From positions 12,516-76,515 of IMG/VR virus record IMGVR_UViG_3300006092_000059: a stretch of 64,000 nt of DNA. The stretch is one strand, 5' to 3'. Both the position numbers and the translations under genes were made by a program. The stretch is from a virus. Its lineage: Duplodnaviria; Heunggongvirae; Uroviricota; Caudoviricetes. Below are positions 1 to 64,000 of this stretch, in pieces (positions within the stretch are counted from its first letter, which is position 1; every line of letters starts with the position of its first letter). The notes under the pieces are model-generated. The model worked only from the letters and a program-made list of their open reading frames with translations. It had not been told where the DNA came from and did not search any database.

Positions 1-1
1 T

Positions 2-535
2 AATAAATATGGATATGATTCTTTTAAATTTTTTATTTTAGAGAAATGTTCTAAAGAAATTCTACAGAATAAGGAGCAATATTATATTGATAATTTTAAA
101 CCTGAATATAACAAAAGAATAATTGCTGATTCAAGTAGAGGATTAAAATATGGCCCACAAAGTATAGAGCATAAATTAAAGACTTCTAGGAAATTAAGAA
201 AATTTTCTGATGAATTAGTAAAAGAAATTAGAAATCTAGCTAATTCTGGAGTTACCTATAAAGAAATAGGTGAGAGATTAAACATTAATCATAATTCTTT
301 ATCTAAATTAGTTAATGGTAGAACATATGTTGATTTACATAAAGGTAATATAAAACCTATAAATAAAAATATAAGATCTAAGCTTACAAAAGAGAAGATA
401 GTAGAAATTTATTATAAAGCTTTAAATAAAGAAAATCAGTATAAGTTAGCTGAGGAGTATAATGTAACACAAGGAACTATTTCTAGAATAAAAAATGCTA
501 AAAGAGACTATTCATGGCTAATTGTAGAATTATAA
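2..535 (+). CDS. GIY-YIG homing endonuclease, C-terminal part (5' end truncated by the window edge)
   Basis: Frame 2 translation reads ...KYGYDSFKFFILEKCSKEILQNKEQYYIDNFKPEYN, the end of a GIY-YIG catalytic domain as in I-TevI. It is followed by an HTH/NUMOD-like segment (GVTYKEIGERLNINHNSLSKLVNGRTY). The stop is at 533-535, overlapping the start of the giant ORF. Confidence 0.55.
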   Translation, partial: NKYGYDSFKFFILEKCSKEILQNKEQYYIDNFKPEYNKRIIADSSRGLKYGPQSIEHKLKTSRKLRKFSDELVKEIRNLANSGVTYKEIGERLNINHNSLSKLVNGRTYVDLHKGNIKPINKNIRSKLTKEKIVEIYYKALNKENQYKLAEEYNVTQGTISRIKNAKRDYSWLIVEL

Positions 536-3500
536 GAAATAAGGATGGTATTATAGAAAAGGTATTTGCTAGTAATGGCGAAGAATCTATTCTATATAAG
601 AATTTATTAGGATTAGTAAATAATCTAGCAGATGATAAATTTACTGATTTACAAAATCTATATAAACAATTCCAAGAAATTGGAATAATTAAAGGATTAT
701 CAAAATCTGAAATAGCTCTTGCAATTTATAATAGAATACATAGTCCTAATTTTTTTAACTTTTTTGGAGATTGGGTAAATGACCCTGAAAATTCATCTAA
801 AGTTGTAGATAAGAATGGTGAACCATTAATTGTCTATCATGGTACATCATCACAATTTGAAGAATTTAAAAAAGAAAATATTAAACGTGAAGATGATTTA
901 AGATTAGGAAAAGGTTTCTATTTTACTAATAAAATAAATGAAGCTGCTGATTGGGCTACTGATTATGCCTATCAATATGAAGGTGAAACTAGTAGTGATG
1001 TTTATAGGAGAGGATTAATAATGCCAGTATTTCTTAATATTAGAGAAAATAAAAAAGATGGTATTATAGATGAATCTGTTATTTCAAAAAATACTTATGG
1101 AGAATATGTAGCTTTTAATCCAAATCAGATAAAATCTATATTTAATAAAGGAGATTTTTCATCAAGTTCAAATGTGTTTAGTACAAGAACAAATGAACCA
1201 TCTGCTTTTAATTATAGTGGATTTACTAAAGAAGTTGGATTAAATAGAAAGCAAATAGATACTTCTAAAAAAGCTAAGATTAATAAAGCTGTTCAGAAAT
1301 ACAACCAAAAACATGGAACTTCTTATTATATTAAATGGGCTCAAGTAGGACAATCTAATCTAGAAACTTGGAATATTATAGATAATAAACCTGTTAGTTC
1401 TAAAAAAGAATTTGATTCTGCAGTTGATTTTAGTGTGTCTAAAGAAGATAAAGAACTTAATCATGCAAAATGGTTAGGATTGTGGAATTTTTATAGTGAT
1501 AGACAAAAGATATCTAAATCAAATGATGTTCTAAAAAGAATAGCTGATGATTCTACTTATTTGGGATTGTTAGCTAATAAACTATTACAACATAATCATA
1601 ACAATGTTGATATTCTTTTCCTTACAAGAGAGGAATTAAATGATTATATTGATAAACATGACATTAGATTTTATGAAGGAGTTAGTGTTAGTAATGTAGA
1701 GGGATTTTATGATCACAATACTAATCAAATTGTAATGGTAGATAAGCCTACAGGTAAACTTGCAGGTAATTTACTAGAAGAAATTATACATGCTCTTACT
1801 GTTCAATTTATTAAACATGATGAGAATGAAGGAAGAAAATGGAAAGAACTTTATCTTAAAGTAAAAGAAGAGTTTTCTAAGGAAGGAAAAGATAATTATT
1901 ACTTTACTAATGAGTATGAGTTCTTAGCAGGAGTATTAAGAGATGGTGAGTTTCAAAAATTATTAGCAGGTAAGCCTTCTAACTCAACTTGGTTCTTAAA
2001 CTATTTCCATGAGTTGTTTAATCACTTATTAGATTTAATGACTAAAGTATTTGGTTTAAATTTTAATGAACGTACTTTACTTTATGATGTATATGAGGCG
2101 GGTTCTAGAGTAATTGTACAATCTGCAAGAAGAGCTGATGATTTCTCAGGATTAAAGTCAGATGCATTTGAGTATGTATCTACTACTCTTACTGATGAAC
2201 AAAGAGAAATAATGAGAGATGAGATTTCTTATTTGTCAGAAGAATTAAATAAAGAGTATAACAAACCAGCTCTTGAAAAGATTACAAATGAGCTTTATGA
2301 AGCTTATTCTAAAAGACTTAAGAAAATTGAAGATCACAGATCCTATAAAGATATTAAGGAATTATTTAAAGGTGAAAAGGTAAGTAGATATAAAGCTATT
2401 ACAGATCAGTTAGAAAAAGCTTCACAGGCTAGTGCTACTCCAGAAGGATTAGCTAGAAAAGCTCGTGCTATAGCTTCTGCTATTGTACAGACTAGTTATT
2501 TATTAGATATTACTGCACCTCATATAAAAGATATAATTCGTGATAAGGATGCTGTTGAAAATATACACACACTTCAATATTACTTGTACACACTTTCAGA
2601 TTGGGAAATTACTTTTAATGAAGCTAAAGAACTAATAGGAGAAAGTAATCCTGCTGCTAATAGATATCTTGCTATTAACTTAGATAAGATTGAAAACATT
2701 TATAAAGATATTGCTAAGAATGATGAAACTGGAATGGTAGAAGCTTTAAAGCCTATATTAGTACCAGCAGGTGAGAAATTTATAGAATGGGCAGAGAGAG
2801 AAGAAGCCACTGTAGAAAGTATACGTGATAAAGCTGTTAGAAGAGGAGATACAGACTCAGCTGAAGTTCAGTCTAAAAGATTATTAGATCTTAGAGCTGC
2901 AAAAGAAAGAGTTGATTTCAACAATGATAAAGCTATAATTAAATTTCTTAAAGGTCAAATGGGAGATACTAATGTATTTTCTATGTATCTTGAAAGTTTT
3001 AGAGATAGTCCAGATCCTATTGTAGGTGGATTTACTGCTTTCATTAAGAGAAATCTTGATGAGATAGGTGGAGATATTGCTACTATGCAAATACACTTTG
3101 AACAAGAACTAGCTCCTATCTATAAACAATTAGGTGGAAGATTTGATGCTGAATCATTAGGAAAAGAAATAACTTTTGAGGATAAGAGAGTAGATGGTCA
3201 AGGAGTAGAGTATACTGTTCCTGCATTTCTTAATCCTTTTAAAAACTATAAAGCTGATGAAAAATTATTTAAAAATGCTATTTATAGTTTAGAAGAAAAA
3301 GTTAATGATAAAACAATAACTCCAGAGGAAGAACAACAACTTATTGAGAAGAAAAAAGAATATGCTAGATGGAGAGTTAGTAGTTTGCATAATCCATTTG
3401 TAGATGAGTTTTATAAAAAATACGAGTTATGGGATGATGAGATTGGGCAACTATTAAAATTAGATGTTGATAGAATATTTAGTGAAGTTGATAAGATCCA

Positions 3501-6500
3501 AGAACCTCATATATTCATAGGAAGTGAATTATCTCAAGATGAGTTAGACCAAATAGATGCTTTATACAAAGAGTATTTTTATTTAGGAAATATTACTAAT
3601 CTGGATGGTAGTGCAAAAACTGGAATTGAGTTACAGAAAGCTCTTAGAATGAAAGAAATGAGAGCTTTAAATGTTAAATTTTATGAGTGGGTAGATAATA
3701 TTCCAGCATTTGAAAAAGCTAAATTGGATCATCAGGAAACCTTAATTTCTTCTGGAATCTTAGAAGGAAGTATAGAGTTTAGAGATGCTATGTATAAGTG
3801 GGAAGAAGATAATACTAGGTCTTTTACAGATCCTGCTTATTATGCTGAAAGAGAAGGTAAGATAAGAAAGTTAAAAATTCTTATGTCAAGAGCTACTGAT
3901 GCTAAACTAAAAGAATCTATATTAGCTCCTTTGTATAAAGAACTAATTGACCAAGTATATGGATTAAGAGATGAAGATGGACAACCTGTTGGTAGTGAAA
4001 TTAGTGCATCTAAAACTAAAAGACTCAAGGAAGTTCAAGAACAAATAGAAGCTGAAAGAGAGAAATTTACTGGTATTTCAGGACTCAATGATGATGAAAA
4101 AGAAAGACTTAGTGAGTTATATGATAAGAAGTATTCTGAAGGTTTAAATACAGCTGAGGAAGAAGAATTCAATAATTTAATAGCACAGTCTGATAAACTT
4201 GGAATGCATAAAAAAGATAGAGCTGAAATAATTTCATTATTTACAGAACTAAGAAATATGCAGTCAAGAGTTCCTACTCCTTACTATGTAGAAAGTTTTA
4301 ATAACAACTCAAGTAGACTTGGTATTACTTTGGATGATAGAGGTAATATTCAAGAAGGAGCTGATTTTATTTCTATTCTTGATAGTAGTAAATTATTCAG
4401 ATTATTAGATGACCCACAATTTAGAACTTGGTTTGAGGCTAACCATATTCAAGTTTTAAGATGGGATAAAGATTCTGGAGGTAAAATTCCTAAATGGGAA
4501 AGATTATATCAATGGAGTAAAGTAGTTCCTAGCAATCCTGATTATATTAAGAGAAGACCTGCTTATAAATATTCATATAGAAGAGTTAAAGATGAATATA
4601 GAACTGAAAGAATTGTAGGCAAGACTGTTGATATAAAAGGTGACTGGTTGCCTAAAACTGTAGAAGAAGGTGGAAGTGTTGATTATAGAAATGAAAAATT
4701 CTATGCTTTAAAAGAAAGTGCAGAATCTGGTAATCAGCGTAATAAACTAATATATCAATACTTACAAACTAATTTAAAATATCATTTTAAAGTTCAGGAT
4801 GGAATTCCTAATGTTAATAAATTAGGACATGATTTGCCTAAAGTCAGAAAAGAAACTTCTGCTCGTAATCTAGATCTGTTAAAGAAACCATTAGAACTTC
4901 CTGGCTTAATGTGGGCTAGATTTGTAGATTATTTGAGGTCACTTCGTGAGTATAATACAGATAGTGGAAACTTTGAAGAAGTAGATGGTGAATTAGTTTC
5001 TAATGATTATCAATTAGTGTATGCAGATAAATATGGAACTGAGCTTAACTCAATTCCTATGAAGTATATAACAAGAATGGATGCTGAGAATGTTTCTTTA
5101 AATACTCCTAGATCTATAATGAAGTATGCTTATGCAGCTGCTACTAATAAAAAACTAATAGAAATATCACCTATTGCCCGTACTTTACAAAGAGTGTTAG
5201 ATAATCCAATTAATGCTCCTATTGATGTTAAAAAGAAAATACGTGGTAATACTAAGCAATCTCCTATATTAGGATCTAATAGAAGAAAAGAAGCTGTTGA
5301 TTTTATTATTAAGAGAGAATTTGAAGGATATCAAAAAGCCTATGAGTTAGGTAAATTTGCTGATAGTATGGTAAGTTTACTTAAAAGATTAGGTAGTTGG
5401 TCTTATCTTAAATTTAATATTCCTTCATCTATTGCAAACGTAGTAAATGCTGTTAATCAAAACTGGATTACTGCTGGACAAGGATTTTATTCTTCCAGTG
5501 ATTTTGCTATGTCTGCTACAGATATGTTTAGTAGATTTATTCCAGCATGGCAATCTGACTATTGGATAAATGAGCTTGGAACTAAAAGTCTTGAGGGACA
5601 AATGGCTGAAAGATGGGAATTTATGCAATCTTCAAGTATTGAGGAAGAAGCAGGAGAAAAGTTTGGAGCTAGTATATTGAAAGACTTTGCTGGATTTAAT
5701 TGGATGTTTAATCACAGAGAATGGGGTGAATATTATGTTCAAAGTAGAATTTGGTTAGCTTATCTTAATGGGACTAAAGTAGAACAAACACTTCCTGATG
5801 GTAGTCTTAAAACTCTAGCATTAAAGGATATTTATGAACTTGATGATAATGGTGTAATCAAACTAAAAGATGGTGTATCTGAAGATTGGGGATTCAAAGG
5901 TGAGGAGTTTCTGAAATTAAAAAATACTATTCAGAAGACTATTAGAAACACTCATGGTGCTTATGCTAACTTTGATAAATCAATGGCTGAGCAATATACA
6001 GCTTATAACTTTGCTTTATTCTTAAAGAAATGGTTTATAAGTATGTTTATGCAAAGATTTTCTGCTTCTAATGTAAAAGTTAGTAAAGGTGGAATTACCT
6101 CTACACCTAGATTTAATACTGATGCAGGTTATCAATGGGGATATTATATGGCAGGATTAAATGCTGCTAGTAAACAATGGCAAACTGGACTAAATAACTG
6201 GGCAGATTTAACAGCTGAAGAGAAAGCTTCACTATGGAGAATAGGTCATGAATTAATGGTGGTATTAGCTGCTAGTTTTATAATTCGTATAATAGCAGGT
6301 ATTGATTATGATGATAAAGATCCTTATAAATCATTAAAGGATATGAATTGGTGGGAACTTCAAATGTTATATCAAGTAATGCGTTTGCAAGTAGAAACTG
6401 AAACTTATGTCAGCCCTACACAGTATGCAGACTTTACATTACAATTCATGGCATTTGAGGCTGCTAAGAAGTGGGGTAGATTACTAATATACATAATCAC

Positions 6501-6663
6501 ACAGGAAGAGTATAAAAGAAAAACTGGAGATTATAAGAAGGGTGATAAGAAATGGAAAGCTCAATTCCAGAGAGCTACAGGTTTGCAAGGAATTAGTAGA
6601 ACATTTGATAAGCCTGAAGATTTAGTAAAATCTTATGATAAGAATATTAGGCCTCATATTTAA
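514..6663 (+). CDS. Giant polyvalent (probably virion-packaged or injected) protein with an N-terminal PARP-like H-Y-E ADP-ribosyltransferase domain; long coiled-coil body and a C-terminal hydrophobic segment
   Basis: Uninterrupted 2049-aa ORF. Residues ~100-210 carry IVYHGTSS ... LGKGFYFTN ... YGEYVAFN. These match PARP catalytic HGS ... GKGIYFA ... YNEYIVY (the His, Tyr and catalytic Glu positions). A TM-like stretch LMVVLAASFIIRIIAGI lies near the C-terminus. Confidence 0.8.
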   Translation: MANCRIIRNKDGIIEKVFASNGEESILYKNLLGLVNNLADDKFTDLQNLYKQFQEIGIIKGLSKSEIALAIYNRIHSPNFFNFFGDWVNDPENSSKVVDKNGEPLIVYHGTSSQFEEFKKENIKREDDLRLGKGFYFTNKINEAADWATDYAYQYEGETSSDVYRRGLIMPVFLNIRENKKDGIIDESVISKNTYGEYVAFNPNQIKSIFNKGDFSSSSNVFSTRTNEPSAFNYSGFTKEVGLNRKQIDTSKKAKINKAVQKYNQKHGTSYYIKWAQVGQSNLETWNIIDNKPVSSKKEFDSAVDFSVSKEDKELNHAKWLGLWNFYSDRQKISKSNDVLKRIADDSTYLGLLANKLLQHNHNNVDILFLTREELNDYIDKHDIRFYEGVSVSNVEGFYDHNTNQIVMVDKPTGKLAGNLLEEIIHALTVQFIKHDENEGRKWKELYLKVKEEFSKEGKDNYYFTNEYEFLAGVLRDGEFQKLLAGKPSNSTWFLNYFHELFNHLLDLMTKVFGLNFNERTLLYDVYEAGSRVIVQSARRADDFSGLKSDAFEYVSTTLTDEQREIMRDEISYLSEELNKEYNKPALEKITNELYEAYSKRLKKIEDHRSYKDIKELFKGEKVSRYKAITDQLEKASQASATPEGLARKARAIASAIVQTSYLLDITAPHIKDIIRDKDAVENIHTLQYYLYTLSDWEITFNEAKELIGESNPAANRYLAINLDKIENIYKDIAKNDETGMVEALKPILVPAGEKFIEWAEREEATVESIRDKAVRRGDTDSAEVQSKRLLDLRAAKERVDFNNDKAIIKFLKGQMGDTNVFSMYLESFRDSPDPIVGGFTAFIKRNLDEIGGDIATMQIHFEQELAPIYKQLGGRFDAESLGKEITFEDKRVDGQGVEYTVPAFLNPFKNYKADEKLFKNAIYSLEEKVNDKTITPEEEQQLIEKKKEYARWRVSSLHNPFVDEFYKKYELWDDEIGQLLKLDVDRIFSEVDKIQEPHIFIGSELSQDELDQIDALYKEYFYLGNITNLDGSAKTGIELQKALRMKEMRALNVKFYEWVDNIPAFEKAKLDHQETLISSGILEGSIEFRDAMYKWEEDNTRSFTDPAYYAEREGKIRKLKILMSRATDAKLKESILAPLYKELIDQVYGLRDEDGQPVGSEISASKTKRLKEVQEQIEAEREKFTGISGLNDDEKERLSELYDKKYSEGLNTAEEEEFNNLIAQSDKLGMHKKDRAEIISLFTELRNMQSRVPTPYYVESFNNNSSRLGITLDDRGNIQEGADFISILDSSKLFRLLDDPQFRTWFEANHIQVLRWDKDSGGKIPKWERLYQWSKVVPSNPDYIKRRPAYKYSYRRVKDEYRTERIVGKTVDIKGDWLPKTVEEGGSVDYRNEKFYALKESAESGNQRNKLIYQYLQTNLKYHFKVQDGIPNVNKLGHDLPKVRKETSARNLDLLKKPLELPGLMWARFVDYLRSLREYNTDSGNFEEVDGELVSNDYQLVYADKYGTELNSIPMKYITRMDAENVSLNTPRSIMKYAYAAATNKKLIEISPIARTLQRVLDNPINAPIDVKKKIRGNTKQSPILGSNRRKEAVDFIIKREFEGYQKAYELGKFADSMVSLLKRLGSWSYLKFNIPSSIANVVNAVNQNWITAGQGFYSSSDFAMSATDMFSRFIPAWQSDYWINELGTKSLEGQMAERWEFMQSSSIEEEAGEKFGASILKDFAGFNWMFNHREWGEYYVQSRIWLAYLNGTKVEQTLPDGSLKTLALKDIYELDDNGVIKLKDGVSEDWGFKGEEFLKLKNTIQKTIRNTHGAYANFDKSMAEQYTAYNFALFLKKWFISMFMQRFSASNVKVSKGGITSTPRFNTDAGYQWGYYMAGLNAASKQWQTGLNNWADLTAEEKASLWRIGHELMVVLAASFIIRIIAGIDYDDKDPYKSLKDMNWWELQMLYQVMRLQVETETYVSPTQYADFTLQFMAFEAAKKWGRLLIYIITQEEYKRKTGDYKKGDKKWKAQFQRATGLQGISRTFDKPEDLVKSYDKNIRPHI

Positions 6664-6725
6664 TGTTAAAATATTTGGAAATTAAAATTATTGTATTTAT
6701 ATTTGTAAAATAAAATTAAAGGATA

Positions 6726-7025
6726 ATGGAAACAACACAAGAAGTTCAACAAGAACAACCAATTCAATTTGCATACAGACCTGATGCAAAAATTACAATT
6801 ACACTTGAAGGGTGGCAATTTAACCAACTTCAAATGGCATTAAAACCTTTTGAAGGCCCTTTGGCTACTATTAATAACATTCATAACTTTATGATTCAAA
6901 CAGGGATTTCTAGACCTGTTTATATTAAAGATGTGGATAAGAATGGTAACTTAAGAAGTGATTTCTGGGAAGCACCTAAAGAAGAAACAGCACCAACTCC
7001 TAAAATAGAGATAGTGCAAAGCTAA
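6726..7025 (+). CDS. hypothetical protein
   Basis: 99-aa ORF directly after the giant gene on the same strand, followed by a terminator-like hairpin. Confidence 0.45.
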   Translation: METTQEVQQEQPIQFAYRPDAKITITLEGWQFNQLQMALKPFEGPLATINNIHNFMIQTGISRPVYIKDVDKNGNLRSDFWEAPKEETAPTPKIEIVQS

Positions 7026-7044
7026 AATCCTTTATCCCGAGGTG

Positions 7045-7079
7045 AGGGGAGTTCAGAAATGAGCTTCCCTTTTTTATTT
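7045..7079 (+). terminator. rho-independent terminator candidate between convergent gene blocks
   Basis: GGGGAG (7045-7050) pairs with CTTCCC (7063-7068) in a 6-bp stem including one G-U, with a 12-nt loop. It is followed by TTTTTTATTTT at 7069-7079. Confidence 0.45.
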
Positions 7080-7376
7080 TATAGAGTCTTTAAATCTTTC
7101 TTGTATAGAGGAAGGAAAGGTTGAATAATATTTTGAAAGCCTTTCAAATAAAATATCTAATTGATCTTGAGTAAGATCATTTTCATAAACAGTAAAATAC
7201 TCACATTGTTTTCCCTTTTCACACTTTGTAAATGTGTAAGTTCTTTCATCTTTTCTTCTAATTTTTTCTTGCTCTATTTTCCAATCTTCCATGAATTGAG
7301 CAGTTTTATTTTTATATGGCATACTACTTAGGTTCAAAGTCAAGTCCATGTTCTTTAACATAGTTACATATTTCAA
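7074..7376 (-). CDS. hypothetical protein (start may be the internal Met at 7322, immediately after the SET gene stop: TAGtATG)
   Basis: ORF in the same orientation as its neighbours. Its 5' 50 nt overlaps the upstream gene unless the start at 7322 is used. Confidence 0.4.
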   Translation of the reverse strand: MKYVTMLKNMDLTLNLSSMPYKNKTAQFMEDWKIEQEKIRRKDERTYTFTKCEKGKQCEYFTVYENDLTQDQLDILFERLSKYYSTFPSSIQERFKDSIK

Positions 7377-7704
7377 AATAATTAGAAGTTATTTCTTCTC
7401 CAGCTTTGATATTTTGTTTAGCAAATGTGCCCTCTTTATTGTCATATGTATTAGGAGTAGTAGAATGATTAATATGTCTAGCTTCATCTATACATACTAT
7501 CCATAAATTATTTTCTAGGTAAGCGTATTTATACAAAAATTTTGTTTCTAACTCATTCATTAGTTTCACAGAATCAAGTGAGTATTCTACGTCCATTCCA
7601 GGAGTAAATTCCCAAATCTTAGTATTTTTAGGTATTAAGTTTTTAGCAAATAAACCTATTCCTTTTCCTTGTGATTCTTTTAATTCTATTTCTACTTTTA
7701 ACAT
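7324..7704 (-). CDS. minimal SET-domain protein (putative protein-lysine methyltransferase, vSET-like)
   Basis: GKGIGLFA (GxG AdoMet motif), ARHINHSTTPNT (corresponds to RFINHSCxPN, with Cys replaced by Thr) and GEEITSNY (corresponds to ELTFDY). 126 aa, similar in size to chlorovirus vSET. Confidence 0.6.
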   Translation of the reverse strand: MLKVEIELKESQGKGIGLFAKNLIPKNTKIWEFTPGMDVEYSLDSVKLMNELETKFLYKYAYLENNLWIVCIDEARHINHSTTPNTYDNKEGTFAKQNIKAGEEITSNYFEICNYVKEHGLDFEPK

Positions 7705-8558
7705 AATTCATTAATATTTAAAATATCAATACTATTATCTCCATAATTAGTAACAATTACTTTATCTCCCTTGCTTGCAATTCCATGTGGAAAATCAAAT
7801 CTTTTTATTTCTCCTTTGTTCTCAAGTTTATCATTTTTTAATATAAAGTGTAATAAACTATCTTGACCTTGTAATGTAATAAATCCATTCTCTCCTGTTA
7901 AAGCAAGACAATCTGTTTGCCCATAAAATGGTAATTCAGCTAATTTTTTAAAACTAGGAAGCTCATATAAATACAAAATAGAATCAGTAATTTGTATAGG
8001 ATCTAATGATGGCCTACTATCAGATGTAGCTAATAATAATCTATTATTTAATAATAATAATAGATCTTTTGGATAATAATCAAAATTCTTAAATACTTCA
8101 TATTCCCCTGTTGGTAGATTAAAGATTAAACATTCTCTTCTTTTAGTATCAGTATTTGTAATAATAACATTATCCTGATCTATTATTCTACAACCATGAA
8201 ATTGATTAAAGTCTTTTCTTACTATATCTTTTACAAAAGATAATTTTCTATAATACTTGTCAACTTTATAAACTGATATACAACAAAATTCACTTCTTAT
8301 TGCTCTATTAGAAGTCATTATAATTCCATCCTTATAATCCATTAAATCTGGATGATAAGTTGTTTTTATCTCATCTATAATCACAGGATCTTTACTAATA
8401 TCTATTAGATATATAACTTTACCTAAATAGGAAGCAACTGCAATTAAATTATCATCAATAAAACATACAGCAGTAGCTGTGGCATATCTACTTCTTCTAC
8501 CAGCATATACTTTGTAGTATCCAGTAAGATCTATATTAGGAAGTTTGAATTTCATCAT
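7698..8558 (-). CDS. hypothetical protein, YVTN/NHL-type beta-propeller-like repeats
   Basis: C-terminal VIVTNYGDNSIDILNI resembles YVTN beta-propeller repeat signatures. Similar repeated segments occur through the protein. Confidence 0.3.
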   Translation of the reverse strand: MMKFKLPNIDLTGYYKVYAGRRSRYATATAVCFIDDNLIAVASYLGKVIYLIDISKDPVIIDEIKTTYHPDLMDYKDGIIMTSNRAIRSEFCCISVYKVDKYYRKLSFVKDIVRKDFNQFHGCRIIDQDNVIITNTDTKRRECLIFNLPTGEYEVFKNFDYYPKDLLLLLNNRLLLATSDSRPSLDPIQITDSILYLYELPSFKKLAELPFYGQTDCLALTGENGFITLQGQDSLLHFILKNDKLENKGEIKRFDFPHGIASKGDKVIVTNYGDNSIDILNINELC

Positions 8559-9252
8559 ATTTTTTTATTATTTTTTCAGGATTTTTCCAAGTTTTACTTT
8601 TTACTCTTTGAGCTATAATTCTTTGATATTCTAATCGTATTTTAGACTTCGTATTAGTATCAGCTTTTATAGTAAGATTTCTATCATGTATTCTTCTATT
8701 AAAAATAATAGTAGTAAGAGTAGCAGATTTGGCTCTGTTAAAGGTTAATCTATGTAAAAATTCTTCATCTGCACTACACTTCCAATTTTCATAACCATTT
8801 AGTTTATTAAAAATAGATTTTCTTATACCTATTACTCCACATGCTATTTCTATTTTTGCACGATTCATTCTACCATTTAGTATAGTAAAGTCTTGAAATT
8901 TTAGTCTTACTACATCTACAACTCTTATTAGATTATAAAATGATTGAACTAGAGTAGGTAGCATAGTATCATCACTATCAAAAAATATTATATATTCATA
9001 TTTAGCCTCATTTACAATATTATTTTTAACAGAATATGTTCCTACATTTTCTTCAAAATAAAAAACTCTACATCGCTTATAAAATTCTTTATTATCTTGA
9101 ATACTCTTCAGTGTTCTTTCACAATGATCCACACCTATAATAATATCTATGTCAACATTAGTTTGTTGATTATAGATAGACTGAATACATTCTTTTAGGT
9201 ATTCAGGTGTATTAAAAGTTGGAATTATGATTGAGACTCCTTTATCTGACAT
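8536..9252 (-). CDS. glycosyltransferase family 2 (GT-A fold)
   Basis: N-terminus SIIIPTFNTPEYLKECIQSI ... DIIIGVDHCE is the typical GT2 opening. An FDSDD DxD-like motif is present. Confidence 0.6.
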   Translation of the reverse strand: MSDKGVSIIIPTFNTPEYLKECIQSIYNQQTNVDIDIIIGVDHCERTLKSIQDNKEFYKRCRVFYFEENVGTYSVKNNIVNEAKYEYIIFFDSDDTMLPTLVQSFYNLIRVVDVVRLKFQDFTILNGRMNRAKIEIACGVIGIRKSIFNKLNGYENWKCSADEEFLHRLTFNRAKSATLTTIIFNRRIHDRNLTIKADTNTKSKIRLEYQRIIAQRVKSKTWKNPEKIIKKYDEIQTS

Positions 9253-9974
9253 TGTTTATTATAATTATAAAATTCTTCAAGAGTTTTTGTCCTCTTTACA
9301 TGATCTCCACTTCCTCTTTCAATTTTTTCTTTCCATTCTGGTAAAGATCTAGTATAAATATGTTTTATCCATACAAACTTAGAATGATGCCTACAAATAG
9401 GCCTTTTTACTTCTAAACCATCTTCATTAATATATCTACCTTTAATTATAGCTTTATGTGGATCTGGAAAATTTATAACAGCAGATGGTCTTACAATAGA
9501 TTTAATATGACCATTAGTATGATATTGATTATATTTTTCTATTGGTTGTCTTGTTTCAAAGTAAGGGTCATTTCCATACATTCTCCATGATAATCCTAAA
9601 GCATCAAACTTACCATATAATTTTTCTAATATAGTAAGATCTTCTTTTACATTCATAGTATTAGATGTATAAAATTCATCCGTATCTATAAATAACATCC
9701 AATCTATTCCTGTATAAGGTATAACTTGTTCACATGCATGTTTATAAGCTCTACACTGACTTCCTACCTCATTATCTTTCCAAGTATATACTGAAACAAT
9801 ACCAGGTTTTATAATACCTTTATCAGTAAGTTTATTTCTTAATTCACCTATACAATTTTTACTACCATTATCATATATCATAAAATGGTCAAACCCCACC
9901 TTTATATGGTGGAGTAGCCATTCTTCTAAATATTCATTTTCATCTTTTATAATAAGACAAACTGCAGTTTTCAT
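9225..9974 (-). CDS. GT-A-like glycosyltransferase (Glyco_tranf_2_4 / GT92-like)
   Basis: CLIIKDENEYLEEWLLHHIKVGFDHFMIYDNGS pattern and an LFIDTDEF DxD motif. Confidence 0.4.
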   Translation of the reverse strand: MKTAVCLIIKDENEYLEEWLLHHIKVGFDHFMIYDNGSKNCIGELRNKLTDKGIIKPGIVSVYTWKDNEVGSQCRAYKHACEQVIPYTGIDWMLFIDTDEFYTSNTMNVKEDLTILEKLYGKFDALGLSWRMYGNDPYFETRQPIEKYNQYHTNGHIKSIVRPSAVINFPDPHKAIIKGRYINEDGLEVKRPICRHHSKFVWIKHIYTRSLPEWKEKIERGSGDHVKRTKTLEEFYNYNKQCQIKESQS

Positions 9975-10339
9975 TTTACTTCTATAAGTACTTGTTTTTT
10001 AAAGTTATAAATATATTTTGCATGGTTAGCATTCATTAAAAAATGAGATAATTCTTCACACCATATATCTATACTTAATTCACCTATAGTAGTTTTAATA
10101 CCTCCATAGCTATTAATAGTATAAGAATTAAAGCCTCTATTATTTATTAAAGCAGCTATAGTTCTTGTAGTAACTTGAAATAACTCTCTGTTAGGAACTA
10201 TTATATCAAAGTCATTTGGTTTTTCATCTTTAAGAAGTTTTTCTAAACAACTTCCTACTATCCATCCTTCTGATATTAGTAATAAACTAATAATTTCTGC
10301 AGGTAAATCTCTATAAAATTTATTCTTTATATTTTCCAT
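9971..10339 (-). CDS. hypothetical protein, minimal nucleotidyltransferase-like
   Basis: WIVGSCLEKLL ... NDFDIIVPN resembles the GS ... DxD core of Pol-beta-superfamily nucleotidyltransferases. Weak. Confidence 0.3.
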   Translation of the reverse strand: MENIKNKFYRDLPAEIISLLLISEGWIVGSCLEKLLKDEKPNDFDIIVPNRELFQVTTRTIAALINNRGFNSYTINSYGGIKTTIGELSIDIWCEELSHFLMNANHAKYIYNFKKQVLIEVK

Positions 10340-12078
10340 TAATTTATTTGTCTAAATGTAATTTCTGGATTATTTTCAAGCCATATACTTAATAATCTTT
10401 CAAGTATAAACGTATGAAAAGTATAATAATCTAGACCAGTTTGAAGTTTTAAAGCATCTGTTGGTAAGCCTGCTTTATAATTAGCATTAGTAAATGCTTC
10501 TTCTTTAAACTCAGTTTCTAATAATTCAATAGCAGGTTTTATTACCTCATTTATATATTTTTTGTATATAGAGTATTTTCCTATCCAAAAATTTGAATAA
10601 ATGATATTTTTAGGCTCAATTAATTTTAAATTAAGCTTATGACATATTTTAGTAAATAGACTCAAAAATCCTGGATGAGAATATTCCGTAAAAGCCAAAT
10701 AATGTTTTTTTATAAAACTAGGAGATAATCCTATTATATCAGGAATTCCTTCAGCTTTTAACTCATTAAATATCTTTGTTACTAACTTTTTAGGAAGTCT
10801 TGTTTTATATGGAAACTTCCAACTAAATATTCCTAAATAATCATTATCTTTAAAGTCATTATTATCAATTAAATTAATAATAGGATTATACTCAAATAGA
10901 TAACTTTTTTCCTCTACAGTTCTAATTGGGTTGTATATAGGAGTATATTCAGTAGATTGATCTAAAGTATAAGTTATTCCATAAATTTTTAAATCTTCTG
11001 GAGTAACTTCTGTTGATTCATTCATTAGGAATTCACAAGCTAATCTTAAATTATCAATTCTTTGCTCAAAATGATTATTAGTTTTTACAACTTCAGAAGC
11101 TTCTTTTCCTACTTTTTTGAAAGATCTATCTTTTACTAAACTTTTAACCCATCCATAATATTCAGATGTCTTCTCAGCAGGTAAAATTGTTGATACCTCT
11201 TTATCAATATAAAGAGAACTTCCTATTACAGGAATTTCTTTACAAGCAGCTTCTATTAGTTTAAGAGAACTTTTACATTCTGCAAATTCACTCTTTTCAA
11301 GTGGAGCTAATAAAATATCTATTTTATCATAAAGATCCATATATGAATCAGTAGATTTACCTTCTAAGACCTCTACTTCCATTTTTGGATTAACTTTAAA
11401 CAAGGATACAATCTTGTCCCATTTCTTATTAGGTTGATATCCTGCTATAGTAAATTTACATTTTTTTTGTATGTCACTATCATTAGCTAACTTTTGAACT
11501 GTAGTTCTAAGTAACTGCCAATCACTATAATGGGCTAATCCTCCACAAACACCTATAGATATCTTACCATTAGATTCTTCCTTTTTAGGAATGAACTGAT
11601 TTTCTCCTAAAGGTAGAAAATTAGGACTAATTGTTACATATTTATTAAAACTTACACAATGAGCAGCTAATCTTTGTGTTGATACAGTTACTATATCTGC
11701 AAGCACTATTAAACCTATTAAAGAACTATAATCAGTTTTACTCTGTATATGATTTTTAGGAAGTTCCCAAAAGTCATCAACATCTTGAACTAATTTAAAT
11801 CCATATTTAGATTTCCAGCCAGATATTTGAGCAATTGGATTAGAATAGATCCAATTTACCCAAACAATATCGTAGTTTTTAACTACTTCTTCTTGTAATT
11901 CATACTTACCTGGTTCATGTTCTAAAATATCTACCTCAATAATTGCCTTTTCTCCTTTTATTTCAATTTCTTTACCCCTTAAATAAGAAAGGGGAAGAGC
12001 CACACGGTGATACCTTGAGCCACTTCCCTTCTCTATTAATCCTAAAATTTTTACTTGTTTCATCTGGCAAATATACAA
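10339..12078 (-). CDS. GT-B-type glycosyltransferase-like protein with an extra C-terminal domain
   Basis: KSSLKLIEAACKEIPVIGSS resembles the GT4 E ... GLPLIEAMACGxPVI motif. The ~220-aa C-terminal extension is unassigned. Confidence 0.35.
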   Translation of the reverse strand: MYICQMKQVKILGLIEKGSGSRYHRVALPLSYLRGKEIEIKGEKAIIEVDILEHEPGKYELQEEVVKNYDIVWVNWIYSNPIAQISGWKSKYGFKLVQDVDDFWELPKNHIQSKTDYSSLIGLIVLADIVTVSTQRLAAHCVSFNKYVTISPNFLPLGENQFIPKKEESNGKISIGVCGGLAHYSDWQLLRTTVQKLANDSDIQKKCKFTIAGYQPNKKWDKIVSLFKVNPKMEVEVLEGKSTDSYMDLYDKIDILLAPLEKSEFAECKSSLKLIEAACKEIPVIGSSLYIDKEVSTILPAEKTSEYYGWVKSLVKDRSFKKVGKEASEVVKTNNHFEQRIDNLRLACEFLMNESTEVTPEDLKIYGITYTLDQSTEYTPIYNPIRTVEEKSYLFEYNPIINLIDNNDFKDNDYLGIFSWKFPYKTRLPKKLVTKIFNELKAEGIPDIIGLSPSFIKKHYLAFTEYSHPGFLSLFTKICHKLNLKLIEPKNIIYSNFWIGKYSIYKKYINEVIKPAIELLETEFKEEAFTNANYKAGLPTDALKLQTGLDYYTFHTFILERLLSIWLENNPEITFRQIN

Positions 12079-12112
12079 ATAAAGTATATCTTACCAAAAT
12101 ATTTAACAAAAT

Positions 12113-12325
12113 TTATCTAAGAGGTCTTTCTTTTTGTTTTGCAAGTTTCATATACTCACTTAAGACTTCTTTTTGTCTTATAGTTAAACCTGTAAAAATT
12201 ACCCATGTACCATCACCTTTTGGATGAGGTACTTTTACTGTACTGTCTTTGTTCATTTTTTCATAAAATTTTGCTTTACTAATCATATAGTCAAATATAT
12301 CTTCTGATTCCTCTGTTATGTTCAT
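12113..12325 (-). CDS. hypothetical protein
   Basis: 70-aa ORF in the operon orientation. Confidence 0.35.
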   Translation of the reverse strand: MNITEESEDIFDYMISKAKFYEKMNKDSTVKVPHPKGDGTWVIFTGLTIRQKEVLSEYMKLAKQKERPLR

Positions 12326-12519
12326 CTTATATCATTTTCTAAATTTTCAAATATTACATCATAAATATCATTAAATATTTTTTGATACTTTGGTAGAAAT
12401 ACATAAGCTTCCATTTTTCTATCGTATTTACTATGCTTTTCTTTATTATGAGCAGCAATAGCTTCTACATATTCAAAGGCAATTTTACTTACTACTTCTA
12501 CTTTATTAGTTTTACTCAT
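12322..12519 (-). CDS. hypothetical protein
   Basis: 65-aa ORF. Its start overlaps the stop of the upstream small ORF as ATGA. Confidence 0.35.
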   Translation of the reverse strand: MSKTNKVEVVSKIAFEYVEAIAAHNKEKHSKYDRKMEAYVFLPKYQKIFNDIYDVIFENLENDIR

Positions 12520-12686
12520 GATCTTAATTCTAATTGTGACTCACTAAAAATATGAAGCATTCCATTACCTTCTAGTTCAGCTACTACTCTTATTTCTCCT
12601 TTAGTGGTAGTGAAAACTGCTACGATTATTCCATCAAATGAATAACCTTTTGGTTTATAAACCTTGTCTGTTACTTTAAATTTCAT
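12516..12686 (-). CDS. small hypothetical protein (56 aa, not in the ORF track)
   Basis: Reverse strand reads MKFKVTDKVYKPKGYSFDGIIVAVFTTTKGEIRVVAELEGNGMLHIFSESQLELRS. It fills an otherwise empty 166-nt gap. Its start overlaps the upstream stop as TAATG and its stop overlaps the next start as ATGA, consistent with translational coupling. Confidence 0.4.
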   Translation of the reverse strand: MKFKVTDKVYKPKGYSFDGIIVAVFTTTKGEIRVVAELEGNGMLHIFSESQLELRS

Positions 12687-13144
12687 TAGTCATAAATTGG
12701 AAAAAAGTGACTACAAGTACCAAAAGATGTACCAAATAATTTTTTAATTATAAGATATTCTTCTTCAGTAATTTCTTGTATATTCAAATTACTAAAGTAA
12801 TCTTCCTTGCTATAGAAAGTTAAAGATTCATTAGTACCAAATCCAAGTTCATATTCTTTTCTTCTAAATTTATGATTCCATTTATCTGGTTCTTTTAAAT
12901 ACTGCTCATAGGTAACAATAACACCATGTTTATTTTCCTTTGAAGGATATTCAATATACTTATTATAAGAACTTATTTTATCAAATTGTTCTTCTGTAAC
13001 ATTTCCTACTTCAAAAAAGGTATCTAATATGTCTTCAGTTTTCTTTCTATTCTTAAGATAATCTGTCTCATTACATATTATAAAAGCTTTTACATCAAAT
13101 TCATCAGCGTAATCAGCTGACATCTTAATTAAATAATATTTCAT
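12686..13144 (-). CDS. hypothetical protein (N-terminus paralogous to the 13949..14458 product)
   Basis: MKYYLIKMSADYADEFDVKAFIICNETDYLKNRKK aligns with MKKYYLLTFNEDWADEHYVPALECFTEEDFNKWKK. Confidence 0.4.
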   Translation of the reverse strand: MKYYLIKMSADYADEFDVKAFIICNETDYLKNRKKTEDILDTFFEVGNVTEEQFDKISSYNKYIEYPSKENKHGVIVTYEQYLKEPDKWNHKFRRKEYELGFGTNESLTFYSKEDYFSNLNIQEITEEEYLIIKKLFGTSFGTCSHFFPIYD

Positions 13145-13962
13145 TAAATTAATTCATTTAAAGATTTTATTCGTTTATATCCAACATTATATCGTTGATT
13201 ATGTGGAGTATCATATAAGAAAGTACATATACCTGCTTTATTTAAAGCTATGAAATTATCATAACAATCATCTACAAAGATATCAATCCCACTCTCTTTA
13301 GCCACTTCTACTTTGGATTGTCCACTTCCTACACAATATACAGGTTTTGTTGGAAATCCATGCATATCAAGCCATTTAATTGTAGTTTCAACAGGAATAG
13401 GTCTAGATGTAATATAACAATGAGGTTCAAAAGGAATATCTGTTGGTTTTAACAAAGGTTTTAATCCTAAGTAAAAATCATTAAGAGTTCCTTTTTCTCT
13501 CATAGCATCAAATCTATTTCTAATTTCTCTATCAAAATACCAAGCTGTAGCTACATCTTTAATATTGTGAAGCTCTCTCCATGCATTAATCCAATCACAC
13601 AACACTTCATCAATATCTAAGCCTATTTTAGGTGTTGCTAGATAGTTGTGAGGTCTATCATCTCCTTGTGGATAAATCTTATAATAATCAACTAGGAACA
13701 TTGCATTACACATTACATGAGCTGCATGTAGCAATCCAGTTTCTTTATCAAAATCTTCTCCACTTTCAATAGCAGTAAGATGTCTTTTTAGACTTCCTAT
13801 TACTCTGCTCCATTTCATTCCTTTCCGCCAATTATTATCAGCATATTTAGCTGCTCCGAAGGTTAATACTTTTGCTAATTCATTAATAGCAGTAGGTGAG
13901 AGCAAATCCTGCCTCACCTTACCACTATCAAATCTTAATCCTTTGTCTTCATTCTGTTGCAT
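13144..13962 (-). CDS. bifunctional nucleotide-sanitising enzyme: N-terminal all-alpha dATP/dGTP-diphosphohydrolase-like (MazG-related) domain fused to a HAD 5'(3')-deoxyribonucleotidase
   Basis: N-terminus LRFDSGKVRQDLL ... AAKYADNNWRKGM ... LLHAAHVMCNAMFLVDY matches the phage dNTP-diphosphohydrolase N-domain pattern. The C-terminus has HAD motif I GLDIDEVLCDW, as in NT5C DxDGVL. Confidence 0.5.
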   Translation of the reverse strand: MQQNEDKGLRFDSGKVRQDLLSPTAINELAKVLTFGAAKYADNNWRKGMKWSRVIGSLKRHLTAIESGEDFDKETGLLHAAHVMCNAMFLVDYYKIYPQGDDRPHNYLATPKIGLDIDEVLCDWINAWRELHNIKDVATAWYFDREIRNRFDAMREKGTLNDFYLGLKPLLKPTDIPFEPHCYITSRPIPVETTIKWLDMHGFPTKPVYCVGSGQSKVEVAKESGIDIFVDDCYDNFIALNKAGICTFLYDTPHNQRYNVGYKRIKSLNELI

Positions 13963-14458
13963 CTAAAAAATCTTTTGAACATTCAATATGAGTAGGAGCA
14001 CTTATATAATCTCCATTTATAATAAATGTATGTACATCATGTGAAGTTCCCACTTTAATTTGATTCATACAGTGCTCACATACTTTGTTTTTTCTTCCTT
14101 TTTCTATTCTATTAGTTTCATATAAATCTTCTTTGTTGAATCCATTTCCATTTGGATTTTCTTGTTCTAAATCAAATACACAAGAAAGACTTAAACCTCC
14201 AAGACTTGCTTTGTGAAATACTTTATAAAAGGCTTCATCTACTACTGTTTTACTTACACAGTCTTTTAATAATTGCTCTCCAGTCAATCCTTGTAAATCT
14301 TCACAAAATTCATCTCCACTATTACCTAAATTGGCACTTGGATAGATTTTTAATTTTTTCCATTTATTAAAGTCTTCTTCTGTAAAACATTCTAATGCAG
14401 GAACATAATGCTCATCTGCCCAATCCTCATTAAATGTTAATAAATAATATTTTTTCAT
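13949..14458 (-). CDS. hypothetical protein, Cys-rich (paralogous N-terminus)
   Basis: See 12686..13144. Contains CEHC ... HIEC Cys/His pairs. Confidence 0.4.
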   Translation of the reverse strand: MKKYYLLTFNEDWADEHYVPALECFTEEDFNKWKKLKIYPSANLGNSGDEFCEDLQGLTGEQLLKDCVSKTVVDEAFYKVFHKASLGGLSLSCVFDLEQENPNGNGFNKEDLYETNRIEKGRKNKVCEHCMNQIKVGTSHDVHTFIINGDYISAPTHIECSKDFLDATE

Positions 14459-14461
14459 TTT

Positions 14462-14737
14462 TTAAATTTTTATAAAACTTCCATTCCAAGAATTTATTCT
14501 TCTTTTATGTCCATTTTTCATTTTAATTCCATATACATCAAATTGATCATATACTGTTTGATTTAGTTCTCTATCATATCTTCTTTGCAGATATGGGTAT
14601 TGAACTACTATTCCTCTTTGTAGTCTACAAGAAGTTGAAGCAGGGGCATAAATTACTTCATCCCCTACATTCACCTCCTTACCAAAGAAATCTCTTATTT
14701 CTATTTCTTGACCTAATGCATTTCTATACGTTATCAT
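14462..14737 (-). CDS. hypothetical protein
   Basis: 91-aa ORF. Confidence 0.35.
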   Translation of the reverse strand: MITYRNALGQEIEIRDFFGKEVNVGDEVIYAPASTSCRLQRGIVVQYPYLQRRYDRELNQTVYDQFDVYGIKMKNGHKRRINSWNGSFIKI

Positions 14738-15576
14738 CTTCTTCCAATTTCATCAGGATATAGATCTTTACAGAAATCTGATTGCCAGTATTCCTTAGTA
14801 TCTATATCCATTATAGTCAATCTACCTACAAATCCAGCTCCTGTATCTAGATTCCATAAATTAAATCTGTTCATAGGAACAGTAACAGGAATTGTTCCTT
14901 TCTTTATAACTAATCCAGTTGAAACAGATACTTCTTCATCTTCCCACCAATTTACAGTAGCAGTATGTCCTATATAAATCTCTTTATAAGATCCATTAGT
15001 TTTTACTTTTTTGTATCTGCTGTCTATCATTGTAGAAGCTCCAACAGCACTATTCCATAAATCTCTATCCCAATATAACACTTGATCAGGTTGATCTGTT
15101 ATAGGAAGATGTCTATTTATTCCTCCATGTACAAATAATCTTTTCTTGTCATCAAGATAGTATCTGTTTTGATATTTAAAGAATTTTACGTGACTTTCTG
15201 GTATATTTCCAGGATTGAAGTTAGTAATTACTGTTTGTTCTTCATGATCCCATTTAAGTTGGAATTTATCCCAACTTCTACCTAAACAATTAAATCCATA
15301 GCTTTTTAAAGTAGCTAAAGCTCCATGTTTAAATCTTTCAGGATGAATTCCTCCTTGAATATATTCATTCCACCACCAATCATGATTACCTCTTATAGCA
15401 ATGAGATTTTTGCATTTTAAGAGCAATTCTACACATTCAAAAGATTCACCCCATCCATCTACAATATCACCTAAATCTATCAGTAAATCCTCTTCAAAAT
15501 CAAATTTTGCTCTATCAAAGCATTGTTGCATGGCTTTTGCAGCTCCATGCTTGTCTCCCATTACAAATGTTCTCAT
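14734..15576 (-). CDS. calcineurin-like metallophosphoesterase (lambda Ser/Thr phosphatase / ApaH-like)
   Basis: GDKHG, GDIVDGW and GNHDW motifs in the canonical order and spacing (GDxHG ... GDxxDRG ... GNHE). Confidence 0.7.
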   Translation of the reverse strand: MRTFVMGDKHGAAKAMQQCFDRAKFDFEEDLLIDLGDIVDGWGESFECVELLLKCKNLIAIRGNHDWWWNEYIQGGIHPERFKHGALATLKSYGFNCLGRSWDKFQLKWDHEEQTVITNFNPGNIPESHVKFFKYQNRYYLDDKKRLFVHGGINRHLPITDQPDQVLYWDRDLWNSAVGASTMIDSRYKKVKTNGSYKEIYIGHTATVNWWEDEEVSVSTGLVIKKGTIPVTVPMNRFNLWNLDTGAGFVGRLTIMDIDTKEYWQSDFCKDLYPDEIGRR

Positions 15577-15661
15577 TTTTTAAATATAAATATCATTATT
15601 AACAATGTTATTACTGCTATAAAGAATTCTTGTGTATTTATTATATTATTAACAATCCATT

Positions 15662-16057
15662 TCATAGTCCATATTGTTCAGGATATTTAGCATATGCTTT
15701 AAAAGTATTTCTAAACTCCTTACTTCTATTTTTAAATGTTTTCAATGTATAACCATGAATCTGTTCAAGATCTTCATAACCTCCTTCTTTATAGGATTGT
15801 CTTAGAATTCTTCCTTCATAATCTCCTAATAAATATAGTCCTAGTAATTTACTAAAGGTATAATAGTCTATTTCACTATACTTATTATAGGATCTATTTT
15901 TCCAATTTCTACGAGCTTCTATAGATATTTCCTTAATAAGTTCTAAGATTTTCCATATTCTTTTATCTTTGTATCTTTTGTACTTTCCACTATCCCATGC
16001 ACTTCTTATATTATGCATAAGCATTTGTAAAAGTAATACTTTTTCTCTTAGTATCAT
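15662..16057 (-). CDS. hypothetical protein
   Basis: 131-aa ORF. Confidence 0.35.
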   Translation of the reverse strand: MILREKVLLLQMLMHNIRSAWDSGKYKRYKDKRIWKILELIKEISIEARRNWKNRSYNKYSEIDYYTFSKLLGLYLLGDYEGRILRQSYKEGGYEDLEQIHGYTLKTFKNRSKEFRNTFKAYAKYPEQYGL

Positions 16058-16440
16058 CTTAATAAATAATAAGTTAAGAATAATTGTGAATAGTGTAATA
16101 ATTGGTCAAATCCAATTACTGAAAATGCTCCAGTATTAGGAATTGGAGATCCAAATTCACCTTTAGCAAACTTTTTACTTACTATCCTACTTGTTATATA
16201 ATCTGTAAGTGTATGCAATACAAATGTAATTGGTATAAACCATAACATATTAGGACTATAACAAGTAAGTAATCCCAAAATAGAAATTACAGGAATCCAA
16301 CAAGTAGTATAAACAACTGTATGTTTCAATAATGCTTTAATACTCTTACTTTTATTAGTAGCCCATTCTTCATCTTGCATTATAAAATCTGCAAAGTAAT
16401 GTGTCACTAATATAGAGAATATTACTAATAAACTTATCAT
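16054..16440 (-). CDS. small integral membrane protein (DUF3307-like)
   Basis: Several TM segments. HYFADFIMQ near the N-terminus. Confidence 0.35.
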   Translation of the reverse strand: MISLLVIFSILVTHYFADFIMQDEEWATNKSKSIKALLKHTVVYTTCWIPVISILGLLTCYSPNMLWFIPITFVLHTLTDYITSRIVSKKFAKGEFGSPIPNTGAFSVIGFDQLLHYSQLFLTYYLLR

Positions 16441-16814
16441 ACTCTTCCTTTGTATTTTTCCTCATCCATGTAAGACTTAAATTTGCCTAGTTTATAGAAT
16501 ACTCTTTCCTCACATCTTGTTTCACCAAATAGTTTAAATAGAATAGATATCCTAATAGCTACATCTCCAATTTCTTCAATTATCTCTTCATCTCTAGGTT
16601 CTTTAGGGCCTCCTTTCTTAATTACTTTCTTAATTAATTTCTCTTGTAGTTCTGCCAATTCTTCAATACATTTTAATAGATTATAATCTGGCTCATTATA
16701 TTCTATCATTCTTTCTAAGGTTTGTTCTCCTTCTTCATACTTTCTTCTCCATTCTGTATCATTAGCTAAATCTAGTTCAAATGACTCTGGATTAATTCCT
16801 GGTACTTCTTCCAT
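16437..16814 (-). CDS. MazG-like NTP pyrophosphohydrolase (second copy)
   Basis: EELAELQE ... EEIGDVAIR matches the MazG ExxE ... E ... D metal-binding pattern. Confidence 0.5.
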   Translation of the reverse strand: MEEVPGINPESFELDLANDTEWRRKYEEGEQTLERMIEYNEPDYNLLKCIEELAELQEKLIKKVIKKGGPKEPRDEEIIEEIGDVAIRISILFKLFGETRCEERVFYKLGKFKSYMDEEKYKGRV

Positions 16815-17115
16815 TATGATATTCTTCCTTTAATTTTTCTTGTAATTCAAATAAAAATTTCCACTTCTCTTGATCTTTAATTTTATGTCGTTTAAATTCC
16901 CACAGTTGATGTTCTTCTGGAGTCATTAATATTATATTCTCTTTTTTAAGTCTGTATGAAGGATACAGTCCTTTTGGTAGTATATGAGAAAATTGCCAGT
17001 GCCATTGAGAATGCCCTTTTCCATGTAAAGGTAGTCCACTAATCTCAGATTTATGTTCACGTTCTTCCCAAATTATACTAAATAAATGCGCTTGATTTTT
17101 TATGTTATCCTTCAT
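16792..17115 (-). CDS. hypothetical protein, possible HNH-like nuclease
   Basis: His-rich core HGKGHSQWHWQFSHILPKG. Weak. Confidence 0.25.
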   Translation of the reverse strand: MKDNIKNQAHLFSIIWEEREHKSEISGLPLHGKGHSQWHWQFSHILPKGLYPSYRLKKENIILMTPEEHQLWEFKRHKIKDQEKWKFLFELQEKLKEEYHNGRSTRN

Positions 17116-17533
17116 TTTGTCTAAATATTACAAGCATAGATGGAAAAGGAGCAGAATTTTTACTCTTTCCAAATTTCAATCTACCCTTAATAAATCTTAT
17201 TTCTTGCTGTCCATAAATATATTCATGAAAAGCTATTGTATCAGTTCTTGCAGGTAGTAAAGCAACTACTACAGCTCCTTTTTGAGCTTCTTCATATGCT
17301 TTCTTTATCCATAATTTTGATTGATTATATGGAGGATTCATCCAACATATATCTTTAGACCAGTCTTGAACTAGTCCATTTTTCTTAACATCAAAGAATT
17401 TCTCACATTTGTTTGTATTAATATCTGCACAAACATCTAATGTAAATTTAAATTCTTCATTTAAGATTTCAAATAACCATTGAGGAGTTTCCCAAGTGTT
17501 ATTTTCACTACTAAACATTAATTCTGTATTCAC
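17105..17533 (-). CDS. dam: phage Dam-like DNA N6-adenine methyltransferase
   Basis: ETPQWLFE ... DVCAD ... WMNPPY (the NPPY catalytic motif). Small Dam_MT architecture. Confidence 0.6.
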   Translation of the reverse strand: MNTELMFSSENNTWETPQWLFEILNEEFKFTLDVCADINTNKCEKFFDVKKNGLVQDWSKDICWMNPPYNQSKLWIKKAYEEAQKGAVVVALLPARTDTIAFHEYIYGQQEIRFIKGRLKFGKSKNSAPFPSMLVIFRQNEG

Positions 17534-17759
17534 TTTACATAATTAAATAGAATCTGTCAGGTGGATAGGGCATGACTATTCCTATCCTATTTAAACCTTC
17601 CTTTCCTACCCTTTTAATTTCCTGCTTATCTTACCATAGCTGGCTAATACGAGTTTACATTAGATTGCTCTAATTTCAAGGGTACAGGATTTGATCTAGT
17701 TATAGCTTACAGGCTTAAACTAATTTTTGCATTCAGGTGCTGACATTTTCTACTTATAT

Positions 17760-18110
17760 TCAATTAAGGTTGCCTTTGTATTTCTCTATTAGTTTTTCAA
17801 TATGCTGAAGGTAATAATTAACAAAATTATCATGTCCTTCTGGATCTTGTTTCCAGTTTAAGTACATTACTGCACGCAGCCTTTTGGAAGGGCTTATAGT
17901 GTTAATTTCATCAACCTTTAGATTTTTTATTAAATCCGCTTCATCATTAGTGAAATTTTCTTCCTTGATAGCTACATAAGCTAGCTTACCTTGCAGATGG
18001 AATAAAGTACCTGCTTTCTCTGGAGTTAACTCCTGTGTTCCCAACACTATTTTAAGAGTAGAATCTTTTCTTGTGTTTATCCCTTCTACTGTTGCTGGAA
18101 TCACTATCAT
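17760..18110 (-). CDS. hypothetical protein
   Basis: 116-aa ORF. Confidence 0.35.
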   Translation of the reverse strand: MIVIPATVEGINTRKDSTLKIVLGTQELTPEKAGTLFHLQGKLAYVAIKEENFTNDEADLIKNLKVDEINTISPSKRLRAVMYLNWKQDPEGHDNFVNYYLQHIEKLIEKYKGNLN

Positions 18111-18433
18111 CTATTGTCCCCAGAGCCTTGTAAGACTCCTCTTAATCTTCTATCTTCAAGTTTTTTTATATTTGCATCAGCAATACTGTCTAGAGAAATT
18201 CCTAAGTCTTGAGCTGTAGCGGCTACATACCATAGTACATCACCCAATTCACTAGCAATTCCTTGATTAAGTTCTGGAGTAAACACCCCATTGTTATCAC
18301 GTAATACTTTCTTTATCTTCCCTAGAACTTCTCCTGCTTCATTAGCAAGACCAAGTGATGGATAAATAATAGCATTACCTGCTCCATATACTGCTGTTTT
18401 TAATGCTTTTTCTTGATATTCCTTAAAATCCAT
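18107..18433 (-). CDS. mazG: MazG nucleotide pyrophosphohydrolase
   Basis: LANEAGEVLGKIKK ... ASELGDVLWYV ... ANIKKLEDR is a canonical MazG single-domain signature. Confidence 0.7.
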   Translation of the reverse strand: MDFKEYQEKALKTAVYGAGNAIIYPSLGLANEAGEVLGKIKKVLRDNNGVFTPELNQGIASELGDVLWYVAATAQDLGISLDSIADANIKKLEDRRLRGVLQGSGDNR

Positions 18434-18891
18434 TAACTGTTGATTAAATCTGAAACTACCTTAGCTTTTTCAAGCTTAGATAATTTTTTATTTTCAATAG
18501 TTGTTAATGCTATAAATACTTTATAAGTATCCTCATCGTATTCAGCTAATCCTGATTCTTCTAAGAAAGTTATTTTAGTATTTAAGTTATTAATTTCTGA
18601 TTCTTTTTCTTTAATTTCCTTTTTAATATCCTCTATTTCCTTTAGAAGATCTTCTTTTGTGCCAGAATTACCTTTTAATTCATTTCCATATACATAACCC
18701 CCATTCAACCAACTCTTACTTTTTGGGCTTTGCACTAATACAGTACAATATCCTCCATAAGTTTCATATCCACTAGTTGTAATATGAGTAATCTTAAATT
18801 TGTATCCTTTAGTTCTTAGATAAGGATTACTACTTGAATATGTAGAATTATTACTTGCTAAATATATCTGACCTACTTTAAGTTTTGCCAT
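18433..18891 (-). CDS. hypothetical protein with a C-terminal coiled coil
   Basis: 152-aa ORF. Confidence 0.35.
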   Translation of the reverse strand: MAKLKVGQIYLASNNSTYSSSNPYLRTKGYKFKITHITTSGYETYGGYCTVLVQSPKSKSWLNGGYVYGNELKGNSGTKEDLLKEIEDIKKEIKEKESEINNLNTKITFLEESGLAEYDEDTYKVFIALTTIENKKLSKLEKAKVVSDLINS

Positions 18892-18900
18892 CTAATTAAT

Positions 18901-19128
18901 TTAACTAAAATCGAATTCATCCCAATCTGGTTCAAATTCATCAAAATCATTCTCTCTTCCTGATAGTTTAATATCATAAGAAATCTCATTCTCAGGCACT
19001 TCTGCCTCAGAAAATTCATTCTTAATCAAATATATATCTCCAGTAATTTTCTGGATTATATAAAATCCTGAGGAGGTATCATCAGGATCTTTCCAGAATA
19101 CCTCCTCGCCTACTTTGAATTTAGCCAT
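18901..19128 (-). CDS. hypothetical protein (start moved to the internal Met so it no longer overlaps RNR; the track ORF runs to 19233)
   Basis: MAKFKVGEEVFWKD... begins 5 nt downstream of the RNR stop. Confidence 0.35.
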   Translation of the reverse strand: MAKFKVGEEVFWKDPDDTSSGFYIIQKITGDIYLIKNEFSEAEVPENEISYDIKLSGRENDFDEFEPDWDEFDFS

Positions 19129-19132
19129 TTTC

Positions 19133-20809
19133 TTAAACTCCACAGACACCACCTTTATTGGTGATATCACATACATCATGAAACTGTTCCTTAAATTCTT
19201 GCCCCTCATGCTTTTTAGCTTCATAGTAATCAACTGATGTCAATGGTTGTCCACCTCTTGCTCCATCTGGATAACATGTAAAGCCTCTAAGTCTTGGTGC
19301 ATATTTTGCTAACACTCCAGCAAATTCAAGTACTTTAGTATCATTATTCAATTCGGTTCCCCATTTAGGAAGATTTATAGTACTACTAATAGACATATCT
19401 ACGTAGTCTTGTATATCAGCCTGAAAAGCTATTCTCTTTTCATAATTACTAGCCAGATCTAAAGCTGATTCAACTTCTTCAGGTTTTATTCCAAAGTCTT
19501 GAATTAGTATTTTAGCTGTACCATCAATTACATATTGATAATGCCATTCTTTTTGGTTTCGTAAGTATCTTCTCTTATATGCTATTGCAAATAAGGGTTC
19601 AATACCTGTTGTTGTACCTGCCATAATTCCAATAGTTCCAGTAGGTGCTATTGCCCTCACCTTAATTGGTCTAGATATTCCGAGTTTATCTGCAAGCTCA
19701 TTTGCTGCAGCTCTGGAAGTGTCTCTATATATCTCTAGCCATTGGTGTAATTCAGGAACCACTTCATATTTATAGCCTCTTTTTAACAACCACTCATGGA
19801 TGCCCATAAGCCCCAAACCCAATCTTCTATTCTTTTCTCTTACTTTATAGATTTTATCATATGGCAGTTGTGCCACTAATGTTCCACATAATAAGAAATA
19901 AGTAGAAAGTCTGACTACTTCCTTAAATCTTTCAATAGTATCAATATTTGCCATATTAATACTACCAAGATTACATACATCACTATCATCTTCACTTGTC
20001 ACCTCTGTACAAGCATTCCTAAGAGTCTCATTCTCATCTTTCCCAAAGTTGAATGAAAATCCTGGCTCTCCTGTTTTAAGAGCTTGTCTGCAATTTTCCA
20101 CAAAAGTAACTGGAATGTTACCCGTTTTCAATGCTTCTAGGAAGGCATTATCATAATTCAATGATATATTAGTCATGTCAAGAGGAGCTGGGAAGTTAAA
20201 GTCTTTCTGCTTCAGATATCCTATTGTTAATAGGTTCTCATTTTCATCATATCCACCGTTTACTGGCATACTAAACCAGTCTTTACAGTGCAGAAATTCA
20301 TTAACATCACCATGCAGCCAATTCAGAGATGCATAAATTGCACTTCTCCTACTGCCACCTTGCATCACTTCCCTACCTATTTCATTGAGCATTCTCATCT
20401 TTGAAATAGGGCCAGAGGCTATACCTCCTGTCTTAGAAATAGGTGCACCCTTTCTTCTATATCTACTATAATCATTACCAATACCTCCACCTGTCATTAA
20501 ACAGGATTCTGCTTTCCAAGATAAATTAGCCCAATCCTCTCTGGAGTCTTCTTCAGATCTCAATAGGTAACAGTTATTGAAGAACTTGTTAAGTCTCCCA
20601 GCATAGTAGAGGTATCTACCTCCAGCTATAAATTCCATGTTGGAATGGATATTAACAAGTTCTTCTTTATCTGTTGAGCTTAAATTATCTCTACATACAT
20701 CTTCAATAAGTGTTTTACTTAACTCTGCCCAAGTCTGGGCTCCTTCATGTGCATATTTGTGTTTAAAAATACTTTCAGAAAAATCTGTTCTAAATTCTGA
20801 TTTTCTCAT
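19133..20809 (-). CDS. ribonucleotide reductase catalytic subunit (possibly class II / B12-dependent; no small subunit in the window)
   Basis: Active-site motifs RNACTEV (N-x-C-x-E thiyl-radical site) and CNLGSINM. C-terminal Cys pair ...CDITNKGGVCGV. Confidence 0.85.
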   Translation of the reverse strand: MRKSEFRTDFSESIFKHKYAHEGAQTWAELSKTLIEDVCRDNLSSTDKEELVNIHSNMEFIAGGRYLYYAGRLNKFFNNCYLLRSEEDSREDWANLSWKAESCLMTGGGIGNDYSRYRRKGAPISKTGGIASGPISKMRMLNEIGREVMQGGSRRSAIYASLNWLHGDVNEFLHCKDWFSMPVNGGYDENENLLTIGYLKQKDFNFPAPLDMTNISLNYDNAFLEALKTGNIPVTFVENCRQALKTGEPGFSFNFGKDENETLRNACTEVTSEDDSDVCNLGSINMANIDTIERFKEVVRLSTYFLLCGTLVAQLPYDKIYKVREKNRRLGLGLMGIHEWLLKRGYKYEVVPELHQWLEIYRDTSRAAANELADKLGISRPIKVRAIAPTGTIGIMAGTTTGIEPLFAIAYKRRYLRNQKEWHYQYVIDGTAKILIQDFGIKPEEVESALDLASNYEKRIAFQADIQDYVDMSISSTINLPKWGTELNNDTKVLEFAGVLAKYAPRLRGFTCYPDGARGGQPLTSVDYYEAKKHEGQEFKEQFHDVCDITNKGGVCGV

Positions 20810-20843
20810 TAACTATACTTCATAATATCTTCAATTTTTATTG

Positions 20844-21110
20844 TTATACAAATAAATCATCTACTTGATCAAGAATACTTTTATTAATCATATCTGAAAC
20901 TTCTTCTGGAAACTCACTTTGAAGAATTACTTCCCAACTTGTATGCTTGTTTTCATCCACTGTCTTAATAAGTGTAAAAGGGGTAGTAAATGCTTGTTCT
21001 CCAAATTCTTTATAAGTTCCTACATAAGAAGTAGATATTTTAAAAGGATCTTGTTCTATTTTAACGTCTGCTTTTTCTCTTTTTATAGTGATTGTATTTA
21101 TACTTTCCAT
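20844..21110 (-). CDS. hypothetical protein
   Basis: 88-aa ORF. Confidence 0.35.
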   Translation of the reverse strand: MESINTITIKREKADVKIEQDPFKISTSYVGTYKEFGEQAFTTPFTLIKTVDENKHTSWEVILQSEFPEEVSDMINKSILDQVDDLFV

Positions 21111-21111
21111 T

Positions 21112-21651
21112 TTAATTTCTGTTTAATATTTTTATAAAATCTTCAAAATCCATTACAAATTTGTCACCAAGTGAAGCTCCTCCAATGGCTTTAAAGTCTA
21201 CTAGTCCTCCTTCTAAATCATTTATATCATTTATAATAAATTCATCATAGTTATTACCTGTAATGATATCTCCTATTCTGAAATTACATATTGCTCCATG
21301 ATTTATATCTGGATAAGGGTAAATCATACATAATCTTGTTTTTGGTTGGTACTCTCTCCAATATAATGGATGAGAGTAATAAACTTCAAGATCTGTTCCT
21401 ACACCCTGAGGTTCTTCTCCAGCTCTTTTTACGCATTTATTTTTAGTTTCATAATCTATTTTAGCAAGTCTATGCATACCTCCTTGATTAAACAAACTAG
21501 GAGCCATAGAAAAATTTCCTATTGCTTTAGCTGCATCTCCTTCTTCATCCTGTGCATTATAGTTAGGAAGGCAACACAATGCAGTGTTTTGCCCTGTATA
21601 ATCTACTATATACCTACTAAATTTAGATTTTATATGTTGTTGTGCTGTCAT
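21112..21651 (-). CDS. hypothetical protein
   Basis: 179-aa ORF. Confidence 0.4.
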   Translation of the reverse strand: MTAQQHIKSKFSRYIVDYTGQNTALCCLPNYNAQDEEGDAAKAIGNFSMAPSLFNQGGMHRLAKIDYETKNKCVKRAGEEPQGVGTDLEVYYSHPLYWREYQPKTRLCMIYPYPDINHGAICNFRIGDIITGNNYDEFIINDINDLEGGLVDFKAIGGASLGDKFVMDFEDFIKILNRN

Positions 21652-22073
21652 GCTGCTCCTAAATTATAGTCTACTCTATAAAGAATCATATGTTCAAAAT
21701 CTGTTTCTAAAGTCATTAAATCAATAAATGTCTTATGAAGGATTTCTACAGCTTCCTGTCCCATATTAGGCATTAACTCAATTTTTCTTGTGTCTTTACC
21801 TATTACTTGAACAATATAGCCTCCAAATGTTTTATAGAATCTACCTACTTGATAATTATTAATATTTGATTTTTCACCTTCTATTAGTAATACAATACTA
21901 GCACCACTAAAATTAGCAACTTGTGTACCTCCTTGTCCTTGCCATGATGTTGTATGTCTTCTAGGAGGTGGGGCTTCTTCATCACAATAACCACATGTAA
22001 CTGAATAATTCTGTCTTGTGCTAAATATATTTTGACAGAACCTACTCATTATGTACTGTTGTACTACTTTCAT
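21648..22073 (-). CDS. hypothetical protein
   Basis: 141-aa ORF overlapping its neighbours by 4 nt at each end. Confidence 0.4.
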   Translation of the reverse strand: MKVVQQYIMSRFCQNIFSTRQNYSVTCGYCDEEAPPPRRHTTSWQGQGGTQVANFSGASIVLLIEGEKSNINNYQVGRFYKTFGGYIVQVIGKDTRKIELMPNMGQEAVEILHKTFIDLMTLETDFEHMILYRVDYNLGAA

Positions 22074-22326
22074 TTTTTATTTTTGTAAGTTCAATTAATT
22101 GTAATCCAGCTTCTGCTGTAAGTCTCTTAGCTCTGTAAGATTTACATAACATATCAGAATGTAAAGATAACTCTTCTGCTATAGAACAAATAGAATTAAC
22201 CCCATTTTTAACATTATTTACAGAGGGTGTATCTAAATTTCTAAGATATTGCATATTATAAGCGTATTCTTTAATATCACTGTCTAATTTGCTCCATTTT
22301 AGAAATTCTTTAATTGTTTCTACCAT
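22042..22326 (-). CDS. hypothetical protein
   Basis: 94-aa ORF. Confidence 0.35.
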   Translation of the reverse strand: MVETIKEFLKWSKLDSDIKEYAYNMQYLRNLDTPSVNNVKNGVNSICSIAEELSLHSDMLCKSYRAKRLTAEAGLQLIELTKIKNESSTTVHNE

Positions 22327-22925
22327 GAGAATTCTATTAAATCTTTATTGTAATTATAAATCTCTTTTATAGGATTAAGAGGATCCCATAAATCATTTTC
22401 AACAGGAATTTCCTGTCCAACATAGGTTTCCATATGTTTTTTCCAGAATGGATGCTTATGCAGAATCATCCAATTACTAAATAAAACCTTTTCTCCTCTT
22501 TCATTTATGATTGTTTGTGGAAATAATGCTTTAAAATCTTTTGTAGTAGCACTATATTTTCCTAACTTTAATAGTTGTATATCAATAGTGTATTTTTCTG
22601 GAACAGAAAATACATACATAACTTTTCCATCTTCCATATCATAATTAGTCTTGTAACATTTATGATTCTCTAGATAATTCTCAGTAAAATTTTTAAAGTT
22701 TTTACTAAAAGTTTCAGGTTGAAACAATAAATAAATACAATCCTTTAATGGATAATTATGGTCATTTAAATACGCATTTCTATAACCCATATTTATAAAA
22801 TACTCAAACAATCCTATACCTAACATTAATGGCTTTAAGCCATCAAATATATCATCATCAAGAATTATTGGTAAAATAAATCTTGTAGTATCATTAAATC
22901 TAGCTTTCTTTACTGTATTAATCAT
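22320..22925 (-). CDS. hypothetical protein
   Basis: 201-aa ORF. Confidence 0.4.
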   Translation of the reverse strand: MINTVKKARFNDTTRFILPIILDDDIFDGLKPLMLGIGLFEYFINMGYRNAYLNDHNYPLKDCIYLLFQPETFSKNFKNFTENYLENHKCYKTNYDMEDGKVMYVFSVPEKYTIDIQLLKLGKYSATTKDFKALFPQTIINERGEKVLFSNWMILHKHPFWKKHMETYVGQEIPVENDLWDPLNPIKEIYNYNKDLIEFSW

Positions 22926-23898
22926 TGAATATATTGGCAGTTATTTCTCCATTATTTTCAATTACTTCACGTCTATAAGTCCAACTATTATTAGTTTGAT
23001 ACCAAATTAAGTCTGCAATTAGCTCAACTAATCCTTTGACTTTTTCTCCTTTTTTATTAAAACCTCCTCTTAAACCTTTATCCCAATCTGATTCCTTCAT
23101 TTTGTAAATTACAGGAGTACCAGGATAGACAGTAGATTCTACCATCCATTTAAAATTAAGTTTATAATTAAGAAGTTCAGAGTTTTTCTCTTTTAAATAA
23201 TTAAATAAAGCTAATCCATAAATAACCATTTGTAACCAATATTGATATTGATCAATACTATTTTCAAATGTATCTACAGAATAACCAGTTGTTTTAACAT
23301 CAATTAAATCTATTTCTTTTCTATCATGATATATTTTTACCATATCAAGAATAGCTTTGAAATCTATATTATTGATTTTCCAGTTTATCTCTAACTGTGT
23401 AAATAATTCTTCCTTATCATTAATTTTAAAATAATGATTAGTATAAGAATTAGTAAGTAAAGAAGTAACAACTGCTTCTGCTTTAGACATTAAATCATTT
23501 GTATATAATAATTTCTTGTCCTTTGTAGCAGTAAGTTGTTCTTCAAAATAGGATTTTCCTTCCTTATCAAATCTTTTTTGAATAGATTCAATATCTCCCT
23601 TAAATCCACTTTTTACATAAGATTTTTCAAAATTACTAGGATCTCCAGGATAATCTTTTTCAAGTCTTAGGTAGGTACTTGTAAGTTCCCACATCATAGC
23701 AGTAGGCTTCTCAGCACTTGCTAATAAATATCTCTCTGAGAATTTCTCAGGAGTAGTAAGAAGGCAATCTATTATTCCTCCTAATAGTAAAGATTCACTG
23801 TCCTTTTCCTCTGCATTGAGCATTTTCTTAAAATAAGCTGGCCCAATTTGCAAATTCTTTAGTCTAGAGAATGATAAAGGCTTATTGAAGCTTTCCAC
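22918..23898 (-). CDS. PD-(D/E)XK nuclease, RecB/Cas4/lambda-exonuclease-like
   Basis: IDLIDVKTTGY (D ... DxK) followed by QYQYWLQMVIY (RecB-family QhxxY motif). Confidence 0.5.
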   Translation of the reverse strand: MESFNKPLSFSRLKNLQIGPAYFKKMLNAEEKDSESLLLGGIIDCLLTTPEKFSERYLLASAEKPTAMMWELTSTYLRLEKDYPGDPSNFEKSYVKSGFKGDIESIQKRFDKEGKSYFEEQLTATKDKKLLYTNDLMSKAEAVVTSLLTNSYTNHYFKINDKEELFTQLEINWKINNIDFKAILDMVKIYHDRKEIDLIDVKTTGYSVDTFENSIDQYQYWLQMVIYGLALFNYLKEKNSELLNYKLNFKWMVESTVYPGTPVIYKMKESDWDKGLRGGFNKKGEKVKGLVELIADLIWYQTNNSWTYRREVIENNGEITANIFND

Positions 23899-24280
23899 GT
23901 CTTTTCTTTAAACTATGTTCAATCTCTGTTGCTGTTTTAGTATGATGACATTTATCACAAAGAAGTTGTAATTCTTCTTTTTTACAAAAAAGTCTTCTTG
24001 TAAATACAGCAAGGTCATCATAGGATTTCAATGTACCACACGGAGTAATATGATCTACATTAATATTCTTTTGTGCAAACCAATCTTCACATGAAGCACA
24101 CTGAAATTCCCATTTTAACCTCTTATTTTTACTTTTAGAAGGTCTTCTTCCTTCTTGAAGTACCTGATATTTCACAGGATACTTGTTCCATAACATTCTT
24201 AATCCACTACGTATAAAAGTCCAATATCTACTATGAGTCCATAGAGGATATATTTCACTTTTAGTTCCTTTTCTTAACAA
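23882..24280 (-). CDS. HNH endonuclease
   Basis: CASCEDWF ... NVDHITPCG ... CDKCHHTKT is an HNH zinc-finger nuclease core. Confidence 0.65.
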   Translation of the reverse strand: MLRKGTKSEIYPLWTHSRYWTFIRSGLRMLWNKYPVKYQVLQEGRRPSKSKNKRLKWEFQCASCEDWFAQKNINVDHITPCGTLKSYDDLAVFTRRLFCKKEELQLLCDKCHHTKTATEIEHSLKKRRGKLQ

Positions 24281-24305
24281 TTTAAATTGTTTAAGACATC
24301 TTCAA

Positions 24306-25982
24306 TTAATACAAACTATCTAGAATTCCATTACTATAAGCAAATTTCTTATCTCCATCAAATTCAATGTTATTTGCGATAACATCTTCTTTCTTGGTAG
24401 CTTCTGCTATTTGCTCTTTTCTATGTCTAATATAACCAATTAAATAATTAGCTACATCTTTTCCTGTAGTATCTTCGAAATCATAATTTCCAAAGTAATC
24501 AGAAAAACCATGTAGAATATCTTCTAATGAAGGTTTTATTTTACGACTAATAATTTCTTTTGTATATCTTTCTGCAAAAGTAACAATTCCTACACAAATA
24601 AACAACCAATTAGATATTTTTGTGAAATTAAAAGTTGGAGTATGTATTCTAAATTCTAAGGTACGATTTGCACTGAATATTAAAGAATTAAAATTTACAA
24701 GATAGTATCTTGTAGGTATGCCCCATTTTTGCCCACCAAGAGGGTGAATAAGAGAGGTCATATTATAAGAGTCATTCATTTCTGGAACTTTCCCATCAGT
24801 TAAAAACTCAAATATTTTATTAAAATTCTTTCTTACATCATTTGAAAATTCGTGCTTAGTATTGTATATCTTTTTGTACAAAGAGTTAGTCATTATTCCT
24901 ATATTAGGAAGTCTTTGATTGTATCTCTTCTGTTTTCTTAAATATTTTACTTCATCTGATTTATATAAAGGAAATATAGAATAAATTTCATCTTGGATAG
25001 TTTGCATTATTATCCAATATGCTAGAATTGTAAGTTCATCATATTTTATATTACCAATATGTATATGCATTGAACATGTAGTATCAAACTCACATTTACT
25101 GTTGAGTTCACCACATATTCTTTTAATAGCTTGTAATCCTTTGTCCCCTTGCATAGGAACTGTTGTATATTCATAAGGCTCTATACCAGAAGCTCTTCTT
25201 AAACTACCATCTTTTAAAGGAACTAATCCTAAAGGCCCTAAAAGCTTTTGTGGAACAGTACCATTACAAGACTCTAGCTCAATACCAAATGTTTTTCCAA
25301 ACAAAAGTTTGCTAAGTTCTGATGTACGCTGATTTGATGGATACACTGTTTTATCATACATATCTTTGATAGTACGAAATGAAGGATTTCCTGCTGATGC
25401 ACTATAATCAAATGGTAGATTTTTATATCTTATAACTCTGGGAGTTACTATACTTTTTAATTCATCTTTATCAAGATTACTTTTTTTGTAGTAGAGGTCA
25501 TTCCATTTACATGGAATATATCCCATTGCTAAAGCTATTTTTTCATTCAGACAGGCTGTTGTTTGGGAAGTATGATATCTTTCAACTGTTTCTACAACTT
25601 CTTCAGTTCTTTTAAAGAAAGCTCTATTTCCTTTAGTGTCAATAAATCCTTCTATAAGATCTTTATTTTGTTGTAATTCTTCTATTAATTCATATTTACC
25701 TGTAGTAAAATTTAAACCAATCTTACCACTTGATAATCTATACCATTCTCCATCAGAAGCATCATCAGAATACCCTATCCAGAAACAGGTTACGCCTTTT
25801 TCATGATATTCTTTATGATTCTTATAATAGATACATTTACTTCTTGGTACAACTTTTCCTTCAACTGTTTTTACCTGTTTTTCCTGAGTAATTTCCATAC
25901 CTTTCTTTTTTTTAGAAGACAATTGCCGTTTCGGAGTTAACTGGATTTTGGCTTTTTTGCTCTTCTTTTGTAATGTGCTCAT
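24306..25982 (-). CDS. amidoligase (COG2170 / YbdK / GCS2-like carboxylate-amine ligase) with a Lys-rich N-terminal tail
   Basis: KTFGIELESCNG matches the YbdK TLGIELE substrate/Mg site. CSMHIHIGN matches YbdK GQHVHVGC. The first 28 codons (KKSKKAKIQ ... KKKKG) overlap the GATase gene by 70 nt; an alternative start is at 25898. Confidence 0.55.
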   Translation of the reverse strand: MSTLQKKSKKAKIQLTPKRQLSSKKKKGMEITQEKQVKTVEGKVVPRSKCIYYKNHKEYHEKGVTCFWIGYSDDASDGEWYRLSSGKIGLNFTTGKYELIEELQQNKDLIEGFIDTKGNRAFFKRTEEVVETVERYHTSQTTACLNEKIALAMGYIPCKWNDLYYKKSNLDKDELKSIVTPRVIRYKNLPFDYSASAGNPSFRTIKDMYDKTVYPSNQRTSELSKLLFGKTFGIELESCNGTVPQKLLGPLGLVPLKDGSLRRASGIEPYEYTTVPMQGDKGLQAIKRICGELNSKCEFDTTCSMHIHIGNIKYDELTILAYWIIMQTIQDEIYSIFPLYKSDEVKYLRKQKRYNQRLPNIGIMTNSLYKKIYNTKHEFSNDVRKNFNKIFEFLTDGKVPEMNDSYNMTSLIHPLGGQKWGIPTRYYLVNFNSLIFSANRTLEFRIHTPTFNFTKISNWLFICVGIVTFAERYTKEIISRKIKPSLEDILHGFSDYFGNYDFEDTTGKDVANYLIGYIRHRKEQIAEATKKEDVIANNIEFDGDKKFAYSNGILDSLY

Positions 25983-27654
25983 CTAGATATAACCAGGCTT
26001 CATCAAGCCATTTTACTAATTTTTTTCTTAAACTTTCTGTAACTGGAAGAATTTCACTAGTTTCAGGATCTTTACTAAAATCCTTATCAGCTAATGCTTC
26101 AGAAGCTTCATTTACTGTATTCATTGCAGCTATATAAACATTTAACATATCTACATCAGAATCAGTAATAGCACTATGCATTACTTCTGCATTTTCTTCT
26201 TCGTCTTCTGTATTATCTGTAAGTTCTAGAGTATTCTGTGATGGTTTAGTATAAGTACATTTCTTAAAGAAACCAGTAGAGAATTCATAAACTTTACCCT
26301 GATTAAATAAAGGAGTAAATTTACCTGTAATATAAGCATCAACACTTCCTCCAATAGTATTATAACCACCTTCTCTTAGGTTGTCAAATAATAAGGTTCT
26401 AGCACTGAATTTTCTTTTAGTAGCAGGATCAAAATTCCAAGAATGTTTAGTTCCTATTTTTCCATCTAATTTACCTTCAGAATATAATTTACAAATATCT
26501 TTTAAATCTTCTTCAGAATTTAATAACCAGCCATTCCAGAAATGATACACTTTACCTGTACCAGAATAATTTTTACTTGAAGGAGCATTTCCATTCTCAT
26601 CTAATAAATAACTAACACCTTCTTTTAGTTTCTGACCAAGTATATGTCCATTTTTATGATATCTACCTTTAACAAACACTACTCTATCATTACCAAAAGG
26701 ATTAAAGAATGGCTCATCTTCAATTAGAAAATCCCCATTATTGTCTCTACGGGTGATTTGATCAGCCTTTTTAACCAACTTTTCTGGGTATCCGATGAAG
26801 ACTTCACTAGCTCTTCTCCTGTTACTGCCGCTAGAAGTTGTAGAACTCCCACTACTGGAACTGCTCGTAGTAGTTCCCTTGCTCTCTCGATTAAATTGTT
26901 TCTTTAATGTTGAAATTTGTCCATCACTTATAATATGGATTTTATTAGGTTCAAAAGCTTTTATACAACCTTCTTTATCATCATCATCACAAATTGCCAT
27001 TAATGATTCTTTAATAGATGAAATATAAACTGCTTTTTCTCCTCTTTTTTTCCAATAAAATAAAGGTCTTTCACCAGTAGAGTCTTCACCTATACTAGAT
27101 TTACCTCTAAATACATACAGTTTATTCTCATCAGTAAAACTCCATAAAAGAGCCGCATAACCTTCATAATCATTAAGTACATTTATATTAGTTTCAGTTG
27201 CTCTACTATCTACTAAGATATTTAAAAGCTCAATACTGTCAACATTATATTTATACTTACTGCCATATTTAGTTCTTAATTCTTCTCTGTTTCTGATAAT
27301 ACCATTATGTGCACCTACAGCATATGGAACTACATTTTTTAATCCTACTTTTTTTCCTTCTTTATGATTTTCTTCTGTATAAAATCCAAATGGGTGAGCA
27401 TTATCTTCAGTATGACTTCCTACTGTAGACTTTCTTGTATGACCTATTACAGTAAAATATTTTTTGATTGGTTTAAGTGAAGTTGCTTCAATAAAATTGA
27501 AAACATTAGCCTTAGCTCCTACCCCTTTTTTTAATAAACCATCCCAGTAAATACCACAACTATCATCACCTCTTCCGAGATTGTACATCCATAAAATTTT
27601 TAATTTGTCAGGATCAGGTGCTGACACACCATTATAACCTACTAATCCGCACAT
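25912..27654 (-). CDS. class II (Ntn) glutamine amidotransferase domain protein with a Ser/Thr-rich linker and an unassigned C-terminal domain
   Basis: N-terminus MCGLVGYNG has the catalytic Cys at position 2, as in PurF/AsnB/GlmS-type amidotransferases. It has an internal SSSSSGSSTTSSGS low-complexity linker and no PP-loop SGGxDS. Confidence 0.7.
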   Translation of the reverse strand: MCGLVGYNGVSAPDPDKLKILWMYNLGRGDDSCGIYWDGLLKKGVGAKANVFNFIEATSLKPIKKYFTVIGHTRKSTVGSHTEDNAHPFGFYTEENHKEGKKVGLKNVVPYAVGAHNGIIRNREELRTKYGSKYKYNVDSIELLNILVDSRATETNINVLNDYEGYAALLWSFTDENKLYVFRGKSSIGEDSTGERPLFYWKKRGEKAVYISSIKESLMAICDDDDKEGCIKAFEPNKIHIISDGQISTLKKQFNRESKGTTTSSSSSGSSTTSSGSNRRRASEVFIGYPEKLVKKADQITRRDNNGDFLIEDEPFFNPFGNDRVVFVKGRYHKNGHILGQKLKEGVSYLLDENGNAPSSKNYSGTGKVYHFWNGWLLNSEEDLKDICKLYSEGKLDGKIGTKHSWNFDPATKRKFSARTLLFDNLREGGYNTIGGSVDAYITGKFTPLFNQGKVYEFSTGFFKKCTYTKPSQNTLELTDNTEDEEENAEVMHSAITDSDVDMLNVYIAAMNTVNEASEALADKDFSKDPETSEILPVTESLRKKLVKWLDEAWLYLDEHITKEEQKSQNPVNSETAIVF

Positions 27655-27657
27655 ATT

Positions 27658-28473
27658 TTAATTTTTTTCTTTTAATGCTATTATTTTTGGAAGTATTTCC
27701 AAGTATTTTTGTTTTAAATAACCACTCATCCATCCAGCTGAGTTAGCTTCTAATAAAGCCCATTTAGGATTTTTTCTGTGTTTGTCATAAGCATTTGTAT
27801 TGCCTTGTAATTTAATATCAAAGCAACAAATATCCATACCTATAACCTTAATAGCTTTCTGACAATCTTCTATAATATCTAACCAATTATCTGGATGCTC
27901 AAAAGCTTCATTTTTCTTTCTGTAATTATCTATATGTACTTCATGGATCCAAATAGAATTTTTATCATTTGGTTTCCAATCTCCATCATCTTTAGCTCTT
28001 ACACGCATCTTTCTTAATCCTGCAATATAACCAAAGTCTTTAGATATATAAATTCTTACTTCTTTTGCATAACCTAAATATTCTTCAAATATATAGGCTT
28101 CACAATTATGCTCTTCAATAAACTTTTCAAAGGCATTAAAATCATCAAGTTTATAAACTCCTAATGATTGTGAAGATGTTCTTCTTTTAGCTATGATAGG
28201 AAAATCCATTTCTGCTACCATAGTAGTAAGTTTCTCAGGATTATCACTCCATCTCCATTCTGAATGCTGTACACCTGCTTTATCAAATGCTTCTTTTGTC
28301 AATTTTTTATCTACACAGGTTTCTATTGCCTTTATAGGATTAATTTCAAAATCACATTTATAAGGAGTACACGAACCAAATCTTATACATCCTTTTCTAG
28401 ATGATTTAAATTGATTCTTTACATAGTCATAACTCTCATGCGTTGACGAGAATATTATTACTGGGTTGCTCAT
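27658..28473 (-). CDS. ATP-grasp ligase (RimK / glutathione-synthetase-like)
   Basis: FPIIAKRRTSSQSLGVYKL ... EAYIFEEYLGYAKEVRIYIS matches the ATP-grasp central domain pattern. Confidence 0.55.
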   Translation of the reverse strand: MSNPVIIFSSTHESYDYVKNQFKSSRKGCIRFGSCTPYKCDFEINPIKAIETCVDKKLTKEAFDKAGVQHSEWRWSDNPEKLTTMVAEMDFPIIAKRRTSSQSLGVYKLDDFNAFEKFIEEHNCEAYIFEEYLGYAKEVRIYISKDFGYIAGLRKMRVRAKDDGDWKPNDKNSIWIHEVHIDNYRKKNEAFEHPDNWLDIIEDCQKAIKVIGMDICCFDIKLQGNTNAYDKHRKNPKWALLEANSAGWMSGYLKQKYLEILPKIIALKEKN

Positions 28474-29086
28474 TTTCTTTTTTAATATTTAAATGTTTCT
28501 TTAATTCTGTAAATAGAGAATCTCTACCTACTTTGTATAAATTTCTGGAGAAAGTAATTAACTTATAAGTACCTTCATATCCCATTGCACCTTTTCTATA
28601 GGTTCTTTCTAATTCTTTAAATTGTGCTTTTTCATAAGCATCAAGATTATTACTATTAGTAGTATCTACTGCTATTAAACCAGTATAACCACTCTTAATT
28701 GCTAAGAATAATGCACAATATAATGTTATTATGTAAGAAATAGATTCAGCATTATGATAAAAACTAGATGTACCAAAATTTCCATAAGCTGCTGTAATTA
28801 TACCTTTTCCACAACAATTGGGAAAGCAACTAAGTGTAAATCTACCAAACTCTCTAGTTTTATTATCTTCTGTATCTATAAAAAGACTAACTATTGAGTT
28901 GATATAAGTTTCACCATTACCAAATTTAGCTAATGTGCTAGTGCCACCATCTTCAGCTGTAAAGGGATTAATTGTAGCTGTTAGCTTTTTACCTGTTATT
29001 TTATTTATTTCTGTTAAAATTTCTGCAAAAAAAGGTACAACACTTTCTGTTAAATGTGTTCCTGCTGTTTTTGTAAGTGTTACCAT
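28436..29086 (-). CDS. hypothetical protein (Gly/Thr-rich, Cys cluster CFPNCCGKG)
   Basis: 216-aa ORF inside the enzymatic cluster. No motif recognised. Confidence 0.4.
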   Translation of the reverse strand: MVTLTKTAGTHLTESVVPFFAEILTEINKITGKKLTATINPFTAEDGGTSTLAKFGNGETYINSIVSLFIDTEDNKTREFGRFTLSCFPNCCGKGIITAAYGNFGTSSFYHNAESISYIITLYCALFLAIKSGYTGLIAVDTTNSNNLDAYEKAQFKELERTYRKGAMGYEGTYKLITFSRNLYKVGRDSLFTELKKHLNIKKENEQPSNNILVNA

Positions 29087-29790
29087 GCTATAGTATAATT
29101 ATTATTGGCTAATAATATCTCATTTACTTTTGAAAAGTGTTTACATCCATAATAAGATCCTCTTGCATTATATAATTCAGTAGCAGGATGTCCTGCTTCA
29201 AGAATAAAATTAGTATGAGAATTAATTAAATGCTTATAAGATTTAGCATGTTTTCCCCATAAACAATAAATTATTCCTGTATGATATAAGCTTAATTCTC
29301 TAATAATAAATGATGTAAAAGGTCTCCACAGATCTAAATGTGCATCAGCATTCCATTCTTCTGTAGTAAGTGCTGAATTTAACAATAATACACCTTGTTT
29401 GGCCCATCTTGTTAAATCAGTATCCATATTAATTAATTCACCATTAAAAACATCATTTTCAAGTTCATTTCTTATAACTTTTAAACTTTCAGGTACATGT
29501 AAATCATTTTCACCCTTTTGGTATGAAAAAGCTAATCCATGACCTTCAGGTTTACCATTAACTATATGATAATATGGAGATTGTCCTAATATTACTACTC
29601 TTACATCATCCCAAGGAGTATATTTAAATGCATTAAACATATCTACTTGATTTGGAAGTATTCTTTTTTCTGCTTTTCTTTTAGTTAAATAAGATAAAAT
29701 TTTTTGACCTTCATCTAGTTCTAGAAATGGAGCTATTTTTTCAAGCCATTTCTTTTCTATATAAGGTTCTAATTTTTCTTTGTAGTTCAT
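29080..29790 (-). CDS. uracil-DNA glycosylase family 1 (UNG) fold protein with substituted catalytic residues
   Basis: Extended colinear similarity to UNG: GQSPYY (UNG GQDPYH), GLAFSY (GLCFSV), WAKQGVLLLNSALT (identical to the UNG WAKQGVLLLNAVLT core), HPATELY (HPSPLS), GCKHFSKVNEIL (GCRHFSKTNELL), IAW (IDW). The water-activating Asp is Ser and the following His is Tyr. Confidence 0.75.
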   Translation of the reverse strand: MNYKEKLEPYIEKKWLEKIAPFLELDEGQKILSYLTKRKAEKRILPNQVDMFNAFKYTPWDDVRVVILGQSPYYHIVNGKPEGHGLAFSYQKGENDLHVPESLKVIRNELENDVFNGELINMDTDLTRWAKQGVLLLNSALTTEEWNADAHLDLWRPFTSFIIRELSLYHTGIIYCLWGKHAKSYKHLINSHTNFILEAGHPATELYNARGSYYGCKHFSKVNEILLANNNYTIAW

Positions 29791-30053
29791 ATAAATTCTT
29801 CTACTGCTTTATCAGTTGCACTGTTTAGAGCATCTACTCTTCTACAATACACAGGATTTGAATTAAATGTTTTACTACCTTCCTTGTTACTTAAAGTATA
29901 CCAATACATTCCTGGTGTTATTCTAGATTCAAATACACTCAAATTAACTCCTTTATCAGCAATTAACCAAGTTCTTAATACTGAGTAAAATAAACCAGTT
30001 TTTATTTCAGGGAGTTTGAATCCTTTTTCTAATGCTGATTTTAATACACTCAT
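29787..30053 (-). CDS. hypothetical protein
   Basis: 88-aa ORF. Confidence 0.35.
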   Translation of the reverse strand: MSVLKSALEKGFKLPEIKTGLFYSVLRTWLIADKGVNLSVFESRITPGMYWYTLSNKEGSKTFNSNPVYCRRVDALNSATDKAVEEFI

Positions 30054-30054
30054 A

Positions 30055-30423
30055 TTAATATTTTTTTCTGTAATCTGAATAGTCTCCTGATTCTACTACT
30101 GTTCCGTGTCCATTACAATAATATAACCAAGCTTCTCTTGTCACACCATCATCTCCATCTATTTTAGTAAGTTCTCTTTTATAGAATCTTGGATGCCCTT
30201 CAAGACCATCCAATCTACTAAGAGTAACATCATCTACTTCATAAACTTCAACTGTAATTTTACTTACTTCTTGTGTTCTTGAAACATATGGAATTCCAGC
30301 TGCATGCATTACCATTTTATCAGCTGTTTTACCAGTTGTAATTAATGGGCTACTTGTTAACAATCTGTTATTTCCATACCCTTTTCTTAATGTACCATAC
30401 ACTGATACTAAATGTTTACTCAT
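30055..30423 (-). CDS. gamma-glutamyl cyclotransferase (AIG2/GGCT-like)
   Basis: N-terminal VSVYGTLRKGYGNNRLL matches the GGCT YGSL ... G motif. 122 aa. Confidence 0.55.
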   Translation of the reverse strand: MSKHLVSVYGTLRKGYGNNRLLTSSPLITTGKTADKMVMHAAGIPYVSRTQEVSKITVEVYEVDDVTLSRLDGLEGHPRFYKRELTKIDGDDGVTREAWLYYCNGHGTVVESGDYSDYRKKY

Positions 30424-31436
30424 TTTATCTTTTTGTTTATTTCTTCTTTTAGTATTTTGTATCCTTCTTCTACTCCAAAATAAGCTATTACATCAGCAGG
30501 ATCTTTACATCCTGTTTCTTCATAAATTTTATTTGGAATATTTATCCATTTGTATCCTCTATGATTAAGTTTTTTATTTGCAGATTTTCCTGTTTCATCA
30601 CTATCCCAAAATAGGAAAATGTTTTCATATTTTTCTTTAAAAACACTATCATATTTAATTAAAATAGCAGATTCTGCTTCATTTTGTGTATTAATAACAT
30701 CTGAATGAATCTTAGATAAAACAATTCTATCTTTTCTGCTTTTAGTTATTATTAGATTTTTAGATTTTGGATTTTGAATCTTATATAGCCCTTCAATATG
30801 TTTTTGACTTATATTACCAATCCATGTAAATTCCTTATTCAAGGGAGTATAGATCTTTTTCTTATCTATAATACCATCTAATAAAAATCTGTAGGCAAAT
30901 TTTAATTCTTTTCTAAGTGGAAAAGTTTTTAAACTGCCTTCTTCTCCAATCCATAATTGGCTAATAGAATAGATTTCATTTTCTACTAAATCTTTCTCAG
31001 AAATTCCATATTGTTGCCAATATTCTAATTCATCTTTAGTAAAATTTTTACTTCTAAATCTTATTTCTATAGGTTTTCTTGTACTTATTTTTGGAAGCTT
31101 AATAGTCTCTCCTAAAATAATAGTTTTCTTTTCTGTAAGATCTATGTTAAAATCATTACAAATTTTAGTACAACTATCATTATAGTTTAAACCAAATAAA
31201 CTACTTACAAATTTAAAACAATCTCCACCATCATCAGCTCCAAAATCATAATAGTACCAATCATTGGTTTTTTTATTAAACCCTATTGAAAAGCTTGGTT
31301 TTTTATCTTTTCTAAATGGACTTAAATATAATTTTTTCTCCTCAAAAGGAAAATAAAACTGAAAAATTCTGTAACTGTCTATTGCTCCTAAGATACGCTT
31401 ATGAAGTGGTAAATCATATTCACTTGTTGAATACAT
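30420..31436 (-). CDS. Toprim-domain primase-like protein
   Basis: NIFLFWDSDETGKSA resembles the Toprim DxD ... G motif of phage primases. Weak. Confidence 0.3.
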   Translation of the reverse strand: MYSTSEYDLPLHKRILGAIDSYRIFQFYFPFEEKKLYLSPFRKDKKPSFSIGFNKKTNDWYYYDFGADDGGDCFKFVSSLFGLNYNDSCTKICNDFNIDLTEKKTIILGETIKLPKISTRKPIEIRFRSKNFTKDELEYWQQYGISEKDLVENEIYSISQLWIGEEGSLKTFPLRKELKFAYRFLLDGIIDKKKIYTPLNKEFTWIGNISQKHIEGLYKIQNPKSKNLIITKSRKDRIVLSKIHSDVINTQNEAESAILIKYDSVFKEKYENIFLFWDSDETGKSANKKLNHRGYKWINIPNKIYEETGCKDPADVIAYFGVEEGYKILKEEINKKIK

Positions 31437-31441
31437 TTTGT

Positions 31442-31471
31442 TAAATAAAAAGAGGGGAATTGCGCCCCTCT
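31442..31471 (-). terminator. rho-independent terminator downstream of gene 31498..32082
   Basis: Perfect 7-bp GC-rich stem AGAGGGG/CCCCTCT with a 7-nt loop. On the - strand it is followed by TTTTATTTA. Confidence 0.5.
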
Positions 31472-31497
31472 TGTTATATTCGATTTATTCTAATTTC

Positions 31498-32082
31498 TTA
31501 GAATACTTCACTGGTACTTTCAACTTCTTTTTTTGGAAGATGTTTCATTGTACCTGCTGGAATTTTTTCTTTAACTGCTTCATCGCTTGTTACAACTTTG
31601 AATGACAATTTATAGCCAGGAAATTCACTACCTGGTTTTTCATACTCTTCACCATTGAAGTTCATCCATATATAAGGAAGTTCAGCATTAGTAACTACAG
31701 CTGAGAAAGCAGTTACAAACTGCTCTAAAGTTTCTACATTCTTTGTAGCCTCATCTACTTGCTGTTTAACACCAAAAGCATTAGCTAATGGGTTAATTAT
31801 TTTATTCATTATTTTGCCTACTTCTACCTTATCTTCTGGAAGGAAATAAGAACTTGCAACTATACCACATTGACCATGATAAAAGTTACCACTTCCTTTT
31901 ACTTTTTCAAAAGGCTTAAAGCCTTCAGCTTTTACTGGCTCTCCATACACCTTAAAAAGGAGTTGTTTTCTACCTGTACTTGCTGTTTTTACTTCAATTG
32001 ATTCAACTTTTGCTCTGTTCCAGCCCACATAAAATTTTGGGCTTACTTTGTTATTGCCTGTGTACGCACTTGTACTAAACAT
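31498..32082 (-). CDS. hypothetical protein (possible ssDNA-binding protein; no support beyond context)
   Basis: 194-aa ORF followed by a strong terminator. Confidence 0.4.
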   Translation of the reverse strand: MFSTSAYTGNNKVSPKFYVGWNRAKVESIEVKTASTGRKQLLFKVYGEPVKAEGFKPFEKVKGSGNFYHGQCGIVASSYFLPEDKVEVGKIMNKIINPLANAFGVKQQVDEATKNVETLEQFVTAFSAVVTNAELPYIWMNFNGEEYEKPGSEFPGYKLSFKVVTSDEAVKEKIPAGTMKHLPKKEVESTSEVF

Positions 32083-32111
32083 ATTTCTCTAAATTATTCT
32101 TTAAATTCAAA

Positions 32112-33029
32112 TTAAAACCTGATTGCTGGTTCTTCAGATGGAATATCTTCTATTCTAGCCTCATTTATTAGTCGGGTAGTAGTAAATGTTGTTGGTGTAG
32201 TAAAGGTCACGTCTGTTCCTGTTCTGAAGCCTCTATTTTCTCTGGCCTCCATTTGAGCTTGTAACCACTCAGGACTTCCTACTACTGTTGAAGGATCTAC
32301 TTCCTTCTTAGATTTACCTTTATCAACTACTTTTCTTAAAACTGGCTTTTCCACCTTTTTTTCATACCAAGGCTCATTTATTAAAAAGAACACATACTCT
32401 GGAAAGTCTGTATTTTTCTCTAAATAATGACTTATATGAAATTTAAGCTTACCTTTGTCTGGATTTTGGGTTTCAGGATTAAATGTATTATACAGATTTC
32501 TCCATTCTACATTATTTTTAACTTTGCCTTCTTTAATAGCATGACCAATAGTATCATCATCTTCTTTAAAGATGTAATATTTCTTAGCTTTTCTATCAAT
32601 AGCAAAACCAACCTTATCCTTATCAGTAATGCCTATAAGAGTTCTCAAAGCTGAAGATAAATAAATTACATCTTCGCCATCTTTATATAGCTCAATTATG
32701 TATTCATTTCCATATCTATCTATATCCTCAATTACTTTTTTTCTCTTTTCAAGGCTTCTTACTTTTTGTTCTGGATTAACTGTTAAGTCAATTTCCATAC
32801 AAAATACTACAATTTCTGTTCCAGGAACTGCATTAGGATTATTGTTATTGGAACCAGTAACACGCATTCTTAATAGACTACGCTCACCTCCATAACTTAT
32901 ATTCATAATTCTTCCCATGCATCCTAAGTACATATCTCCATAACCCTGTACATCCAGAACTACGGTAGCTTCTTTATTTAAATATTTTTCTTCAAGGAAC
33001 TTTAAGTTTCCCGCTTTTCCTCTACTCAT
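32112..33029 (-). CDS. hypothetical protein
   Basis: 305-aa ORF. Confidence 0.4.
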   Translation of the reverse strand: MSRGKAGNLKFLEEKYLNKEATVVLDVQGYGDMYLGCMGRIMNISYGGERSLLRMRVTGSNNNNPNAVPGTEIVVFCMEIDLTVNPEQKVRSLEKRKKVIEDIDRYGNEYIIELYKDGEDVIYLSSALRTLIGITDKDKVGFAIDRKAKKYYIFKEDDDTIGHAIKEGKVKNNVEWRNLYNTFNPETQNPDKGKLKFHISHYLEKNTDFPEYVFFLINEPWYEKKVEKPVLRKVVDKGKSKKEVDPSTVVGSPEWLQAQMEARENRGFRTGTDVTFTTPTTFTTTRLINEARIEDIPSEEPAIRF

Positions 33030-33039
33030 TTTTTGTTTT

Positions 33040-33738
33040 TTATCCGTTATAATAACTATTAACTCTTTCTACTACATATCCTAAATCATTTGGTATTTCC
33101 ATTTCTGTAAACATACCTATTGGTGATTTGGCAGTATTGTTTCCATCTGTATTTGTAGTGAAAAAATATCTTGTTTTTTTACTTAAAACATTAGTTTCAG
33201 TACGTCCAAATAAAACAACTGTAAATAATCCTTCCAATGTAATATATTGGTCAATCATTTTGCCTGCTGTTCTAATTTTTCTTGCTCCATCAGCTTCAGC
33301 TTCATCGTGATAAGTAAATACCACATTTAAATCTGATCTTAAGGTTGATGCAACTTTAATTGGTTTAAAAGCTGCTTCTGCTATTTCATTAAACTTTTCG
33401 TATCCTTTTTCTTTGACCTTAGCCATGAATAGAAAACTTTGTAAATAACCTGCATCATCCACAATAACATTCTTTATATCAGGATATTTATCACTGATTT
33501 GCTGCAATGCAGCACATATTACTACTGGATCTGAAGTCATTATTTGTCTTCCTCCTTCAGAAATTTTTCCTATAGGATAGAGTTTATTAGCACCTTTTAC
33601 TGGAAGAGGTTTGCTACTAACATTTATAATTACTGTTTCTTTGGGATCTAATCCCTTAATTCCTATTTCCTCATTTGGGAAAATAGAGGTAGATTTACCA
33701 CTACCTGCTTTTGCTACAACTGCTATTAAGTTAGCCAA
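33040..33738 (-). CDS. P-loop NTPase (RecA/Sak4-like recombination ATPase or a DNA/nucleotide kinase)
   Basis: Walker A AVVAKAGSGKST at residues 7-18. ~230 aa, the size of Sak4-like proteins and of 5-hmdU DNA kinases. Confidence 0.45.
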   Translation of the reverse strand: MANLIAVVAKAGSGKSTSIFPNEEIGIKGLDPKETVIINVSSKPLPVKGANKLYPIGKISEGGRQIMTSDPVVICAALQQISDKYPDIKNVIVDDAGYLQSFLFMAKVKEKGYEKFNEIAEAAFKPIKVASTLRSDLNVVFTYHDEAEADGARKIRTAGKMIDQYITLEGLFTVVLFGRTETNVLSKKTRYFFTTNTDGNNTAKSPIGMFTEMEIPNDLGYVVERVNSYYNG

Positions 33739-33764
33739 TTTATTTCGTTAAGAAATATATTCAA

Positions 33765-34097
33765 TTACATATTCACTAATCTATAAGCCTTGTCTATCCA
33801 AAGAGCTTCCTCCTTAGTTGGCTTAGAATTAGGAATAAACATCTCTACTATGATATTTTTGTTTCTGGGTTTAGTATAAGCATCAGCAATATTAGTAGCT
33901 CCTGTATAGCAATAGCGTCCTGTTTTATTAGCTACTCCTCTTAGACCTCCTTCTGTTAATGATACTCCTACTATTTTACCTTTTGTTAGACATTTCTTCT
34001 TCCTATCATAATACACCTCACGCATACATGGTATCTTATTTTCAATAATCTTTTTCTGGATTATTTCATAAGCTACTCCCTTGTTTTCAAAGAACAT
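33765..34097 (-). CDS. hypothetical protein
   Basis: 110-aa ORF. Confidence 0.35.
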   Translation of the reverse strand: MFFENKGVAYEIIQKKIIENKIPCMREVYYDRKKKCLTKGKIVGVSLTEGGLRGVANKTGRYCYTGATNIADAYTKPRNKNIIVEMFIPNSKPTKEEALWIDKAYRLVNM

Positions 34098-34105
34098 TAT
34101 CTCAA

Positions 34106-35242
34106 TTAAACTACGCCTTTCTTCAATAAAAAATCATCATACTCACCTTTTGACTTGAGGACAGGCATCTCCTCAAAGTGCATTGTTGTACCATCAAAAT
34201 ACATTGGAACTTTTACATTGCTTTTACCTAAGCGATTCTTAAGAATTGTAATAGACCTATAATTGTCTTTTAATCTTGTAATATCGTATCCTAAATGTTG
34301 TTTAATTCCATATCTATATGGTGCAAACACGCCAAGTATAATAAATGAATCCCTTTGGACAATTTTGTTGTCTCCAAGACCATCTAAGCTTGGTTCCACT
34401 TTACTTTCTATAGTATCACCTGAAAGAGTATATTGCATTTTTTCACTATCAGAAGCTTGTTGTTGCACATTTACAACAGTCCACTTCCAATGTTTAGTAA
34501 TTTGAAGACGTGCATAATCCATACTCCATTTACTCATAGAATTATGTTTACTACCACCTGATTCTTCAGAAAGTAAGCTAATATGGTCTACAATAACTAT
34601 GACAAATGTATCATCATTAGGTTTGTATCCCTTATAAACTTTTTCTTTAGTAGAGGATTTTCCTAGTGAATCACTAGATTGAAATTCTCTTTCTTCCCAG
34701 ATGTGTGTACCTAATTTTTCTGAATAATTTCTACACCACTTATAAAGACCTGTAGGATTGTGTACACTATCTATTAGTTCCACATCCTGCATCAAAATCT
34801 CTAATTCTGATTTGCAATCTTCAATTTTACTAATTAGTTTTTCATCTATTGGATTTTCATAGTAACTTTTCAGATCTAATGAACTTATAGAGATATTATA
34901 TTTCTCATTAAGCATCCAACAAATTAAACTATCAATAAACTCTTCTTTAGATTCCTCTAATAGAAAGTATATTATTTTTAATTTTATTCCACTCTCAGGA
35001 TGATTTCTCACGAATCTAAGAGGAGTCAGGAAAAATAAATTTTTAGTAAATAGGGTTTTTCCAACACCACTATTTGCCGTAACTGTAATATTAATACCTT
35101 TAATTATTCCAGGTATTACTGTACTAAGTTTAGGAAATGATTCATAGAATGGAATAATAGGATACTTTCCTTCATCTCTGAGTCTTTTATTTTCTTTTAT
35201 AGCGTGTATACGCTGTTGAATTAAAGAGTCTCCTGATTCCAT
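34106..35242 (-). CDS. DnaB-like (SF4) replicative helicase
   Basis: Walker A TANSGVGKT, Walker B-like VIVDHISLL, and NVQQQ in the motif H3 position. Confidence 0.5.
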   Translation of the reverse strand: MESGDSLIQQRIHAIKENKRLRDEGKYPIIPFYESFPKLSTVIPGIIKGINITVTANSGVGKTLFTKNLFFLTPLRFVRNHPESGIKLKIIYFLLEESKEEFIDSLICWMLNEKYNISISSLDLKSYYENPIDEKLISKIEDCKSELEILMQDVELIDSVHNPTGLYKWCRNYSEKLGTHIWEEREFQSSDSLGKSSTKEKVYKGYKPNDDTFVIVIVDHISLLSEESGGSKHNSMSKWSMDYARLQITKHWKWTVVNVQQQASDSEKMQYTLSGDTIESKVEPSLDGLGDNKIVQRDSFIILGVFAPYRYGIKQHLGYDITRLKDNYRSITILKNRLGKSNVKVPMYFDGTTMHFEEMPVLKSKGEYDDFLLKKGVV

Positions 35243-35880
35243 GCTCCATCTTGAATAGTATTTTCGTCATCACTTAGTATCTCAAGATATTGTATAAAGG
35301 TTCGTTGATTTATCCATGTAAGAGAATTTTGGAAAAATTTCATCTTATTGTCTATAACTGTAGAGTTTTTCTTAAAAAGGGCAATCTGATATGATAGGGC
35401 CTTTATAATATCCTCATGTTTATATCCTTCTTCATTGATAAGTTTCTTGTATTTTTTTCTACAATTTTCCTTATCCGACTTCAAGCTTCTTGTAGCCGAA
35501 AAATTTCCCCATTTATCAGATGAAGGAAATAATGTCCAAAATTCATCAAAATTGGCTTCAACACTAACTATAGGGATCTGCTGATTTTTAGTTAGTCCTT
35601 CTAATACATCTTTTATGTGAGCTATTACTTCTTCTCCTTTTGTTGTAATAAATATATTCTCAACTTTTTTATAATTAACAGGATTCTCTATTTCTTTAAA
35701 ATCTATAAAATTACGTCTATAAAGATTTTGCATTAGAACATCATATTGACCTTTTAATGTGTCAATTAAACTATCTAATCCAATATAATCTTTAGTAGTA
35801 ACTAATTCTATTAATAATAGTTGATCTGCTGTTATTGTAAATTTATCAAGAATATAGGTTTTTATTACTTTTAAAATCAA
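35221..35880 (-). CDS. hypothetical protein
   Basis: 219-aa ORF. Confidence 0.35.
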   Translation of the reverse strand: MILKVIKTYILDKFTITADQLLLIELVTTKDYIGLDSLIDTLKGQYDVLMQNLYRRNFIDFKEIENPVNYKKVENIFITTKGEEVIAHIKDVLEGLTKNQQIPIVSVEANFDEFWTLFPSSDKWGNFSATRSLKSDKENCRKKYKKLINEEGYKHEDIIKALSYQIALFKKNSTVIDNKMKFFQNSLTWINQRTFIQYLEILSDDENTIQDGAWNQETL

Positions 35881-35894
35881 TTCTTTCTATCTTT

Positions 35895-36266
35895 TCATAT
35901 TTTCAATTTATCTATGTTAGCTGTAACAACATAACATTTATTTGTTGAATTTAGATTTGTAAATTGTTGTCCAATTCTAAATCCTAATGATTTTAATTTA
36001 GTACCATAAGTAGTCTTTTGCCAAGTATTAATAGTACCTATTAATATTTTTCTTGAATGTAGATGATTTGTATTATTCTCAAATCTAACAAGATTTATAT
36101 GTCTTTTTAGCTGATTTAAGCATTTTTTAAAATCTCTAATATTATTAACATTCAAGCCTCCTATCAATGCTACACCGCAGTTGTTTCTATCTTCTTTAGC
36201 TGAAATATTTGTACCATTACTGGTAAAATCATACTGAAGTGTTGAGTATTGTGATTGTCTTGCCAT
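35895..36266 (-). CDS. hypothetical protein
   Basis: 123-aa ORF. Confidence 0.35.
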   Translation of the reverse strand: MARQSQYSTLQYDFTSNGTNISAKEDRNNCGVALIGGLNVNNIRDFKKCLNQLKRHINLVRFENNTNHLHSRKILIGTINTWQKTTYGTKLKSLGFRIGQQFTNLNSTNKCYVVTANIDKLKI

Positions 36267-36315
36267 TTTGTAAAATTAATATTTTTAATTGTTATTTCCT
36301 AATATTTAACATGAT

Positions 36316-36687
36316 TTAGAAGGGTAATGAAAGACCTTGTCCAAACACATATTCATCTCTAATATCTAATAATTCATGCTTAACCTCATATTGAAAAATC
36401 TTTTTGAGAGCTTCATTATAATTATATTGAGATGATCTTTTATGTTCAGTACTTCTTGAATTTTTTATCTGATGATTATAGTCAGCAGCTTGTTCATAGA
36501 ATTGTATTAAATCTTTATGACCCCTATTTGTAAGATAAAGCTTGTATCCAGGATCCAGAGCTTCTCTATTTGTAATAGCTAAAGTAGTAACCTTTAAAGG
36601 GGCTACTACTCTGCTATTATCTTGCTTTGACCTTTCTTTAGCTTCTCTTTCTTCAAACCATTGAACTGGAAAAGCTTCATGGCTCAT
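36316..36687 (-). CDS. hypothetical protein
   Basis: 123-aa ORF. Confidence 0.35.
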   Translation of the reverse strand: MSHEAFPVQWFEEREAKERSKQDNSRVVAPLKVTTLAITNREALDPGYKLYLTNRGHKDLIQFYEQAADYNHQIKNSRSTEHKRSSQYNYNEALKKIFQYEVKHELLDIRDEYVFGQGLSLPF

Positions 36688-36688
36688 A

Positions 36689-36961
36689 TTATCTTACTGT
36701 ATAAGAAGATTTATTAATTCTTAATTCAGTAACATTAGGTAAGTTTAATGTACGATAGCCTTTTTCTTGCATATCATATACTTTTACCATACCCAATAAA
36801 CCAATATTAGGTGTTTTAGTTTTACCTTTTACACCTTTCTTTACATGCAATCTGCAATTCATTTTTCTTGATTTACCATCTTTTTTGGTAACAGTTGCAG
36901 TGAAAATTTTGCCATTTGATTCTGTAATCAAAGTAGCAGCTTGTGTTCTACTAATTGTCAT
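36689..36961 (-). CDS. hypothetical basic protein
   Basis: 90-aa Lys-rich ORF. Confidence 0.35.
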   Translation of the reverse strand: MTISRTQAATLITESNGKIFTATVTKKDGKSRKMNCRLHVKKGVKGKTKTPNIGLLGMVKVYDMQEKGYRTLNLPNVTELRINKSSYTVR

Positions 36962-37155
36962 TTTGTTTTAATTAATTTAGATGTGATTAAAAAATATATC
37001 ATTAAATATATAGTTATCATAGATAGAGCTGCTAGAGTTCCAAAAATTAGATAAAGTAATGTTCTTAATGATAATGTAGTAATAAAATACAACCCTCCAA
37101 ATACTAATAAAGTAAGGAAAGTTGTTAATAAATGCTTTTTCATACTAGAAAACAT
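36958..37155 (-). CDS. small membrane protein
   Basis: 65 aa with two hydrophobic helices. Confidence 0.3.
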   Translation of the reverse strand: MFSSMKKHLLTTFLTLLVFGGLYFITTLSLRTLLYLIFGTLAALSMITIYLMIYFLITSKLIKTK

Positions 37156-38296
37156 AGTTAGTAAACAAATGGTGAGTTCCTATAATAGGCTCTACTCTGA
37201 ATACTCTGTCTTCTTCATCGTCTTTGAAATTAGTTACAGAAAATATCTCGTCATTTAAAATACTTTCTATATATCCTATAGCTTTTCCATTTACTTTAAA
37301 AGTAGCATTTACATTCGCTTCTCTTGAGGTAATCTTTTTAGGAAAAATATCAGCTTTAGCATAAACTAATTTTTCTACAGGATCTTTATCTTTTTCCTTG
37401 ATTACTTCATAAACATTCCAATGAGCCTCTAATTTCTTAACATTAAATACGTCTTTGAAATTAATAGGATCTTCATCATGAATATTTACTTCATCAACTA
37501 TAGCTTTAACAATATCTATTGTAATTGTTTCAAGCTCAGAGATAAATTTAATTATAGAATCATTCCACTTAGTATGAATAAGTTTATCTTTAACTATTTC
37601 TTGAATAGTCTCAACAGGAAGTTGTGTAAATGTCTTTATATATCTGATTCTTCCAGGTCTTTGCAAAAGATTAGCATTTATATACAAATCATTTGTTGTT
37701 AGAAGAAACATCTTTCTAAAGTCATTGTTTAATACACCATCCATTATAGTAAGAACATTAGCATTATAATCAGTGTATATCTTCTCAAATTCATCAAAGA
37801 ATACAATAATATCTTGCTGAATATTATTAATAAAGTTAGGAAGTTGTGCATTAAACTCACTTACTATCAAAACAGGAAGCTGTATCTCATTTGCAATAAG
37901 CTCAGCAGTTACAGTTTTACCTGTTCCTTTTACACCATTTAGTAATATTCCCATATTACCTTTGGTATTTTTATAAGAAGTTACAACACGATTGATAAAT
38001 TTAGTTTCGCAACCATAAATCTTGTGTGAAAAGTTAAAATTATCTCCTGACTTAGTTAAGTAAATATTTCCAAATGGATCTTTTACTACTTTGTACACTC
38101 CTATTGGGAGTTTTTCAATTATATCGACTGTATCTGCAATTTTAAAGTCATTACCAGATCTAGCCCATTGTTTTTTTAGATTCATTTTATTAGGGAATGT
38201 ATAATACTGTTGGATTATTTTTATGTATTTCAATTTGTGGAAAATGCTTCTTAAATTCCATACTATTAAAGGGTTTGGTGATGTAGTGAATACCAT
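37145..38296 (-). CDS. AAA+ ATPase
   Basis: Walker A ILLNGVKGTGKT and Walker B IIVFFDEFEK. Confidence 0.6.
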   Translation of the reverse strand: MVFTTSPNPLIVWNLRSIFHKLKYIKIIQQYYTFPNKMNLKKQWARSGNDFKIADTVDIIEKLPIGVYKVVKDPFGNIYLTKSGDNFNFSHKIYGCETKFINRVVTSYKNTKGNMGILLNGVKGTGKTVTAELIANEIQLPVLIVSEFNAQLPNFINNIQQDIIVFFDEFEKIYTDYNANVLTIMDGVLNNDFRKMFLLTTNDLYINANLLQRPGRIRYIKTFTQLPVETIQEIVKDKLIHTKWNDSIIKFISELETITIDIVKAIVDEVNIHDEDPINFKDVFNVKKLEAHWNVYEVIKEKDKDPVEKLVYAKADIFPKKITSREANVNATFKVNGKAIGYIESILNDEIFSVTNFKDDEEDRVFRVEPIIGTHHLFTNYVF

Positions 38297-38774
38297 TTCT
38301 AGTTGGTATTTTAGCTACTATTTTATCTCCCATAGGTTGGATACTATTTATCATATAATCCAAAGTAAGGGGGATTTCACCATCCACATCTAATATCCAT
38401 AATTTATCTTTTGAATGAACCATTCCACAGCATGAGTTATACAGTCTTGAAACAAAATAATTCTCAGATTTTATACAATGAGCAAGTTGTTCCATCATCT
38501 CTAAGGCTACTTTTCTATTGTGCCTTTTATTGAGGTTTATACCTATTCTTGCATTGAATATTTCTGATAATTTTATCATTTCTTCTTTATATTCTTCCAA
38601 CTGTTCTTTTGAATAAATATAGTAAGCTTTAATCAAACGGGCATTATTATTTCTGCCTAATCTTTTATTGGATTCTTTATGATCCTTTTTTCTTTGTATG
38701 ACTTGTACAAAGTAAAATTCATTATTATTATCAAAGGTTAATAATTTACCTATTTGTTCAAAGTTATCTATCAT
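38190..38774 (-). CDS. hypothetical protein (the track ORF overlaps the upstream gene by 107 nt; the real start is probably internal)
   Basis: 194-aa ORF. Confidence 0.35.
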   Translation of the reverse strand: MIDNFEQIGKLLTFDNNNEFYFVQVIQRKKDHKESNKRLGRNNNARLIKAYYIYSKEQLEEYKEEMIKLSEIFNARIGINLNKRHNRKVALEMMEQLAHCIKSENYFVSRLYNSCCGMVHSKDKLWILDVDGEIPLTLDYMINSIQPMGDKIVAKIPTRNGIHYITKPFNSMEFKKHFPQIEIHKNNPTVLYIP

Positions 38775-38778
38775 TGTA

Positions 38779-39237
38779 CTACTCTTTAGGAGCAGGAGTT
38801 ACAGTAGTATTTTCTGTAGTAGAAGTAGGAGCTATACCTTTGAGATTCTCATTGTATGATTTCACTACTTCTTCCATATTACCTACCATAGCAAACAACT
38901 TCTTCATTTCTTCAGTAAATCCTTTCTTTTTCTCATTTACTGTTTTCTTAAGTTGCTCTTCAGCTGCTTTTACTTCTTTATCAAATTGAATTTTCTTATC
39001 CAGTAATATTATAGCTTTTTCTTTAAAGTCTTTAATATAACCTTCTAATCTTTCTTTTAGTAAGGCTTGTACTACTTCACCTACCTTATCACCAGGTAAG
39101 CTTAGTTTTTTGAGATTTTGAGGGCCTCCTAAGAGTGCAACCATCTTGTTAAAATTTTTGTCAAATTCTTTAGAGATTTTATCTCCATCATTTTTTTGTT
39201 GATTTTCTACCTCAACATTTTCGTTTTCTGTATTCAT
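38779..39237 (-). CDS. hypothetical coiled-coil protein
   Basis: 152-aa, Lys/Glu-rich. Confidence 0.35.
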   Translation of the reverse strand: MNTENENVEVENQQKNDGDKISKEFDKNFNKMVALLGGPQNLKKLSLPGDKVGEVVQALLKERLEGYIKDFKEKAIILLDKKIQFDKEVKAAEEQLKKTVNEKKKGFTEEMKKLFAMVGNMEEVVKSYNENLKGIAPTSTTENTTVTPAPKE

Positions 39238-39239
39238 TT

Positions 39240-39719
39240 TTAAGTTGCGAAGCTAAATGCTTCTAATTTTGATGTATCTATTAATAATTTTGATTCTTGA
39301 GGATCTACTGATGTTTTCTTTTCTACAGTATAGGAATTTTCTATAAAGTGACTATACTTTTTTGAGCTAATATAATCACTAATTTCTTCGTTTAGCCTTT
39401 GAATACTCCCATCCTTAGGATATAATGATCCACTATTATACCATCTAGCATATTTAAGTTGAAACTCATCATCAAAGTCAAATGACAAAAATTTAGGTTT
39501 TAAAAACCCAAAACTATGCCATAGCTTAAATTCGTCTGTATTCTTTAAGATTTTACAATGGTGAATTAGTACAGATGCAAAATTAGTAGCAATAAAAGCT
39601 TTTTTATTTTCTTTTATATTAAACTGCATCCATCTATACATTTCATCCATTATAATACTTACAGCTCTTTCTAATTCCATATTAGCTGTATTTTTTGGTG
39701 AAGTAATCAAAACAATCAC
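39240..39719 (-). CDS. hypothetical protein
   Basis: 159-aa ORF. Confidence 0.35.
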   Translation of the reverse strand: MIVLITSPKNTANMELERAVSIIMDEMYRWMQFNIKENKKAFIATNFASVLIHHCKILKNTDEFKLWHSFGFLKPKFLSFDFDDEFQLKYARWYNSGSLYPKDGSIQRLNEEISDYISSKKYSHFIENSYTVEKKTSVDPQESKLLIDTSKLEAFSFAT

Positions 39720-39938
39720 TGTTTTTCTCTACAGAAAATCCAGATTTATTAATTACATTTAATAACTTTCCACCTTTAAGTATAACTCTGTATTCAAGAA
39801 TTTGTAATTGTTTTTTCCCGAACTTATCAGTATAGGGCATTCCTCTTGTTTCTTTTTTAATTTCAATATTCATTTTAATTCTTTTGCAAATTGCAAAATA
39901 GCTGTTCCAAGTAGTAAGTTTTCACTCCAGCTGTATTC

Positions 39939-41831
39939 CTACTTTTGCCAACACTTAGTTATAGTTGTGTCTACCTCCATTTTAACTTTAGAGACATATT
40001 TATTTCCAACTTCTATCATAAGTGAAGCCATTTCCTTAGAAAATTCCTGTGCTAAGTCTTCTCTGACTTCTACATCAATAGCATCATGGACAGTGCATAT
40101 TAAATATGCTACATCTTCATTCCACTTCTTGTTATATCTTTTAATAAGATTCCTAACTTCTATTAATGCTTCTTTACATATATCAGCACCACTACCCTGA
40201 ATTGGTGAATTACCACCATTTCTTTCAGTTTGTCCTTCTATAGTAAGTATGCGTTTCCAAGTTTCCTTTTCACCATATTTCACAGTTTTTCTAAGGTTGA
40301 TGGCAATATCCATATCTGGATACCATCTTCTTCTTTTACAAGGAAAGAATGTTACAGAATATTTGTTTTTTTTAGCAAAAACACCTTGATACTTTAACCA
40401 TTCATTCAGTTTAGGAAATGAATGTGCGTATATTTCAAAAAGCTCATTAGCTTCTTCAAGGCTGATTCCTAATGTATCTGCAAGCTTTGGAGGCCCCATT
40501 CCATAAGGTTTACCAAAATTAATGGTTTTAGCCTTATTTCTTAGTTCCTTATCAGCTTTAGTGATAGTACGTTTAAACATCATACTACCAGCATAACAAT
40601 GTAAGTCTTCACCTCTATTTAAAACATCAATGAATCCCTCTTCATTACTGGCATCAGCCATTAGTCTCAATTCTTGTCCTGAGTAATCAATACTTACCCA
40701 AGCATAACCTTCTCTTGCCTCAAAACAATTCCTAAATGTGTTAGATGCAGGAATATTTTGAAGATTAGGAGCATTATCTTCTTTACTACCACTACTTACT
40801 CTCCCTGTATTTAATACTTGCCAAAATGAAGTATGAACTCTATTAGTAGTAGTATTAATGGATCTTAAAAATCCTATACCATAAGTAGAAATAATTTTTG
40901 CTTTTTCTCTATATTCTTGTAATAGAGCACAAAATGGATGTCTTTTAGCTATTTTAGACAGTTCTCTGTCATTAGTAGAATCAATTTCAAATCCTAGTGC
41001 TTTTAATACTTCGTATATTTGAGAAGGAGAAGCATAATTAATTTTTATATCCCTTTCAGTATAACCAAATAAATTCCCCTGTTGCCCTTTAGAGTGCCAT
41101 TTTGACAGCTTTGATTCAGATTCTACAATCTTATCCAATTGATTTGTAATTGTGTCTAATTCAGCTCTAAAATGCGTAGTATTGTGAATCCATTTGTCTT
41201 TATTAAGATACATTCCATTATACTCTATATCAGCTATTGCCTTAACAACTTCATTTTCAAGATTTACACAATAAGTGAGATCTAACTCTTTAGCCTTAGT
41301 TTCTTGTATTTCTTTAATTTTATGAAGATAAGTAACATCTAATGCAGCGTATTCTATTTGTTTGTCAGTATATGGAATATCTCCAACTTTATGAAAATCT
41401 CCTCTGGTTGTTTTATCCAAATCAACCTGAAGATATCTCTGAGCTAGATCTTTTAATCCATATCCATATTTTTCATATCCACAATACAATACACATTCAG
41501 CGAGCATTGTATCATAAATATTCTCAAGTACTATTCCTGCTTTTTTAAGAAATTTATAATCAAATTTGGAATTGTGTAGAATACATTTTTTTGTTTCTAA
41601 CAAATTCTTGAAGTTCAAGATATCTATACTTCTAACATCAATTACAAACTGATTTTTATTATCTCCTATTTGAAGACATATAATTTTCTTACTATGGCAA
41701 TCTTTTCCCTGAGTTTCTGTATCCACAGCTATTTCATCATGATTTGAGAAATATCTGAGGCATTCCTCTACAGATGAGGAAGAATATATAGAACTATCTA
41801 TAAATCCTGTCTTTCCAATAAAATAAATCAA
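39939..41831 (-). CDS. family A DNA polymerase with a 3'-5' proofreading exonuclease domain
   Basis: Exo motifs VDTETQG and YAALDVTYL. Polymerase motif A DYSGQELRLMA, motif B KTINFGKPYGMG and motif C VHDAIDVEV. Confidence 0.9.
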   Translation of the reverse strand: MIYFIGKTGFIDSSIYSSSSVEECLRYFSNHDEIAVDTETQGKDCHSKKIICLQIGDNKNQFVIDVRSIDILNFKNLLETKKCILHNSKFDYKFLKKAGIVLENIYDTMLAECVLYCGYEKYGYGLKDLAQRYLQVDLDKTTRGDFHKVGDIPYTDKQIEYAALDVTYLHKIKEIQETKAKELDLTYCVNLENEVVKAIADIEYNGMYLNKDKWIHNTTHFRAELDTITNQLDKIVESESKLSKWHSKGQQGNLFGYTERDIKINYASPSQIYEVLKALGFEIDSTNDRELSKIAKRHPFCALLQEYREKAKIISTYGIGFLRSINTTTNRVHTSFWQVLNTGRVSSGSKEDNAPNLQNIPASNTFRNCFEAREGYAWVSIDYSGQELRLMADASNEEGFIDVLNRGEDLHCYAGSMMFKRTITKADKELRNKAKTINFGKPYGMGPPKLADTLGISLEEANELFEIYAHSFPKLNEWLKYQGVFAKKNKYSVTFFPCKRRRWYPDMDIAINLRKTVKYGEKETWKRILTIEGQTERNGGNSPIQGSGADICKEALIEVRNLIKRYNKKWNEDVAYLICTVHDAIDVEVREDLAQEFSKEMASLMIEVGNKYVSKVKMEVDTTITKCWQK

Positions 41832-41841
41832 TTAATGATTT

Positions 41842-42765
41842 TTATTTATCTTCAATCTTTCTATACCCATGAAAACCTTCAAAGTTATAACCATTTCTTG
41901 GTTCTGTAACAGGAGTGCTATGACCTTTAAAATTTAAAGGAAATAATACTTCTTTAATATAAAGAGTTCCAAGTCTTCTATGTTCTGCTATAGAAGTATC
42001 TCTAAGTATACTTCCTGCTGGAAGATTTCCATAAGATTCAGTGAGAACATAAAGATGTTTTCCTTTATAATTAGGATCCTCTTTGGTTAATTTTTTAAAT
42101 TTTTCGAGTATTTCTTTTGCTTTTTCTTCAGCTATTTTAATATGCTTTTCCTGATTTAGAAAATCTTCTAACACAGGTGGTTTATCCATTGGTATAAAAT
42201 CACTTGAAAAGTATTTATTTATACTAGAGAATGTCTTATTTTTAAGAAATTCTTTAATAGGTTTTAACTTAATCATATAACAAGGATTTCCCTGATACAT
42301 ACTTCGACCTCCTGAATAAGGTACTCCTTCTTTATTTGGTAATCCATGACCTATTTGCATAGCTTCAAACCAAGTTACATTAGGATATTTTTCTCTTATC
42401 TCAAATGTTTTAGGTATAAGATCAGAATAAAGATTATAAAAAATCCATCTTACTAAGCAGAATAATAAATAAGTTTGCCATGCTGTTTCATAATCTTGGT
42501 TATTAATTCCAATTACTAAGATATCATTTTTAAGTAGGAATTCAAAATTAAATCCTATTGATTTAAGTGTTTTTAACCATTTAGTACAGATTTCATCACT
42601 ATGTAATCTTTCTGCCTTGGTTAAATAAATATACACTTCTAATTTTTGTTTTGGTTGATATCCATGTATAAACATACAACAAGCTGTCTTATTGAATGTT
42701 TTAGTTCCTTCTTGATTTATGTAAAAGGTGTCTTTTACTTCTTCTAATGGTGTTGTTAATGCCAT
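41842..42765 (-). CDS. hypothetical protein
   Basis: 307-aa ORF immediately upstream of the polymerase gene. Confidence 0.4.
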   Translation of the reverse strand: MALTTPLEEVKDTFYINQEGTKTFNKTACCMFIHGYQPKQKLEVYIYLTKAERLHSDEICTKWLKTLKSIGFNFEFLLKNDILVIGINNQDYETAWQTYLLFCLVRWIFYNLYSDLIPKTFEIREKYPNVTWFEAMQIGHGLPNKEGVPYSGGRSMYQGNPCYMIKLKPIKEFLKNKTFSSINKYFSSDFIPMDKPPVLEDFLNQEKHIKIAEEKAKEILEKFKKLTKEDPNYKGKHLYVLTESYGNLPAGSILRDTSIAEHRRLGTLYIKEVLFPLNFKGHSTPVTEPRNGYNFEGFHGYRKIEDK

Positions 42766-42930
42766 TTTATTCGTTTAAAAAGTTTTTTACTAACATTTGA
42801 ATACAAAACTCAAGAACTATAAATTCGAACCAATTAACTACTTTTGGTATTTCATTATAATCCTTGAGTATCAATATTACAGATGTTATTCCTACCATTA
42901 TATAGATAGTGTTAAGTGCTTGTAATTTTT

Positions 42931-43749
42931 TCATTTGTAGACTGTTGCAACAGGTACTGGAAGAGATTCTAAGTTATATTTTTTGATAAGAGAAGCAGCA
43001 GCGGAATAATCAGAATTGTTAATAGTACTAATTATTATTTCTGCTAAGTTACTCCCATTTTCAATTTCCCCATGTTCCTTTACAAATTCTACAGCTCTTA
43101 GAGTGTTATCCCATACCCATTTAATAAGAGTGTCATCAAAAATCCAGAAATTACTCAAAACTCTATACTCAAATCTGTTTTGTTTGAGTTTTTCTCTGTA
43201 ATCTCCAGCTTTTCCATAAAGGTCTCTTCTATATAAGTCTGTATCCATTAAAATACTAGGAACTGCTAAGTGTAAATCAAGAGCTTTAACTACAGCTAAC
43301 ATATTTCTACCATCTATTGAATCAAATTCAAGATGTATATGCCCACCACAACTTCTTAATGTACCATCAGGAGATGGTCTTTCCATTTGCTCACCTTTTC
43401 TCCAAGCATCAAAAGATGGTTCACAACCAAATTCAGTTGCTTTAACATCTACTAGTTCTTCATAAGGAAAATGAGCAGATGCTTCTGTTCCTATATCATA
43501 AGAGTCTGGAATAATATTTTTCAGGTATTTCAAACCATAACGGATATTATTGGTGAATTCTTGCAAATCACTAGCTGGTGGTACATTGAATTCTACAGCA
43601 ACATTGTCATGTAGAAATGCAAAGCCATCCTTATCCATTGGCATTGGTTTTTCTTTTGTTCCCATTCCTACAATAGGAATAGAAGATTTGAATTTGTCTC
43701 CTTCTTTGAGAAAAAATTCTGGGTCTGTTCCAAATTTTGTTATCTTCAT
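42931..43749 (-). CDS. second amidoligase-like protein (COG2170/YbdK-like)
   Basis: N-terminus KFGTDPEFFLKEG (corresponds to GIELEF) and SCGGHIHLEFD (corresponds to the YbdK HVHVG motif). Confidence 0.45.
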   Translation of the reverse strand: MKITKFGTDPEFFLKEGDKFKSSIPIVGMGTKEKPMPMDKDGFAFLHDNVAVEFNVPPASDLQEFTNNIRYGLKYLKNIIPDSYDIGTEASAHFPYEELVDVKATEFGCEPSFDAWRKGEQMERPSPDGTLRSCGGHIHLEFDSIDGRNMLAVVKALDLHLAVPSILMDTDLYRRDLYGKAGDYREKLKQNRFEYRVLSNFWIFDDTLIKWVWDNTLRAVEFVKEHGEIENGSNLAEIIISTINNSDYSAAASLIKKYNLESLPVPVATVYK

Positions 43750-43949
43750 CTAATCATTTTTTTAATTATCCAATTATATACTACTTGTTTCATAAATACT
43801 GTAAATAGTACTACAGGCCATCCAGAGCCAATGAGGAAATACCAAAATAGATCTTCATCTATACTGTTATTTACCTCATCAACTCTATAGATAACCATTC
43901 CTATAAAACAACCTATAAGTATATAGGATATAATTATAGCTATTGTCAT
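43746..43949 (-). CDS. small membrane protein
   Basis: 67 aa with two TM helices. Confidence 0.3.
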   Translation of the reverse strand: MTIAIIISYILIGCFIGMVIYRVDEVNNSIDEDLFWYFLIGSGWPVVLFTVFMKQVVYNWIIKKMIR

Positions 43950-43950
43950 A

Positions 43951-44427
43951 CTATTCTTTTACTTGCCAGTCAATTTTAGGACAATATTTACCTTTAAAAG
44001 ATTTCCAACCTTCTCCTATAATATCTGAGGTTTCAGATAAATTACGTGATACTGAACTCTGTGGAAATACTTCTTTAAAGTAATAAACGATTAATAATAT
44101 TACCACTGATACTGCTAATATAATTAACAATGGCCCAAGAATTGCCCAGAATCCATGTTTTACAGTAGTACCAATAAATACTCCTGCAAGTGAAAGAACT
44201 GCATAAGCCATCAATGTATTAACAATATTTCTTCCAAATGCTCCTGTTTCTCCACTTATTCCTTTATAGATAAGCCCAATCCAAGTAATAGGTAACATTA
44301 GGGTTGCCCATACTAATGCCCAGAAATAATCACAGAAATTTTCATTTGGTTCATCATTTCCAAACCATCCTGCATAATTAAGTTTCCAGAATTTATAATG
44401 CCACGAGTTGTTTTTTGTAAGTTTCAT
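43951..44427 (-). CDS. integral membrane protein
   Basis: 158 aa with ~4 predicted TM helices, immediately downstream of the NAMPT gene. Confidence 0.4.
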   Translation of the reverse strand: MKLTKNNSWHYKFWKLNYAGWFGNDEPNENFCDYFWALVWATLMLPITWIGLIYKGISGETGAFGRNIVNTLMAYAVLSLAGVFIGTTVKHGFWAILGPLLIILAVSVVILLIVYYFKEVFPQSSVSRNLSETSDIIGEGWKSFKGKYCPKIDWQVKE

Positions 44428-46057
44428 TTACTTGTTGTTTAATTTTGATTAAAGTTGTTTGATTGAAAAATTCTCCATTTCTGTAGATAGTTTTTAATTC
44501 ATTTTCTTCTGAGTTATATTTTTCCTCAGAAACTCCTGATTCACAGATATACTCTCCATCTACAAGGGAGATAAACTGAAATCCTTTTAATGATTTCTTA
44601 GTTCCATTATCTGTAATAGGATCTTTATAAATATCATATTCTTCTCTTACTCCTTCTACAAATGTTTCAAACCAGCAACCTTTAGCTGCAAATCCAGCAC
44701 TGTCACGAGTTAACATTACATAAGTGTAAGAGCCTATTCCTAATACAATATTAGTAGCAGCAAAACCTTTATCAGCAAGTCTGCTATACATAGCTACTTG
44801 ACGCTCAAGATTAATACTATCACCATAGATAGCACCAATATGTGAATCAAGAACTTTATATCCTTCATCACTAACAGTACCACCAAAAATATCCCAAAGT
44901 AGTTCTGCTACTCCTTTTGATTCTATTTGTGTAGTTGTATCATTATTTGAAATTCTTATCCATTTGTTTCTCATCTCAACTGCCTCAAATCCACAAATAA
45001 TATCTACAGGATCACCAGAATCAGGTCTTAATACTAATTTTCCTTCTCTTTCAAGGATTTCTTTCTTGAGCCTTGGTATAATATGAGTACAGGATTTCCA
45101 TGTATTCATAGTATCACATACATAAGATAAAATTCCTTTAGGGAATTTCTTTAGCCAATCTCTTAACATTAACCATTCTGCAATAGTTAAATAATCAGGA
45201 TTCTCTATAGAGCCTTCACATGGAGCATCAAATGAATAGTATTCTTTTATACTTTCATCTAACAATCCTTGTTTAAGTTTTCTTTCATAATAGAAAATAT
45301 TAGTACAGCTTACTGAATGTTCCGAAGCATTTACTGAGAAGATAGGTACTTCCTCTTCATCAAAATCATAATAATATCTTGATGCAGGAATTACATTCAA
45401 TGTATCACTTCCTGAATTACAAATAGCATGTCCTAATCCTACTGCAATAGAAGTATAAGGATTACCTCCTCTTGAGTGAAAATCATGACACATAAAATCA
45501 GCAAACCACAGATTTTTTGAATCTGTTTTAGTTACCCATTCTACTGCATTTTCTTTAAATTTAGCCCCAATAGTAGCAGCTGTGGGCATTTGCCATGCTA
45601 ACTTACTTACTAAAGTTTCTAAAAATAACCCAAGCCATGAATATCCATCTACTGTATTAATACCTGTCATATGAGGTATATTTGGTTGTGTAAACACACC
45701 CTCAGTAAGTGATTTAACATCTACAGGTAAATATCCTAAATTGTGTAATTGTTTGAAATGATCTCCATTATATTCAATCATAAGATATTTTGACATATCT
45801 TTAGCAAATTTCTCAGCTACTTCAATAGGTTTATTGAAGAAAAACTCTTGAAATGCACTATGGATATATCTCCAAGTTAACTGCTGACCAGCACTCATCA
45901 ATTTTTTAATAGATGGATGCATATTTTTAAGACTTCGTGGAATCCAATTCCAACCTTCTCTGCTAACATTTGGTGCTAACATAGAATGATGTCCTACTTT
46001 ATAGCCATCAGCCTCATAAAGAGGATTTAGTTTAAACGTCTGTTTTAATTTGTTCAT
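44393..46057 (-). CDS. nadV: nicotinamide phosphoribosyltransferase (NAMPT/NadV)
   Basis: LYEADGYKVGHH (NAMPT LLATDSYKVTHY), HDFHSRGG (HDFGYRG), LVLRPDSGDPVDI (LIIRPDSGNPLDTV), AIYGDSINL (IQGDGVDINTL). Confidence 0.85.
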   Translation of the reverse strand: MNKLKQTFKLNPLYEADGYKVGHHSMLAPNVSREGWNWIPRSLKNMHPSIKKLMSAGQQLTWRYIHSAFQEFFFNKPIEVAEKFAKDMSKYLMIEYNGDHFKQLHNLGYLPVDVKSLTEGVFTQPNIPHMTGINTVDGYSWLGLFLETLVSKLAWQMPTAATIGAKFKENAVEWVTKTDSKNLWFADFMCHDFHSRGGNPYTSIAVGLGHAICNSGSDTLNVIPASRYYYDFDEEEVPIFSVNASEHSVSCTNIFYYERKLKQGLLDESIKEYYSFDAPCEGSIENPDYLTIAEWLMLRDWLKKFPKGILSYVCDTMNTWKSCTHIIPRLKKEILEREGKLVLRPDSGDPVDIICGFEAVEMRNKWIRISNNDTTTQIESKGVAELLWDIFGGTVSDEGYKVLDSHIGAIYGDSINLERQVAMYSRLADKGFAATNIVLGIGSYTYVMLTRDSAGFAAKGCWFETFVEGVREEYDIYKDPITDNGTKKSLKGFQFISLVDGEYICESGVSEEKYNSEENELKTIYRNGEFFNQTTLIKIKQQVNETYKKQLVAL

Positions 46058-46875
46058 TTTAATTTTACTTCAATTAATCTGTCATTAACAAATCTTTGTT
46101 GTCTTGCAAAAGTTACATCCCCAAAGTTCAAGAATATATCTTCTTTACCTAAAAAGCTATTAGTAAAATAGATTTTTTCTAGATTTTGTTCTAGTTTACT
46201 AAATCCTTTACTAAATATTGCATGAGTTACACACAAATAAACTCTTTGAGCACCACGTATTTTAAGCTGTTTAGAACATTCTATAAATGTACCACCTCCA
46301 TCACAGAGATCATCTACAATTATACAATCTTTTTCAATTTTAGCTTCTAATGGTATTTCAATTGTATCTACTTGTCCTTTTACTCGTGTCTTATTACATT
46401 TTACTATATTAGTACTGCCTAATTCTTCTTCTATCCAAGCACCAGCACCTTTATCAGGAGCTATTATTGAATAATTAAGTAAAGAATTGTCAATAATACA
46501 TTGTTGTACTAAATCTGCAGTGACAGTAATTTCTTTACTTTTATTTATTAGTTCAAGACTTTTCTTTGAATGAGGTTTTAATATTTCTACTTCCTCAAAT
46601 TCTAATAAATTGATAAATCTTGCAACTAAATAAAGATCAGCAAATTCTCCTTCACTGAACTGTCTGTCACATCTAGCAGCTAATAAGTAATTAATTCTTA
46701 ATTTTCTTAATTTAGGACATATTCCTTTCAACTGGGCTAATAAAAATAAATCATCAAAAGATCTTAGTGATACACAAATTTCTTCTAAATCTTTAAATCC
46801 ATCTTCTTCTTTTAGAATTAAATGTTGATGCCCATCTGGAAAGTATGCTACATTAAGCTGTGATAAATTCCTCAT
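46054..46875 (-). CDS. ribose-phosphate pyrophosphokinase-like type I PRTase-fold protein (likely PRPP supply for NAMPT)
   Basis: PRPP-loop CIIVDDLCDGGGTF and IIAPDKGAGAW (Prs VVSPDAGG). Its stop overlaps the nadV start. Confidence 0.5.
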   Translation of the reverse strand: MRNLSQLNVAYFPDGHQHLILKEEDGFKDLEEICVSLRSFDDLFLLAQLKGICPKLRKLRINYLLAARCDRQFSEGEFADLYLVARFINLLEFEEVEILKPHSKKSLELINKSKEITVTADLVQQCIIDNSLLNYSIIAPDKGAGAWIEEELGSTNIVKCNKTRVKGQVDTIEIPLEAKIEKDCIIVDDLCDGGGTFIECSKQLKIRGAQRVYLCVTHAIFSKGFSKLEQNLEKIYFTNSFLGKEDIFLNFGDVTFARQQRFVNDRLIEVKLK

Positions 46876-46968
46876 AGTTGTTTGTAAGTATTAAATAAAT
46901 TATTGTGAAGTTTTCTTCTAACCAGTGTATTCCATAACAGAATGCAAGATAGAGAATAAGTCCTACTA

Positions 46969-47229
46969 TCATATGTTTTTAGTTATAGCATATACACCTT
47001 TGTCTGTGTGGTTAAAACACTTAGTACATGCAGGATTACCACAATGTGAGATTAAATGTCGTCCCTTATTAGGAGATTTCATTGTCCTCTTTTTTCTGAC
47101 TGCTCTGGTAGATTTGGTATTTTCACCATTTCTTTTCCAGACATCGTATTTGGCTTTATTGGCAGCCTTAATAGCCCTTTTTTTCTGTAAGTTCTTTTGC
47201 TTACTTATTGCTTTTGATTTCTTACTCAT
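46969..47229 (-). CDS. small basic zinc-ribbon-like protein
   Basis: Lys/Arg-rich with HCGNPACTKCFNH. Preferred over the antisense low-complexity + ORF at 46925..47242. Confidence 0.35.
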   Translation of the reverse strand: MSKKSKAISKQKNLQKKRAIKAANKAKYDVWKRNGENTKSTRAVRKKRTMKSPNKGRHLISHCGNPACTKCFNHTDKGVYAITKNI

Positions 47230-47765
47230 TTTATTTTCTTAATTAGTTTTGTGTAATTAGAATCTATTGAATATCCCATTTGGTCTAAAAATTGTATATA
47301 TTCTTGTTCTGTATTAATTTTAGAAAGATTTTGAGCCTGCCATAAAGCATAATCTCTTAAGCATTCTTGCCAATCAGAATAAATACAATAATCATCTTTT
47401 CCCCAGCTTATAGCTGTAGAAGGTCTTGCATAAGCTCTTTTTAATCCTAGAAAGTTATTTCCATTAATGAAAATAGGATTTTTCCACCTATCTCCAGTTC
47501 TGGAAGCTCCCTCTATTATAGCTTGATTGTACACTGCAGATGAAAACTTCAAATGTAGTGTATTAATTTCCCTTCTTAAGTTATCTTCTGAGAATGGAAT
47601 TTTGTCTGTTTTTATTACCACAGGAATCTTTTCATATACTATTTTAGTAGTAATTCCTGATGATAATGTACTAAACAGCAGTAACAGTCCTATAACAAAA
47701 TATATGTATTGTTTTAAGGATATGGGTTTGAATTGTAATTCTTTAACATCATATTTGTATAACAT
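47226..47765 (-). CDS. putative peptidoglycan hydrolase (glucosaminidase/FlgJ-like) with an N-terminal signal anchor; candidate endolysin
   Basis: N-terminal TM/signal ISLKQYIYFVIGLLLLFSTLSSG. The central region resembles the glucosaminidase domain. Adjacent to a holin-like gene. Confidence 0.3.
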   Translation of the reverse strand: MLYKYDVKELQFKPISLKQYIYFVIGLLLLFSTLSSGITTKIVYEKIPVVIKTDKIPFSEDNLRREINTLHLKFSSAVYNQAIIEGASRTGDRWKNPIFINGNNFLGLKRAYARPSTAISWGKDDYCIYSDWQECLRDYALWQAQNLSKINTEQEYIQFLDQMGYSIDSNYTKLIKKIK

Positions 47766-47783
47766 TACTTTTTATTTCGTGAA

Positions 47784-47978
47784 TTAATGCTTAAATATAG
47801 CTAATACTATAGCACCAAGAAGATAACAAACACCTAATCCTAGTCCTATCATTAAAATCATAGTAAAAGCTGCTCCCATTTTTTCTTCTAAATCATCTCC
47901 AGGCATAAATTTACTTATGCCAGCTAAAATTGCTATGATAAGTGCTATTGTAGCCATTCCTATAACTATTTCTATCAT
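47784..47978 (-). CDS. holin-like small membrane protein
   Basis: 64 aa with two TM helices, located next to the putative lysin. Confidence 0.3.
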   Translation of the reverse strand: MIEIVIGMATIALIIAILAGISKFMPGDDLEEKMGAAFTMILMIGLGLGVCYLLGAIVLAIFKH

Positions 47979-47989
47979 AATTTTTTGTT

Positions 47990-48352
47990 TTAATCACCTG
48001 TCCAATCATAACCTTCTGGATAAGCTACTCCTACCCATTCAGATTTTTCTTGTTTTCTAACTGGAACTGGTTGAGTTCTAAAAGGTTCTCTTTCTATCAT
48101 ACTCTTAATTTTATTCTTATGTTCTTGAGTCCATGAAAGAAAAGGAAAAGTTTTTAATAATTCTTCTTCATACCATTCTTTGGTAACTATTTGGTCTATA
48201 TCATCTAAACTAGTAGGAGTACCATCTATCCTAAACCAGATTTCTCCTGGCTTTATTGGAACAGATGTAATGTATCCTAATCTATCTTGTGTACTTAGCT
48301 TAGCATGTACTATAGCTCCGTATCTTACTTCGTCTCTTTTGTATCTTGCCAT
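47990..48352 (-). CDS. hypothetical protein
   Basis: 120-aa ORF. Confidence 0.35.
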   Translation of the reverse strand: MARYKRDEVRYGAIVHAKLSTQDRLGYITSVPIKPGEIWFRIDGTPTSLDDIDQIVTKEWYEEELLKTFPFLSWTQEHKNKIKSMIEREPFRTQPVPVRKQEKSEWVGVAYPEGYDWTGD

Positions 48353-48445
48353 TGTTCTGTGTCATTAAATATTTTCTAGATTTACCTAGAATTAATACAT
48401 GAATTGTTTTTGTTCTCTTTAATTTAATCATAAATTCAATTTAGT

Positions 48446-48520
48446 GGTTCCTACAGGATTTGAACCTGTGACCTTGACATTATGAGTGTCCTGCTCTAAC
48501 CAGACTGAGCTAAGAAACCT
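48446..48520 (-). tRNA. tRNA-Met (anticodon CAT; could be an Ile-lysidine type)
   Basis: Reverse complement GGTTTCT-TA-GCTC ... GAGC ... anticodon loop CTCATAA ... T arm ACAGG-TTCAAAT-CCTGT ... acceptor AGGAACC. Cloverleaf by hand. Confidence 0.7.
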
Positions 48521-48524
48521 TTGT

Positions 48525-48721
48525 ATACCTGGATGGAATCGAACCAACTCACTCTATTACGTAACCTTGTGATGTATTCTGATATTTTTGAAAAGTTACC
48601 TCTTCGTTGAATATACTCTAACATGGAAGGTGTAATAATCCCCCCGTTTCATACTCTTGTAAGAATATAAAGCGTGGGGAGATTACATAAAAATAGGCTT
48701 TGCCACTAAGCTACAGGTATG
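48525..48721 (-). tRNA. tRNA-like gene apparently split by a ~126-nt insertion (intron-containing tRNA, disrupted tRNA or pseudogene); anticodon unresolved
   Basis: The 5' half at 48721 downward reads ATACCTG-TA-GCTT-AGTGGCA-AAGC-C-TATTT(TT). The 3' half at ~48563-48525 reads ...AATAG-AGTGA-GTTGG-TTCGATT-CCATC-CAGGTAT-A. The acceptor halves ATACCTG/CAGGTAT are perfectly complementary, and D and T arms are present. The intervening sequence holds a 10-bp hairpin (TAATCTCCCC ... GGGGGGATTA). Confidence 0.4.
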
Positions 48722-48765
48722 CAGTGTTTTTTCCGCAATAGGAGAGACCACTAAACTCATTATCT

Positions 48766-49065
48766 TTATTCCCTCATGATATAAAAGTCCTCACTGTCTT
48801 TACTAATCTTAAGAAGTAAATTTCTTACTCCAACAGATATAACAGCGTGTTCTGTATCATCAAAAGAGGCATAATAGTATCTACCAGATGGTATATACAT
48901 TGTAAAATAACATGGGACATCTACATCTAAATGATCTGGACATTTTAATTTGATTAAGAGTACATGACATGCAGTATCTTCTACTTCATTAATCAAAAAA
49001 CCAGGTTTAGCATGAATTCTTAATTCATAATCATCCTGTGCAAATTTTCTTTCTCTTACAACCAC
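48766..49065 (-). CDS. hypothetical protein
   Basis: 99-aa ORF. Confidence 0.35.
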   Translation of the reverse strand: MVVRERKFAQDDYELRIHAKPGFLINEVEDTACHVLLIKLKCPDHLDVDVPCYFTMYIPSGRYYYASFDDTEHAVISVGVRNLLLKISKDSEDFYIMRE

Positions 49066-49252
49066 CTACTTTCTGTATTACAGTGAATACAACTCGTGGT
49101 TTAAATTCTTTTCTCTTAATCTTAGAGATTTGCTCTGTAATAAATTCAGCATCTTTAGGAATAGTGTTATTCTCTGAATATCTTCTAATTACATTTCCAA
49201 TTCTACTCATAATTTTAATCTTTCTTTTACTAAGTTGATAATTTTTTTCCAA
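49031..49252 (-). CDS. hypothetical protein
   Basis: 73-aa ORF. Confidence 0.3.
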   Translation of the reverse strand: MEKNYQLSKRKIKIMSRIGNVIRRYSENNTIPKDAEFITEQISKIKRKEFKPRVVFTVIQKVGGCKRKKICTG

Positions 49253-50340
49253 TTCTTGGCAGGTATTTCATAATTCTCTAAGTCTTTTAAACTCAAGCAA
49301 GGTTTGTTATTGATAATATATTCTTCAGCTTTTTCTTTTGTTGAAAAGAAAAAATATGTAGTTGAATTTTTTACATGACATTCTTTACAATTATCCCATT
49401 TTTCCACATTCCAGGGAACTGCTAAACTATTAGGTTTACCTACTGAATAAACTGTAAAATTTTCTTCATAAATATCAACTCCATCTTCTGTAGTGAATAA
49501 TGGTTGTTTATAATGTTGAATATCTTTCAAACTATAGCAACAATTAATATGTAAAATCTTACCATTCATAAGAATATCATTTGTTTTTTCACAAATAAAT
49601 AATCTATCAATAATAGGTGTTTGTATAATACTATGTGGAGGACAAGCTTGATACTTTATTTTATCTCCAATCTTAAACTCTACTCCATCAGATAGTCTTT
49701 TGACACTATAGATTTCTACTAAATTACTAGAAACAGCTCTTAACATTTCTTTTAATGTGGCTAATGAATTAGCACCATTATTACTAATATATTTATTCTT
49801 ATTTAAATAATAAATTACACTTGAATCTATTTTTCCTCTAAAAGCAGTAATTTCATATTCTTTAGGTTTTACTTTAATAACATCTTGTATAGTTACTTTA
49901 GTATGTCCATCTTCAAACCATACTCCTAATCCTCCTAACCAAGGGCTACCAGTTCTTTTTATAGACTCTTCTGATGTTTCAAATTTAGTAATTATGCCAT
50001 ATTGAGTATTGTCATTAATAGTAAATACTTCACCATCAGATTCTCTACGAATTGAATGAATTCCCCATCCAGGATTACCTTTAATATTTTTTAAGTAGGC
50101 TTTTATTTCTTGTTTAGCTATTAAAATAACTCCTTTTTGACTATTATTAAGAATTTCAATTAAAGATAATATAGTATATTCATCTTTAATTTCTTCCCAA
50201 TCTGAAGAATTCTCTACTACCCAAGCTGGAAGTATTTCTTCTCTCTCAGTATCCATATTAATACAATATTGAGAAGTAACAAATTTTTCAGCTACTTTTC
50301 CAGTTTGTTTATGCTTGAATCTCTTTTTCATAATTTCCAC
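49207..50340 (-). CDS. hypothetical protein
   Basis: 377-aa ORF. Confidence 0.4.
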   Translation of the reverse strand: MEIMKKRFKHKQTGKVAEKFVTSQYCINMDTEREEILPAWVVENSSDWEEIKDEYTILSLIEILNNSQKGVILIAKQEIKAYLKNIKGNPGWGIHSIRRESDGEVFTINDNTQYGIITKFETSEESIKRTGSPWLGGLGVWFEDGHTKVTIQDVIKVKPKEYEITAFRGKIDSSVIYYLNKNKYISNNGANSLATLKEMLRAVSSNLVEIYSVKRLSDGVEFKIGDKIKYQACPPHSIIQTPIIDRLFICEKTNDILMNGKILHINCCYSLKDIQHYKQPLFTTEDGVDIYEENFTVYSVGKPNSLAVPWNVEKWDNCKECHVKNSTTYFFFSTKEKAEEYIINNKPCLSLKDLENYEIPAKNWKKIINLVKERLKL

Positions 50341-50699
50341 TTTTCAATTTCTAAAATAGGTTTTTTAATTATCAGTTTTTGAAGCTTTTTGTATAAATCT
50401 TCTACTTTCTTTCTGTGTTCATCAAAATAACTTCTTACACTATAATTTTCAGCTCCCTTGCAAAGTAAAATTTTATCCCCATTACTTAATTCAATTCTTA
50501 ACCTAGGAGATTTTAATACATATGTAGCTTTTTCTCCTATTCTTACTGTACCACCTGGAGTATGATACTTTGGATTATTAATATGACAGTCATAATAATA
50601 ACCATTGTATTCTATAGAAAGAATATTCTCTGTATTAATATTAAGTTCACCTTGTGAATCTTTTACTGTAATGAAGCTCATGGTAAATATTTTATACAT
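50328..50699 (-). CDS. hypothetical protein
   Basis: 123-aa ORF. Confidence 0.35.
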   Translation of the reverse strand: MYKIFTMSFITVKDSQGELNINTENILSIEYNGYYYDCHINNPKYHTPGGTVRIGEKATYVLKSPRLRIELSNGDKILLCKGAENYSVRSYFDEHRKKVEDLYKKLQKLIIKKPILEIEKWKL

Positions 50700-50884
50700 C
50701 CAAATACTAAAGCAAATAGACTATACGCAGTAGTAAATATTAAACTAACAGATAGAACATCAGGTTCTCTGTCAAATATTGCTGCTTTTTTATTTTTAAT
50801 AAGATACCACCATCCTGTAGCAGTAAAACTTATTATTATTGTTGATAGTGTTATCATTTTTAAATTTCTTTCATTATTAAACAT
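50678..50884 (-). CDS. small membrane protein
   Basis: 68 aa with two TM helices. Confidence 0.3.
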   Translation of the reverse strand: MFNNERNLKMITLSTIIISFTATGWWYLIKNKKAAIFDREPDVLSVSLIFTTAYSLFALVFGCIKYLP

Positions 50885-51114
50885 TTGATATTAGAATAAG
50901 GGATAAATAATGTATCTTTTCCCCATACTATATGTAAAGCTACATCAGTTTCATTTCTGAAGTGAACTTTAATTTTTTCTTCTCTTAAATATCCATAATT
51001 AGGATTAGTTACTATTAAGTGTTTATCAGTAGCTTCTTCCTTAAACTGAATTCTGTCAATAGTGCATTCATTTTTTATCATAGAATGTACTAATTGTATA
51101 TCATACTCTTTCAT
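50860..51114 (-). CDS. hypothetical protein
   Basis: 84-aa ORF. Confidence 0.3.
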   Translation of the reverse strand: MKEYDIQLVHSMIKNECTIDRIQFKEEATDKHLIVTNPNYGYLREEKIKVHFRNETDVALHIVWGKDTLFIPYSNIKCLIMKEI

Positions 51115-51825
51115 CTAAATGTGATTTGTAAAAGCATCTGGCCTCATTCCTTTTGCTTCAAGTTTAATCCTTGTTTCTTCTTTTTCCCTTAATACTTTTT
51201 CTCTAAGAATTCTTCTAAATTCTAATTCAGTTAGAATAGGAATTTTCTTGGATCTCCTGCTGTTTAGTATTTTTTGTCTTCTTTTCTCAGAATAATATCT
51301 TTTAAATCTTCTGTCTTGTTTAGACTCAAAATACTCAGCATTATCTTTAATTAGAATAAAATACTGTTTATGCCAATACTCTCCAGCAGGATAACTATTA
51401 TCATACCTGTTAGGATAAGCTTGAATAATTTTCCAGGTAGTTCTTTCCCAAGACCATGGATATCTATAAGCTTTTTCTAAATAAAGATTCGGAATCTTAT
51501 TAATACAGATAGATTTCTTTGGCTTAGTTATCATATATTCCTGAATTTTACCAAACTCATCAATATAATAATTAGCATATCCCCATTCAGGAGCAAATTC
51601 TTTTAAAAAATATTTTTGTTGATACTTAGGAACTAATCTACAATAATGACTAAAAGCCTCTTCAAAAGTTCTTCCAAGATATTTAGTAATAATTCTCTGA
51701 GCAATAGTGTAAGGATAATAATCTCCTACTTTATGACATTCATCATCTTTATAGTTATGTTTCCATTTATGATGTTTATTAGATTCTCTATAAGGTAAGT
51801 TTTCTAATTTTTCTATATCAATCAT
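51115..51825 (-). CDS. hypothetical protein
   Basis: 236-aa ORF with a basic C-terminus. Confidence 0.4.
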   Translation of the reverse strand: MIDIEKLENLPYRESNKHHKWKHNYKDDECHKVGDYYPYTIAQRIITKYLGRTFEEAFSHYCRLVPKYQQKYFLKEFAPEWGYANYYIDEFGKIQEYMITKPKKSICINKIPNLYLEKAYRYPWSWERTTWKIIQAYPNRYDNSYPAGEYWHKQYFILIKDNAEYFESKQDRRFKRYYSEKRRQKILNSRRSKKIPILTELEFRRILREKVLREKEETRIKLEAKGMRPDAFTNHI

Positions 51826-51838
51826 TGTATAAATTTTG

Positions 51839-51912
51839 TGTGTTAGAGAGGATTTGAACCTACTGTCTTAGGATCCACAGTCCTACACTCTAGCCAATTG
51901 AGCTACTAACAC
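51839..51912 (-). tRNA. tRNA-His (anticodon GTG)
   Basis: Reverse complement (G)GTGTTAG-TA-GCTC ... anticodon stem TAGGA/TCCTA with loop CTGTGGA ... TTCAAAT T-loop ... acceptor CTAACAC, which pairs perfectly. An extra G sits at -1, as in bacterial tRNA-His. The T-stem has one mismatch. Confidence 0.55.
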
Positions 51913-51920
51913 CGTATTAA

Positions 51921-52394
51921 TTATTTGTATTTCTTGTTTCTTCCTCTAAAGTTTCTTGTCTGAGAATGACAATTAGGACAAAGTAGTTGTAGATTAGTAA
52001 AGGTATGATCATTACTAATACCGTTAATATGATCTAATTCTAGAACAATTACTGAATCATTCCATTCACATATTCCACAACATTTACATTTATACTCTAA
52101 TAATCCTTCTCGTAATAATCTCTTTTTTAGATGATTTATACTTATAAATAAACTATCCTTTACTAGAATATCTTCTAATTTAATATCTTTTTTAAATTTT
52201 CTAAATCTACTTCCTTGATTCCAAGCTTTTCCAGTAAAATGTGACGTATCTATATTAAATTCCTTTATCTTAAAATTTAAAGTTCGATAGTTACCTCCTA
52301 CAGGTTTAATGTTTAATTTTCTACATACATCTGCTATTGATAAACTTTCTTTAATGGTATTTTCTAATTCTTCTTTTGTAAATTTGTATTTCAT
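51921..52394 (-). CDS. HNH homing endonuclease
   Basis: CKCCGICEW ... LELDHINGISNDHTFTNLQLLCPNCHSQT. Confidence 0.65.
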   Translation of the reverse strand: MKYKFTKEELENTIKESLSIADVCRKLNIKPVGGNYRTLNFKIKEFNIDTSHFTGKAWNQGSRFRKFKKDIKLEDILVKDSLFISINHLKKRLLREGLLEYKCKCCGICEWNDSVIVLELDHINGISNDHTFTNLQLLCPNCHSQTRNFRGRNKKYK

Positions 52395-52471
52395 ATCTTA
52401 ATTATTTAAGACACGAAAATAAGCAAATCTTTCGAGATTACCAAATTTATAATTAAAATGTATTATTTTAG

Positions 52472-52557
52472 TGAGGATAGCAGGGGTCGAACCTGCAAGA
52501 GTATTACTACCCTAAAGCTTTTTAAGAGCTTCTTGTACACCAATTCCAACATATCCT
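52472..52557 (-). tRNA. tRNA-Leu (anticodon TAA), long variable arm
   Basis: Reverse complement GAGGATA ... anticodon stem AAGCT/AGCTT with loop CTTAAAA ... 18-nt variable arm ... T arm GCAGG-TTCGACC-CCTGC ... acceptor TATCCTC. Confidence 0.65.
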
Positions 52558-52571
52558 CTTTCCAAATAAAG

Positions 52572-52641
52572 TTGGAGGTACTGGACTCGAACCAATACAC
52601 AGAGGCCCAAAACCTCTAGTTCTACATTAAACTAACCTCCA
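52572..52641 (-). tRNA. tRNA-Gln (anticodon TTG)
   Basis: Reverse complement TGGAGGT ... anticodon stem AGAGG/CCTCT with loop TTTTGGG ... T arm ATTGG-TTCGAGT-CCAGT ... acceptor ACCTCCA. Confidence 0.6.
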
Positions 52642-52838
52642 ATTTTATCTCTTGTTGTATGTCTATTCCTTTTAGCTTTGCTTTTCTGAGGAATAAATGT
52701 TGCATTTGAATTCTTACTTTTTCTTCTTTTACTTCTACTTCTATTATAGTAATAAATTCCCACTCTATCTGGTAGGATAGCTACTGTAGGATAAAAGTCT
52801 CCAAAGTATAACAATGCTGATATTAAATATACTATCAT
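52632..52838 (-). CDS. questionable small basic ORF (3' end overlaps the tRNA-Gln 5' end)
   Basis: 68 aa with a very basic tail. Low coding plausibility. Confidence 0.2.
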   Translation of the reverse strand: MIVYLISALLYFGDFYPTVAILPDRVGIYYYNRSRSKRRKSKNSNATFIPQKSKAKRNRHTTRDKIGG

Positions 52839-53134
52839 TTTGTTTTTAATTCTACTACTACAACTTTTCCTTTAGGAGTATTATATGATTTAGGTTTTCT
52901 TGACAAAGTAAGATCTTTATCAAAAGTTCCTACAGGAGCTGTAATAGGATTAGTACGTTTAAAACTAATTCTAGTCACTCTATTAGGTACAGAACATACT
53001 GTACAATATGCTTTACCATTCTCTTTACCTTTAGAAAATCCTAAATTATGTAATCTTCTTTTCTTTCCATAAATTCTGTCTTGTTGTTCATCTGTACAAG
53101 TACAGTCTAATACTACTGTTGTGTCCTTTGCCAT
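52835..53134 (-). CDS. hypothetical protein with Cys pairs (zinc-ribbon-like)
   Basis: CTCTD ... CTVCS. Confidence 0.35.
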   Translation of the reverse strand: MAKDTTVVLDCTCTDEQQDRIYGKKRRLHNLGFSKGKENGKAYCTVCSVPNRVTRISFKRTNPITAPVGTFDKDLTLSRKPKSYNTPKGKVVVVELKTK

Positions 53135-53135
53135 G

Positions 53136-53354
53136 TTAATCTTTTAGTTCTTTTAATATTTTAATACACCAGTGAAATACTGTTGGATATTCTCTATACT
53201 CATTACGCTCTGAATGCCAATCAGGATTATATTTATACCATTCTTTTTTTATTTCAAATTGGTATAAAAAATTTACTAATACTGCAAGAGTTTGTGCAAT
53301 ATACACCAGTACTGACCAAACCATTAAAACTATTGGTACGATAATATATTTCAT
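53136..53354 (-). CDS. small membrane protein
   Basis: 72 aa with an N-terminal TM helix. Confidence 0.3.
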   Translation of the reverse strand: MKYIIVPIVLMVWSVLVYIAQTLAVLVNFLYQFEIKKEWYKYNPDWHSERNEYREYPTVFHWCIKILKELKD

Positions 53355-53977
53355 AATGTTAAAAGTTTATCTAAGTTAATATTATTTGGTAGACTTCTGT
53401 ATTCAATTCTTTTTCCAAATTCACCATCCTTAATAGCATAAACTCCTGGAACTCTTTTTGAATTTTTTATCTCAGAAGAAAATATTTTATCCAAATTTCT
53501 AATAATAGTAGGAAACTCAAACAAAGTATTACGTGTTTTATATGTATACTTTTCTTTTTTATCTTCTTTACTATAAGTGTAAAATGATACTTCTTCAGTA
53601 TTTGATATATTAATTTGAAGAGAAGCTTTAAACTGTTTTACACTTAAAATTTTTCCAGTAGATTTTCCATAAATAGAAAAAGTTTCTAATTGGTTCTTCT
53701 TTTCAGAATAACCTCTACTTGCTCTAAAATCTTTTAGAAATTTATCATCTACTTTAATCTCAGGAATTAATAAAAGTGTATATCCTTTCTTACTTAGTGC
53801 TTTTTCTTCCAGATATAAGAGTTTTTTAAGCTCAAATACACAATCAGTAATACTATCATGCACTTTAGTTCTTAGTTCACCTATAATATGATTTCCATCA
53901 ACATTATAAGTACCTTCTATAGCTGGTACTATATTTCTTTTCTTTACAAAGAATTCAAGTTCTATTCCGTATTTCAT
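53351..53977 (-). CDS. possible third amidoligase-like protein (short)
   Basis: N-terminus MKYGIELEFFVKK matches the YbdK/amidoligase GIELE motif. Only 208 aa, so possibly truncated or diverged. Confidence 0.3.
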   Translation of the reverse strand: MKYGIELEFFVKKRNIVPAIEGTYNVDGNHIIGELRTKVHDSITDCVFELKKLLYLEEKALSKKGYTLLLIPEIKVDDKFLKDFRASRGYSEKKNQLETFSIYGKSTGKILSVKQFKASLQINISNTEEVSFYTYSKEDKKEKYTYKTRNTLFEFPTIIRNLDKIFSSEIKNSKRVPGVYAIKDGEFGKRIEYRSLPNNINLDKLLTL

Positions 53978-54195
53978 TTTTTGTTTTTTATGTTTTTAAA
54001 TTCATAGTGACTAAACCTTACTATGCTGTCTTTTGTAATCCAATCACAAGGCATATCAATAGGTTGATATATAATGCGACCTGGAAGTTTAACTTCAAAA
54101 TAGAAACGACAATTTATATTGTCTAATTTCTCTACTTTTTTAATTATTCCTATTCCAGATTCTTGGAATAAGAGTAGGAATATTAGAAGTTTCAT
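53974..54195 (-). CDS. hypothetical protein
   Basis: 73-aa ORF. Confidence 0.3.
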   Translation of the reverse strand: MKLLIFLLLFQESGIGIIKKVEKLDNINCRFYFEVKLPGRIIYQPIDMPCDWITKDSIVRFSHYEFKNIKNKK

Positions 54196-54196
54196 A

Positions 54197-54403
54197 CTAC
54201 CAACTTATATGTTTACTACCTACAGTATATCCTAATTCAGTTAGTCTTTTCTTTACTGAGTCAGTAATAAGATCTTCAGTACTTGTATTATACTTTCCAT
54301 TATTAGCAGCTGCTTGAATTTGGAATATTAAAGTATTATACATTCTTTCATCTCTTTCTTGATTTTTTTCAAGAGATTTCTTTTTTGCTTCTTCTGCTGT
54401 CAT
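54197..54403 (-). CDS. hypothetical protein (start trimmed to the internal Met; the track ORF start at 54454 overlaps tRNA-Trp)
   Basis: MTAEEAKKKSLEKNQ... Confidence 0.3.
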   Translation of the reverse strand: MTAEEAKKKSLEKNQERDERMYNTLIFQIQAAANNGKYNTSTEDLITDSVKKRLTELGYTVGSKHISW

Positions 54404-54424
54404 ATTTTTATTTTTTTTATTTAG

Positions 54425-54496
54425 CACCCCAGACTGGATTCGAACCAATATCACTGGTTTTGGAGACCAGTATACTAACCATTATACTACTGAGAT
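54425..54496 (-). tRNA. tRNA-Trp (anticodon CCA)
   Basis: Reverse complement ATCTCAG-TA-GTAT ... anticodon stem CTGGT/ACCAG with loop CTCCAAA ... T arm ATTGG-TTCGAAT-CCAGT ... acceptor CTGGGGT. The acceptor pairs fully, with two G-U. Confidence 0.6.
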
Positions 54497-54804
54497 AAAA
54501 AATCTTTTCTGTCCAATTTCTAAGTGGACTAAATTTATTTACAATATCTACTTAAAAACGCAGATAGTCTTGATAAATAATATTTATCTTTACATAAAAC
54601 AACACCTACTTAGATTAGGTCTAATAATTACCAAATTAGGCTTCAAGCTTAGCTTACATGGATATTTAACGAGCCTCTTATTAGTGTTTTACTTCAAGCA
54701 GAAAAGACTTTGTGGAGATGGAGGGCAATTGTTATAGTTTGTTAATTCATTTGGAAATTTCAAAGAAATGTGTTATATTTACCACATCTCCAAAATAACT
54801 AAAC

Positions 54805-55269
54805 ATGAATATAGATTACATTTCTGGATTCTTTGATGCTGATGGCTCTATCACTATGTCATATAGCTCTAAGAAAGATACTTTTAGGACTATAAAAATA
54901 GACTTTACTAATAATGAAAAAGATATTTTAATATCTATTCAAAAATTTTTATTAGAAAATTATAGTATTAAAGCTTATATAACTTCTAAGGAAATTAAAA
55001 AAGCTAATCATAATAAAGCTTATGCTTTATCTGTGTCAAGCAATCAAATGTGTTATGAATTATGTAAAATTTTAAAATCAATACATCCTAAAAAACTACA
55101 TAGGATTAATACAATTTTAAAATATCATAATATTGTAACAAAAAGAAATGGAAAATATAATTATAAACAAACTATGAGAAAATTGGCTTATGAAAGACTA
55201 TTTTTCTCCTCACTTTTTCAAGTAAGATCGGACTATATCATCATCCCCACAAGGGGAGTAGGAAGCTAA
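54805..55269 (+). CDS. LAGLIDADG homing endonuclease (single-motif, I-CreI-like size)
   Basis: ISGFFDADGS is the LAGLIDADG motif at residues 6-15. 154 aa. It is the only + strand gene in a long - strand block. Confidence 0.75.
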   Translation: MNIDYISGFFDADGSITMSYSSKKDTFRTIKIDFTNNEKDILISIQKFLLENYSIKAYITSKEIKKANHNKAYALSVSSNQMCYELCKILKSIHPKKLHRINTILKYHNIVTKRNGKYNYKQTMRKLAYERLFFSSLFQVRSDYIIIPTRGVGS

Positions 55270-55385
55270 ATCTGGTTATTAAGAACACTTTAGTTCTCCA
55301 GTAGTCTCTGAACCTTTACAAAATGTATTTTGTACTTGGCTGCTGATTGGCATAGATTTTTCCTTAGCTTTCCAGCAATTCATCC
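55225..55385 (-). ncRNA. group I intron catalytic core (P, Q, R, S elements) on the - strand; the total extent, probably ~55150-55520, and the host gene are unresolved
   Basis: On the - strand, in the correct order and spacing: P AATTGCTGGAAA (consensus AATTGCGGGAAA; + strand coordinates 55369-55380). Q AATCAGCAGC (AATCCGCAGC; 55339-55348). R TTCAGAGACTAC (TCAGAGACTACA; 55301-55312). S ATGATATAGTCC (AAGATATAGTCC; 55230-55241). Hairpins lie between R and S (AGAAC ... GTTCT, TCCCC ... GGGGA). Confidence 0.55.
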
Positions 55386-55610
55386 TATTTTTACATTAGT
55401 GTTGCCACTAAGTCAACCCTTTGAGTTGAACCCTCGTATTCTCTACAGGTATTTAGAAAATTTATTTATAAGCTTAGGCATATTTTAAGAAAATAGCCAA
55501 AATTAGGGCTGATCAGAATTGCTTCTAATTCAGAGTCCACCATTGTATTTTGTTGAAAACACAAAAAACTGCGCTATTTACCCAATAGCAGGTTAGTAGT
55601 CTTCTGTTCC

Positions 55611-55744
55611 TAAGCTTCTACTAGCTCGAGGCCTTGATATGCAGCAACTTCTTCTTCAGAAATATTATCTGCAATTCCCTCTAAGAGGTCATCAATGCCA
55701 GTCATGTTCAACTTACTGTTGTCATTTACTGTTTCAGTATCCAT
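55611..55744 (-). CDS. possible small acidic protein (~44 aa, below the ORF-track cutoff)
   Basis: Reverse strand reads MDTETVNDNSKLNMTGIDDLLEGIADNISEEEVAAYQGLELVEA. Confidence 0.2.
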
Positions 55745-55926
55745 TTTTATGATGTAGTATACCAACCATCAACTTAATTTTCTAACATATTGTAAAGAGC
55801 TTGCCCGTCATCCCCATGGTGATAACAGAGTAGGTGAGGTTAAAGTAAACATCAGGCACAGGTACGTACGATGTGTGTGCAGTATATTTTACCTAGTACA
55901 TTTCACTTTCTCTGTTATCAGTATTT

Positions 55927-56160
55927 TTATTCCCAAGCTCCAAGACACCATGCTATAATTACAAGAAATCCTCCTGCTAATGCTATGCATAGCTGAAGTA
56001 CCCATACTGCTAAATATGCACTCCAAAATGTCTCATCTGGTTGAGAAGTTCCTACAGTTACTCCTATCAAAATAGGAAATAAATTACAAAGTAAAAATAT
56101 TCCTAAACTTCTTTTGGCGAAGATAGTTAATTCTTTATTTGAATATTCTGGTAACTTCAT
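55927..56160 (-). CDS. small membrane protein
   Basis: 77 aa with two TM helices. Confidence 0.3.
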   Translation of the reverse strand: MKLPEYSNKELTIFAKRSLGIFLLCNLFPILIGVTVGTSQPDETFWSAYLAVWVLQLCIALAGGFLVIIAWCLGAWE

Positions 56161-56908
56161 GAGTATTAGTTTTTTGTACTTGTTTACTTACTGTTGATAA
56201 GATAGGTGTGTATTTAAAACTATTTCGTCTCAAAAAGGTATTGTATAAGCTTCCAGGAAATTGCTTTAATAAGTTTTCATGCTGCGCATTTACACTCTGC
56301 AAAGCTTTTTCTTGTTGAAAGAATCCTTCACTGTTATTATTTGCCAGTTCAAGTAATTGTTGATAAAAACTACTTACTTGTGTATAATTAGCACTTGGAT
56401 CTATTAATCTTATAGCTCCCATAAAAGCACTTAGATTCTGTGGCTGTCCCAACATTACAATATCTACAATATGATAGAAACTACTATCATTTCGTAACGC
56501 AATTTGAGAAGTTCCAGCTACCTGGTCATATGCTTTATCATAGAAAGTAATTCTTTCCTGTTCTAACTGTTTAAACTCAGTAGTAAGAGCTACCTCTTTA
56601 TTACTAAAATCAATTACTTGAGATACTTGATCCCATACAGCTGTACCTACTACAAAAAATATTACAGCAAGTAATGAGCCAATTATAAGTTTTTTTAAAT
56701 TCATTTTGTTTTTGTTTTTTAATACTAAATAATGTGTTAATGTAATTGGGAATATTAAAGCCAATATATAGGCTGTAGTTTTTCTGTCATATTTATCCCC
56801 TAAAAGATATGACTTCATGAACGAAATTGTAATATCCTCATCTTTGTTTAATAAATAAACAGTTAAGAGATAAATACTACATACCGTTAGAATAGCTATG
56901 GAACTCAT
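56135..56908 (-). CDS. membrane-anchored hypothetical protein
   Basis: N-terminal TM segments including an internal MNLKKLIIGSLLAVIFFVVG signal anchor. Confidence 0.4.
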   Translation of the reverse strand: MSSIAILTVCSIYLLTVYLLNKDEDITISFMKSYLLGDKYDRKTTAYILALIFPITLTHYLVLKNKNKMNLKKLIIGSLLAVIFFVVGTAVWDQVSQVIDFSNKEVALTTEFKQLEQERITFYDKAYDQVAGTSQIALRNDSSFYHIVDIVMLGQPQNLSAFMGAIRLIDPSANYTQVSSFYQQLLELANNNSEGFFQQEKALQSVNAQHENLLKQFPGSLYNTFLRRNSFKYTPILSTVSKQVQKTNTHEVTRIFK

Positions 56909-57167
56909 CTGGTAAAGTATCTATTAGTTTCTTGGTTACATAAAAATAATTTCCTTCATAAAGATACCTTGTTTTTTTAATAGTTTCATATGACTTTGTA
57001 GGATCAAATGTATATTTTTTCAAGATTAGTTCTTTATGAGTTACTTTTGTTGATTGTTTTTCTGTTTTAACAGTTGGATTAAAAGTATAAAATAAACTGT
57101 TATGCATATAGTGTATTGCTCCTAATGTAAATAAGAATACACTTGCTAAGATTAATATTTTTTTCAT
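56877..57167 (-). CDS. secreted or membrane small protein
   Basis: N-terminal signal peptide MKKILILASVFLFTLGA. Confidence 0.35.
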   Translation of the reverse strand: MKKILILASVFLFTLGAIHYMHNSLFYTFNPTVKTEKQSTKVTHKELILKKYTFDPTKSYETIKKTRYLYEGNYFYVTKKLIDTLPDEFHSYSNGM

Positions 57168-57925
57168 GAACGAGGTCTTTGATTTAAAATATGATTTTGG
57201 TCAGCTAAAATTCTTTCATTTTCTTCATGATTTTTCAATCCACTTGCTGGAATTACTATCCATGAAGCTACAAATGTAAGTAACACTGTTAATAAATGTC
57301 CTCCAATTGGAAAATTAACTCCTCCAAGCAAGCAGAACACACAAGTTATTAAATTAAATATTACCATTGCAACCATCATATTAATAATTGCATTTGGAAC
57401 TTCATTAGAATATTTAATTCCTAGTACCCAATTTAATAAGTTTACATAATTCTTATCACCATCAATCATTACAAAATAATTAACACCTCTTTCATCATGT
57501 TTATAGAAAATAAGTGGATTTTCTGTATTAAATGTAGATGTTAAAATATAGAAATTATATTTTAAATCATTTGCAGAAGTTCCTAAGTTATTTTGTTCAT
57601 AGAATTCTCTGATTTTCTTGATATACTCATAATCAAAGTCTCCTTCATATCTACCTGCCTGTATAAATCTTAGATTGTATTCTAAACATTCTTCTTTGAT
57701 TTCATTAGCAGTAAAGATATGTTTGTATTTTTCCTTGAGAGTAACAAGAGTGGCTTGAACATTCTTTTTTTCAATTTCAATACCACGTAAAGTTTCTAAC
57801 TCTCTTTTTTGGCTATTTGGGAATAAATTATTCCCAAAGTCTATGTCTTTTTTCTTATTTGGATCATCCAAAGCAAGTTGATATTCAACTAACTTCTTAT
57901 TCTCCTGATTTTTTAGTTCTATCAT
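57164..57925 (-). CDS. tail-anchored membrane protein
   Basis: Soluble N-terminal domain. The C-terminal ~70 aa contain two TM helices. Confidence 0.4.
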   Translation of the reverse strand: MIELKNQENKKLVEYQLALDDPNKKKDIDFGNNLFPNSQKRELETLRGIEIEKKNVQATLVTLKEKYKHIFTANEIKEECLEYNLRFIQAGRYEGDFDYEYIKKIREFYEQNNLGTSANDLKYNFYILTSTFNTENPLIFYKHDERGVNYFVMIDGDKNYVNLLNWVLGIKYSNEVPNAIINMMVAMVIFNLITCVFCLLGGVNFPIGGHLLTVLLTFVASWIVIPASGLKNHEENERILADQNHILNQRPRS

Positions 57926-57936
57926 TTTTTTAATTT

Positions 57937-58140
57937 TTATTTTTTATCTGTTTTTTCCCAAGCATCTCCTAGTTTATGAGCTACTGCTAATACTAGGCAT
58001 ACTAATAATATAATTCCTACAGTTTTAGGATATAAAAATATTAATTGTGTTCCAAAATAAAGTGCAACCATTATACATCCTATTACAGTAAGTATAATAA
58101 GTCCTTTTCCTGTTGTTCCTAAGATTTTTAATATTTTCAT
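57937..58140 (-). CDS. small membrane protein
   Basis: 67 aa with two TM helices. Confidence 0.3.
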   Translation of the reverse strand: MKILKILGTTGKGLIILTVIGCIMVALYFGTQLIFLYPKTVGIILLVCLVLAVAHKLGDAWEKTDKK

Positions 58141-58529
58141 AGTACTAGTTTAGCTTTTTGTTTACAATATCCTGCTTCCTCACATAATGAACATAATTGT
58201 TTCTTTTCAGAATACACACCTATAGTTAAGGCTGGAATTTTTATTCCTAAAATTCTGTATAATTCAACTCTATGTTTCATTTTCATTTTTCTTTTTACAG
58301 TTTTGAAAGGTTTATGATTTTTTACAAACACTCCAGTTCTCATAAAAAGCTTTTCTCTGTAAGGAATAATTAGTAAAGACTTATAATTCCAAGGATGAGT
58401 ATGAGGTTCATCTGTATCATCATCTGTAATAAAATGAATTTTAATACTTCCTTCTTTTAAGTAAAAGGAAAGCCTTCGTAAGAAGACCTTCCCTTTAGTA
58501 TTAATAATTTCTTTGTATTTGAATATCAT
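58137..58529 (-). CDS. hypothetical protein with an HxHxW metal-site-like motif (cupin-like?)
   Basis: EPHTHPWNYKSLLIIP is shared with the 59587..60141 product. Confidence 0.3.
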   Translation of the reverse strand: MIFKYKEIINTKGKVFLRRLSFYLKEGSIKIHFITDDDTDEPHTHPWNYKSLLIIPYREKLFMRTGVFVKNHKPFKTVKRKMKMKHRVELYRILGIKIPALTIGVYSEKKQLCSLCEEAGYCKQKAKLVL

Positions 58530-58668
58530 AATTTTCTTATTAACTGCTCTGTAAAAAAACCTTCTTCACTACCTAGCATTAGAAACCCATACACACCACA
58601 AGTAATAACTGTAAGAACTGCTTCAATACCGAATATAATACAAATTAAGATTCCTATTACAATAGTTC

Positions 58669-59211
58669 TCATCTCTTAATAGTTTTTACAAAATTCATAA
58701 TATCAGTCATTGCACCATATTCAGGATTTACAAATCCCATTACAATAACATCAAAATGAGTAGCTGCAATAATAAAACAGAATAATGTTAAGAATATAAA
58801 TATTCCTGTAAATACAACAGGTCTTGCTTCCTTAGGTTGAGAACTATTATAATTATCTTTTTCCATTACTATCTTCCCCCATTGAACATAAGCTAATATA
58901 ATAAACAATATAGATAGCAATGCAGGAATTGAATATATAATAGCGTTTACTACTTGTTGTTTTACAAGTACAATATAAACATGTTCTACTCCTACTTTTA
59001 AAGCAGCAGCAAAACCTACTAATGCTTGTTTAACATCTCCATAAATTTGTTTTGATAAACTAGATGTATCTACAGTATAAGCTACATCTTTAATTACTTT
59101 GGTTGTGCTGTCTATTACTCCAACAGCAGTTTTTTTAGCATCACTCACTACATTAGCTTGTGATACAAAAGTTAGTGCAAAAAAGGTCAATAAGAGAAAT
59201 AATTTTTTCAT
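58669..59211 (-). CDS. membrane protein with signal peptide
   Basis: MKKLFLLLTFFALTFVSQA signal, plus additional TM helices. Confidence 0.4.
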   Translation of the reverse strand: MKKLFLLLTFFALTFVSQANVVSDAKKTAVGVIDSTTKVIKDVAYTVDTSSLSKQIYGDVKQALVGFAAALKVGVEHVYIVLVKQQVVNAIIYSIPALLSILFIILAYVQWGKIVMEKDNYNSSQPKEARPVVFTGIFIFLTLFCFIIAATHFDVIVMGFVNPEYGAMTDIMNFVKTIKR

Positions 59212-59219
59212 GTTTTTTT

Positions 59220-59390
59220 TTAATCTTGAAATAAGGTTATAAGAATTCCTGCAATTAATGTAATAGGCCCAAGTATTGCAGATACTACAAAGGCACTATA
59301 GAGTTTTTGAAAAGGCTCTCTATTATGTATTATTGTTCCTCCAAACAATCCTACTATAAGCCAAATTAATACAGATATTGATGCTGTCAT
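59220..59390 (-). CDS. small membrane protein (start trimmed; the track ORF to 59462 overlaps tRNA-Lys)
   Basis: MTASISVLIWLIVGLFGG... Confidence 0.3.
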   Translation of the reverse strand: MTASISVLIWLIVGLFGGTIIHNREPFQKLYSAFVVSAILGPITLIAGILITLFQD

Positions 59391-59404
59391 TTTTAAATTT
59401 TTAG

Positions 59405-59476
59405 TGACACTAGCAGGACTTGAACCTGCGGCCCCCATATTAAAAGTATGGTGCTCCACCACTGAGCTATAGTGTC
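59405..59476 (-). tRNA. tRNA-Lys (anticodon TTT)
   Basis: Reverse complement GACACTA-TA-GCTC-AGTGGTGGA-GAGC-A-CCATA-CTTTTAA-TATGG-GGGCC-GCAGG-TTCAAGT-CCTGC-TAGTGTC-A. All stems are Watson-Crick. Confidence 0.75.
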
Positions 59477-59586
59477 CAAATCCAGAGAAGAGCTTTTCAC
59501 CCTTCTCCCTTTTCCCGATTTGTTTTCACTTATAACCTTATGTTAAATAACATAATACAACTTTAAGTGAAAGAAGTTGTCACCCA

Positions 59587-60141
59587 TTATCCTATTAGCA
59601 ATTTAAATATTGCTAGTAATTCAGTTTTTCTTTCTTTAGTAAGCTCTTTAAGTTCTATATTTAAAGCTTCTTTTCTAAACTCAGCTTCAGGATATAAATA
59701 TTTAGTAAGCATTACAGAATAACTTACTTTACTAATTGGTTTTACATAATGTAAAGCATCAGTTTGAGTCATTTCATAACTACTACCATCAGTTAGAATT
59801 AATTTAGACAAAATAGGTAGCTTATGAGCTTCTTTTGTATCCAATTCATCTTCAGAATAAGTAAGCCCCATTTCATAGCTTCCTTTTAGTAATTTAATTA
59901 CTGAAGGCCATCTATGCTTATGAAACAAGCATTCTTTATCTGTCTTATGTATTGTGTGTAAATAGATTCTATATCCTGCATAATCAGTATATAGACGTTC
60001 TACTCGTGGTGGGTAATAATCTATATCAAGTGTTTTCCAAACATCTTTCAACAATAAATCTGAAATAGCTCCAACTGGAGATGTAATCTTATTTATTGTA
60101 TCTACATCAAGAAAACAATATTCATTAGGTTTCATAGCCAT
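59587..60141 (-). CDS. hypothetical protein with an HxHxW motif (paralog-like to 58137..58529)
   Basis: LFHKHRWPSVIKLLKG aligns with EPHTHPWNYKSLLIIP. Confidence 0.35.
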   Translation of the reverse strand: MAMKPNEYCFLDVDTINKITSPVGAISDLLLKDVWKTLDIDYYPPRVERLYTDYAGYRIYLHTIHKTDKECLFHKHRWPSVIKLLKGSYEMGLTYSEDELDTKEAHKLPILSKLILTDGSSYEMTQTDALHYVKPISKVSYSVMLTKYLYPEAEFRKEALNIELKELTKERKTELLAIFKLLIG

Positions 60142-60365
60142 TTAGGTGGTTTAGGAAATGTATAATTAGAACGTCCTAAAAAATCTATAACAAATAATAT
60201 TAAAAACATACCAAATGCTACCCAAGAAACAAGTGCAAATAATAACATTAATAATATATTACCCCAAGATTGTTGTAAATCTTTATCTACTTGTATACAG
60301 GTTCTTCTTCCCATAAAGAATGCCATTATAAAACCTAATATGTAAATACATAATTTAATTTCCAT
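60132..60365 (-). CDS. small membrane protein
   Basis: 77 aa with two TM helices. Confidence 0.3.
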   Translation of the reverse strand: MEIKLCIYILGFIMAFFMGRRTCIQVDKDLQQSWGNILLMLLFALVSWVAFGMFLILFVIDFLGRSNYTFPKPPKWL

Positions 60366-60383
60366 TTTTTAAAATTTAATTAG

Positions 60384-60457
60384 TGATTCCTAGATGATTC
60401 GAACACCTGACCCACAGATTAGAAATCTGTTGCTCTATCCAGCTGAGCTAAGGAACC
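60384..60457 (-). tRNA. tRNA-Arg (anticodon TCT)
   Basis: Reverse complement GGTTCCT-TA-GCTC-AGCTGGATA-GAGC-A-ACAGA-TTTCTAA-TCTGT-GGGTC-AGGTG-TTCGAAT-CATCT-AGGAATC-A. Confidence 0.7.
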
Positions 60458-60473
60458 ATAGGGGTTTCCCCTC

Positions 60474-60662
60474 TTATATCAAAGAACATTTATAAACAGG
60501 ATAAGCTCTAAAAGACTCAGTAGAAGCATCATAATACCCTTTTGTTTTTATATCTGGTGGGAAATAGTTTTCCTCATTCCAATAATTAGGATTAATCAGT
60601 TCTACTAGTTCTTTTATATTTAGCCTTTCCTCACCGAATCCACTACATATGCTATTATCCAT
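60474..60662 (-). CDS. hypothetical small protein
   Basis: 62 aa. Overlaps the start of the next ORF. Confidence 0.25.
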   Translation of the reverse strand: MDNSICSGFGEERLNIKELVELINPNYWNEENYFPPDIKTKGYYDASTESFRAYPVYKCSLI

Positions 60663-61822
60663 GCTACATAGCCTTTCCTTACAAAGTTACAATTTACATT
60701 TTCTTTATTATTCATTTCATCCAATGTACATTGTAGTATTGTTGCAGTAGTAAGTAAGGCTTCTCGTGAATAAGTATCTAATACTCTATTCACACCATCA
60801 GGATTTAGTGCACTTTGCTGTTCTATCCAACTATCATAATCTACTAATATATGATTACGATAGTCAACAACATCACTATATTTAAATGTCATGTAATTAT
60901 CCTTATTAGTAGGAAACATTGTAGCAGCAAATGCCCAACTTCCTCCACCAATAGCATAGAAGTTTTGCTTTCTTCTTGCTCCAGATTTATTATCAAACAT
61001 TCTCTTTACTACTTGAGGTCGTAATGTATCTGTTACAAATTCATTTAATCCCCGTGCAAATTCAGCAAAGTCTTTAGGATTATATAGTTTAGTAATTTTT
61101 TCAGTAAGAGTTACACCACCATAATCAAAAGCCATTGGATAAAAATAATAATATCCACCATCTTTTAATACATAGCCACCTTTACTATTACCACCCCCAA
61201 TATCCCATACTAGTGAGTTATCATATCTATTAACAGGCACAGCTCCCTTAGTTACAAGTTTGCCTTCCTGCTCAGATGTAATAAATTCCATATTATGATG
61301 TGTAAGTGCTTCAACTGCTGTTTCTAAATCTTCCTTATTTACAGCAATAGCAACTCCACTACTTCCTACAATAAATAATTTGCTATCAGGCACTCCAAAA
61401 TCACTCTTAAGCTGTTGATAAATTTCATTTACAGCCATAGAAGTTTCAGTAATATCCTGCTTAGCAAGTTTTTTATCTACAGAAATGTTTTTAGTAACAG
61501 CTGTATTACGTGTCCAGTCTTTAAAGATAGAAAATTTACCTTCATTAACATCAAGAACATCAATTACTGCTACTTTAATTCCCTTACCTCCTACTTCAAT
61601 ACCTGCATATCTTTCACAGAATGCAAGCTGAAATAAGAAAATAGCTGCAAGGAAAATAATCAGTTTTTTTAAATTACTTTCATTCATTTTGCTTTGTTTT
61701 TGATTTTTATTATTACTCCAACACTCTTTGAATGTTGGAATTCTCCCATCTCCTTCAGCATTTCTTTGCTCATCAGTTAAGCCAGCCTTGGGCCCTCCTG
61801 CACCTGGCATTAAATATGTCAT
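60620..61822 (-). CDS. signal-peptide ASKHA-superfamily phosphatase (Ppx/GppA- or CD39/NTPDase-like); probable true start at the internal MNESNLKKLIIFLAAIFLF
   Basis: Phosphate-1-like GIEVGGKGIKVAVIDV and phosphate-2 VWDIGGGNSKGG (Ppx/GppA vDIGGGSTE; apyrase DLGGGSTQ). Hydrophobic signal peptide after the internal Met. Confidence 0.4.
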   Translation of the reverse strand: MTYLMPGAGGPKAGLTDEQRNAEGDGRIPTFKECWSNNKNQKQSKMNESNLKKLIIFLAAIFLFQLAFCERYAGIEVGGKGIKVAVIDVLDVNEGKFSIFKDWTRNTAVTKNISVDKKLAKQDITETSMAVNEIYQQLKSDFGVPDSKLFIVGSSGVAIAVNKEDLETAVEALTHHNMEFITSEQEGKLVTKGAVPVNRYDNSLVWDIGGGNSKGGYVLKDGGYYYFYPMAFDYGGVTLTEKITKLYNPKDFAEFARGLNEFVTDTLRPQVVKRMFDNKSGARRKQNFYAIGGGSWAFAATMFPTNKDNYMTFKYSDVVDYRNHILVDYDSWIEQQSALNPDGVNRVLDTYSREALLTTATILQCTLDEMNNKENVNCNFVRKGYVAWIIAYVVDSVRKG

Positions 61823-62145
61823 CAGAATTTAGGAATTACATTGTTTACATTTTGATTTTGTGATTCTTCCTCAACCACTTTTGTGCTTTGAGCATGCACT
61901 GCTTTTTCTTTTCTTACTTTCCTCACAGTAGGTTTCTTCACTTGTTCTACAGGAAGTACATGAACTTCATCAAGTACTTCTACTGTATCAGTAAGTGGTT
62001 TATATCCATACAATGTAGTATCTTTAGCAGATACAGACACTTCAGATTTGGTTGGCTCAGTATTATCTTTTTTGATAAACTTTGTATAGCCAAAAAATAA
62101 TACTACTGCAAGTAAAATAAGAATTGCTACTCCTTTTGGTTTCAT
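61822..62145 (-). CDS. secreted or membrane-anchored small protein
   Basis: MKPKGVAILILLAVVLFFGY signal anchor. Confidence 0.35.
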   Translation of the reverse strand: MKPKGVAILILLAVVLFFGYTKFIKKDNTEPTKSEVSVSAKDTTLYGYKPLTDTVEVLDEVHVLPVEQVKKPTVRKVRKEKAVHAQSTKVVEEESQNQNVNNVIPKF

Positions 62146-63023
62146 TTTTTAATTGTTTGTTCTGATTTTTCTACTTCAGTAGTAATCAGGTTATAAAAAT
62201 TGTTTGTTTTAGCTTCTAAAGCTACTAACTTAGTTTCATCCATTACTTCTCCAAGCTCAATCTTTTTCAAGAATTCACTACAATCTGCAATCATACTATC
62301 AGCTTCAACATTGGCATTTGCAATGAAATTCTGCATATAGTCAAGTGATTGATTATACAATCCAGAATTTGTAGTTTCTCCCTTAATAATATCGAGAGCT
62401 TTTCTTAATACAGCTGTAACAGATTTAGCTAATAAGAAATCCTTCTCAACATATTCTAACTCTATGTTTTTGTAGTCATACAAAAATCCTAAAGCCTTAT
62501 AAATATCTGTTAAAGTTTTCTCAAAAAATGCAGCTTTATCTGATTGAGCTTTATATTTTTCTAAGAAAGTGGTTATTGTATCCATTTTCTTCTTAGCTAG
62601 TACTTTTGCAGTTTTGTCTGTAGTAGTATTATACTCATGCTCAGCTTTTTCATAATTACCTGCTTCTTTTAAACAAGTTTGTTTAATACTAGACTGAATA
62701 TTTCGTACAGTTACAATACCTTCACTTTTTACTTTTTCCTTTTTGTTATATAAGTCTTGTAAAGCTAACTTAGCAATAGCAATTGGGTCAAGTTCTACTA
62801 TCCATCCAATAGCTTTAGCCATTAAGAATTCTAATAGAGTTTTAAACCTCTGCTTACCAACAAAATGGTCATAAGCAATAAATAAAATTACTGCACCTGA
62901 AACTACAGCAACAGCTAAATTCTGCAAGAATGCAGCAATCTCTGCCATAAAATATACTCCTAGGAATCCTAAAATTCCAAAAAATATATAGTTAGCAATT
63001 TGAACTTTTTCTATTGGTTTCAT
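62142..63023 (-). CDS. membrane protein with a coiled-coil cytoplasmic domain
   Basis: Two N-terminal TM helices, then a long helical Lys/Glu-rich region. Confidence 0.4.
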   Translation of the reverse strand: MKPIEKVQIANYIFFGILGFLGVYFMAEIAAFLQNLAVAVVSGAVILFIAYDHFVGKQRFKTLLEFLMAKAIGWIVELDPIAIAKLALQDLYNKKEKVKSEGIVTVRNIQSSIKQTCLKEAGNYEKAEHEYNTTTDKTAKVLAKKKMDTITTFLEKYKAQSDKAAFFEKTLTDIYKALGFLYDYKNIELEYVEKDFLLAKSVTAVLRKALDIIKGETTNSGLYNQSLDYMQNFIANANVEADSMIADCSEFLKKIELGEVMDETKLVALEAKTNNFYNLITTEVEKSEQTIKK

Positions 63024-63039
63024 TGTTTTGATTTAAAAT

Positions 63040-63054
63040 AGGGAGTTGCCTCCC
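63040..63054 (-). terminator. weak terminator candidate after the SPFH gene
   Basis: GGGAG-ttgc-CTCCC hairpin. On the - strand it is followed by TATTTTAAATC. Confidence 0.3.
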
Positions 63055-63058
63055 CTAA

Positions 63059-63856
63059 TTATTTAAGTCCTTTAATTACTGTAGGTGATACACCAAAAGT
63101 ATTGTTATTACCAAATGGAGAATTACCATGAGCTTTAAATCCTTCCCACATTAATCTTTCATTTTCAACGCGTTGTAATTCTAACATTGCAGGTTGTGAT
63201 AAAATAGCCTTGGTTTTAGCATTCCATTCTGCAGAGTGGTAATTATTTTCAGCTTCAGTCTTTTTACTTTCTGCTAATTTATTTAATTCATTCTGCTTGG
63301 CATTTGCTTCTGCTGTTTCAGCAATAGCACCTGGAATATCTACATCAGTAATTCTTACAGTTTTGGCCTCACAATAAAATTCAGGATATTCTGTTTTTAA
63401 TATTGCAAGAACTTTTTGTTCTGCTTCTTCACGCTTAGTTAAATTAAGCTCAGAAGCTGAATACTGTGGTATTACTTGTTTAGCTGCTGAAGATAATGTA
63501 GTATGTATTTTTACTTCTAATTGGTCTTTACCTACTTTAGAATGTATAATATTTACTTTATCAGGGGCTAGATTATAGTCCACTGAAAATTCTACAGGAA
63601 CTAACATACTATTCTTATCATTAAAAGCAAACTTTTGTACTACAGTTTTATCTCTTACATCATATTCTTCCATATGATCCCAAATCCAGTGAAGTCCTGA
63701 ATTCATACCCTCAGGATAAACCTGATTCATATTAGTTTCACCACCCCATGATACTTCAACTCCTTTATGTCCAGAGTCTACAGTTGTACAGGCTGTAAAA
63801 AATAATACTGATGCAAATAATAAAATAAAATTAATTTTCTTAAATATTGTCTTCAT
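63059..63856 (-). CDS. SPFH/Band-7 (HflK/C-, prohibitin-like) domain lipoprotein
   Basis: Lipobox LFFTAC after the signal peptide. HKGVEVSWGGE ... MLVPVEFSVDYNL ... SAAKQVIPQYSASEL ... KREEAEQKV follows the typical SPFH domain pattern. Confidence 0.55.
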   Translation of the reverse strand: MKTIFKKINFILLFASVLFFTACTTVDSGHKGVEVSWGGETNMNQVYPEGMNSGLHWIWDHMEEYDVRDKTVVQKFAFNDKNSMLVPVEFSVDYNLAPDKVNIIHSKVGKDQLEVKIHTTLSSAAKQVIPQYSASELNLTKREEAEQKVLAILKTEYPEFYCEAKTVRITDVDIPGAIAETAEANAKQNELNKLAESKKTEAENNYHSAEWNAKTKAILSQPAMLELQRVENERLMWEGFKAHGNSPFGNNNTFGVSPTVIKGLK

Positions 63857-64000
63857 TTTTTAATCTTTTTGTTTTTGATTTTTATCTCCTCTGTCCTTGC
63901 GGAGATGTTCCCATGTCATCCAGAATACCCAGATAACTCCTGAGATTGCTAATAACCCTAATGCTCCTTTCATAATTTAAATTTTAAAAAGAGGGGAAGC

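Follow-up and report, generated by a model that had tools for sequence, protein, structure and literature searches.

The closest described counterparts of the protein reported here are phi14:2 gp65 (GenBank Phi14:2_gp076, 1421 aa) and crAss001 gp49 (1349 aa), two cargo proteins of crAss-like phages that were identified by mass spectrometry as components of the virion. Their genes lie directly downstream of the gene for the virion RNA polymerase (vRNAP; gp50 in crAss001) and are convergent with the replication module. The crAss001 atlas left the cargo proteins of crassviruses unresolved. ADP-ribosyltransferase (ART) domains of the ART-PolyVal class, which display an H-Y-[D/E] signature related to that of PARP and diphtheria-type enzymes, were described in 2017 in injected polyvalent proteins, and Roseovarius Plymouth podovirus 1 has an ART fused to its N4-like vRNAP (Iyer et al. 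2017). T4 Alt is an ART that travels in the phage head, enters the host along with the DNA and modifies the host RNA polymerase as well as other proteins (PMC5512222). A further point of comparison is the pre-ejectosome of cyanopodophage A4 (PDB 9k3a; gp26-gp29), which belongs to another phage group that has no virion RNA polymerase. We know of no biochemical assay of an ART-PolyVal domain.

The window analyzed here is a 64,000-nucleotide stretch of DNA from a virus of the Caudoviricetes. On its + strand, positions 514-6663 form an ORF with an ATG start encoding 2049 aa, and both coordinates and length were exact in the initial annotation when compared with the ORF list and translation. An identical protein (P0001) is encoded on a 33.7-kb metagenomic contig. 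Judged by its sequence, the protein is an orthologue, in a distant crAss-like phage, of phi14:2 gp65 (GenBank gp076) and crAss001 gp49, namely a virion cargo protein of the gp49/gp65 type to which an accessory ART domain has been added. The C-terminal module that defines this cargo family, delineated by profile search, covers aa 1350-2047 (4561-6654, + strand). Its profile retrieved 4032 cluster representatives (threshold E<=1e-3), in every case at the C-terminal end, and matched crAss001 gp49 with E=6.5e-59 and phi14:2 gp076 with E=1.9e-34. BLASTP searches with the module returned a gp49-like protein of cr85_1 (E=1e-15) and a second match in the gp49/gp65 family (E=5e-10), and tblastn gave matches in crAss-like phages; no PDB sequence was matched by the profile. 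Homology to the cargo proteins extends over an N-terminal motif, the zincin-like region and some 600 aa at the C-terminal end, with an identity of only 21-22% to crAss001 gp49 and phi14:2 gp076. Both of these share with our protein the single N-terminal Cys and a putative zincin-like region of the HExxH...FTN..EF type, in which the first part of the motif varies; unlike it, they have no ART and are 600-700 aa shorter.

The gene order is equally shared with the two characterized phages. In the longer contig L002, a 4097-aa gene with the DFDIDK motif, homologous to the crAss vRNAP, is followed by a 220-aa ORF, a GIY-YIG insert and the cargo gene, which hence lies downstream of a two-barrel vRNAP and, here too, is convergent with the replication module. 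This place after the vRNAP is conserved in at least seven loci, and the gp47-like and gp50-like parts are collinearly fused in the present phage. The initial annotation had singled the gene out as the only large one on the + strand, which is true within the window but is an artefact of the window edge, since L002 has the 4097-aa gene upstream on the same strand. Likewise, it had rightly recognized a homing endonuclease next to the gene but took it for a remnant; positions 1-535 (+ strand) contain the 3' part of a GIY-YIG/HTH endonuclease gene, whose stop overlaps the start of the cargo gene and which looks partial because the window edge cuts it. In L002 this gene is whole (9333-10022, 229 aa; Pfam GIY-YIG 4e-11, HTH_3 2e-7).

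The same architecture is found in cr130_1 gp80 (YP_010113265.1; UniProt A0A7M1RT64, 'ART-PolyVal-like domain-containing protein'), a 2074-aa protein of an uncultured crAss-like phage with an N-terminal Cys5, an ART-PolyVal domain and a zincin-like domain. Its gene has a similar place, directly after that of a 5801-aa giant ending in ...KNHCKGGK and before convergent replication genes. BLASTP aligned cr130_1 gp80 with aa 19-597 of our protein (E=2e-20, 24% identity), while its C-terminal part was not detected by pairwise BLAST. The two differ in that cr130_1 gp80 has a canonical HELLH motif, eight Cys versus one, and a TAG-recoded gene (31 in-frame TAG).

The N-terminal motif MANCRIIRNKDG...S.LYKNLL (514-633, + strand) contains Cys4 (codon 523-525), the sole Cys of the protein, when 29 would be expected from the other proteins of the window (P=6e-12). 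A similar start is found in crAss001 gp49, phi14:2 gp076 and the gp49-like protein of cr85_1. The first Cys occurs at or before position 8 in all 14 backbone relatives, and at or before position 10 in 117 of the 121 independent family representatives. Typically, the single Cys of a gp49-like cargo protein is found within residues 3-8, and the upstream polymerases have a Cys at their C-terminal end; in the giant encoded upstream of our gene, a Cys lies three residues from the C-terminus. The three cargo proteins of phi14:2 display four terminal Cys and no others in 5398 residues, and in both phi14:2 and crAss001 the Cys are complementary in gene order, being C-terminal in the upstream protein, N-terminal in the downstream one and at both ends of the middle one. 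The facing Cys are gp078 C1797 and gp077 C3, then gp077 C2179 and gp076 C3, in phi14:2, and gp47 C2339 and gp50 C5, then gp50 C2404 and gp49 C5, in crAss001. As far as the literature could be searched, we found no earlier report of this rule. The depletion is not universal, since the gut phage cr130_1 has extra Cys in both its giant and gp80. A lipoprotein site was considered and rejected, as neither a signal peptide nor a lipobox precedes the Cys, which is already found at residues 3-8.

Terminal-only Cys suggest a head-to-tail disulfide linkage. We tentatively propose, with somewhat less than even confidence, that the gp47-like protein, the vRNAP and the gp49-like cargo, including the ART-bearing one, are joined by disulfides, stored and threaded out as one ordered chain and reduced in the host cytoplasm, with a peptide bond taking the place of the disulfide where the proteins are fused. 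Here, Cys4 may pair with the near-terminal Cys of the upstream polymerase giant; in storage, and perhaps during ejection, the cargo would then form a head-to-tail chain that reduction in the cytoplasm releases. The alternative that the terminal Cys serve metal binding, a covalent adduct or a signal for processing or packaging, or reflect no more than avoidance of internal Cys in an oxidizing capsid, is a serious one, to which we also grant a little under an even chance: virion proteins are often depleted of Cys in general, and cr130_1 tolerates internal Cys. Against these non-disulfide roles, the complementary placement in phi14:2 and crAss001 fits pairing, a precedent exists in cyanopodophage A4, and cargo proteins are fused into one chain in some phages, as are the gp47-like and gp50-like parts here.

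A small domain (aa ~207-288; 1132-1377, + strand) is shared with protein P0002 (aa 71-151; BLASTP 32.5% identity, E=2e-8) and was the only region to reach a pLDDT of ~77 in a single-sequence model. The putative zincin-like domain (aa ~333-545; 1510-2148, + strand) has the variant motif E422-E-I-I-H426 ... Y-F-T-N-E-Y-E-F, in which Glu replaces the first His of HExxH and NEYEF follows downstream; the homologous place reads HExxH...Y.FTN..EF in relatives, phi14:2 gp076 (LILHEIMH...YGFTNVHEF; HEIMH) and cr130_1 gp80 among them, and the EExxH variant recurs in P0011, P0057 and crAss001 gp49 (EEFAH). This region matched phi14:2 gp076 aa 172-336 by BLASTP (E=0.002) and, over aa 392-523, phrog_37402, with no Pfam match. 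The middle region of the conserved backbone (aa ~590-1349; 2281-4560, + strand) has no recognizable domain; it gave collinear BLASTP matches to seven proteins (P0002, P0003, P0006, P0011, P0014, P0025 and P0038) and no Pfam, NCBIfam or PDB sequence match. The C-terminal hydrophobic segment seen in the initial annotation corresponds to a conserved helix at aa 1914-1932 (6253-6309, + strand), which surpasses every other hydrophobic segment of the protein by a wide margin (Kyte-Doolittle mean 2.01) and is followed by an acidic DYDDKD patch; both align with the equivalent helix and D-rich patch of crAss gp49-like proteins. The crAss matches are annotated as RNA polymerase subunits, a reading that this patch might seem to favor. 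We rejected it, as the gp49-like protein does not match 6VR4 and its neighboring gene does; the DxDxD pattern is not maintained at DYDDKD, which comes after the hydrophobic helix, and the real DFDIDK is found in the upstream giant. Searches of the whole protein against PDB sequences, of NCBIfam (including the 'PLxRFG' lead from the name of one match) and by megablast against phages returned nothing.

The ART-PolyVal domain covers aa ~75-215 (736-1158, + strand) and has the leader F..FFGDW...SKVVDKNGEPLIVYHGT. The initial annotation had read a PARP-like domain from three motifs, all found as claimed, namely YHGTSS from aa 108, LGKGFYFT from aa 131 and YGEYVAFN from aa 195, giving H109 (838-840), Y136 (919-921) and E197 (1102-1104), all on the + strand, as candidate catalytic residues. 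The Pfam scan that it recommended matched PF18760 (ART-PolyVal) with 66.6 bits for aa 1-300 (E=5e-18) and 54.8 bits for the whole protein, above the curated gathering threshold of 31.2, so that the motif resemblance exceeds chance and the region belongs to a family with the ADP-ribosyltransferase fold. The three residues align with conserved columns of the family. A single-sequence AlphaFold prediction of aa 1-300 reached a pLDDT of only 41, and an MSA-based run (pLDDT 83) was used instead; in this model they are located on strands 48-52, 76-79 and 138-141, namely strands 1, 2 and 5, as in active ARTs. The predicted H109-Y136-E197 site is complete and the domain apparently intact.

The model is nearest to PARP catalytic domains, R-S-E toxins scoring lower; its best structural neighbors are protein-modifying PARPs and diphtheria-type toxins, with weak Foldseek E-values to PARPs (6e-3), and its best BFVD match is cr130_1 gp80 (E=1e-13). 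The R-S-E signature (Arg, Ser-x-Ser, Glu) of T4 Alt/ModA/ModB and VIP2 is absent. The conserved columns and the PARP-nearest model bear out the assignment to the H-Y-E rather than the Alt-type class; T4 Alt, of the R-S-E clade, is a functional model with no family-level homology. Eukaryotic PARP catalytic domains share the H-Y-E signature and the HG[ST] and G.G.YF motifs, at 9-19% identity, and our protein has neither the PARP regulatory/helical subdomain nor anything pointing to polymer formation. As PF00644, the PARP catalytic profile, gave no match at E<=1 in any tile of the protein, the PARP resemblance is one of fold and motif only; a search of PDB sequences with the ART profile gave no match either.

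Within PF18760 (Tox-ART-HYD2 clade; Iyer et al. 2017), the domain shares the H on strand 1, the Y on strand 2 and the acidic residue on strand 5, and, like its relatives, is part of a giant protein for which injection is predicted, with a link to a virion RNA polymerase. It has E at the acidic position, where D is quoted for the ART-PolyVal prototype, and is present in a single copy, versus up to 12-14 in others. The ART of Roseovarius Plymouth podovirus 1 is fused to a T7-like N4 polymerase; ours sits on a crAss gp49-type scaffold beside a two-barrel polymerase. With an ART-PolyVal and a zincin-like domain, the protein combines two unrelated effector or enzymatic domains in a giant phage polypeptide, as polyvalent proteins do (Iyer et al. 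2017), and is a minimal case because the zincin-like domain belongs to the scaffold itself. The ART call is correct but not new, since a description of the class dates from 2017 and crAss-phage counterparts already bear such a label in UniProt.

These data support the interpretation given in the initial annotation, and our main reading, with a probability of roughly three in four, is that a packaged cargo orthologue of the gp49/gp65 type with an inserted, intact ART enters the cell with the polymerase and ADP-ribosylates host macromolecules early. The scaffold consists of the N-terminal single-Cys motif, the zincin-like domain, the long backbone and the conserved C-terminal module with its one hydrophobic helix, into which the phage has inserted one ART-PolyVal domain; domain identity, scaffold homology and gene order are established here. 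Packaged in the capsid and expelled at infection, as phi14:2 gp65 and crAss001 gp49 are, the protein would use host NAD+ at the very start of infection. With T4 Alt as the functional model, the host transcription or translation machinery is a plausible target, whose modification may favor the phage's own polymerase. Alternatively, the substrate of the ART could be nucleic acid or cargo of the phage itself, for instance if it regulates the vRNAP or modifies DNA or RNA ends. We consider this unlikely, given that the top structural neighbors modify proteins and that Iyer et al. place the family among the protein-modifying ARTs.

Slightly less probable still is a catalytically dead or purely structural ART on a protein that serves only ejection or packaging, as a scaffold, channel or polymerase chaperone. 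The domain is absent from 97% of the 4032 cluster representatives and is therefore dispensable for the core role. In many family copies Y is replaced by F and the residue at the E position is not acidic, so the fold by itself is no proof of activity; in the vRNAP of phi14:2 nothing but the leader motif is retained, the catalytic His being absent; and gp28 of the cyanopodophage A4 pre-ejectosome, with which our protein has no detectable sequence homology, contains an ART-like alpha+beta domain that the A4 paper does not name as ART and to which no activity is assigned. The present copy, however, retains H, Y and E together with the HGT and GxGFYFT signatures, on the strands expected of an active enzyme. 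That the protein is not packaged at all, but acts inside the cell as an ordinary early or late protein sharing mere domains with cargo, is very improbable despite the low identity to gp49, in view of the extent of the homology, the conserved place after the vRNAP and the presence of both characterized orthologues in virions.

The finding is a correct, ordinary annotation of a described ART family on a described crAss-like virion cargo protein, in which the ART is an optional payload; some 3% of the very large scaffold family have it. It ties a predicted effector that uses NAD+ to the module of the virion RNA polymerase in a crAss-like phage. The genes of this phage also include a probable pair for NAD+ reconstitution (NARP1-like). 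The terminal-Cys rule, if true, would matter more than the ART annotation, as it would provide a simple, testable mechanism for ordering proteins of 150-450 kDa for ejection through a podovirus tail.

The 2049-residue protein is encoded exactly where the initial annotation had placed it, from an ATG at window 514..6663 on the + strand, and its sequence contains all three motifs reported there, namely YHGTSS (H109), LGKGFYFT (Y136) and YGEYVAFN (E197). The proposed ADP-ribosyltransferase (ART) domain was recovered by a Pfam scan, in which residues ~99-215 matched PF18760 (ART-PolyVal) with 66.6 bits, the curated cut-off being 31.2 bits; DUF3990, of the same clan, scored below threshold and the PARP profile PF00644 gave no match. 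An ART HMM iterated over the 120 best database relatives retrieved 372 domain copies (up to 14 per protein), including 154 of full length. Among the latter, the H109 column held His in 146, the Y136 column Tyr in 70 and Phe in 47, and the E197 column Glu in 48, Asp in 22 and Gln in 13. Judged from this alignment, ART-PolyVal copies follow an H-Y-[EDQ] pattern, of which the present protein retains all three residues.

The ART itself is not new: its class was defined by Iyer et al. 2017 (PMC5512222), who found ARTs to be more frequent than any other protein-modifying domain in injected "polyvalent proteins". Their active site combines a His (strand 1), a Tyr (strand 2) and an acidic residue (strand 5), and they were placed in the Tox-ART-HYD2 clade, akin to PARPs and the cholix/diphtheria toxins. 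They occur there in 1-12 copies, some fused to N4-type virion RNA polymerases, and T4 Alt serves as functional model. On this model, the domain would ADP-ribosylate host targets in an NAD+-dependent manner at the onset of infection; an ART directed at nucleic acid or at the phage's own cargo is a less probable rival. A dead or structural domain is also less probable, as the H-Y-E site is intact.

Many database relatives (P0004-P0120) are unrelated polyvalent proteins with 2-14 tandem ART-PolyVal copies, joined by a linker ...QIKLADGTNTTFD..NPDIRF; because Tyr is replaced by Phe and the acidic residue is gone in many of these copies, most of them may be non-catalytic. The virion RNA polymerase of phage phi14:2, gp077, also has an ART-PolyVal leader, SPEF..KFGDW.N...V.EDGEPL, at residues 37-122 (L012 9310-9570 of the phi14:2 locus; 35% identity, E=2e-8), despite which its N-terminus has no catalytic YHGT; this leader may be either a module in its own right or what is left of a lost ART. 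When predicted viral structures were compared with a model of the ART, the best match was a protein of the crAss-like phage cr130_1, already named "ART-PolyVal-like domain-containing protein" in UniProt, and others came from cr271_1, cr116_1 and "CrAss-like virus sp.". The cr130_1 gp80 gene (L010 8872-15096 of its locus) has 31 in-frame TAG codons and ends with TAA. Reassignment of TAG is known in some Crassvirales, which these codons fit, and tools using translation table 11 reject the gene.

The remainder of the protein was re-identified by sequence comparison as a cargo protein of the crAss gp49/gp65 type. In tblastn searches of deposited phages, residues ~1505-1984 matched crAss-like phage genes annotated "putative RNA-polymerase subunit". 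In cr85_1, the matching gene (1351 aa) follows a giant "putative RNA polymerase"; the giant matches the phi14:2 virion RNA polymerase structure 6VR4 in sequence (2e-31), and the 1351-aa gene gave no sequence match to it. The equivalent pair in crAss001 is gp50, the polymerase, and gp49, which together with gp47 were detected by virion mass spectrometry and described as capsid cargo proteins (PMC10172136). By BLASTP, our protein matches the cr85_1 gp49-like protein at E=1e-15 and crAss001 gp49 at E=5e-10. An HMM of the C-terminal 700 residues of nine relatives (profile A4) matches crAss001 gp49 at 6.5e-59 and phi14:2 gp076 at 1.9e-34. The latter is the "gp65" of Drobysheva et al., who reported both genes flanking the phi14:2 polymerase to code for virion proteins, a zincin-like protease domain in gp65 and its orthologues and, in some phages, fusion of the three cargo genes into one polyprotein. 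Presence in virions is thus established for orthologues, and by analogy may be expected here.

An exhaustive search with profile A4 yielded 4032 cluster representatives at E<=1e-3, of which 1896 also passed E<=1e-30, with the module in every case C-terminal, in proteins mostly of 1.9-3.2 thousand residues; a word-indexed search with the C-terminus alone returned nothing, which reflects the sensitivity limit of that search type. The single strong hydrophobic segment, at residues 1914-1932, agrees with the one previously described for the C-terminus. Among 121 apparently full-length new family representatives, 113 have HExxH and only four an ART-PolyVal-like domain, so that the ART is an occasional payload, inserted into a common scaffold directly behind its N-terminal motif. 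The region homologous to the gp65 zincin-like domain lies at residues ~333-545, where LLEEIIHA…YYFTNEYEF corresponds to LILHEIMH…YGFTNVHEF of phi14:2 gp076. The first His of the motif is Glu (window 1777-1791), a replacement shared with P0011, P0057 and crAss001 gp49. The recurrence of EExxH in several independent members (crAss001 gp49 at residue ~240, EEFAH; P0011; P0057; P0054) suggests that the variant metal site is tolerated and not a product of random decay. The domain could have a role in processing or activation.

The gene order was read on L002, a 33.7-kb metagenomic contig encoding an identical protein, where three same-strand genes precede the cargo gene: a 4097-aa gene, a 220-aa ORF and a 229-aa GIY-YIG/HTH homing endonuclease (window 1-535, +; L002 9333-10022; Pfam 4e-11) whose stop overlaps the cargo gene start. 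The endonuclease had been taken for a remnant; the window begins inside its gene, which is intact on L002. Together with the 220-aa ORF, it is an insertion between the polymerase and cargo genes: polymerase giant and scaffold gene abut directly in P0002, P0003 and P0011. An HNH endonuclease follows the gp49-like gene of cr85_1; homing endonucleases seem to be drawn to this junction. The 4097-aa product (L002 1-8686) aligns with crAss polymerases over ~800 residues (E=2e-17 to 3e-25), including the invariant GSDFDxDK, here DFDIDK, which identifies it by homology as a virion RNA polymerase of the crAss two-barrel type. With a gp47-like YHEAWH zincin segment N-terminal to the polymerase part, it looks like a collinear gp47-like and gp50-like fusion. 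The order polymerase giant, scaffold protein, convergent replication genes is also found in P0002, P0003, P0011 and P0025, as well as in cr130_1 and phi14:2.

The protein has a single cysteine, Cys4 (window 523-525), where 29 would be expected from the 1.43% Cys of the window's other proteins (P=6e-12). The first Cys lies at position <=8 in 14/14 backbone relatives from the first search, most of them without any other, and at position <=10 in 117 of 121 independent family representatives, 92 of which have exactly one; in the four exceptions the start seems to have been called too far downstream. The five upstream polymerase giants that could be read all share an invariant Cys within 0-7 residues of the C-terminus (in the region of L002 8677-8679 for the giant preceding our gene), and over their 1700-3300 visible residues they contain no more than 1-3 cysteines. 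The crAss001 proteins show a single Cys three residues before the end of gp47, Cys5 and Cys2404 (of 2412) along with one internal Cys in gp50, and Cys5 alone in gp49; the cr85_1 pattern is the same. The pattern is perfect, in gene order, in phi14:2: gp078 has one Cys, its last residue, gp077 two (residues 3 and 2179 of 2180) and gp076 one (residue 3), i.e. four terminal cysteines and zero others in 5398 residues. The Cys content of crAss001 PolA and RNR is normal, and gut phage cr130_1 keeps both terminal cysteines and has internal ones too. On sequence evidence, the cysteines of crAss-type cargo proteins lie almost only at the extreme termini, and their positions complement one another along the gene order: the upstream protein has its Cys at the C-terminus, the downstream protein at the N-terminus, and the polymerase at both.

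A structural precedent for terminal-Cys pairing of cargo proteins exists in the pre-ejectosome of cyanophage A4 (unrelated to the profile of that label), where gp27 Cys1715, near the C-terminus, is disulfide-bonded to gp26 Cys5 (PMC12002296), and crAss001 virions are rich in structural disulfides. The combination leads us to propose that the cargo proteins may be linked head-to-tail by disulfides, which would tether our protein to the polymerase. Non-disulfide roles of the cysteines are a rival about as probable; the complementary layout and the cyanophage bond would fit pairing. If the disulfides exist, known polyprotein fusions and the gp47-like/gp50-like fusion of this phage would represent this head-to-tail arrangement, a peptide bond taking the place of the disulfide. 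Cargo cysteines are not mentioned in the crAss001 atlas, the phi14:2 polymerase preprint or the polyvalent-protein paper, nor was any mention found in wider literature searches.

Apart from this gene, those of the window (G+C ~29%) are almost all on the − strand and devoted to replication and nucleotide metabolism, with PolA, RNR, primase, helicase, NAMPT, amidoligase and glycosyltransferases among the − strand genes. The nearest relatives of PolA are Crassvirales polymerases, at only 30-32% identity, and comparison with deposited phages at the DNA level gave no match; the source is therefore a distant crAss-like phage. Directly 3' of the cargo gene is a 99-aa ORF (6726-7025, +) with no Pfam match, and in loci L003 and L009, too, the homologous gene is followed by small + strand ORFs. 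Just downstream, convergent with the cargo gene, a 126-aa SET-domain protein (7324-7704, −; Pfam SET, 4e-11) represents a methyltransferase type unusual in phages. A cluster of three glycosyltransferases, an amidoligase, a glutamine amidotransferase, a phiEco32-type COOH-NH2 ligase and a protein that joins a dATP/dGTP diphosphohydrolase N-domain (1e-34) to an NT5C-like part (8536-12078, 13144-13962, 24306-27654 and 42931-43749, −) together suggest nucleotide or DNA hypermodification. At 44393-46875 (−), a NAMPT-like gene (phrog_448, 3e-132) adjoins a PRPP-synthetase-like gene (Pfam Pribosyl_synth). NARP1, by which phages reconstitute NAD+, pairs genes of these two kinds (Namat and Adps); such a pair could oppose NAD+-depleting defences and also keep NAD+ on hand for the ART.

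The observation and core interpretation of the initial annotation hold, with the ART assigned to a known class, and the protein would be ejected together with the polymerase. It would take little effort to test the terminal-cysteine rule, which may account for the ordering of these giant proteins for ejection.

Follow-up and report, generated by a model that had tools for sequence, protein, structure and literature searches.

The 126-aa product of an open reading frame (ORF) at positions 7324..7704 (minus strand) of the window, the whole 64,000-nucleotide stretch of DNA analyzed here, is a predicted SAM-dependent protein-lysine methyltransferase built from a SET domain alone. By sequence, it belongs to a widespread bacterial and archaeal family of single-domain SET proteins. 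The preliminary description of this DNA had reported a phage-encoded minimal SET protein carrying the three SET signatures, and this stands: the protein has one domain, and its SAM-binding and catalytic signatures are intact. All of the quoted strings are present on the minus strand: GKGIGLFA at residues 13-20, ARHINHSTTPNT at residues 75-86, and GEEITSNY at residues 102-109. Their joint occurrence in a 126-aa protein is much more than chance would produce. Pfam SET (PF00856) matches at 43.8 bits (E=3.7e-11), above its gathering score of 22.4; the match spans model positions 1-104 of 105 and is the sole Pfam domain in the protein, while PHROGs, NCBIfam, and PADLOC return no match for it. In a PDB sequence/profile comparison, a profile of the SET family matches the SET domains of KMT2/MLL, EZH2, and NSD with E values down to 4e-15, and the motifs of the phage protein align with the same motifs in EZH2 and KMT2D.

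The window is large, AT-rich phage DNA (29% GC) encoding a family A DNA polymerase, primase, DnaB, RNR, NAMPT, seven tRNAs, and a 2049-aa ART-PolyVal (polyvalent) protein with an ADP-ribosyltransferase domain, and this gene content confirms its phage origin. As PolA has about 30% identity to crAss-like phages and the best SET match is from the Bacteroidia, we infer a Bacteroidota host for this uncultured phage.

A check of the SET fold by profile search and structure prediction had been proposed, and both give support. Beyond the Pfam score, the AF2 model (pLDDT 92.3, pTM 0.83) is predicted to have the beta-rich core and C-terminal pseudoknot of the SET fold. Foldseek finds 323 PDB matches to this model at E<=1e-3, and the best 50 of the 323 are SET domains throughout (TMq 0.52-0.70). 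Matches at probability 1.00 are to Schizosaccharomyces pombe Set7, EZH2, MLL1, the chlorovirus vSET (3kma, TMt 0.75), and SETD8.

The residues expected of a working enzyme are in place. The SAM-binding residues are G15-I16-G17 (GxG) and N79-H80 (the NH of RHINHS), other key residues are E103-E104, and Y109 is the catalytic Tyr of GEEITSNY. Across 94 family members, S11, G17, N79, H80, N85, and E104 are invariant, and G15, Y60, Y62, R76, E103, and Y109 are at least 90% conserved. The post-SET Cys had been described as replaced; a Cys is indeed absent, with Thr82 at its position, but the residue concerned is the SET-core Cys of NHSC, which pairs with post-SET cysteines. NHSxxPN is the reading throughout the prokaryotic stand-alone family. 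Where a post-SET domain would be, residues 110-126 form a short, 17-residue C-terminal tail with no CxCx4C motif. Because of this tail and Thr82, the phage protein has no post-SET zinc cluster.

By homology, the GxG loop (G15-G17) and the NH motif (N79-H80) would together make up the pocket that holds SAM. On the opposite side, a narrow channel with the conserved aromatic residues W31, F33, Y60, and Y62 along its walls would admit the substrate lysine, and Y109 would place the epsilon-amine of this lysine for methyl transfer. The C-terminal tail would close the channel in place of a zinc-binding post-SET domain, as in other minimal SET proteins. Comparison with the closest relative (63% identical) gives a dN/dS of ~0.24, which points to purifying selection. 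We consider it very probable that this is a real, active SET lysine methyltransferase.

At E<=1e-5, the stand-alone SET family comprises at least 2,396 clusters, most of them 125-140 aa long with the SET domain alone, and it occurs in at least 477 GTDB species genomes. Its taxa include Cytophagales, Chitinophagaceae, Adhaeribacter, Sphingomonadales, CPR bacteria, and Methanosarcina. The phage protein aligns end to end with 93 members at 34-61% identity, and its best cellular match, at 51% identity, is a chromosomal gene of a Bacteroidia MAG. NCBI labels the family "SET domain-containing protein(-lysine N-methyltransferase)."

Like the other members of this family, of which Go1-SET of Methanosarcina mazei is the characterized example, the phage protein consists of one SET domain in the size range of about 125-140 aa and lacks zinc modules before or after it (pre-SET, post-SET), and it follows the signature MLxVKT, GIGLFA, WEF, YxY, CxDxARFxNHSxxPN, and GEEITxDY. 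Against the M. spelaei homologue, a stand-in for Go1-SET of M. mazei on the assumption that the two are nearly identical, BLASTP gives 40% identity over 117 residues (E=7e-28). Unlike Go1-SET, it is phage encoded and lies within a glycosyltransferase island. Together with its closest relative, P0002, it has a tail motif of its own (FEIC...) and R76-H77 for the usual R-F of the family. In a neighbor-joining tree with 200 bootstraps, this pair is supported in 198/200 replicates; Bacteroidia are the next partner in 60/200, and the donor lineage is not resolved past the pair. A pattern scan of metagenomes for more members of the clade to which the phage protein belongs returned nothing homologous.

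The SET gene lies in a tightly packed minus-strand string, which ends at a terminator-like hairpin. The features, in order of transcription, are as follows.

10339..12078, minus strand: 579-aa glycosyltransferase, first in the string (phrog_7162, E=7e-41)
9971..10339, minus strand: ORF for a 122-aa protein inside the glycosyltransferase string (weak phrog_4400 match; no Pfam, NCBIfam, or PADLOC match)
9225..9974, minus strand: GT2_4/GT92-like glycosyltransferase, 249 aa (Pfam Glyco_tranf_2_4, E=1.5e-13; Glyco_transf_92, E=7e-9)
8536..9252, minus strand: GT2-family glycosyltransferase, 238 aa (Pfam Glycos_transf_2, E=1e-19; GtrB-like in PHROG)
7698..8558, minus strand: beta-propeller protein, 286 aa (AF2; weak Pfam NHL match, E=0.0043, below cut-off)
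7324..7704, minus strand: SET-domain protein, 126 aa (ATG-to-stop ORF, Pfam SET, AF2, Foldseek)
7074..7322, minus strand: 82-aa ORF, last in the string (ATG at 7322, or 100 aa from TTG at 7376; no Pfam, PHROG, NCBIfam, or PADLOC match)
7044..7071, no strand assigned: terminator-like hairpin with a 12-bp stem (pattern match only, from a consensus scan and the sequence)

The string thus runs from three glycosyltransferases, with the 122-aa protein among them, through the beta-propeller and SET genes to the 82-aa ORF. Successive junctions are overlaps of 1, 4, 28, 23, and 7 nt and then a 1-nt gap; the 7-nt overlap is that between the propeller stop and the SET start, and the 82-aa ORF begins 1 nt past the SET stop. 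These overlaps suggest that SET is cotranscribed and translationally coupled with the glycosyltransferase island. The hairpin sits in a 48-nt gap between convergent units, with the plus-strand gene ending at 7025 and the minus-strand string at 7074. SET had been placed directly upstream of the glycosyltransferase block. This has to be reversed: because transcription runs right to left, SET lies 3' (downstream) of the block, as the second-to-last gene of the string, at the 3' end of the variable island. A scan for sigma-70 promoters gave counts not above those of shuffled sequence, as expected for DNA of 29% GC with a likely Bacteroidota-type promoter.

A related 130-kb phage, L131, keeps GT579, GT92, p272, and the convergent polyvalent protein, and it has no SET gene; its homologues of the 579-aa and 249-aa glycosyltransferases have 49% identity each. 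Three different probes found a family member in 1/50,697 deposited phage records, at 39% identity to the phage SET. As L131 keeps the flanking synteny without SET and members are this rare in deposited phages, we regard the gene as accessory. It was most likely acquired from a cellular genome, probably of the Bacteroidota, and an accessory gene of cellular origin is what we think it probably is.

The neighboring propeller would suggest an analogy to EED and WDR5. Its AF2 model is all-beta (pLDDT 96.3), and Foldseek matches it to generic WD40, YVTN, and Kelch propellers only, at a TM of about 0.6. The propeller family forms 139 clusters. Homologues in L132, L133, and L135 stand directly after a GT2 gene, and the one in L134 has upstream only a 56-aa weak GT2 fragment; in none of these four loci is SET found downstream of the propeller. 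Probing IMG/VR with the propeller gene gave no matches. The conserved partner of the propeller is the upstream GT2, not SET. As a SET partner, the propeller was set aside: the propeller-GT2 arrangement occurs without SET, and 42/42 viral SET loci have no propeller.

At least 42 viral contigs in IMG/VR carry members of the same SET subfamily. These 42 copies have at most 43% identity to the phage SET, and the contigs differ greatly in GC content. No recurrent gene partner of SET is seen across these other 42 contigs. By Pfam, the 115 SET neighbors in 22 representative viral loci are mostly replication, nucleotide-metabolism, and other nonstructural genes, with portal and terminase matches the only structural or packaging ones. 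A general link between SET and sugar metabolism, raised by the window, L130, and L011, was rejected, as one sugar enzyme is found among the 115 neighbors. The association of SET with glycosyltransferases is local to the present phage and not a family trait. The only SET neighbor shared across viral lineages is phrog_3704 (labeled "ferredoxin," with no Pfam match), which is directly upstream of SET in 2/3 lineage groups and ~2.7 kb upstream in L027. It is not found in the 20 kb at the start of the window, the part compared, and was judged uninformative as a conserved SET neighbor.

The preliminary description had called the protein reminiscent of chlorovirus vSET. At the level of fold and architecture, this is borne out. 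PBCV-1 vSET (A612L) is likewise a virus-encoded minimal SET of about 120 aa without flanking zinc domains, and both have an NHS motif without Cys. Foldseek aligns the phage model with vSET (3kma_A) at E=1.4e-6, TMt 0.75, and 23% identity. Sequence kinship does not follow. The vSET chain is not among the 38 single-sequence phmmer matches in the PDB at E<=1, and cellular prokaryotic SET proteins are far closer to the phage protein than vSET is. Given the 23% structural-alignment identity and the lack of a sequence-level vSET match, the phage protein is not an orthologue of vSET, and the likeness is one of fold and architecture only.

During infection, vSET methylates histone H3K27 (PMC3089700); it is reported as a dimer in the title of Manzur et al. 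2003, as cited in PMC10117894. The phage protein could resemble it in concept, as a virus-borne lysine methyltransferase that might act on host chromatin proteins (PMC3089700). Secreted bacterial SET proteins, such as Chlamydia NUE, Legionella RomA/LegAS4, Burkholderia BtSET, and Bacillus anthracis BaSET, are prokaryote-encoded lysine methyltransferases that share the SET catalytic core with it (PMC3980110, PMC10117894). Whereas these nucleomodulins are delivered into eukaryotic cells and act on histones, the phage protein is a bare domain with no eukaryotic target in view. In the archaeon Methanosarcina mazei, Go1-SET methylates the chromatin protein MC1-alpha (PMC3980110).

The reading we favor, and hold to be reasonably probable, is that of an active SET protein of the prokaryotic stand-alone family, encoded by an accessory gene and acting inside the cell. 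The sequence has no hydrophobic N terminus. Because of this, and because its neighbors in the 22 phage loci are mostly nonstructural, the protein would act in the host cytoplasm during infection. Histone H3 belongs to eukaryotes and is lacking in the bacterial host presumed for the phage; MC1-alpha is not known from bacteria, which means that the target cannot be that of Go1-SET. The nucleoid-associated, ribosomal, and virion proteins named in the preliminary description are speculative candidates. By analogy with Go1-SET on MC1-alpha and vSET on H3, the likeliest target would be lysines of an abundant, basic nucleic acid-binding protein of host or phage, such as an HU-like nucleoid protein, a suggestion that we make tentatively. 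Somewhat less likely again is that the captured SET serves an "epigenetic-style" takeover, methylating an HU-like, defense, or signaling protein and thereby reprogramming or disarming the host. If true, phages of bacteria would have an equivalent of the silencing of host chromatin by chlorovirus vSET, and it would be the first time that protein-lysine methylation by a SET enzyme had been shown to have a bearing on how a phage and a bacterium interact.

Other roles come into question from the position of the gene. SET and the glycosyltransferase/propeller island might decorate virion proteins or another shared substrate, so that individual capsid, tail, or surface proteins would carry both methyl-lysine and glycans. 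Such a part in glycan or virion modification is possible because SET is embedded with three glycosyltransferases and the propeller, stops and starts overlapping, because a PglD-like sugar acetyltransferase directly follows SET in P0002, and because SET directly follows a GDP-mannose 4,6-dehydratase in L011. We nonetheless think it unlikely: L131 has the glycosyltransferase genes without SET, other large phages carry the GT2 and propeller module without it, the single sugar enzyme (1/115) in the 22 viral loci stands among mostly replication and nucleotide-metabolism genes, and accessory genes tend to accumulate in the same variable islands, which makes adjacency alone weak.

The accessory status of the gene, its place in a variable region, and its absence from L131 also fit the usual pattern of conflict genes. 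As a counterdefense or takeover effector, SET might methylate lysines of host defense or signaling proteins, or phage proteins preemptively. The methylation would then block lysine-directed modification by the host (such as ubiquitin-like conjugation or acetylation) or disable a sensor. The same phage encodes the polyvalent protein with its ADP-ribosyltransferase domain, and in some cellular lineages, SET family genes are repeatedly found just upstream of histidine kinases, not nucleoid proteins, which hints at other substrates. With no PADLOC match, no defense or antidefense neighbor, and no antidefense SET in the literature searched, the idea is speculative, and both the effector role and the proposed blocking or disabling are in our view quite improbable. 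The absence from L131 and the rarity in deposited phages would also suit a passenger without a role in infection, a recent capture of a host gene that is possibly inactive or irrelevant and being lost. Viral copies of the L021, L025, L029, and L031 type, in which NW stands in place of NH and F in place of the catalytic Y, show that catalytic residues can be lost. In the present protein, however, the catalytic and SAM-binding residues are all intact, and dN/dS is low. The same sequence is present on three contigs from at least two sequencing runs, the gene is tightly packed and coupled within its string, and a gene of this kind persists on at least 42 viral contigs that differ widely in GC content. 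A mere passenger is therefore improbable as well.

Characterized prokaryotic SET proteins are mostly effectors on eukaryotic histones, and in the single archaeal case the substrate is a chromatin protein. A SET carried by a phage and apparently under purifying selection would give a compact handle on the substrates and roles of the thousands of small SET proteins of bacteria, archaea, and their viruses, as it is small, soluble looking, and easy to express and its methylation targets in the infected cell are presumably useful to the phage. The locus alone reveals no new mechanism; it adds an example of an accessory, probably cell-derived gene.

SET proteins in phages had already been annotated, and the present locus is a further well-supported example, from a crAss-related lineage. 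A literature search found no characterized phage SET and one passing mention by domain name only, that of ORF62 in Stenotrophomonas phage vB_SmaM_Ps15 (PMC9025141). UniProt holds two entries, A0A6J5L8Y2 and A0A6J5P3I3, named [quoted passage not shown] These proteins and the SET proteins of the giant viruses CroV and mimivirus, all products of accessory genes recorded by domain name alone, have the same fold as the present one and a similar size, and the phage described here is of a different lineage from the previously annotated ones, with a PolA that is distantly crAss-like.

ORF calling in the window gives a 126-aa ATG-to-stop ORF at 7324..7704 on the minus strand, and the three SET strings quoted for it in the preliminary description are all found in its product: GKGIGLFA at residues 13-20, ARHINHSTTPNT at 75-86, and GEEITSNY at 102-109. 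Pfam SET (PF00856; gathering score, 22.4) matches the protein with 43.8 bits (E=3.7e-11) over model positions 1-104 of 105. A single-sequence search matched EZH2, SETD2-like, and KMT2 SET domains in the PDB, aligned through the same motifs, and a 94-sequence family profile matched KMT2D/C and MLL1 with E values of about 1e-14 to 4e-15. The AlphaFold2 model, built from the 94-sequence alignment, has a mean pLDDT of 92.3 and a pTM of 0.83, and its Foldseek comparison with the PDB gave 323 matches at E≤1e-3, the best 50 of which are all SET domains. The SET resemblance is beyond chance. Profile search and structure prediction, on which the call of a phage-encoded minimal SET methyltransferase had been staked, were clearly positive, and the core of that call was right.

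Two finer points need adjustment. The likeness to chlorovirus vSET holds insofar as vSET (3kma_A; E=1.4e-6, TMt 0.75) is among the Foldseek matches listed, together with S. pombe Set7, EZH2/EZH1, MLL1, SETD8, NSD, and G9a, but it shares only 23% identity, and the nearest kin are prokaryotic cellular SETs. Similarly, the cysteine described as a replaced post-SET Cys is indeed absent, with Thr82 in its place, but the residue belongs to the NHSC motif of the SET core. In many eukaryotic enzymes, this Cys joins post-SET cysteines in a zinc cluster. NHSxxPN is the reading common to the entire family alignment, and no CxCx4C motif occurs in the 17-residue C-terminal tail (FEICNYVKEHGLDFEPK). The model gives the tail two short helical stretches, at residues 109-112 and 114-119, with confidence falling to pLDDT 86 at residues 111-120 and 58 at 121-126. 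Given Thr82 and a tail free of CxCx4C, the phage protein is a bare SET core with a short C-terminal tail.

Searching 5.8 billion proteins with the phage sequence alone returned only nine matches, self included. The closest relative, P0002, encoded on a 1.3-kb AT-rich contig, is 63% identical; three matches are ~50% identical, one of them from a Bacteroidia MAG, and the others 40-43%. With the nine-sequence profile, the search reached 2,396 clusters (E≤1e-5). Almost all of these are 120-150 aa long with SET as the sole domain, and several (Bacteroidia, Nitrospinae, Patescibacteria) carry the NCBI or JGI label "SET domain-containing protein." When one genome was scanned for each GTDB species, at least 477 species proved to have a relative, among them Cytophagales (48% identity to the phage protein), Adhaeribacter (44%), Chitinophagaceae (42%), many Sphingomonadales, CPR/Patescibacteria, Nitrospinota, Leptospiraceae, Bdellovibrionales, DPANN archaea, and Methanosarcina. 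The Methanosarcina homologue is 40% identical (E=7e-28), the sequences compared being those of M. spelaei and M. barkeri, assumed to be near-identical to Go1-SET of M. mazei. Inspection of the Bacteroidia MAG locus revealed no prophage setting; the surroundings are ordinarily chromosomal, with a T9SS-tail protein and two-component systems nearby and, at a distance of about 1.9 kb, an HU gene. The phage protein and P0002 paired in 198 of 200 bootstraps of a distance tree, and the MAG homologue was their next partner in 60 of 200; deeper placement is not resolved by this tree.

Across 94 family members, S11, G17, N79, H80, N85, and E104 are invariant, and G15, W31, D38, Y60, Y62, C71, D73, R76, E103, and Y109 are at least 90% conserved. 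By alignment to EZH2 and KMT2D, these positions include the SAM-binding GxG loop, the pseudoknot motif's NH pair, and, within the ELxF/YDY-type motif, the catalytic Tyr; the phage protein retains all of them. Comparison with the P0002 gene gives dN=0.28 and dS=1.16, hence a dN/dS of about 0.24, which is only rough because dS is near saturation. Together, the conserved catalytic residues and this ratio make a functional SAM-dependent lysine methyltransferase very likely. In one group of viral homologues, on nine contigs with shared neighbors (L021, L022, L025, L029, L031, L033, L034, L036, and L041), the SAM-binding NH reads NW (RFINWS) and F takes the place of the catalytic Tyr (ELTFPF); these copies may be catalytically dead or repurposed.

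The SET gene lies near the end of a minus-strand string that begins with glycosyltransferase (GT) genes, so that it is downstream of the GT block in the direction of transcription, the reverse of the "directly upstream" position first assigned to it.

Genes and features around SET
10339-12078, minus: GT, 579 aa; 1-nt overlap with the next gene
9971-10339, minus: 122-aa protein; 4-nt overlap with the next gene
9225-9974, minus: GT2_4/GT92-like; 28-nt overlap with the next gene
8536-9252, minus: GT2; 23-nt overlap with the next gene
7698-8558, minus: 286-aa protein (beta-propeller); 7-nt overlap with SET
7324-7704, minus: SET; 1-nt gap to the next gene
7074-7322, minus: 82-aa ORF (ATG at 7322), last of the string
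7044-7071: terminator-like hairpin with a 12-bp stem, within the 48-nt gap between convergent units
514-6663, plus: polyvalent protein, 2049 aa; ART-PolyVal ADP-ribosyltransferase domain at the N terminus (Pfam E=2.3e-14)

As successive genes overlap or abut, the stretch from the GT genes to the 82-aa ORF is probably a single, translationally coupled transcription unit. It converges on plus-strand genes, one for the polyvalent protein and the other a 99-aa ORF that ends at 7025. A sigma-70 promoter scan performed no better than on shuffled sequence. The 122-aa protein has a GS...DFD pattern resembling a minimal nucleotidyltransferase motif; it had no match in Pfam, NCBIfam, or PADLOC and a weak one to phrog_4400.

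EZH2 and MLL have propeller partners, and the 286-aa product coupled to SET is a confident beta-propeller (pLDDT 96.3) for which Foldseek returned generic WD40/YVTN/Kelch propellers only. We rejected a partnership with SET on the strength of the other loci examined. The propeller family comprises 139 clusters, almost every one of them named "hypothetical." Of four loci inspected, three (L132, L133, and L135, one contig being 332 kb) have the propeller directly after a GT2 gene, and in the fourth, L134, only a 56-aa weak GT2 fragment lies upstream; SET is downstream in none of the four, and a propeller homologue is absent from all 42 viral SET loci. The propeller belongs with GT2, not with SET. 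GT2 and the overlapping ~285-aa propeller form a conserved two-gene module (7698-9252, minus), and the invariant residues D71, H121, H258, N271, Y272, and N275 suggest that the propeller is enzymatic and not a scaffold.

L131, a related 130-kb phage contig, keeps the layout in which the GT genes and the polyvalent-protein gene converge (identities to the window: GT579, 49%; GT92, 49%; p272, 67%; polyvalent protein, 33%) and lacks SET, propeller, and GT2, which marks SET as an accessory gene in a variable island. At least 42 IMG/VR viral contigs carry family members with 26-43% identity; many are 190-390 kb, and their GC span of 24% to 66% implies diverse hosts. Neighbors including portal, terminase, DnaB, Thy1, DHFR, and PhoH identify them as genuine phages. 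Three family probes matched one of 50,697 deposited phage records in INPHARED, the 636-kb uncultured phage LR756504.1, and none of the PHROG families matches the SET protein. Phage SET domains are already annotated though unstudied: UniProt/BFVD entries read [quoted passage not shown] the paper on Stenotrophomonas phage Ps15 lists one by name (PMC9025141), and our literature search found no paper that characterizes a phage SET protein.

The likeliest explanation, we propose, is that the protein is an active minimal SET lysine methyltransferase of the prokaryotic stand-alone family, captured by the phage from a cellular genome, kept as an accessory gene under purifying selection, and acting on lysines of cytoplasmic proteins during infection. 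An intracellular role is favored because the protein has no predicted signal peptide and SET neighbors in other phages are for the most part non-structural, with genes of replication and nucleotide metabolism among them. To our knowledge, Go1-SET and vSET are the only characterized non-nucleomodulin relatives. Go1-SET methylates MC1-alpha, a chromatin protein, with Lys37 as the probable site, and also histone H4 in vitro (PMC3980110); vSET acts on H3K27, with host transcriptional shutdown (PMC3089700). By analogy to these two enzymes, acting on MC1-alpha and H3K27, an abundant basic DNA-binding protein would be our best single guess for the target, a tentative one.

A role tied to the GT island or virion decoration is improbable. 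Sugar enzymes accompany SET in three cases (the GTs of the window, a PglD-like acetyltransferase after the P0002 gene, and a GDP-mannose 4,6-dehydratase before SET in contig L011), and a Pfam scan of 115 neighbors in 22 representative viral SET loci found no enriched family and no further sugar enzyme; the SET-GT association is local to the window phage. Still less probable is a counter-defense or signaling target. The sole cross-phylum neighbor in cellular genomes is a co-oriented histidine kinase immediately 3' of SET (L005, L069, L087, L094, L110, and L129; locus position ~5000-7000, or 10000-12000 in L005), in unrelated lineages including Methylomirabilota, Parcubacteria, and Peribacteria, and this adjacency may link the family to two-component signaling. 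About equally unlikely is a functionless passenger, a reading against which the retained catalytic positions count. Genomic context fixes no SET substrate. The protein's value is as a clean, expressible candidate for identifying the substrates of small SET enzymes from prokaryotes and viruses. Three CPR loci (L087, L094, and L110) carry tandem adjacent SET paralogues. In L011, the dehydratase directly upstream of SET (583-2907) is matched in two stretches, and the segment separating them has a weak LAGLIDADG match that falls short of the Pfam cut-off (E=3.4e-4); an intein or the insertion of a homing endonuclease may account for the split.

The window is that of a phage, encoding a family A DNA polymerase with 3'-5' exonuclease, a primase, a DnaB-like helicase, ribonucleotide reductase, nicotinamide phosphoribosyltransferase, and an amidoligase/glutamine-amidotransferase pair. 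GC is 26-33% throughout, and no DNA-level similarity to deposited phages was found. Two sequencing runs (SRR1027651 and SRR1025216) yielded assemblies of this phage, which also occurs on a 76.5-kb contig. Its polymerase is closest to those of crAss-like phages of Bacteroides and the human gut (28-34% identity), which makes a Bacteroidota host plausible.

Other features of the phage
13144-13962 and 17105-17533, minus: 272-aa protein (dGTP_diPhyd_N, dATP/dGTP diphosphohydrolase N-terminal) and Dam-like methylase (187-600 and 3743-4561 on the source contig, L006)
24306-27654, minus: amidoligase (Pfam Amidoligase_2, 558 aa) adjoining a class-II glutamine amidotransferase (580 aa)
48444-60457, minus: seven tRNAs (Met, His, Leu-UAA, Gln, Trp, Lys-UUU, Arg-UCU) scattered among small ORFs

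The methylase sits upstream of the GT island; together with the 272-aa protein, which is 67% identical in L131, it hints at nucleotide-pool manipulation or DNA modification. The amidoligase pairing recalls predicted peptide- or metabolite-modifying phage systems. On the source contig (L006, 11042-20381), the polyvalent protein is preceded by a GIY-YIG protein, another of 217 aa, and a giant 4097-aa ORF; a crAss-like phage may eject such proteins as "cargo" or use them in takeover. Most of the tRNAs read A/U-ending codons, which fits a 29% GC genome.

Follow-up and report, generated by a model that had tools for sequence, protein, structure and literature searches.

All five ORFs listed in the first-pass annotation of the analyzed DNA, a 64-kb stretch of a phage contig (hereafter, the window), were located at the coordinates assigned to them, and all lie on the minus strand (Table 1). 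They encode a fusion of a DUF5664 domain with a HAD nucleotidase, a PPP-type metallophosphatase, two predicted MazG-type pyrophosphatases (named MazG125 and MazG108), and a Dam-family methyltransferase. Junctions across the block are tight or overlapping (-1 to -23 nt), broken just twice, by gaps of 85 and 226 nt, an arrangement consistent with co-transcription. The same run of overlapping genes includes a DUF3307 membrane protein, which shares a 4-nt overlap with each neighbor and has no evident tie to nucleotide metabolism. A small HNH-like ORF overlaps the end of the Dam gene; together with Dam and a 116-aa ORF (17760-18110) it stands between MazG125 and MazG108, and gene order comparison places the two MazG genes ~0.5 kb apart in the related contig L010.

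Table 1. Predicted features of the block and of the adjoining context gene
Feature	Coordinates	Strand	Size	Supporting match
DUF5664-HAD fusion	13144..13962	-	272 aa	PF18909 + NT5C-like
N-domain, DUF5664/PF18909 dNTP pyrophosphohydrolase (predicted)	~13654-13947	-	aa 6-103	
C-domain, NT5C-like HAD 5'(3')-deoxyribonucleotidase (predicted)	~13147-13626	-	aa 113-272	
PPP-type metallophosphatase (lambda Ser/Thr phosphatase / ApaH type)	14734..15576	-	280 aa	Metallophos 7e-13
DUF3307 membrane protein	16054..16440	-	128 aa	PF11750 2.6e-11; phrog_2470 4.9e-18
MazG125, divergent MazG-type all-alpha NTP pyrophosphatase	16437..16814	-	125 aa	phrog_2245 + motifs
Small HNH-like ORF	16792..17115	-	107 aa	phrog_12434 HNH endonuclease, E 4e-4 only
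Dam-family N6-adenine DNA methyltransferase	17105..17533	-	142 aa (GTG start)	PF05869 1.4e-31
MazG108, classic phage MazG nucleotide pyrophosphohydrolase	18107..18433	-	108 aa	Pfam MazG + phrog_229
Ribonucleotide reductase (barrel domain)	19133..20809	-	558 aa	PF02867 3.9e-48

The ribonucleotide reductase gene lies immediately upstream of the block, and RNR-like genes also adjoin the fusion in the contigs L005, L010 and L067. Elsewhere the window encodes a pair of NAPRTase and PRPP-synthetase-like proteins, a Ppx/GppA-like protein and, beside the primase, a UDG-superfamily protein. CpG avoidance is extreme and lineage-specific (O/E 0.16). Structural genes were not recognized in the 64-kb window, the source contig is reported at 76.5 kb and relatives lie on contigs of 95-155 kb, so the window does not cover the whole genome.

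The N-terminal domain of the fusion covers all 99 positions of the Pfam profile PF18909 (dGTP_diPhyd_N, E = 1.1e-34). Its conserved basic and His/Asp/Glu residues (K15, R17, D19, K39, R60, H61, E69, D70, D72, E74, H79, H82) are compatible with a metal-dependent phosphohydrolase. Because the domain lacks an ExxE/ExxD motif and a solved homolog, its predicted chemistry hangs on one characterized relative, the standalone DUF5664 protein of Arthrobacter phage Wayne, which converts dATP (kcat 0.48/s, Km 20 uM), dUTP and dGTP to dNMPs (PMC12884076). The C-terminal domain scores 22.4 bits with Pfam NT5C, slightly below the cut-off of 24.8 that many of its homologs do pass. The HAD motifs D116-x-D118, T185/S186, K217 and D231-D232 show no variation among 35 homologs, and in the AF2 model of the fusion (pLDDT 89.4) the top PDB matches of this domain are human cdN (2i7d) and mdN (6g2m). 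The proposed fusion of a MazG-related domain with an NT5C-type 5'-deoxyribonucleotidase thus stands at the family level, the former belonging to DUF5664/PF18909 and the latter having intact HAD motifs. The fusion most likely degrades dNTPs in two steps, from dNTP to dNMP and on to the deoxynucleoside.

Phage records with PF18909 number 1072 (from phages of Propionibacterium, Arthrobacter, Mycobacterium and further hosts), and DUF5664 domains are also known from phages with canonical genomes (PMC12884076). The predicted enzyme resembles Wayne DUF5664 and MazZ of Acinetobacter phage SH-Ab 15497 (DUF5664-DUF550) in matching the full PF18909 profile; however, it is neither standalone nor DUF550-linked, having a HAD nucleotidase as its partner, and the window lacks a PurZ, DatZ or DpoZ context. 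With the DmtZ-DutZ (NDT-Dut) proteins of PurZ0 phages it shares the logic of a dNTP pyrophosphatase joined to a dNMP-destroying domain (dATP to dAMP to adenine; PMC12884076). In contrast to DUF5664 and HAD, DmtZ-DutZ combines a trimeric dUTPase with a nucleoside deoxyribosyltransferase, and its second step is N-glycosidic cleavage or transfer, whereas dephosphorylation is predicted here. Structurally, the C-domain comes closest to human NT5C/NT5M (2i7d, 6g2m) and the class B acid phosphatase AphA, with which it shares motif I (DxDxV) as well as motifs II-IV; however, identity is only ~15%, and the domain is pyrophosphatase-fused and below the Pfam NT5C cut-off. The window set also resembles the bacterial PUA-Calcineurin-HAD defence, in which a metallophosphatase (rarely a MazG-like enzyme) and a HAD phosphatase degrade dNTPs (bioRxiv 10.64898/2026.01.15.699771). 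That system belongs to the host, works by abortive infection and has filament assembly and a PUA sensor, a domain missing here; contrary to the order predicted for the fusion, the HAD enzyme takes the first step there (dATP to dADP), and degradation ends at dAMP.

Both single-domain MazG-like assignments were upheld. MazG108 matches Pfam MazG (E = 3.6e-10, 40.4 bits, cut-off 22) and phrog_229 'MazG-like pyrophosphatase' (5.3e-36), and carries the motifs EAGE...ELGD; its PDB matches are weak (iMazG 2q73, the best by sequence, 5ie9 and YpjD). Like cyanophage MazG, which prefers dGTP/dCTP and does not hydrolyze (p)ppGpp (PMC6850273), and integron iMazG 2q73, it is a single-domain protein with ExxE...ExxD. 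It shares a PHROG/tblastn family with the MazGs of Synechococcus phages, which contribute 299 of the 877 phage records with MazG108-like genes (Streptomyces, Roseobacter and other phages are also represented); DNA polymerase I often adjoins these genes. MazG125, unlike cyanophage MazG and iMazG, forms a separate subfamily that stays under the Pfam MazG cut-off (E = 0.063). Its assignment holds through phrog_2245 'NTP pyrophosphohydrolase' (1e-9), the catalytic motifs EELxEL and EEIGDV, invariant in 17 homologs, and matches of the family profile to B. subtilis YpjD 2gta (E = 2.4e-4), 5ie9 and iMazG 2q73. In all, 892 representative clusters match MazG125 at E<=1e-3, and MazG125-like genes occur in 3 of 50,697 cultured phage records, the phages being only Lbo-JY46 and Cellulophaga phi14:2. 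The set had been called redundant; with an hhalign probability of 0.06 between MazG125 and the fusion and E = 0.05 between MazG125 and MazG108, the three predicted pyrophosphatases are, by sequence, three different families and not duplicates.

The metallophosphatase has the motifs GDKHG, GDIVDG and GNHD and matches phrog_246 'NinI-like Ser/Thr phosphatase' (6.5e-37). Lambda Ser/Thr phosphatase 1g5b is its best PDB match (1e-10), followed by ApaH 9t9n (3e-4), and its scores with the NCBIfam equivalogs PrpA and ApaH are far under the cut-offs. An ApaH/lambda-phosphatase-like enzyme, as initially proposed, is thus borne out: the PPP-type motifs are common to lambda PPase (NinI) and ApaH, its top PDB and PHROG matches, although the protein exceeds lambda PPase by ~60 aa and lacks the Arg of GDxVDRG, reading GDIVDGWG there. 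The Dam assignment is confirmed by the PF05869 match and an NPPY motif. This protein matches phrog_111 (3.4e-56) and scores 84.5 bits with TIGR01712, under the cut-off of 97; an alternative ATG start at 17518 would give 137 aa. Its gene is 68% identical in nucleotides to methylases of Lactococcus 936-group phages. The five genes had been grouped as a dNTP-pool sanitation set; a nucleotide-pool role is reasonable for three of them, given the biochemistry of DUF5664 and cyanophage MazG, but the metallophosphatase and Dam are not dNTP-pool enzymes.

Conservation was compared among 12 contexts that contain the fusion. In five, a MazG125-like gene lies at most 20 kb from the fusion, directly adjacent in one; in L067, an unrelated 155-kb contig that also carries a canonical dUTPase, the two genes overlap stop/start and are translationally coupled. 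MazG108 is found near the fusion in three contexts and the phosphatase in four, the L010 metallophosphatase belonging to a different subfamily. Dam is present in this genome alone, being missing at all 11 other loci, and looks like a local insertion. In the closer relative L066 the fusion is 75% identical and the other four genes are all absent nearby; the fusion also stands alone in L008, L068, L069 and L070. The distant relatives L010 and L006 keep all three pyrophosphatases at only 27-65% protein identity. The gene set is only partly coherent, with MazG125 often accompanying the fusion. As for the fusion itself, Cellulophaga phage Calle_1 carries it between Prim-Pol and PolA, Leptolyngbya phage Lbo-JY46 close to its polymerase, L005 between Prim-Pol and the RNR-like gene, and L068 following DNA Pol III alpha.

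A counter-defence island appears rather unlikely. Here, one or more MazG-type enzymes would act by depleting (p)ppGpp or by destroying nucleotides with immune or toxic effects (chain-terminator, signalling), the ApaH/lambda-PP-like enzyme would clear Ap4A-type alarmones or reverse protein phosphorylation, and Dam would shield from restriction. The precedent is the phage MazG-like pyrophosphatase Atd1, which depletes (p)ppGpp, protects against TIR-STING and retron-TIR toxicity, and belongs to a gene type found in clusters with NAD-biosynthesis and methyltransferase genes (bioRxiv 10.1101/2022.06.09.495361). By its published description, Atd1 likewise has a small MazG catalytic domain, and the window has a methyltransferase in the region and NAD-salvage genes elsewhere; unlike Atd1, it lacks an NTase, TIR or STING context. 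The NAPRTase/PRPP-synthetase-like pair, the Ppx/GppA-like protein, the variable and apparently recently acquired Dam gene and the second-best kinship of the metallophosphatase with ApaH also fit this role. However, MazG108 falls in the cyanophage MazG family, whose single tested member lacks (p)ppGpp activity (PMC6850273), DUF5664 biochemistry is solely on dNTPs, rNTPs being inactive (PMC12884076), and the fusion has a deoxyribonucleotidase-like HAD partner and sits within replication modules.

The three MazG-type enzymes had also been taken as a sign of hypermodification. On such a reading the fusion, possibly with MazG125, would act as a dedicated irreversible sink for the canonical dNTP that competes with a replaced or hypermodified base. 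By analogy, DatZ/MazZ or DmtZ-DutZ of Z-genome phages and the dTMPase/dTTPase of U- and hmU-DNA phages could serve as models. The dNTP to dNMP to nucleoside logic suits a purge better than recycling, MazZ of the Z-genome phage SH-Ab 15497 includes DUF5664 and the PurZ0 phage Wayne uses one, while Wayne NDT-Dut is a precedent for joining a pyrophosphatase to a dNMP-destroying domain (PMC12884076). In Cellulophaga phage phiST, a MazG/dUTPase-like gene lies within the 7-deazaguanine cluster (PMC10516641), and the joint retention of three divergent NTP-PPases in L010 and L006 and the CpG avoidance point the same way. Nevertheless, this scenario is improbable. Pfam scans of essentially all ORFs of at least 100 aa in the 64-kb window detected no ThyA/ThyX-like hydroxymethylase, PurZ, DpdA/FolE/QueCDE, dCMP deaminase or dUTPase, and known replacement-base biosynthesis genes are also absent from the ~20-kb neighborhoods in eight other fusion-bearing contigs. 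Every family of the block occurs in canonical-DNA phages too, PF18909 and MazG108 commonly; the fusion occurs across widely differing types of phage, including one that has a canonical dUTPase, and reports of 7-deazaguanine DNA in Cellulophaga phages do not include its cultured carriers phi38:1, phi40:1 and Calle_1. The UDG-superfamily protein argues against uracil DNA. The amidoligase/GATase/ATP-grasp cluster of the window, a possible hint of hypermodification, is a module common among phages and has been reported from LUZ24-like, TC6 and OM43 phages, too. For these reasons, and because two of the five genes act outside the dNTP pool, Dam is unique among the 12 contexts and L066 has the fusion without the other four nearby, replacement of a DNA base in this phage is not supported.

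Chance juxtaposition of unrelated accessory genes in a permissive early region, the set being a grouping artefact of phosphate- or DNA-touching genes, fits the solitary fusions, including that of L066, the Dam gene private to this genome and the deviant L010 phosphatase, but is very improbable given the rarity of MazG125-like genes against their repeated proximity to and coupling with the fusion, and the pyrophosphatase trio retained in divergent relatives.

We lean, somewhat above even, towards ordinary phage auxiliary nucleotide metabolism as the content of this interval, which would then not speak for a replaced base. Why house-cleaning would take three enzymes plus a nucleotidase is not obvious, and full degradation of dNTPs to nucleosides resembles, by analogy, the purges of base-replacing phages by DatZ and DmtZ-DutZ (dATP to adenine; PMC12884076). 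Since the window has no recognizable dUTPase, one of the predicted pyrophosphatase or nucleotidase enzymes may stand in for it rather than shape the pool in general. Under auxiliary nucleotide metabolism, the interval would belong to the early/replication arm of a marine-type, uncultured tailed phage with ~30% GC, where individually mobile accessory genes have gathered, three of them probably acting on nucleoside triphosphates. The lambda-PP/ApaH-type phosphatase and Dam would serve separate host-takeover and anti-restriction functions, sharing the gene run by chance. MazG108 and MazG125 most likely trim or sanitize other (d)NTPs, either as house-cleaning of non-canonical dNTPs or to bias the pool for an AT-rich genome. 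The core element would be the DUF5664-HAD fusion, an uncharacterized architecture that is abundant in marine phages and present in the replication modules of many unrelated genome types. By analogy with the standalone family member, its N-domain would convert (d)NTP to (d)NMP and PPi; the NT5C-like domain, judging from its intact motifs and fold, would then take off the 5'-phosphate via an Asp116 phospho-enzyme intermediate. The net effect would be conversion of dNTPs to deoxynucleosides and their removal from the phosphorylated nucleotide pool.

All five ORFs of the nucleotide-metabolism block described in the first-pass annotation are present on the minus strand of the window, and the same block was recovered in two independent metagenome assemblies (Logan contigs of 33.7 and 9.7 kb, both lying inside the window). 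The GC content of the window is ∼29.6%, and beyond ∼7 kb nearly every gene lies on the minus strand. Genes of the block overlap or abut at their junctions (-1 to -23 nt) except at two gaps of 85 and 226 nt, and these tight junctions suggest that the block genes are co-transcribed. A promoter and terminator scan of the window was uninformative (52 promoter-like sites vs 53.6 expected). The observation of the gene set is confirmed, and its interpretation is only partly supported, the block being a further example of known phage nucleotide-pool and anti-restriction genes and of fairly ordinary auxiliary nucleotide metabolism.

Features of the block and of the rest of the window
Feature	Coordinates	Strand	Matches and content
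Polyvalent protein, 2049 aa	514-6663	+	N-terminal ADP-ribosyltransferase (ART-PolyVal) domain
SET-domain protein and three glycosyltransferase-like genes	7324-12078	-	SET-domain protein, 126 aa; GT2; GT2_4/GT92-like; 579-aa protein matching phrog_7162
Small ORF flanking the fusion	12686-13144	-	
DUF5664-HAD fusion, 272 aa	13144-13962	-	PF18909; sub-threshold NT5C; phrog_37590
Small ORF flanking the fusion (upstream)	13949-14458	-	C-terminus rich in Cys/His
Metallophosphatase	14734-15576	-	Metallophos 7e-13; phrog_246 'NinI-like Ser/Thr phosphatase' 6.5e-37
MazG125, 125 aa	16437-16814	-	phrog_2245 'NTP pyrophosphohydrolase' 1e-9; Pfam MazG sub-threshold
Dam	17105-17533	-	PF05869 1.4e-31
Non-coding gap upstream of Dam	17534-17759		
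MazG108, 108 aa	18107-18433	-	Pfam MazG E 3.6e-10; phrog_229 5e-36
Amidoligase/GGACT module	24306-30423 and 42931-43749	-	Amidoligase_2, class-II glutamine amidotransferase, RimK-like ATP-grasp, 216-aa protein, UDG-superfamily protein, gamma-glutamyl cyclotransferase (GGACT); at a separate place in the window, phiEco32-type COOH-NH2 ligase
NAPRTase-family gene (554 aa) and adjoining PRPP-synthetase-like gene (273 aa)	44393-46875	-	
Seven tRNA genes	48444-60457	-	Met, His, Leu-TAA, Gln, Trp, Lys, Arg-TCT
HNH endonuclease among the tRNA genes	51921-52394		
LAGLIDADG endonuclease among the tRNA genes	54805-55269	+	
Ppx/GppA-like protein, 400 aa	60620-61822	-	Weak similarity to exopolyphosphatase / pppGpp phosphatase; Pfam 1.1e-6, TIGR03706 7e-9, both far under equivalog cut-offs

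The fusion had been described as a MazG-related N-domain joined to an NT5C-type deoxyribonucleotidase. Its N-domain matches PF18909 (dGTP_diPhyd_N) over profile positions 2-99 of 99 (118.8 bits, cut-off 27, E 1.1e-34), but the EExxE...ExxD metal-binding motifs of MazG are missing, and the conserved residues form a different His/Asp/Glu/Lys/Arg set. Comparison of the N-domain with the MazG125 profile by hhalign gave a probability of only 0.06, and Foldseek of this domain alone yielded no significant match. The C-domain scores 22.4 bits against Pfam NT5C, under the 24.8 cut-off, and PF06941 is carried by many fusion homologs of 60-75% identity. HAD motifs I-IV (pattern DxDxV, S/T, K, DD; here D116, D118, V120, T185/S186, K217, D231-D232) are invariant or nearly so in 35 homologs. 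In an AlphaFold model built from these homologs (pLDDT 89.4), the best Foldseek PDB matches of the C-domain are human cytosolic 5'(3')-deoxyribonucleotidase 2i7d (2e-4) and its mitochondrial counterpart (6g2m/6g2l), followed by AphA. PDB sequence searches with the fusion and with its profile returned only noise, and no NCBIfam model matched the fusion, MazG108 or MazG125.

Fusion homologs number 1905 proteins in the databases at E<=1e-5, and the best 120 of these are all full length, with 60-75% identity. Several sources name them 5'(3')-deoxyribonucleotidase, and the end-to-end match, phrog_37590 (7.7e-104), is labelled 'unknown function'. Cultured carriers are the Cellulophaga phages phi38:1, phi40:1 and Calle_1, the Leptolyngbya phage Lbo-JY46, Salinibacter phages and the Maribacter phage Panino. 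We found no experimental work on the DUF5664-HAD fusion in the literature, and nothing on phage NT5C-type nucleotidases or on Lbo-JY46. DUF5664-HAD is a very abundant, uncharacterised phage architecture. The two small ORFs that flank the fusion gene have similar N-termini (KYYL..-.D.ADE; 42% identity over 33 aa, E 3e-4), the upstream one shares 14 nt with the start of the fusion gene, and homologs of both are present in L010, a database contig of the same lineage as the window.

Family activity, the conversion of dNTPs to dNMPs and PPi, has been shown only for the standalone DUF5664 protein of the Arthrobacter phage Wayne, which acts on dATP, dUTP and dGTP (PMC12884076). The function predicted for the N-domain is not tied to a fold relationship with MazG. 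By family analogy, the DUF5664 domain would hydrolyze a dNTP to dNMP and PPi and the fused HAD domain would dephosphorylate the dNMP, so that the predicted net two-step reaction leads from dNTP to deoxynucleoside. A parallel design is the NDT-Dut fusion of Wayne, where dATP is converted to dAMP and then to adenine. A second parallel is the dNTP-depleting PUA-Cal-HAD defence, in which a HAD protein partners a metallophosphatase or a MazG-like enzyme, with the steps in another order.

Both stand-alone proteins of the block had been called MazG-like pyrophosphohydrolases. The call holds for MazG108, which scores 40.4 bits against PF03819 (cut-off 22) and carries the ExxE and ExxD motifs as EAGE and ELGD. 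For MazG125, the Pfam MazG score is below the cut-off (14 bits vs 22, E 0.063), but the family profile matches YpjD (2gta, E 2.4e-4), 5ie9 and iMazG 2q73 with the catalytic motifs aligned, and EELxEL and EEIGDV are invariant across 17 homologs. Judged by these profiles and motifs, MazG125 represents a true MazG subfamily, albeit a divergent one. An exhaustive search with its profile yielded 892 representative clusters, nearly all of stand-alone proteins of ∼100 aa, and the only cultured phages among the carriers are Lbo-JY46 and Cellulophaga phi14:2. The possibility that the three pyrophosphatases are recent paralogs was rejected, since profile comparison assigns them to three separate families.

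The remaining two calls, an ApaH/lambda-phosphatase-like metallophosphoesterase and a Dam-type N6-adenine methyltransferase, were borne out. The metallophosphatase scores 49.9 bits against the Metallophos HMM (cut-off 21.5), possesses GDKHG, GDIVDG and GNHD (pattern GDxHG / GDxxDxG / GNH[ED]), and has lambda Ser/Thr phosphatase 1g5b as its closest solved relative (1e-10), with ApaH next; it is far under the NCBIfam equivalog cut-offs for PrpA/PrpB and ApaH (49.6 vs 326 bits, and 42.1 vs 176). The Dam protein scores 109.9 bits against PF05869 (cut-off 28.1), has the NPPY motif, and reaches 84.5 against the TIGR01712 equivalog, under its cut-off of 97. The window contains 107 GATC sites (O/E 0.62). 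Dam and a small HNH-like ORF stand between the two MazG genes, which are ∼0.5 kb apart in L010. No gap in the block is larger than the 226 nt that precede the Dam gene; this gap, the 68% nucleotide identity of the gene to methylases of Lactococcus 936 phages and the adjoining HNH-like ORF together suggest a horizontally acquired cassette placed between the MazG genes. We read Dam as a local insertion with a probable anti-restriction role.

To describe the genomic context of the fusion, we counted its neighbours within ±10-20 kb in 12 distinct fusion-bearing contexts. MazG125-like genes are found in five of these (the window and contigs L010, L006, L002 and L067), lambda-PP-like phosphatases in four (the window, L001, L005 and L006), MazG108-like genes in three (the window, L010 and L006), and a PF05869 Dam in the window only. 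In L010, a metallophosphatase of another subfamily is directly upstream of the fusion, and in L066, whose fusion is 75% identical, the other four block genes are all missing nearby. In the search for DNA beyond the window, a scan of one metagenome returned only relatives at <=56% identity, and no contigs encoding the right-end gene of the window were found. Although the genomes that carry it are of very different types, the fusion is consistently part of a replication or nucleotide module. In Calle_1 it lies between Prim-Pol and PolA; in L005 it follows Prim-Pol and precedes an RNR-like gene; in L068 it comes after DNA Pol III alpha; L067 is a RecA/dUTPase/RNR phage; and in the window lineage (L010, L006 and L066) the amidoligase cluster and a PD-(D/E)XK nuclease come before it. 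The fusion and a rare MazG subfamily are paired repeatedly, which points to a two-enzyme pathway, and the clearest hint that the two function together comes from L067, where their genes overlap. This unrelated 155-kb contig, which encodes RecA, canonical dUTPase and RNR, carries a MazG125-type gene (98 aa) directly upstream of the fusion gene with overlapping stop and start (L067:9708-10810).

An alarmone or anti-defence role of the MazG-type genes is a live alternative to a role in the dNTP pool. Atd1, a phage MazG-like protein, is documented as depleting (p)ppGpp; MazG108 belongs to a family that takes in cyanophage MazGs, and the tested cyanophage MazG prefers dGTP and dCTP and leaves (p)ppGpp untouched. 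Such a dGTP/dCTP preference would suit a genome of 30% GC. The NAPRTase/PRPP-synthetase-like pair, which also lies close to the fusion in L008, a contig of 371 kb, is presumably akin to NARP1, a phage pathway that reconstitutes NAD+ and counters NAD-depleting defences. This NAD-salvage pair and the Ppx/GppA-like gene, which could be related to alarmone control, add to the alarmone or anti-defence possibility.

The first-pass annotation had also taken the gene set as a sign of base replacement or hypermodification. This inference is unsupported, because no base-synthesis genes were found in the part of the genome scanned, the families are common, and the known 7-deazaguanine phages do not overlap with the carriers. 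Pfam scans of ∼70 ORFs in the 64-kb window (from a source contig reported at 76.5 kb, with relatives of 95-155 kb) found no ThyA/ThyX-type enzyme, PurZ, DpdA, FolE/QueC/D/E, dCMP deaminase or dUTPase, and no base-synthesis genes were found beside the fusion in eight other contigs. PF18909 occurs in ∼1000 phage records and the MazG108 family in ∼900, mostly of ordinary-DNA phages, and DUF5664 has been explicitly placed in canonical-genome phages (PMC12884076). The 7-deazaguanine-bearing Cellulophaga phages are different phages from the fusion carriers. We regard it as quite improbable that the fusion, often with a MazG125-type enzyme at its side, is dedicated to the irreversible removal of one specific canonical dNTP, with that base replaced or heavily biased in the DNA. 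Uracil DNA was rejected given the UDG-superfamily gene in the window.

The cluster of amidoligase, GATase, ATP-grasp, COOH-NH2-ligase and GGACT genes was likewise rejected as a hypermodification sign, being a widespread phage module: amidoligase, class-II GATase, RimK-like ATP-grasp, phiEco32-type COOH-NH2 ligase and GGACT have been reported from LUZ24-like, TC6 and OM43 phages as well. The amidoligase/GGACT module is kept in L006, L010, L035, L066 and Lbo-JY46. Directly downstream of the block are the SET-domain and glycosyltransferase-like genes, and the phrog_7162 protein has a 49% identical counterpart in L010. Of the ORFs listed for the left end of the window, two are on the plus strand; the polyvalent protein is one of them, and many fusion-bearing loci have distant relatives of it at their ends.

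The most unusual feature of the window is its extreme avoidance of CpG, which speaks neither for nor against the nucleotide-pool finding. CpG occurs 230 times per 64 kb (symmetrised O/E 0.16), GpC has an O/E of 1.07, TpG/CpA is not in excess, and CCGG, CGCG and GCGC are found 0, 1 and 4 times, respectively. The depletion extends over codon positions 1-2 (0.25) and 2-3 (0.11), the 3-1 boundary (0.21) and non-coding DNA (0.26). The closest relatives are likewise low (L010, 0.09; L066, 0.17), and GC-matched marine phage loci range over 0.44-0.84. In a bacterial survey (PMC11282364), O/E <0.78 counted as significant depletion, and low CpG was linked with GC content, phylogeny and thermophily. No C5-methyltransferase gene was found in the window. 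The avoidance may reflect either host mimicry or evasion of CpG-directed defence, and we do not favor one over the other.

Overall, these results correct an over-interpretation of the gene set. If the fusion were nevertheless a means of purging one canonical dNTP, this would point to a base substitution that has so far escaped discovery in the DNA of common marine phages. The large group of marine phages carrying the fusion, namely Cellulophaga phi38:1 and Calle, Lbo-JY46, Salinibacter phages and many genomes of uncultured phages, the CpG-avoiding lineage of the window among them, would then replace or heavily bias the base concerned through a pathway not yet recognisable by homology. The two-step activity predicted for the fusion would add to the range of the DUF5664 family, which was characterised only recently.
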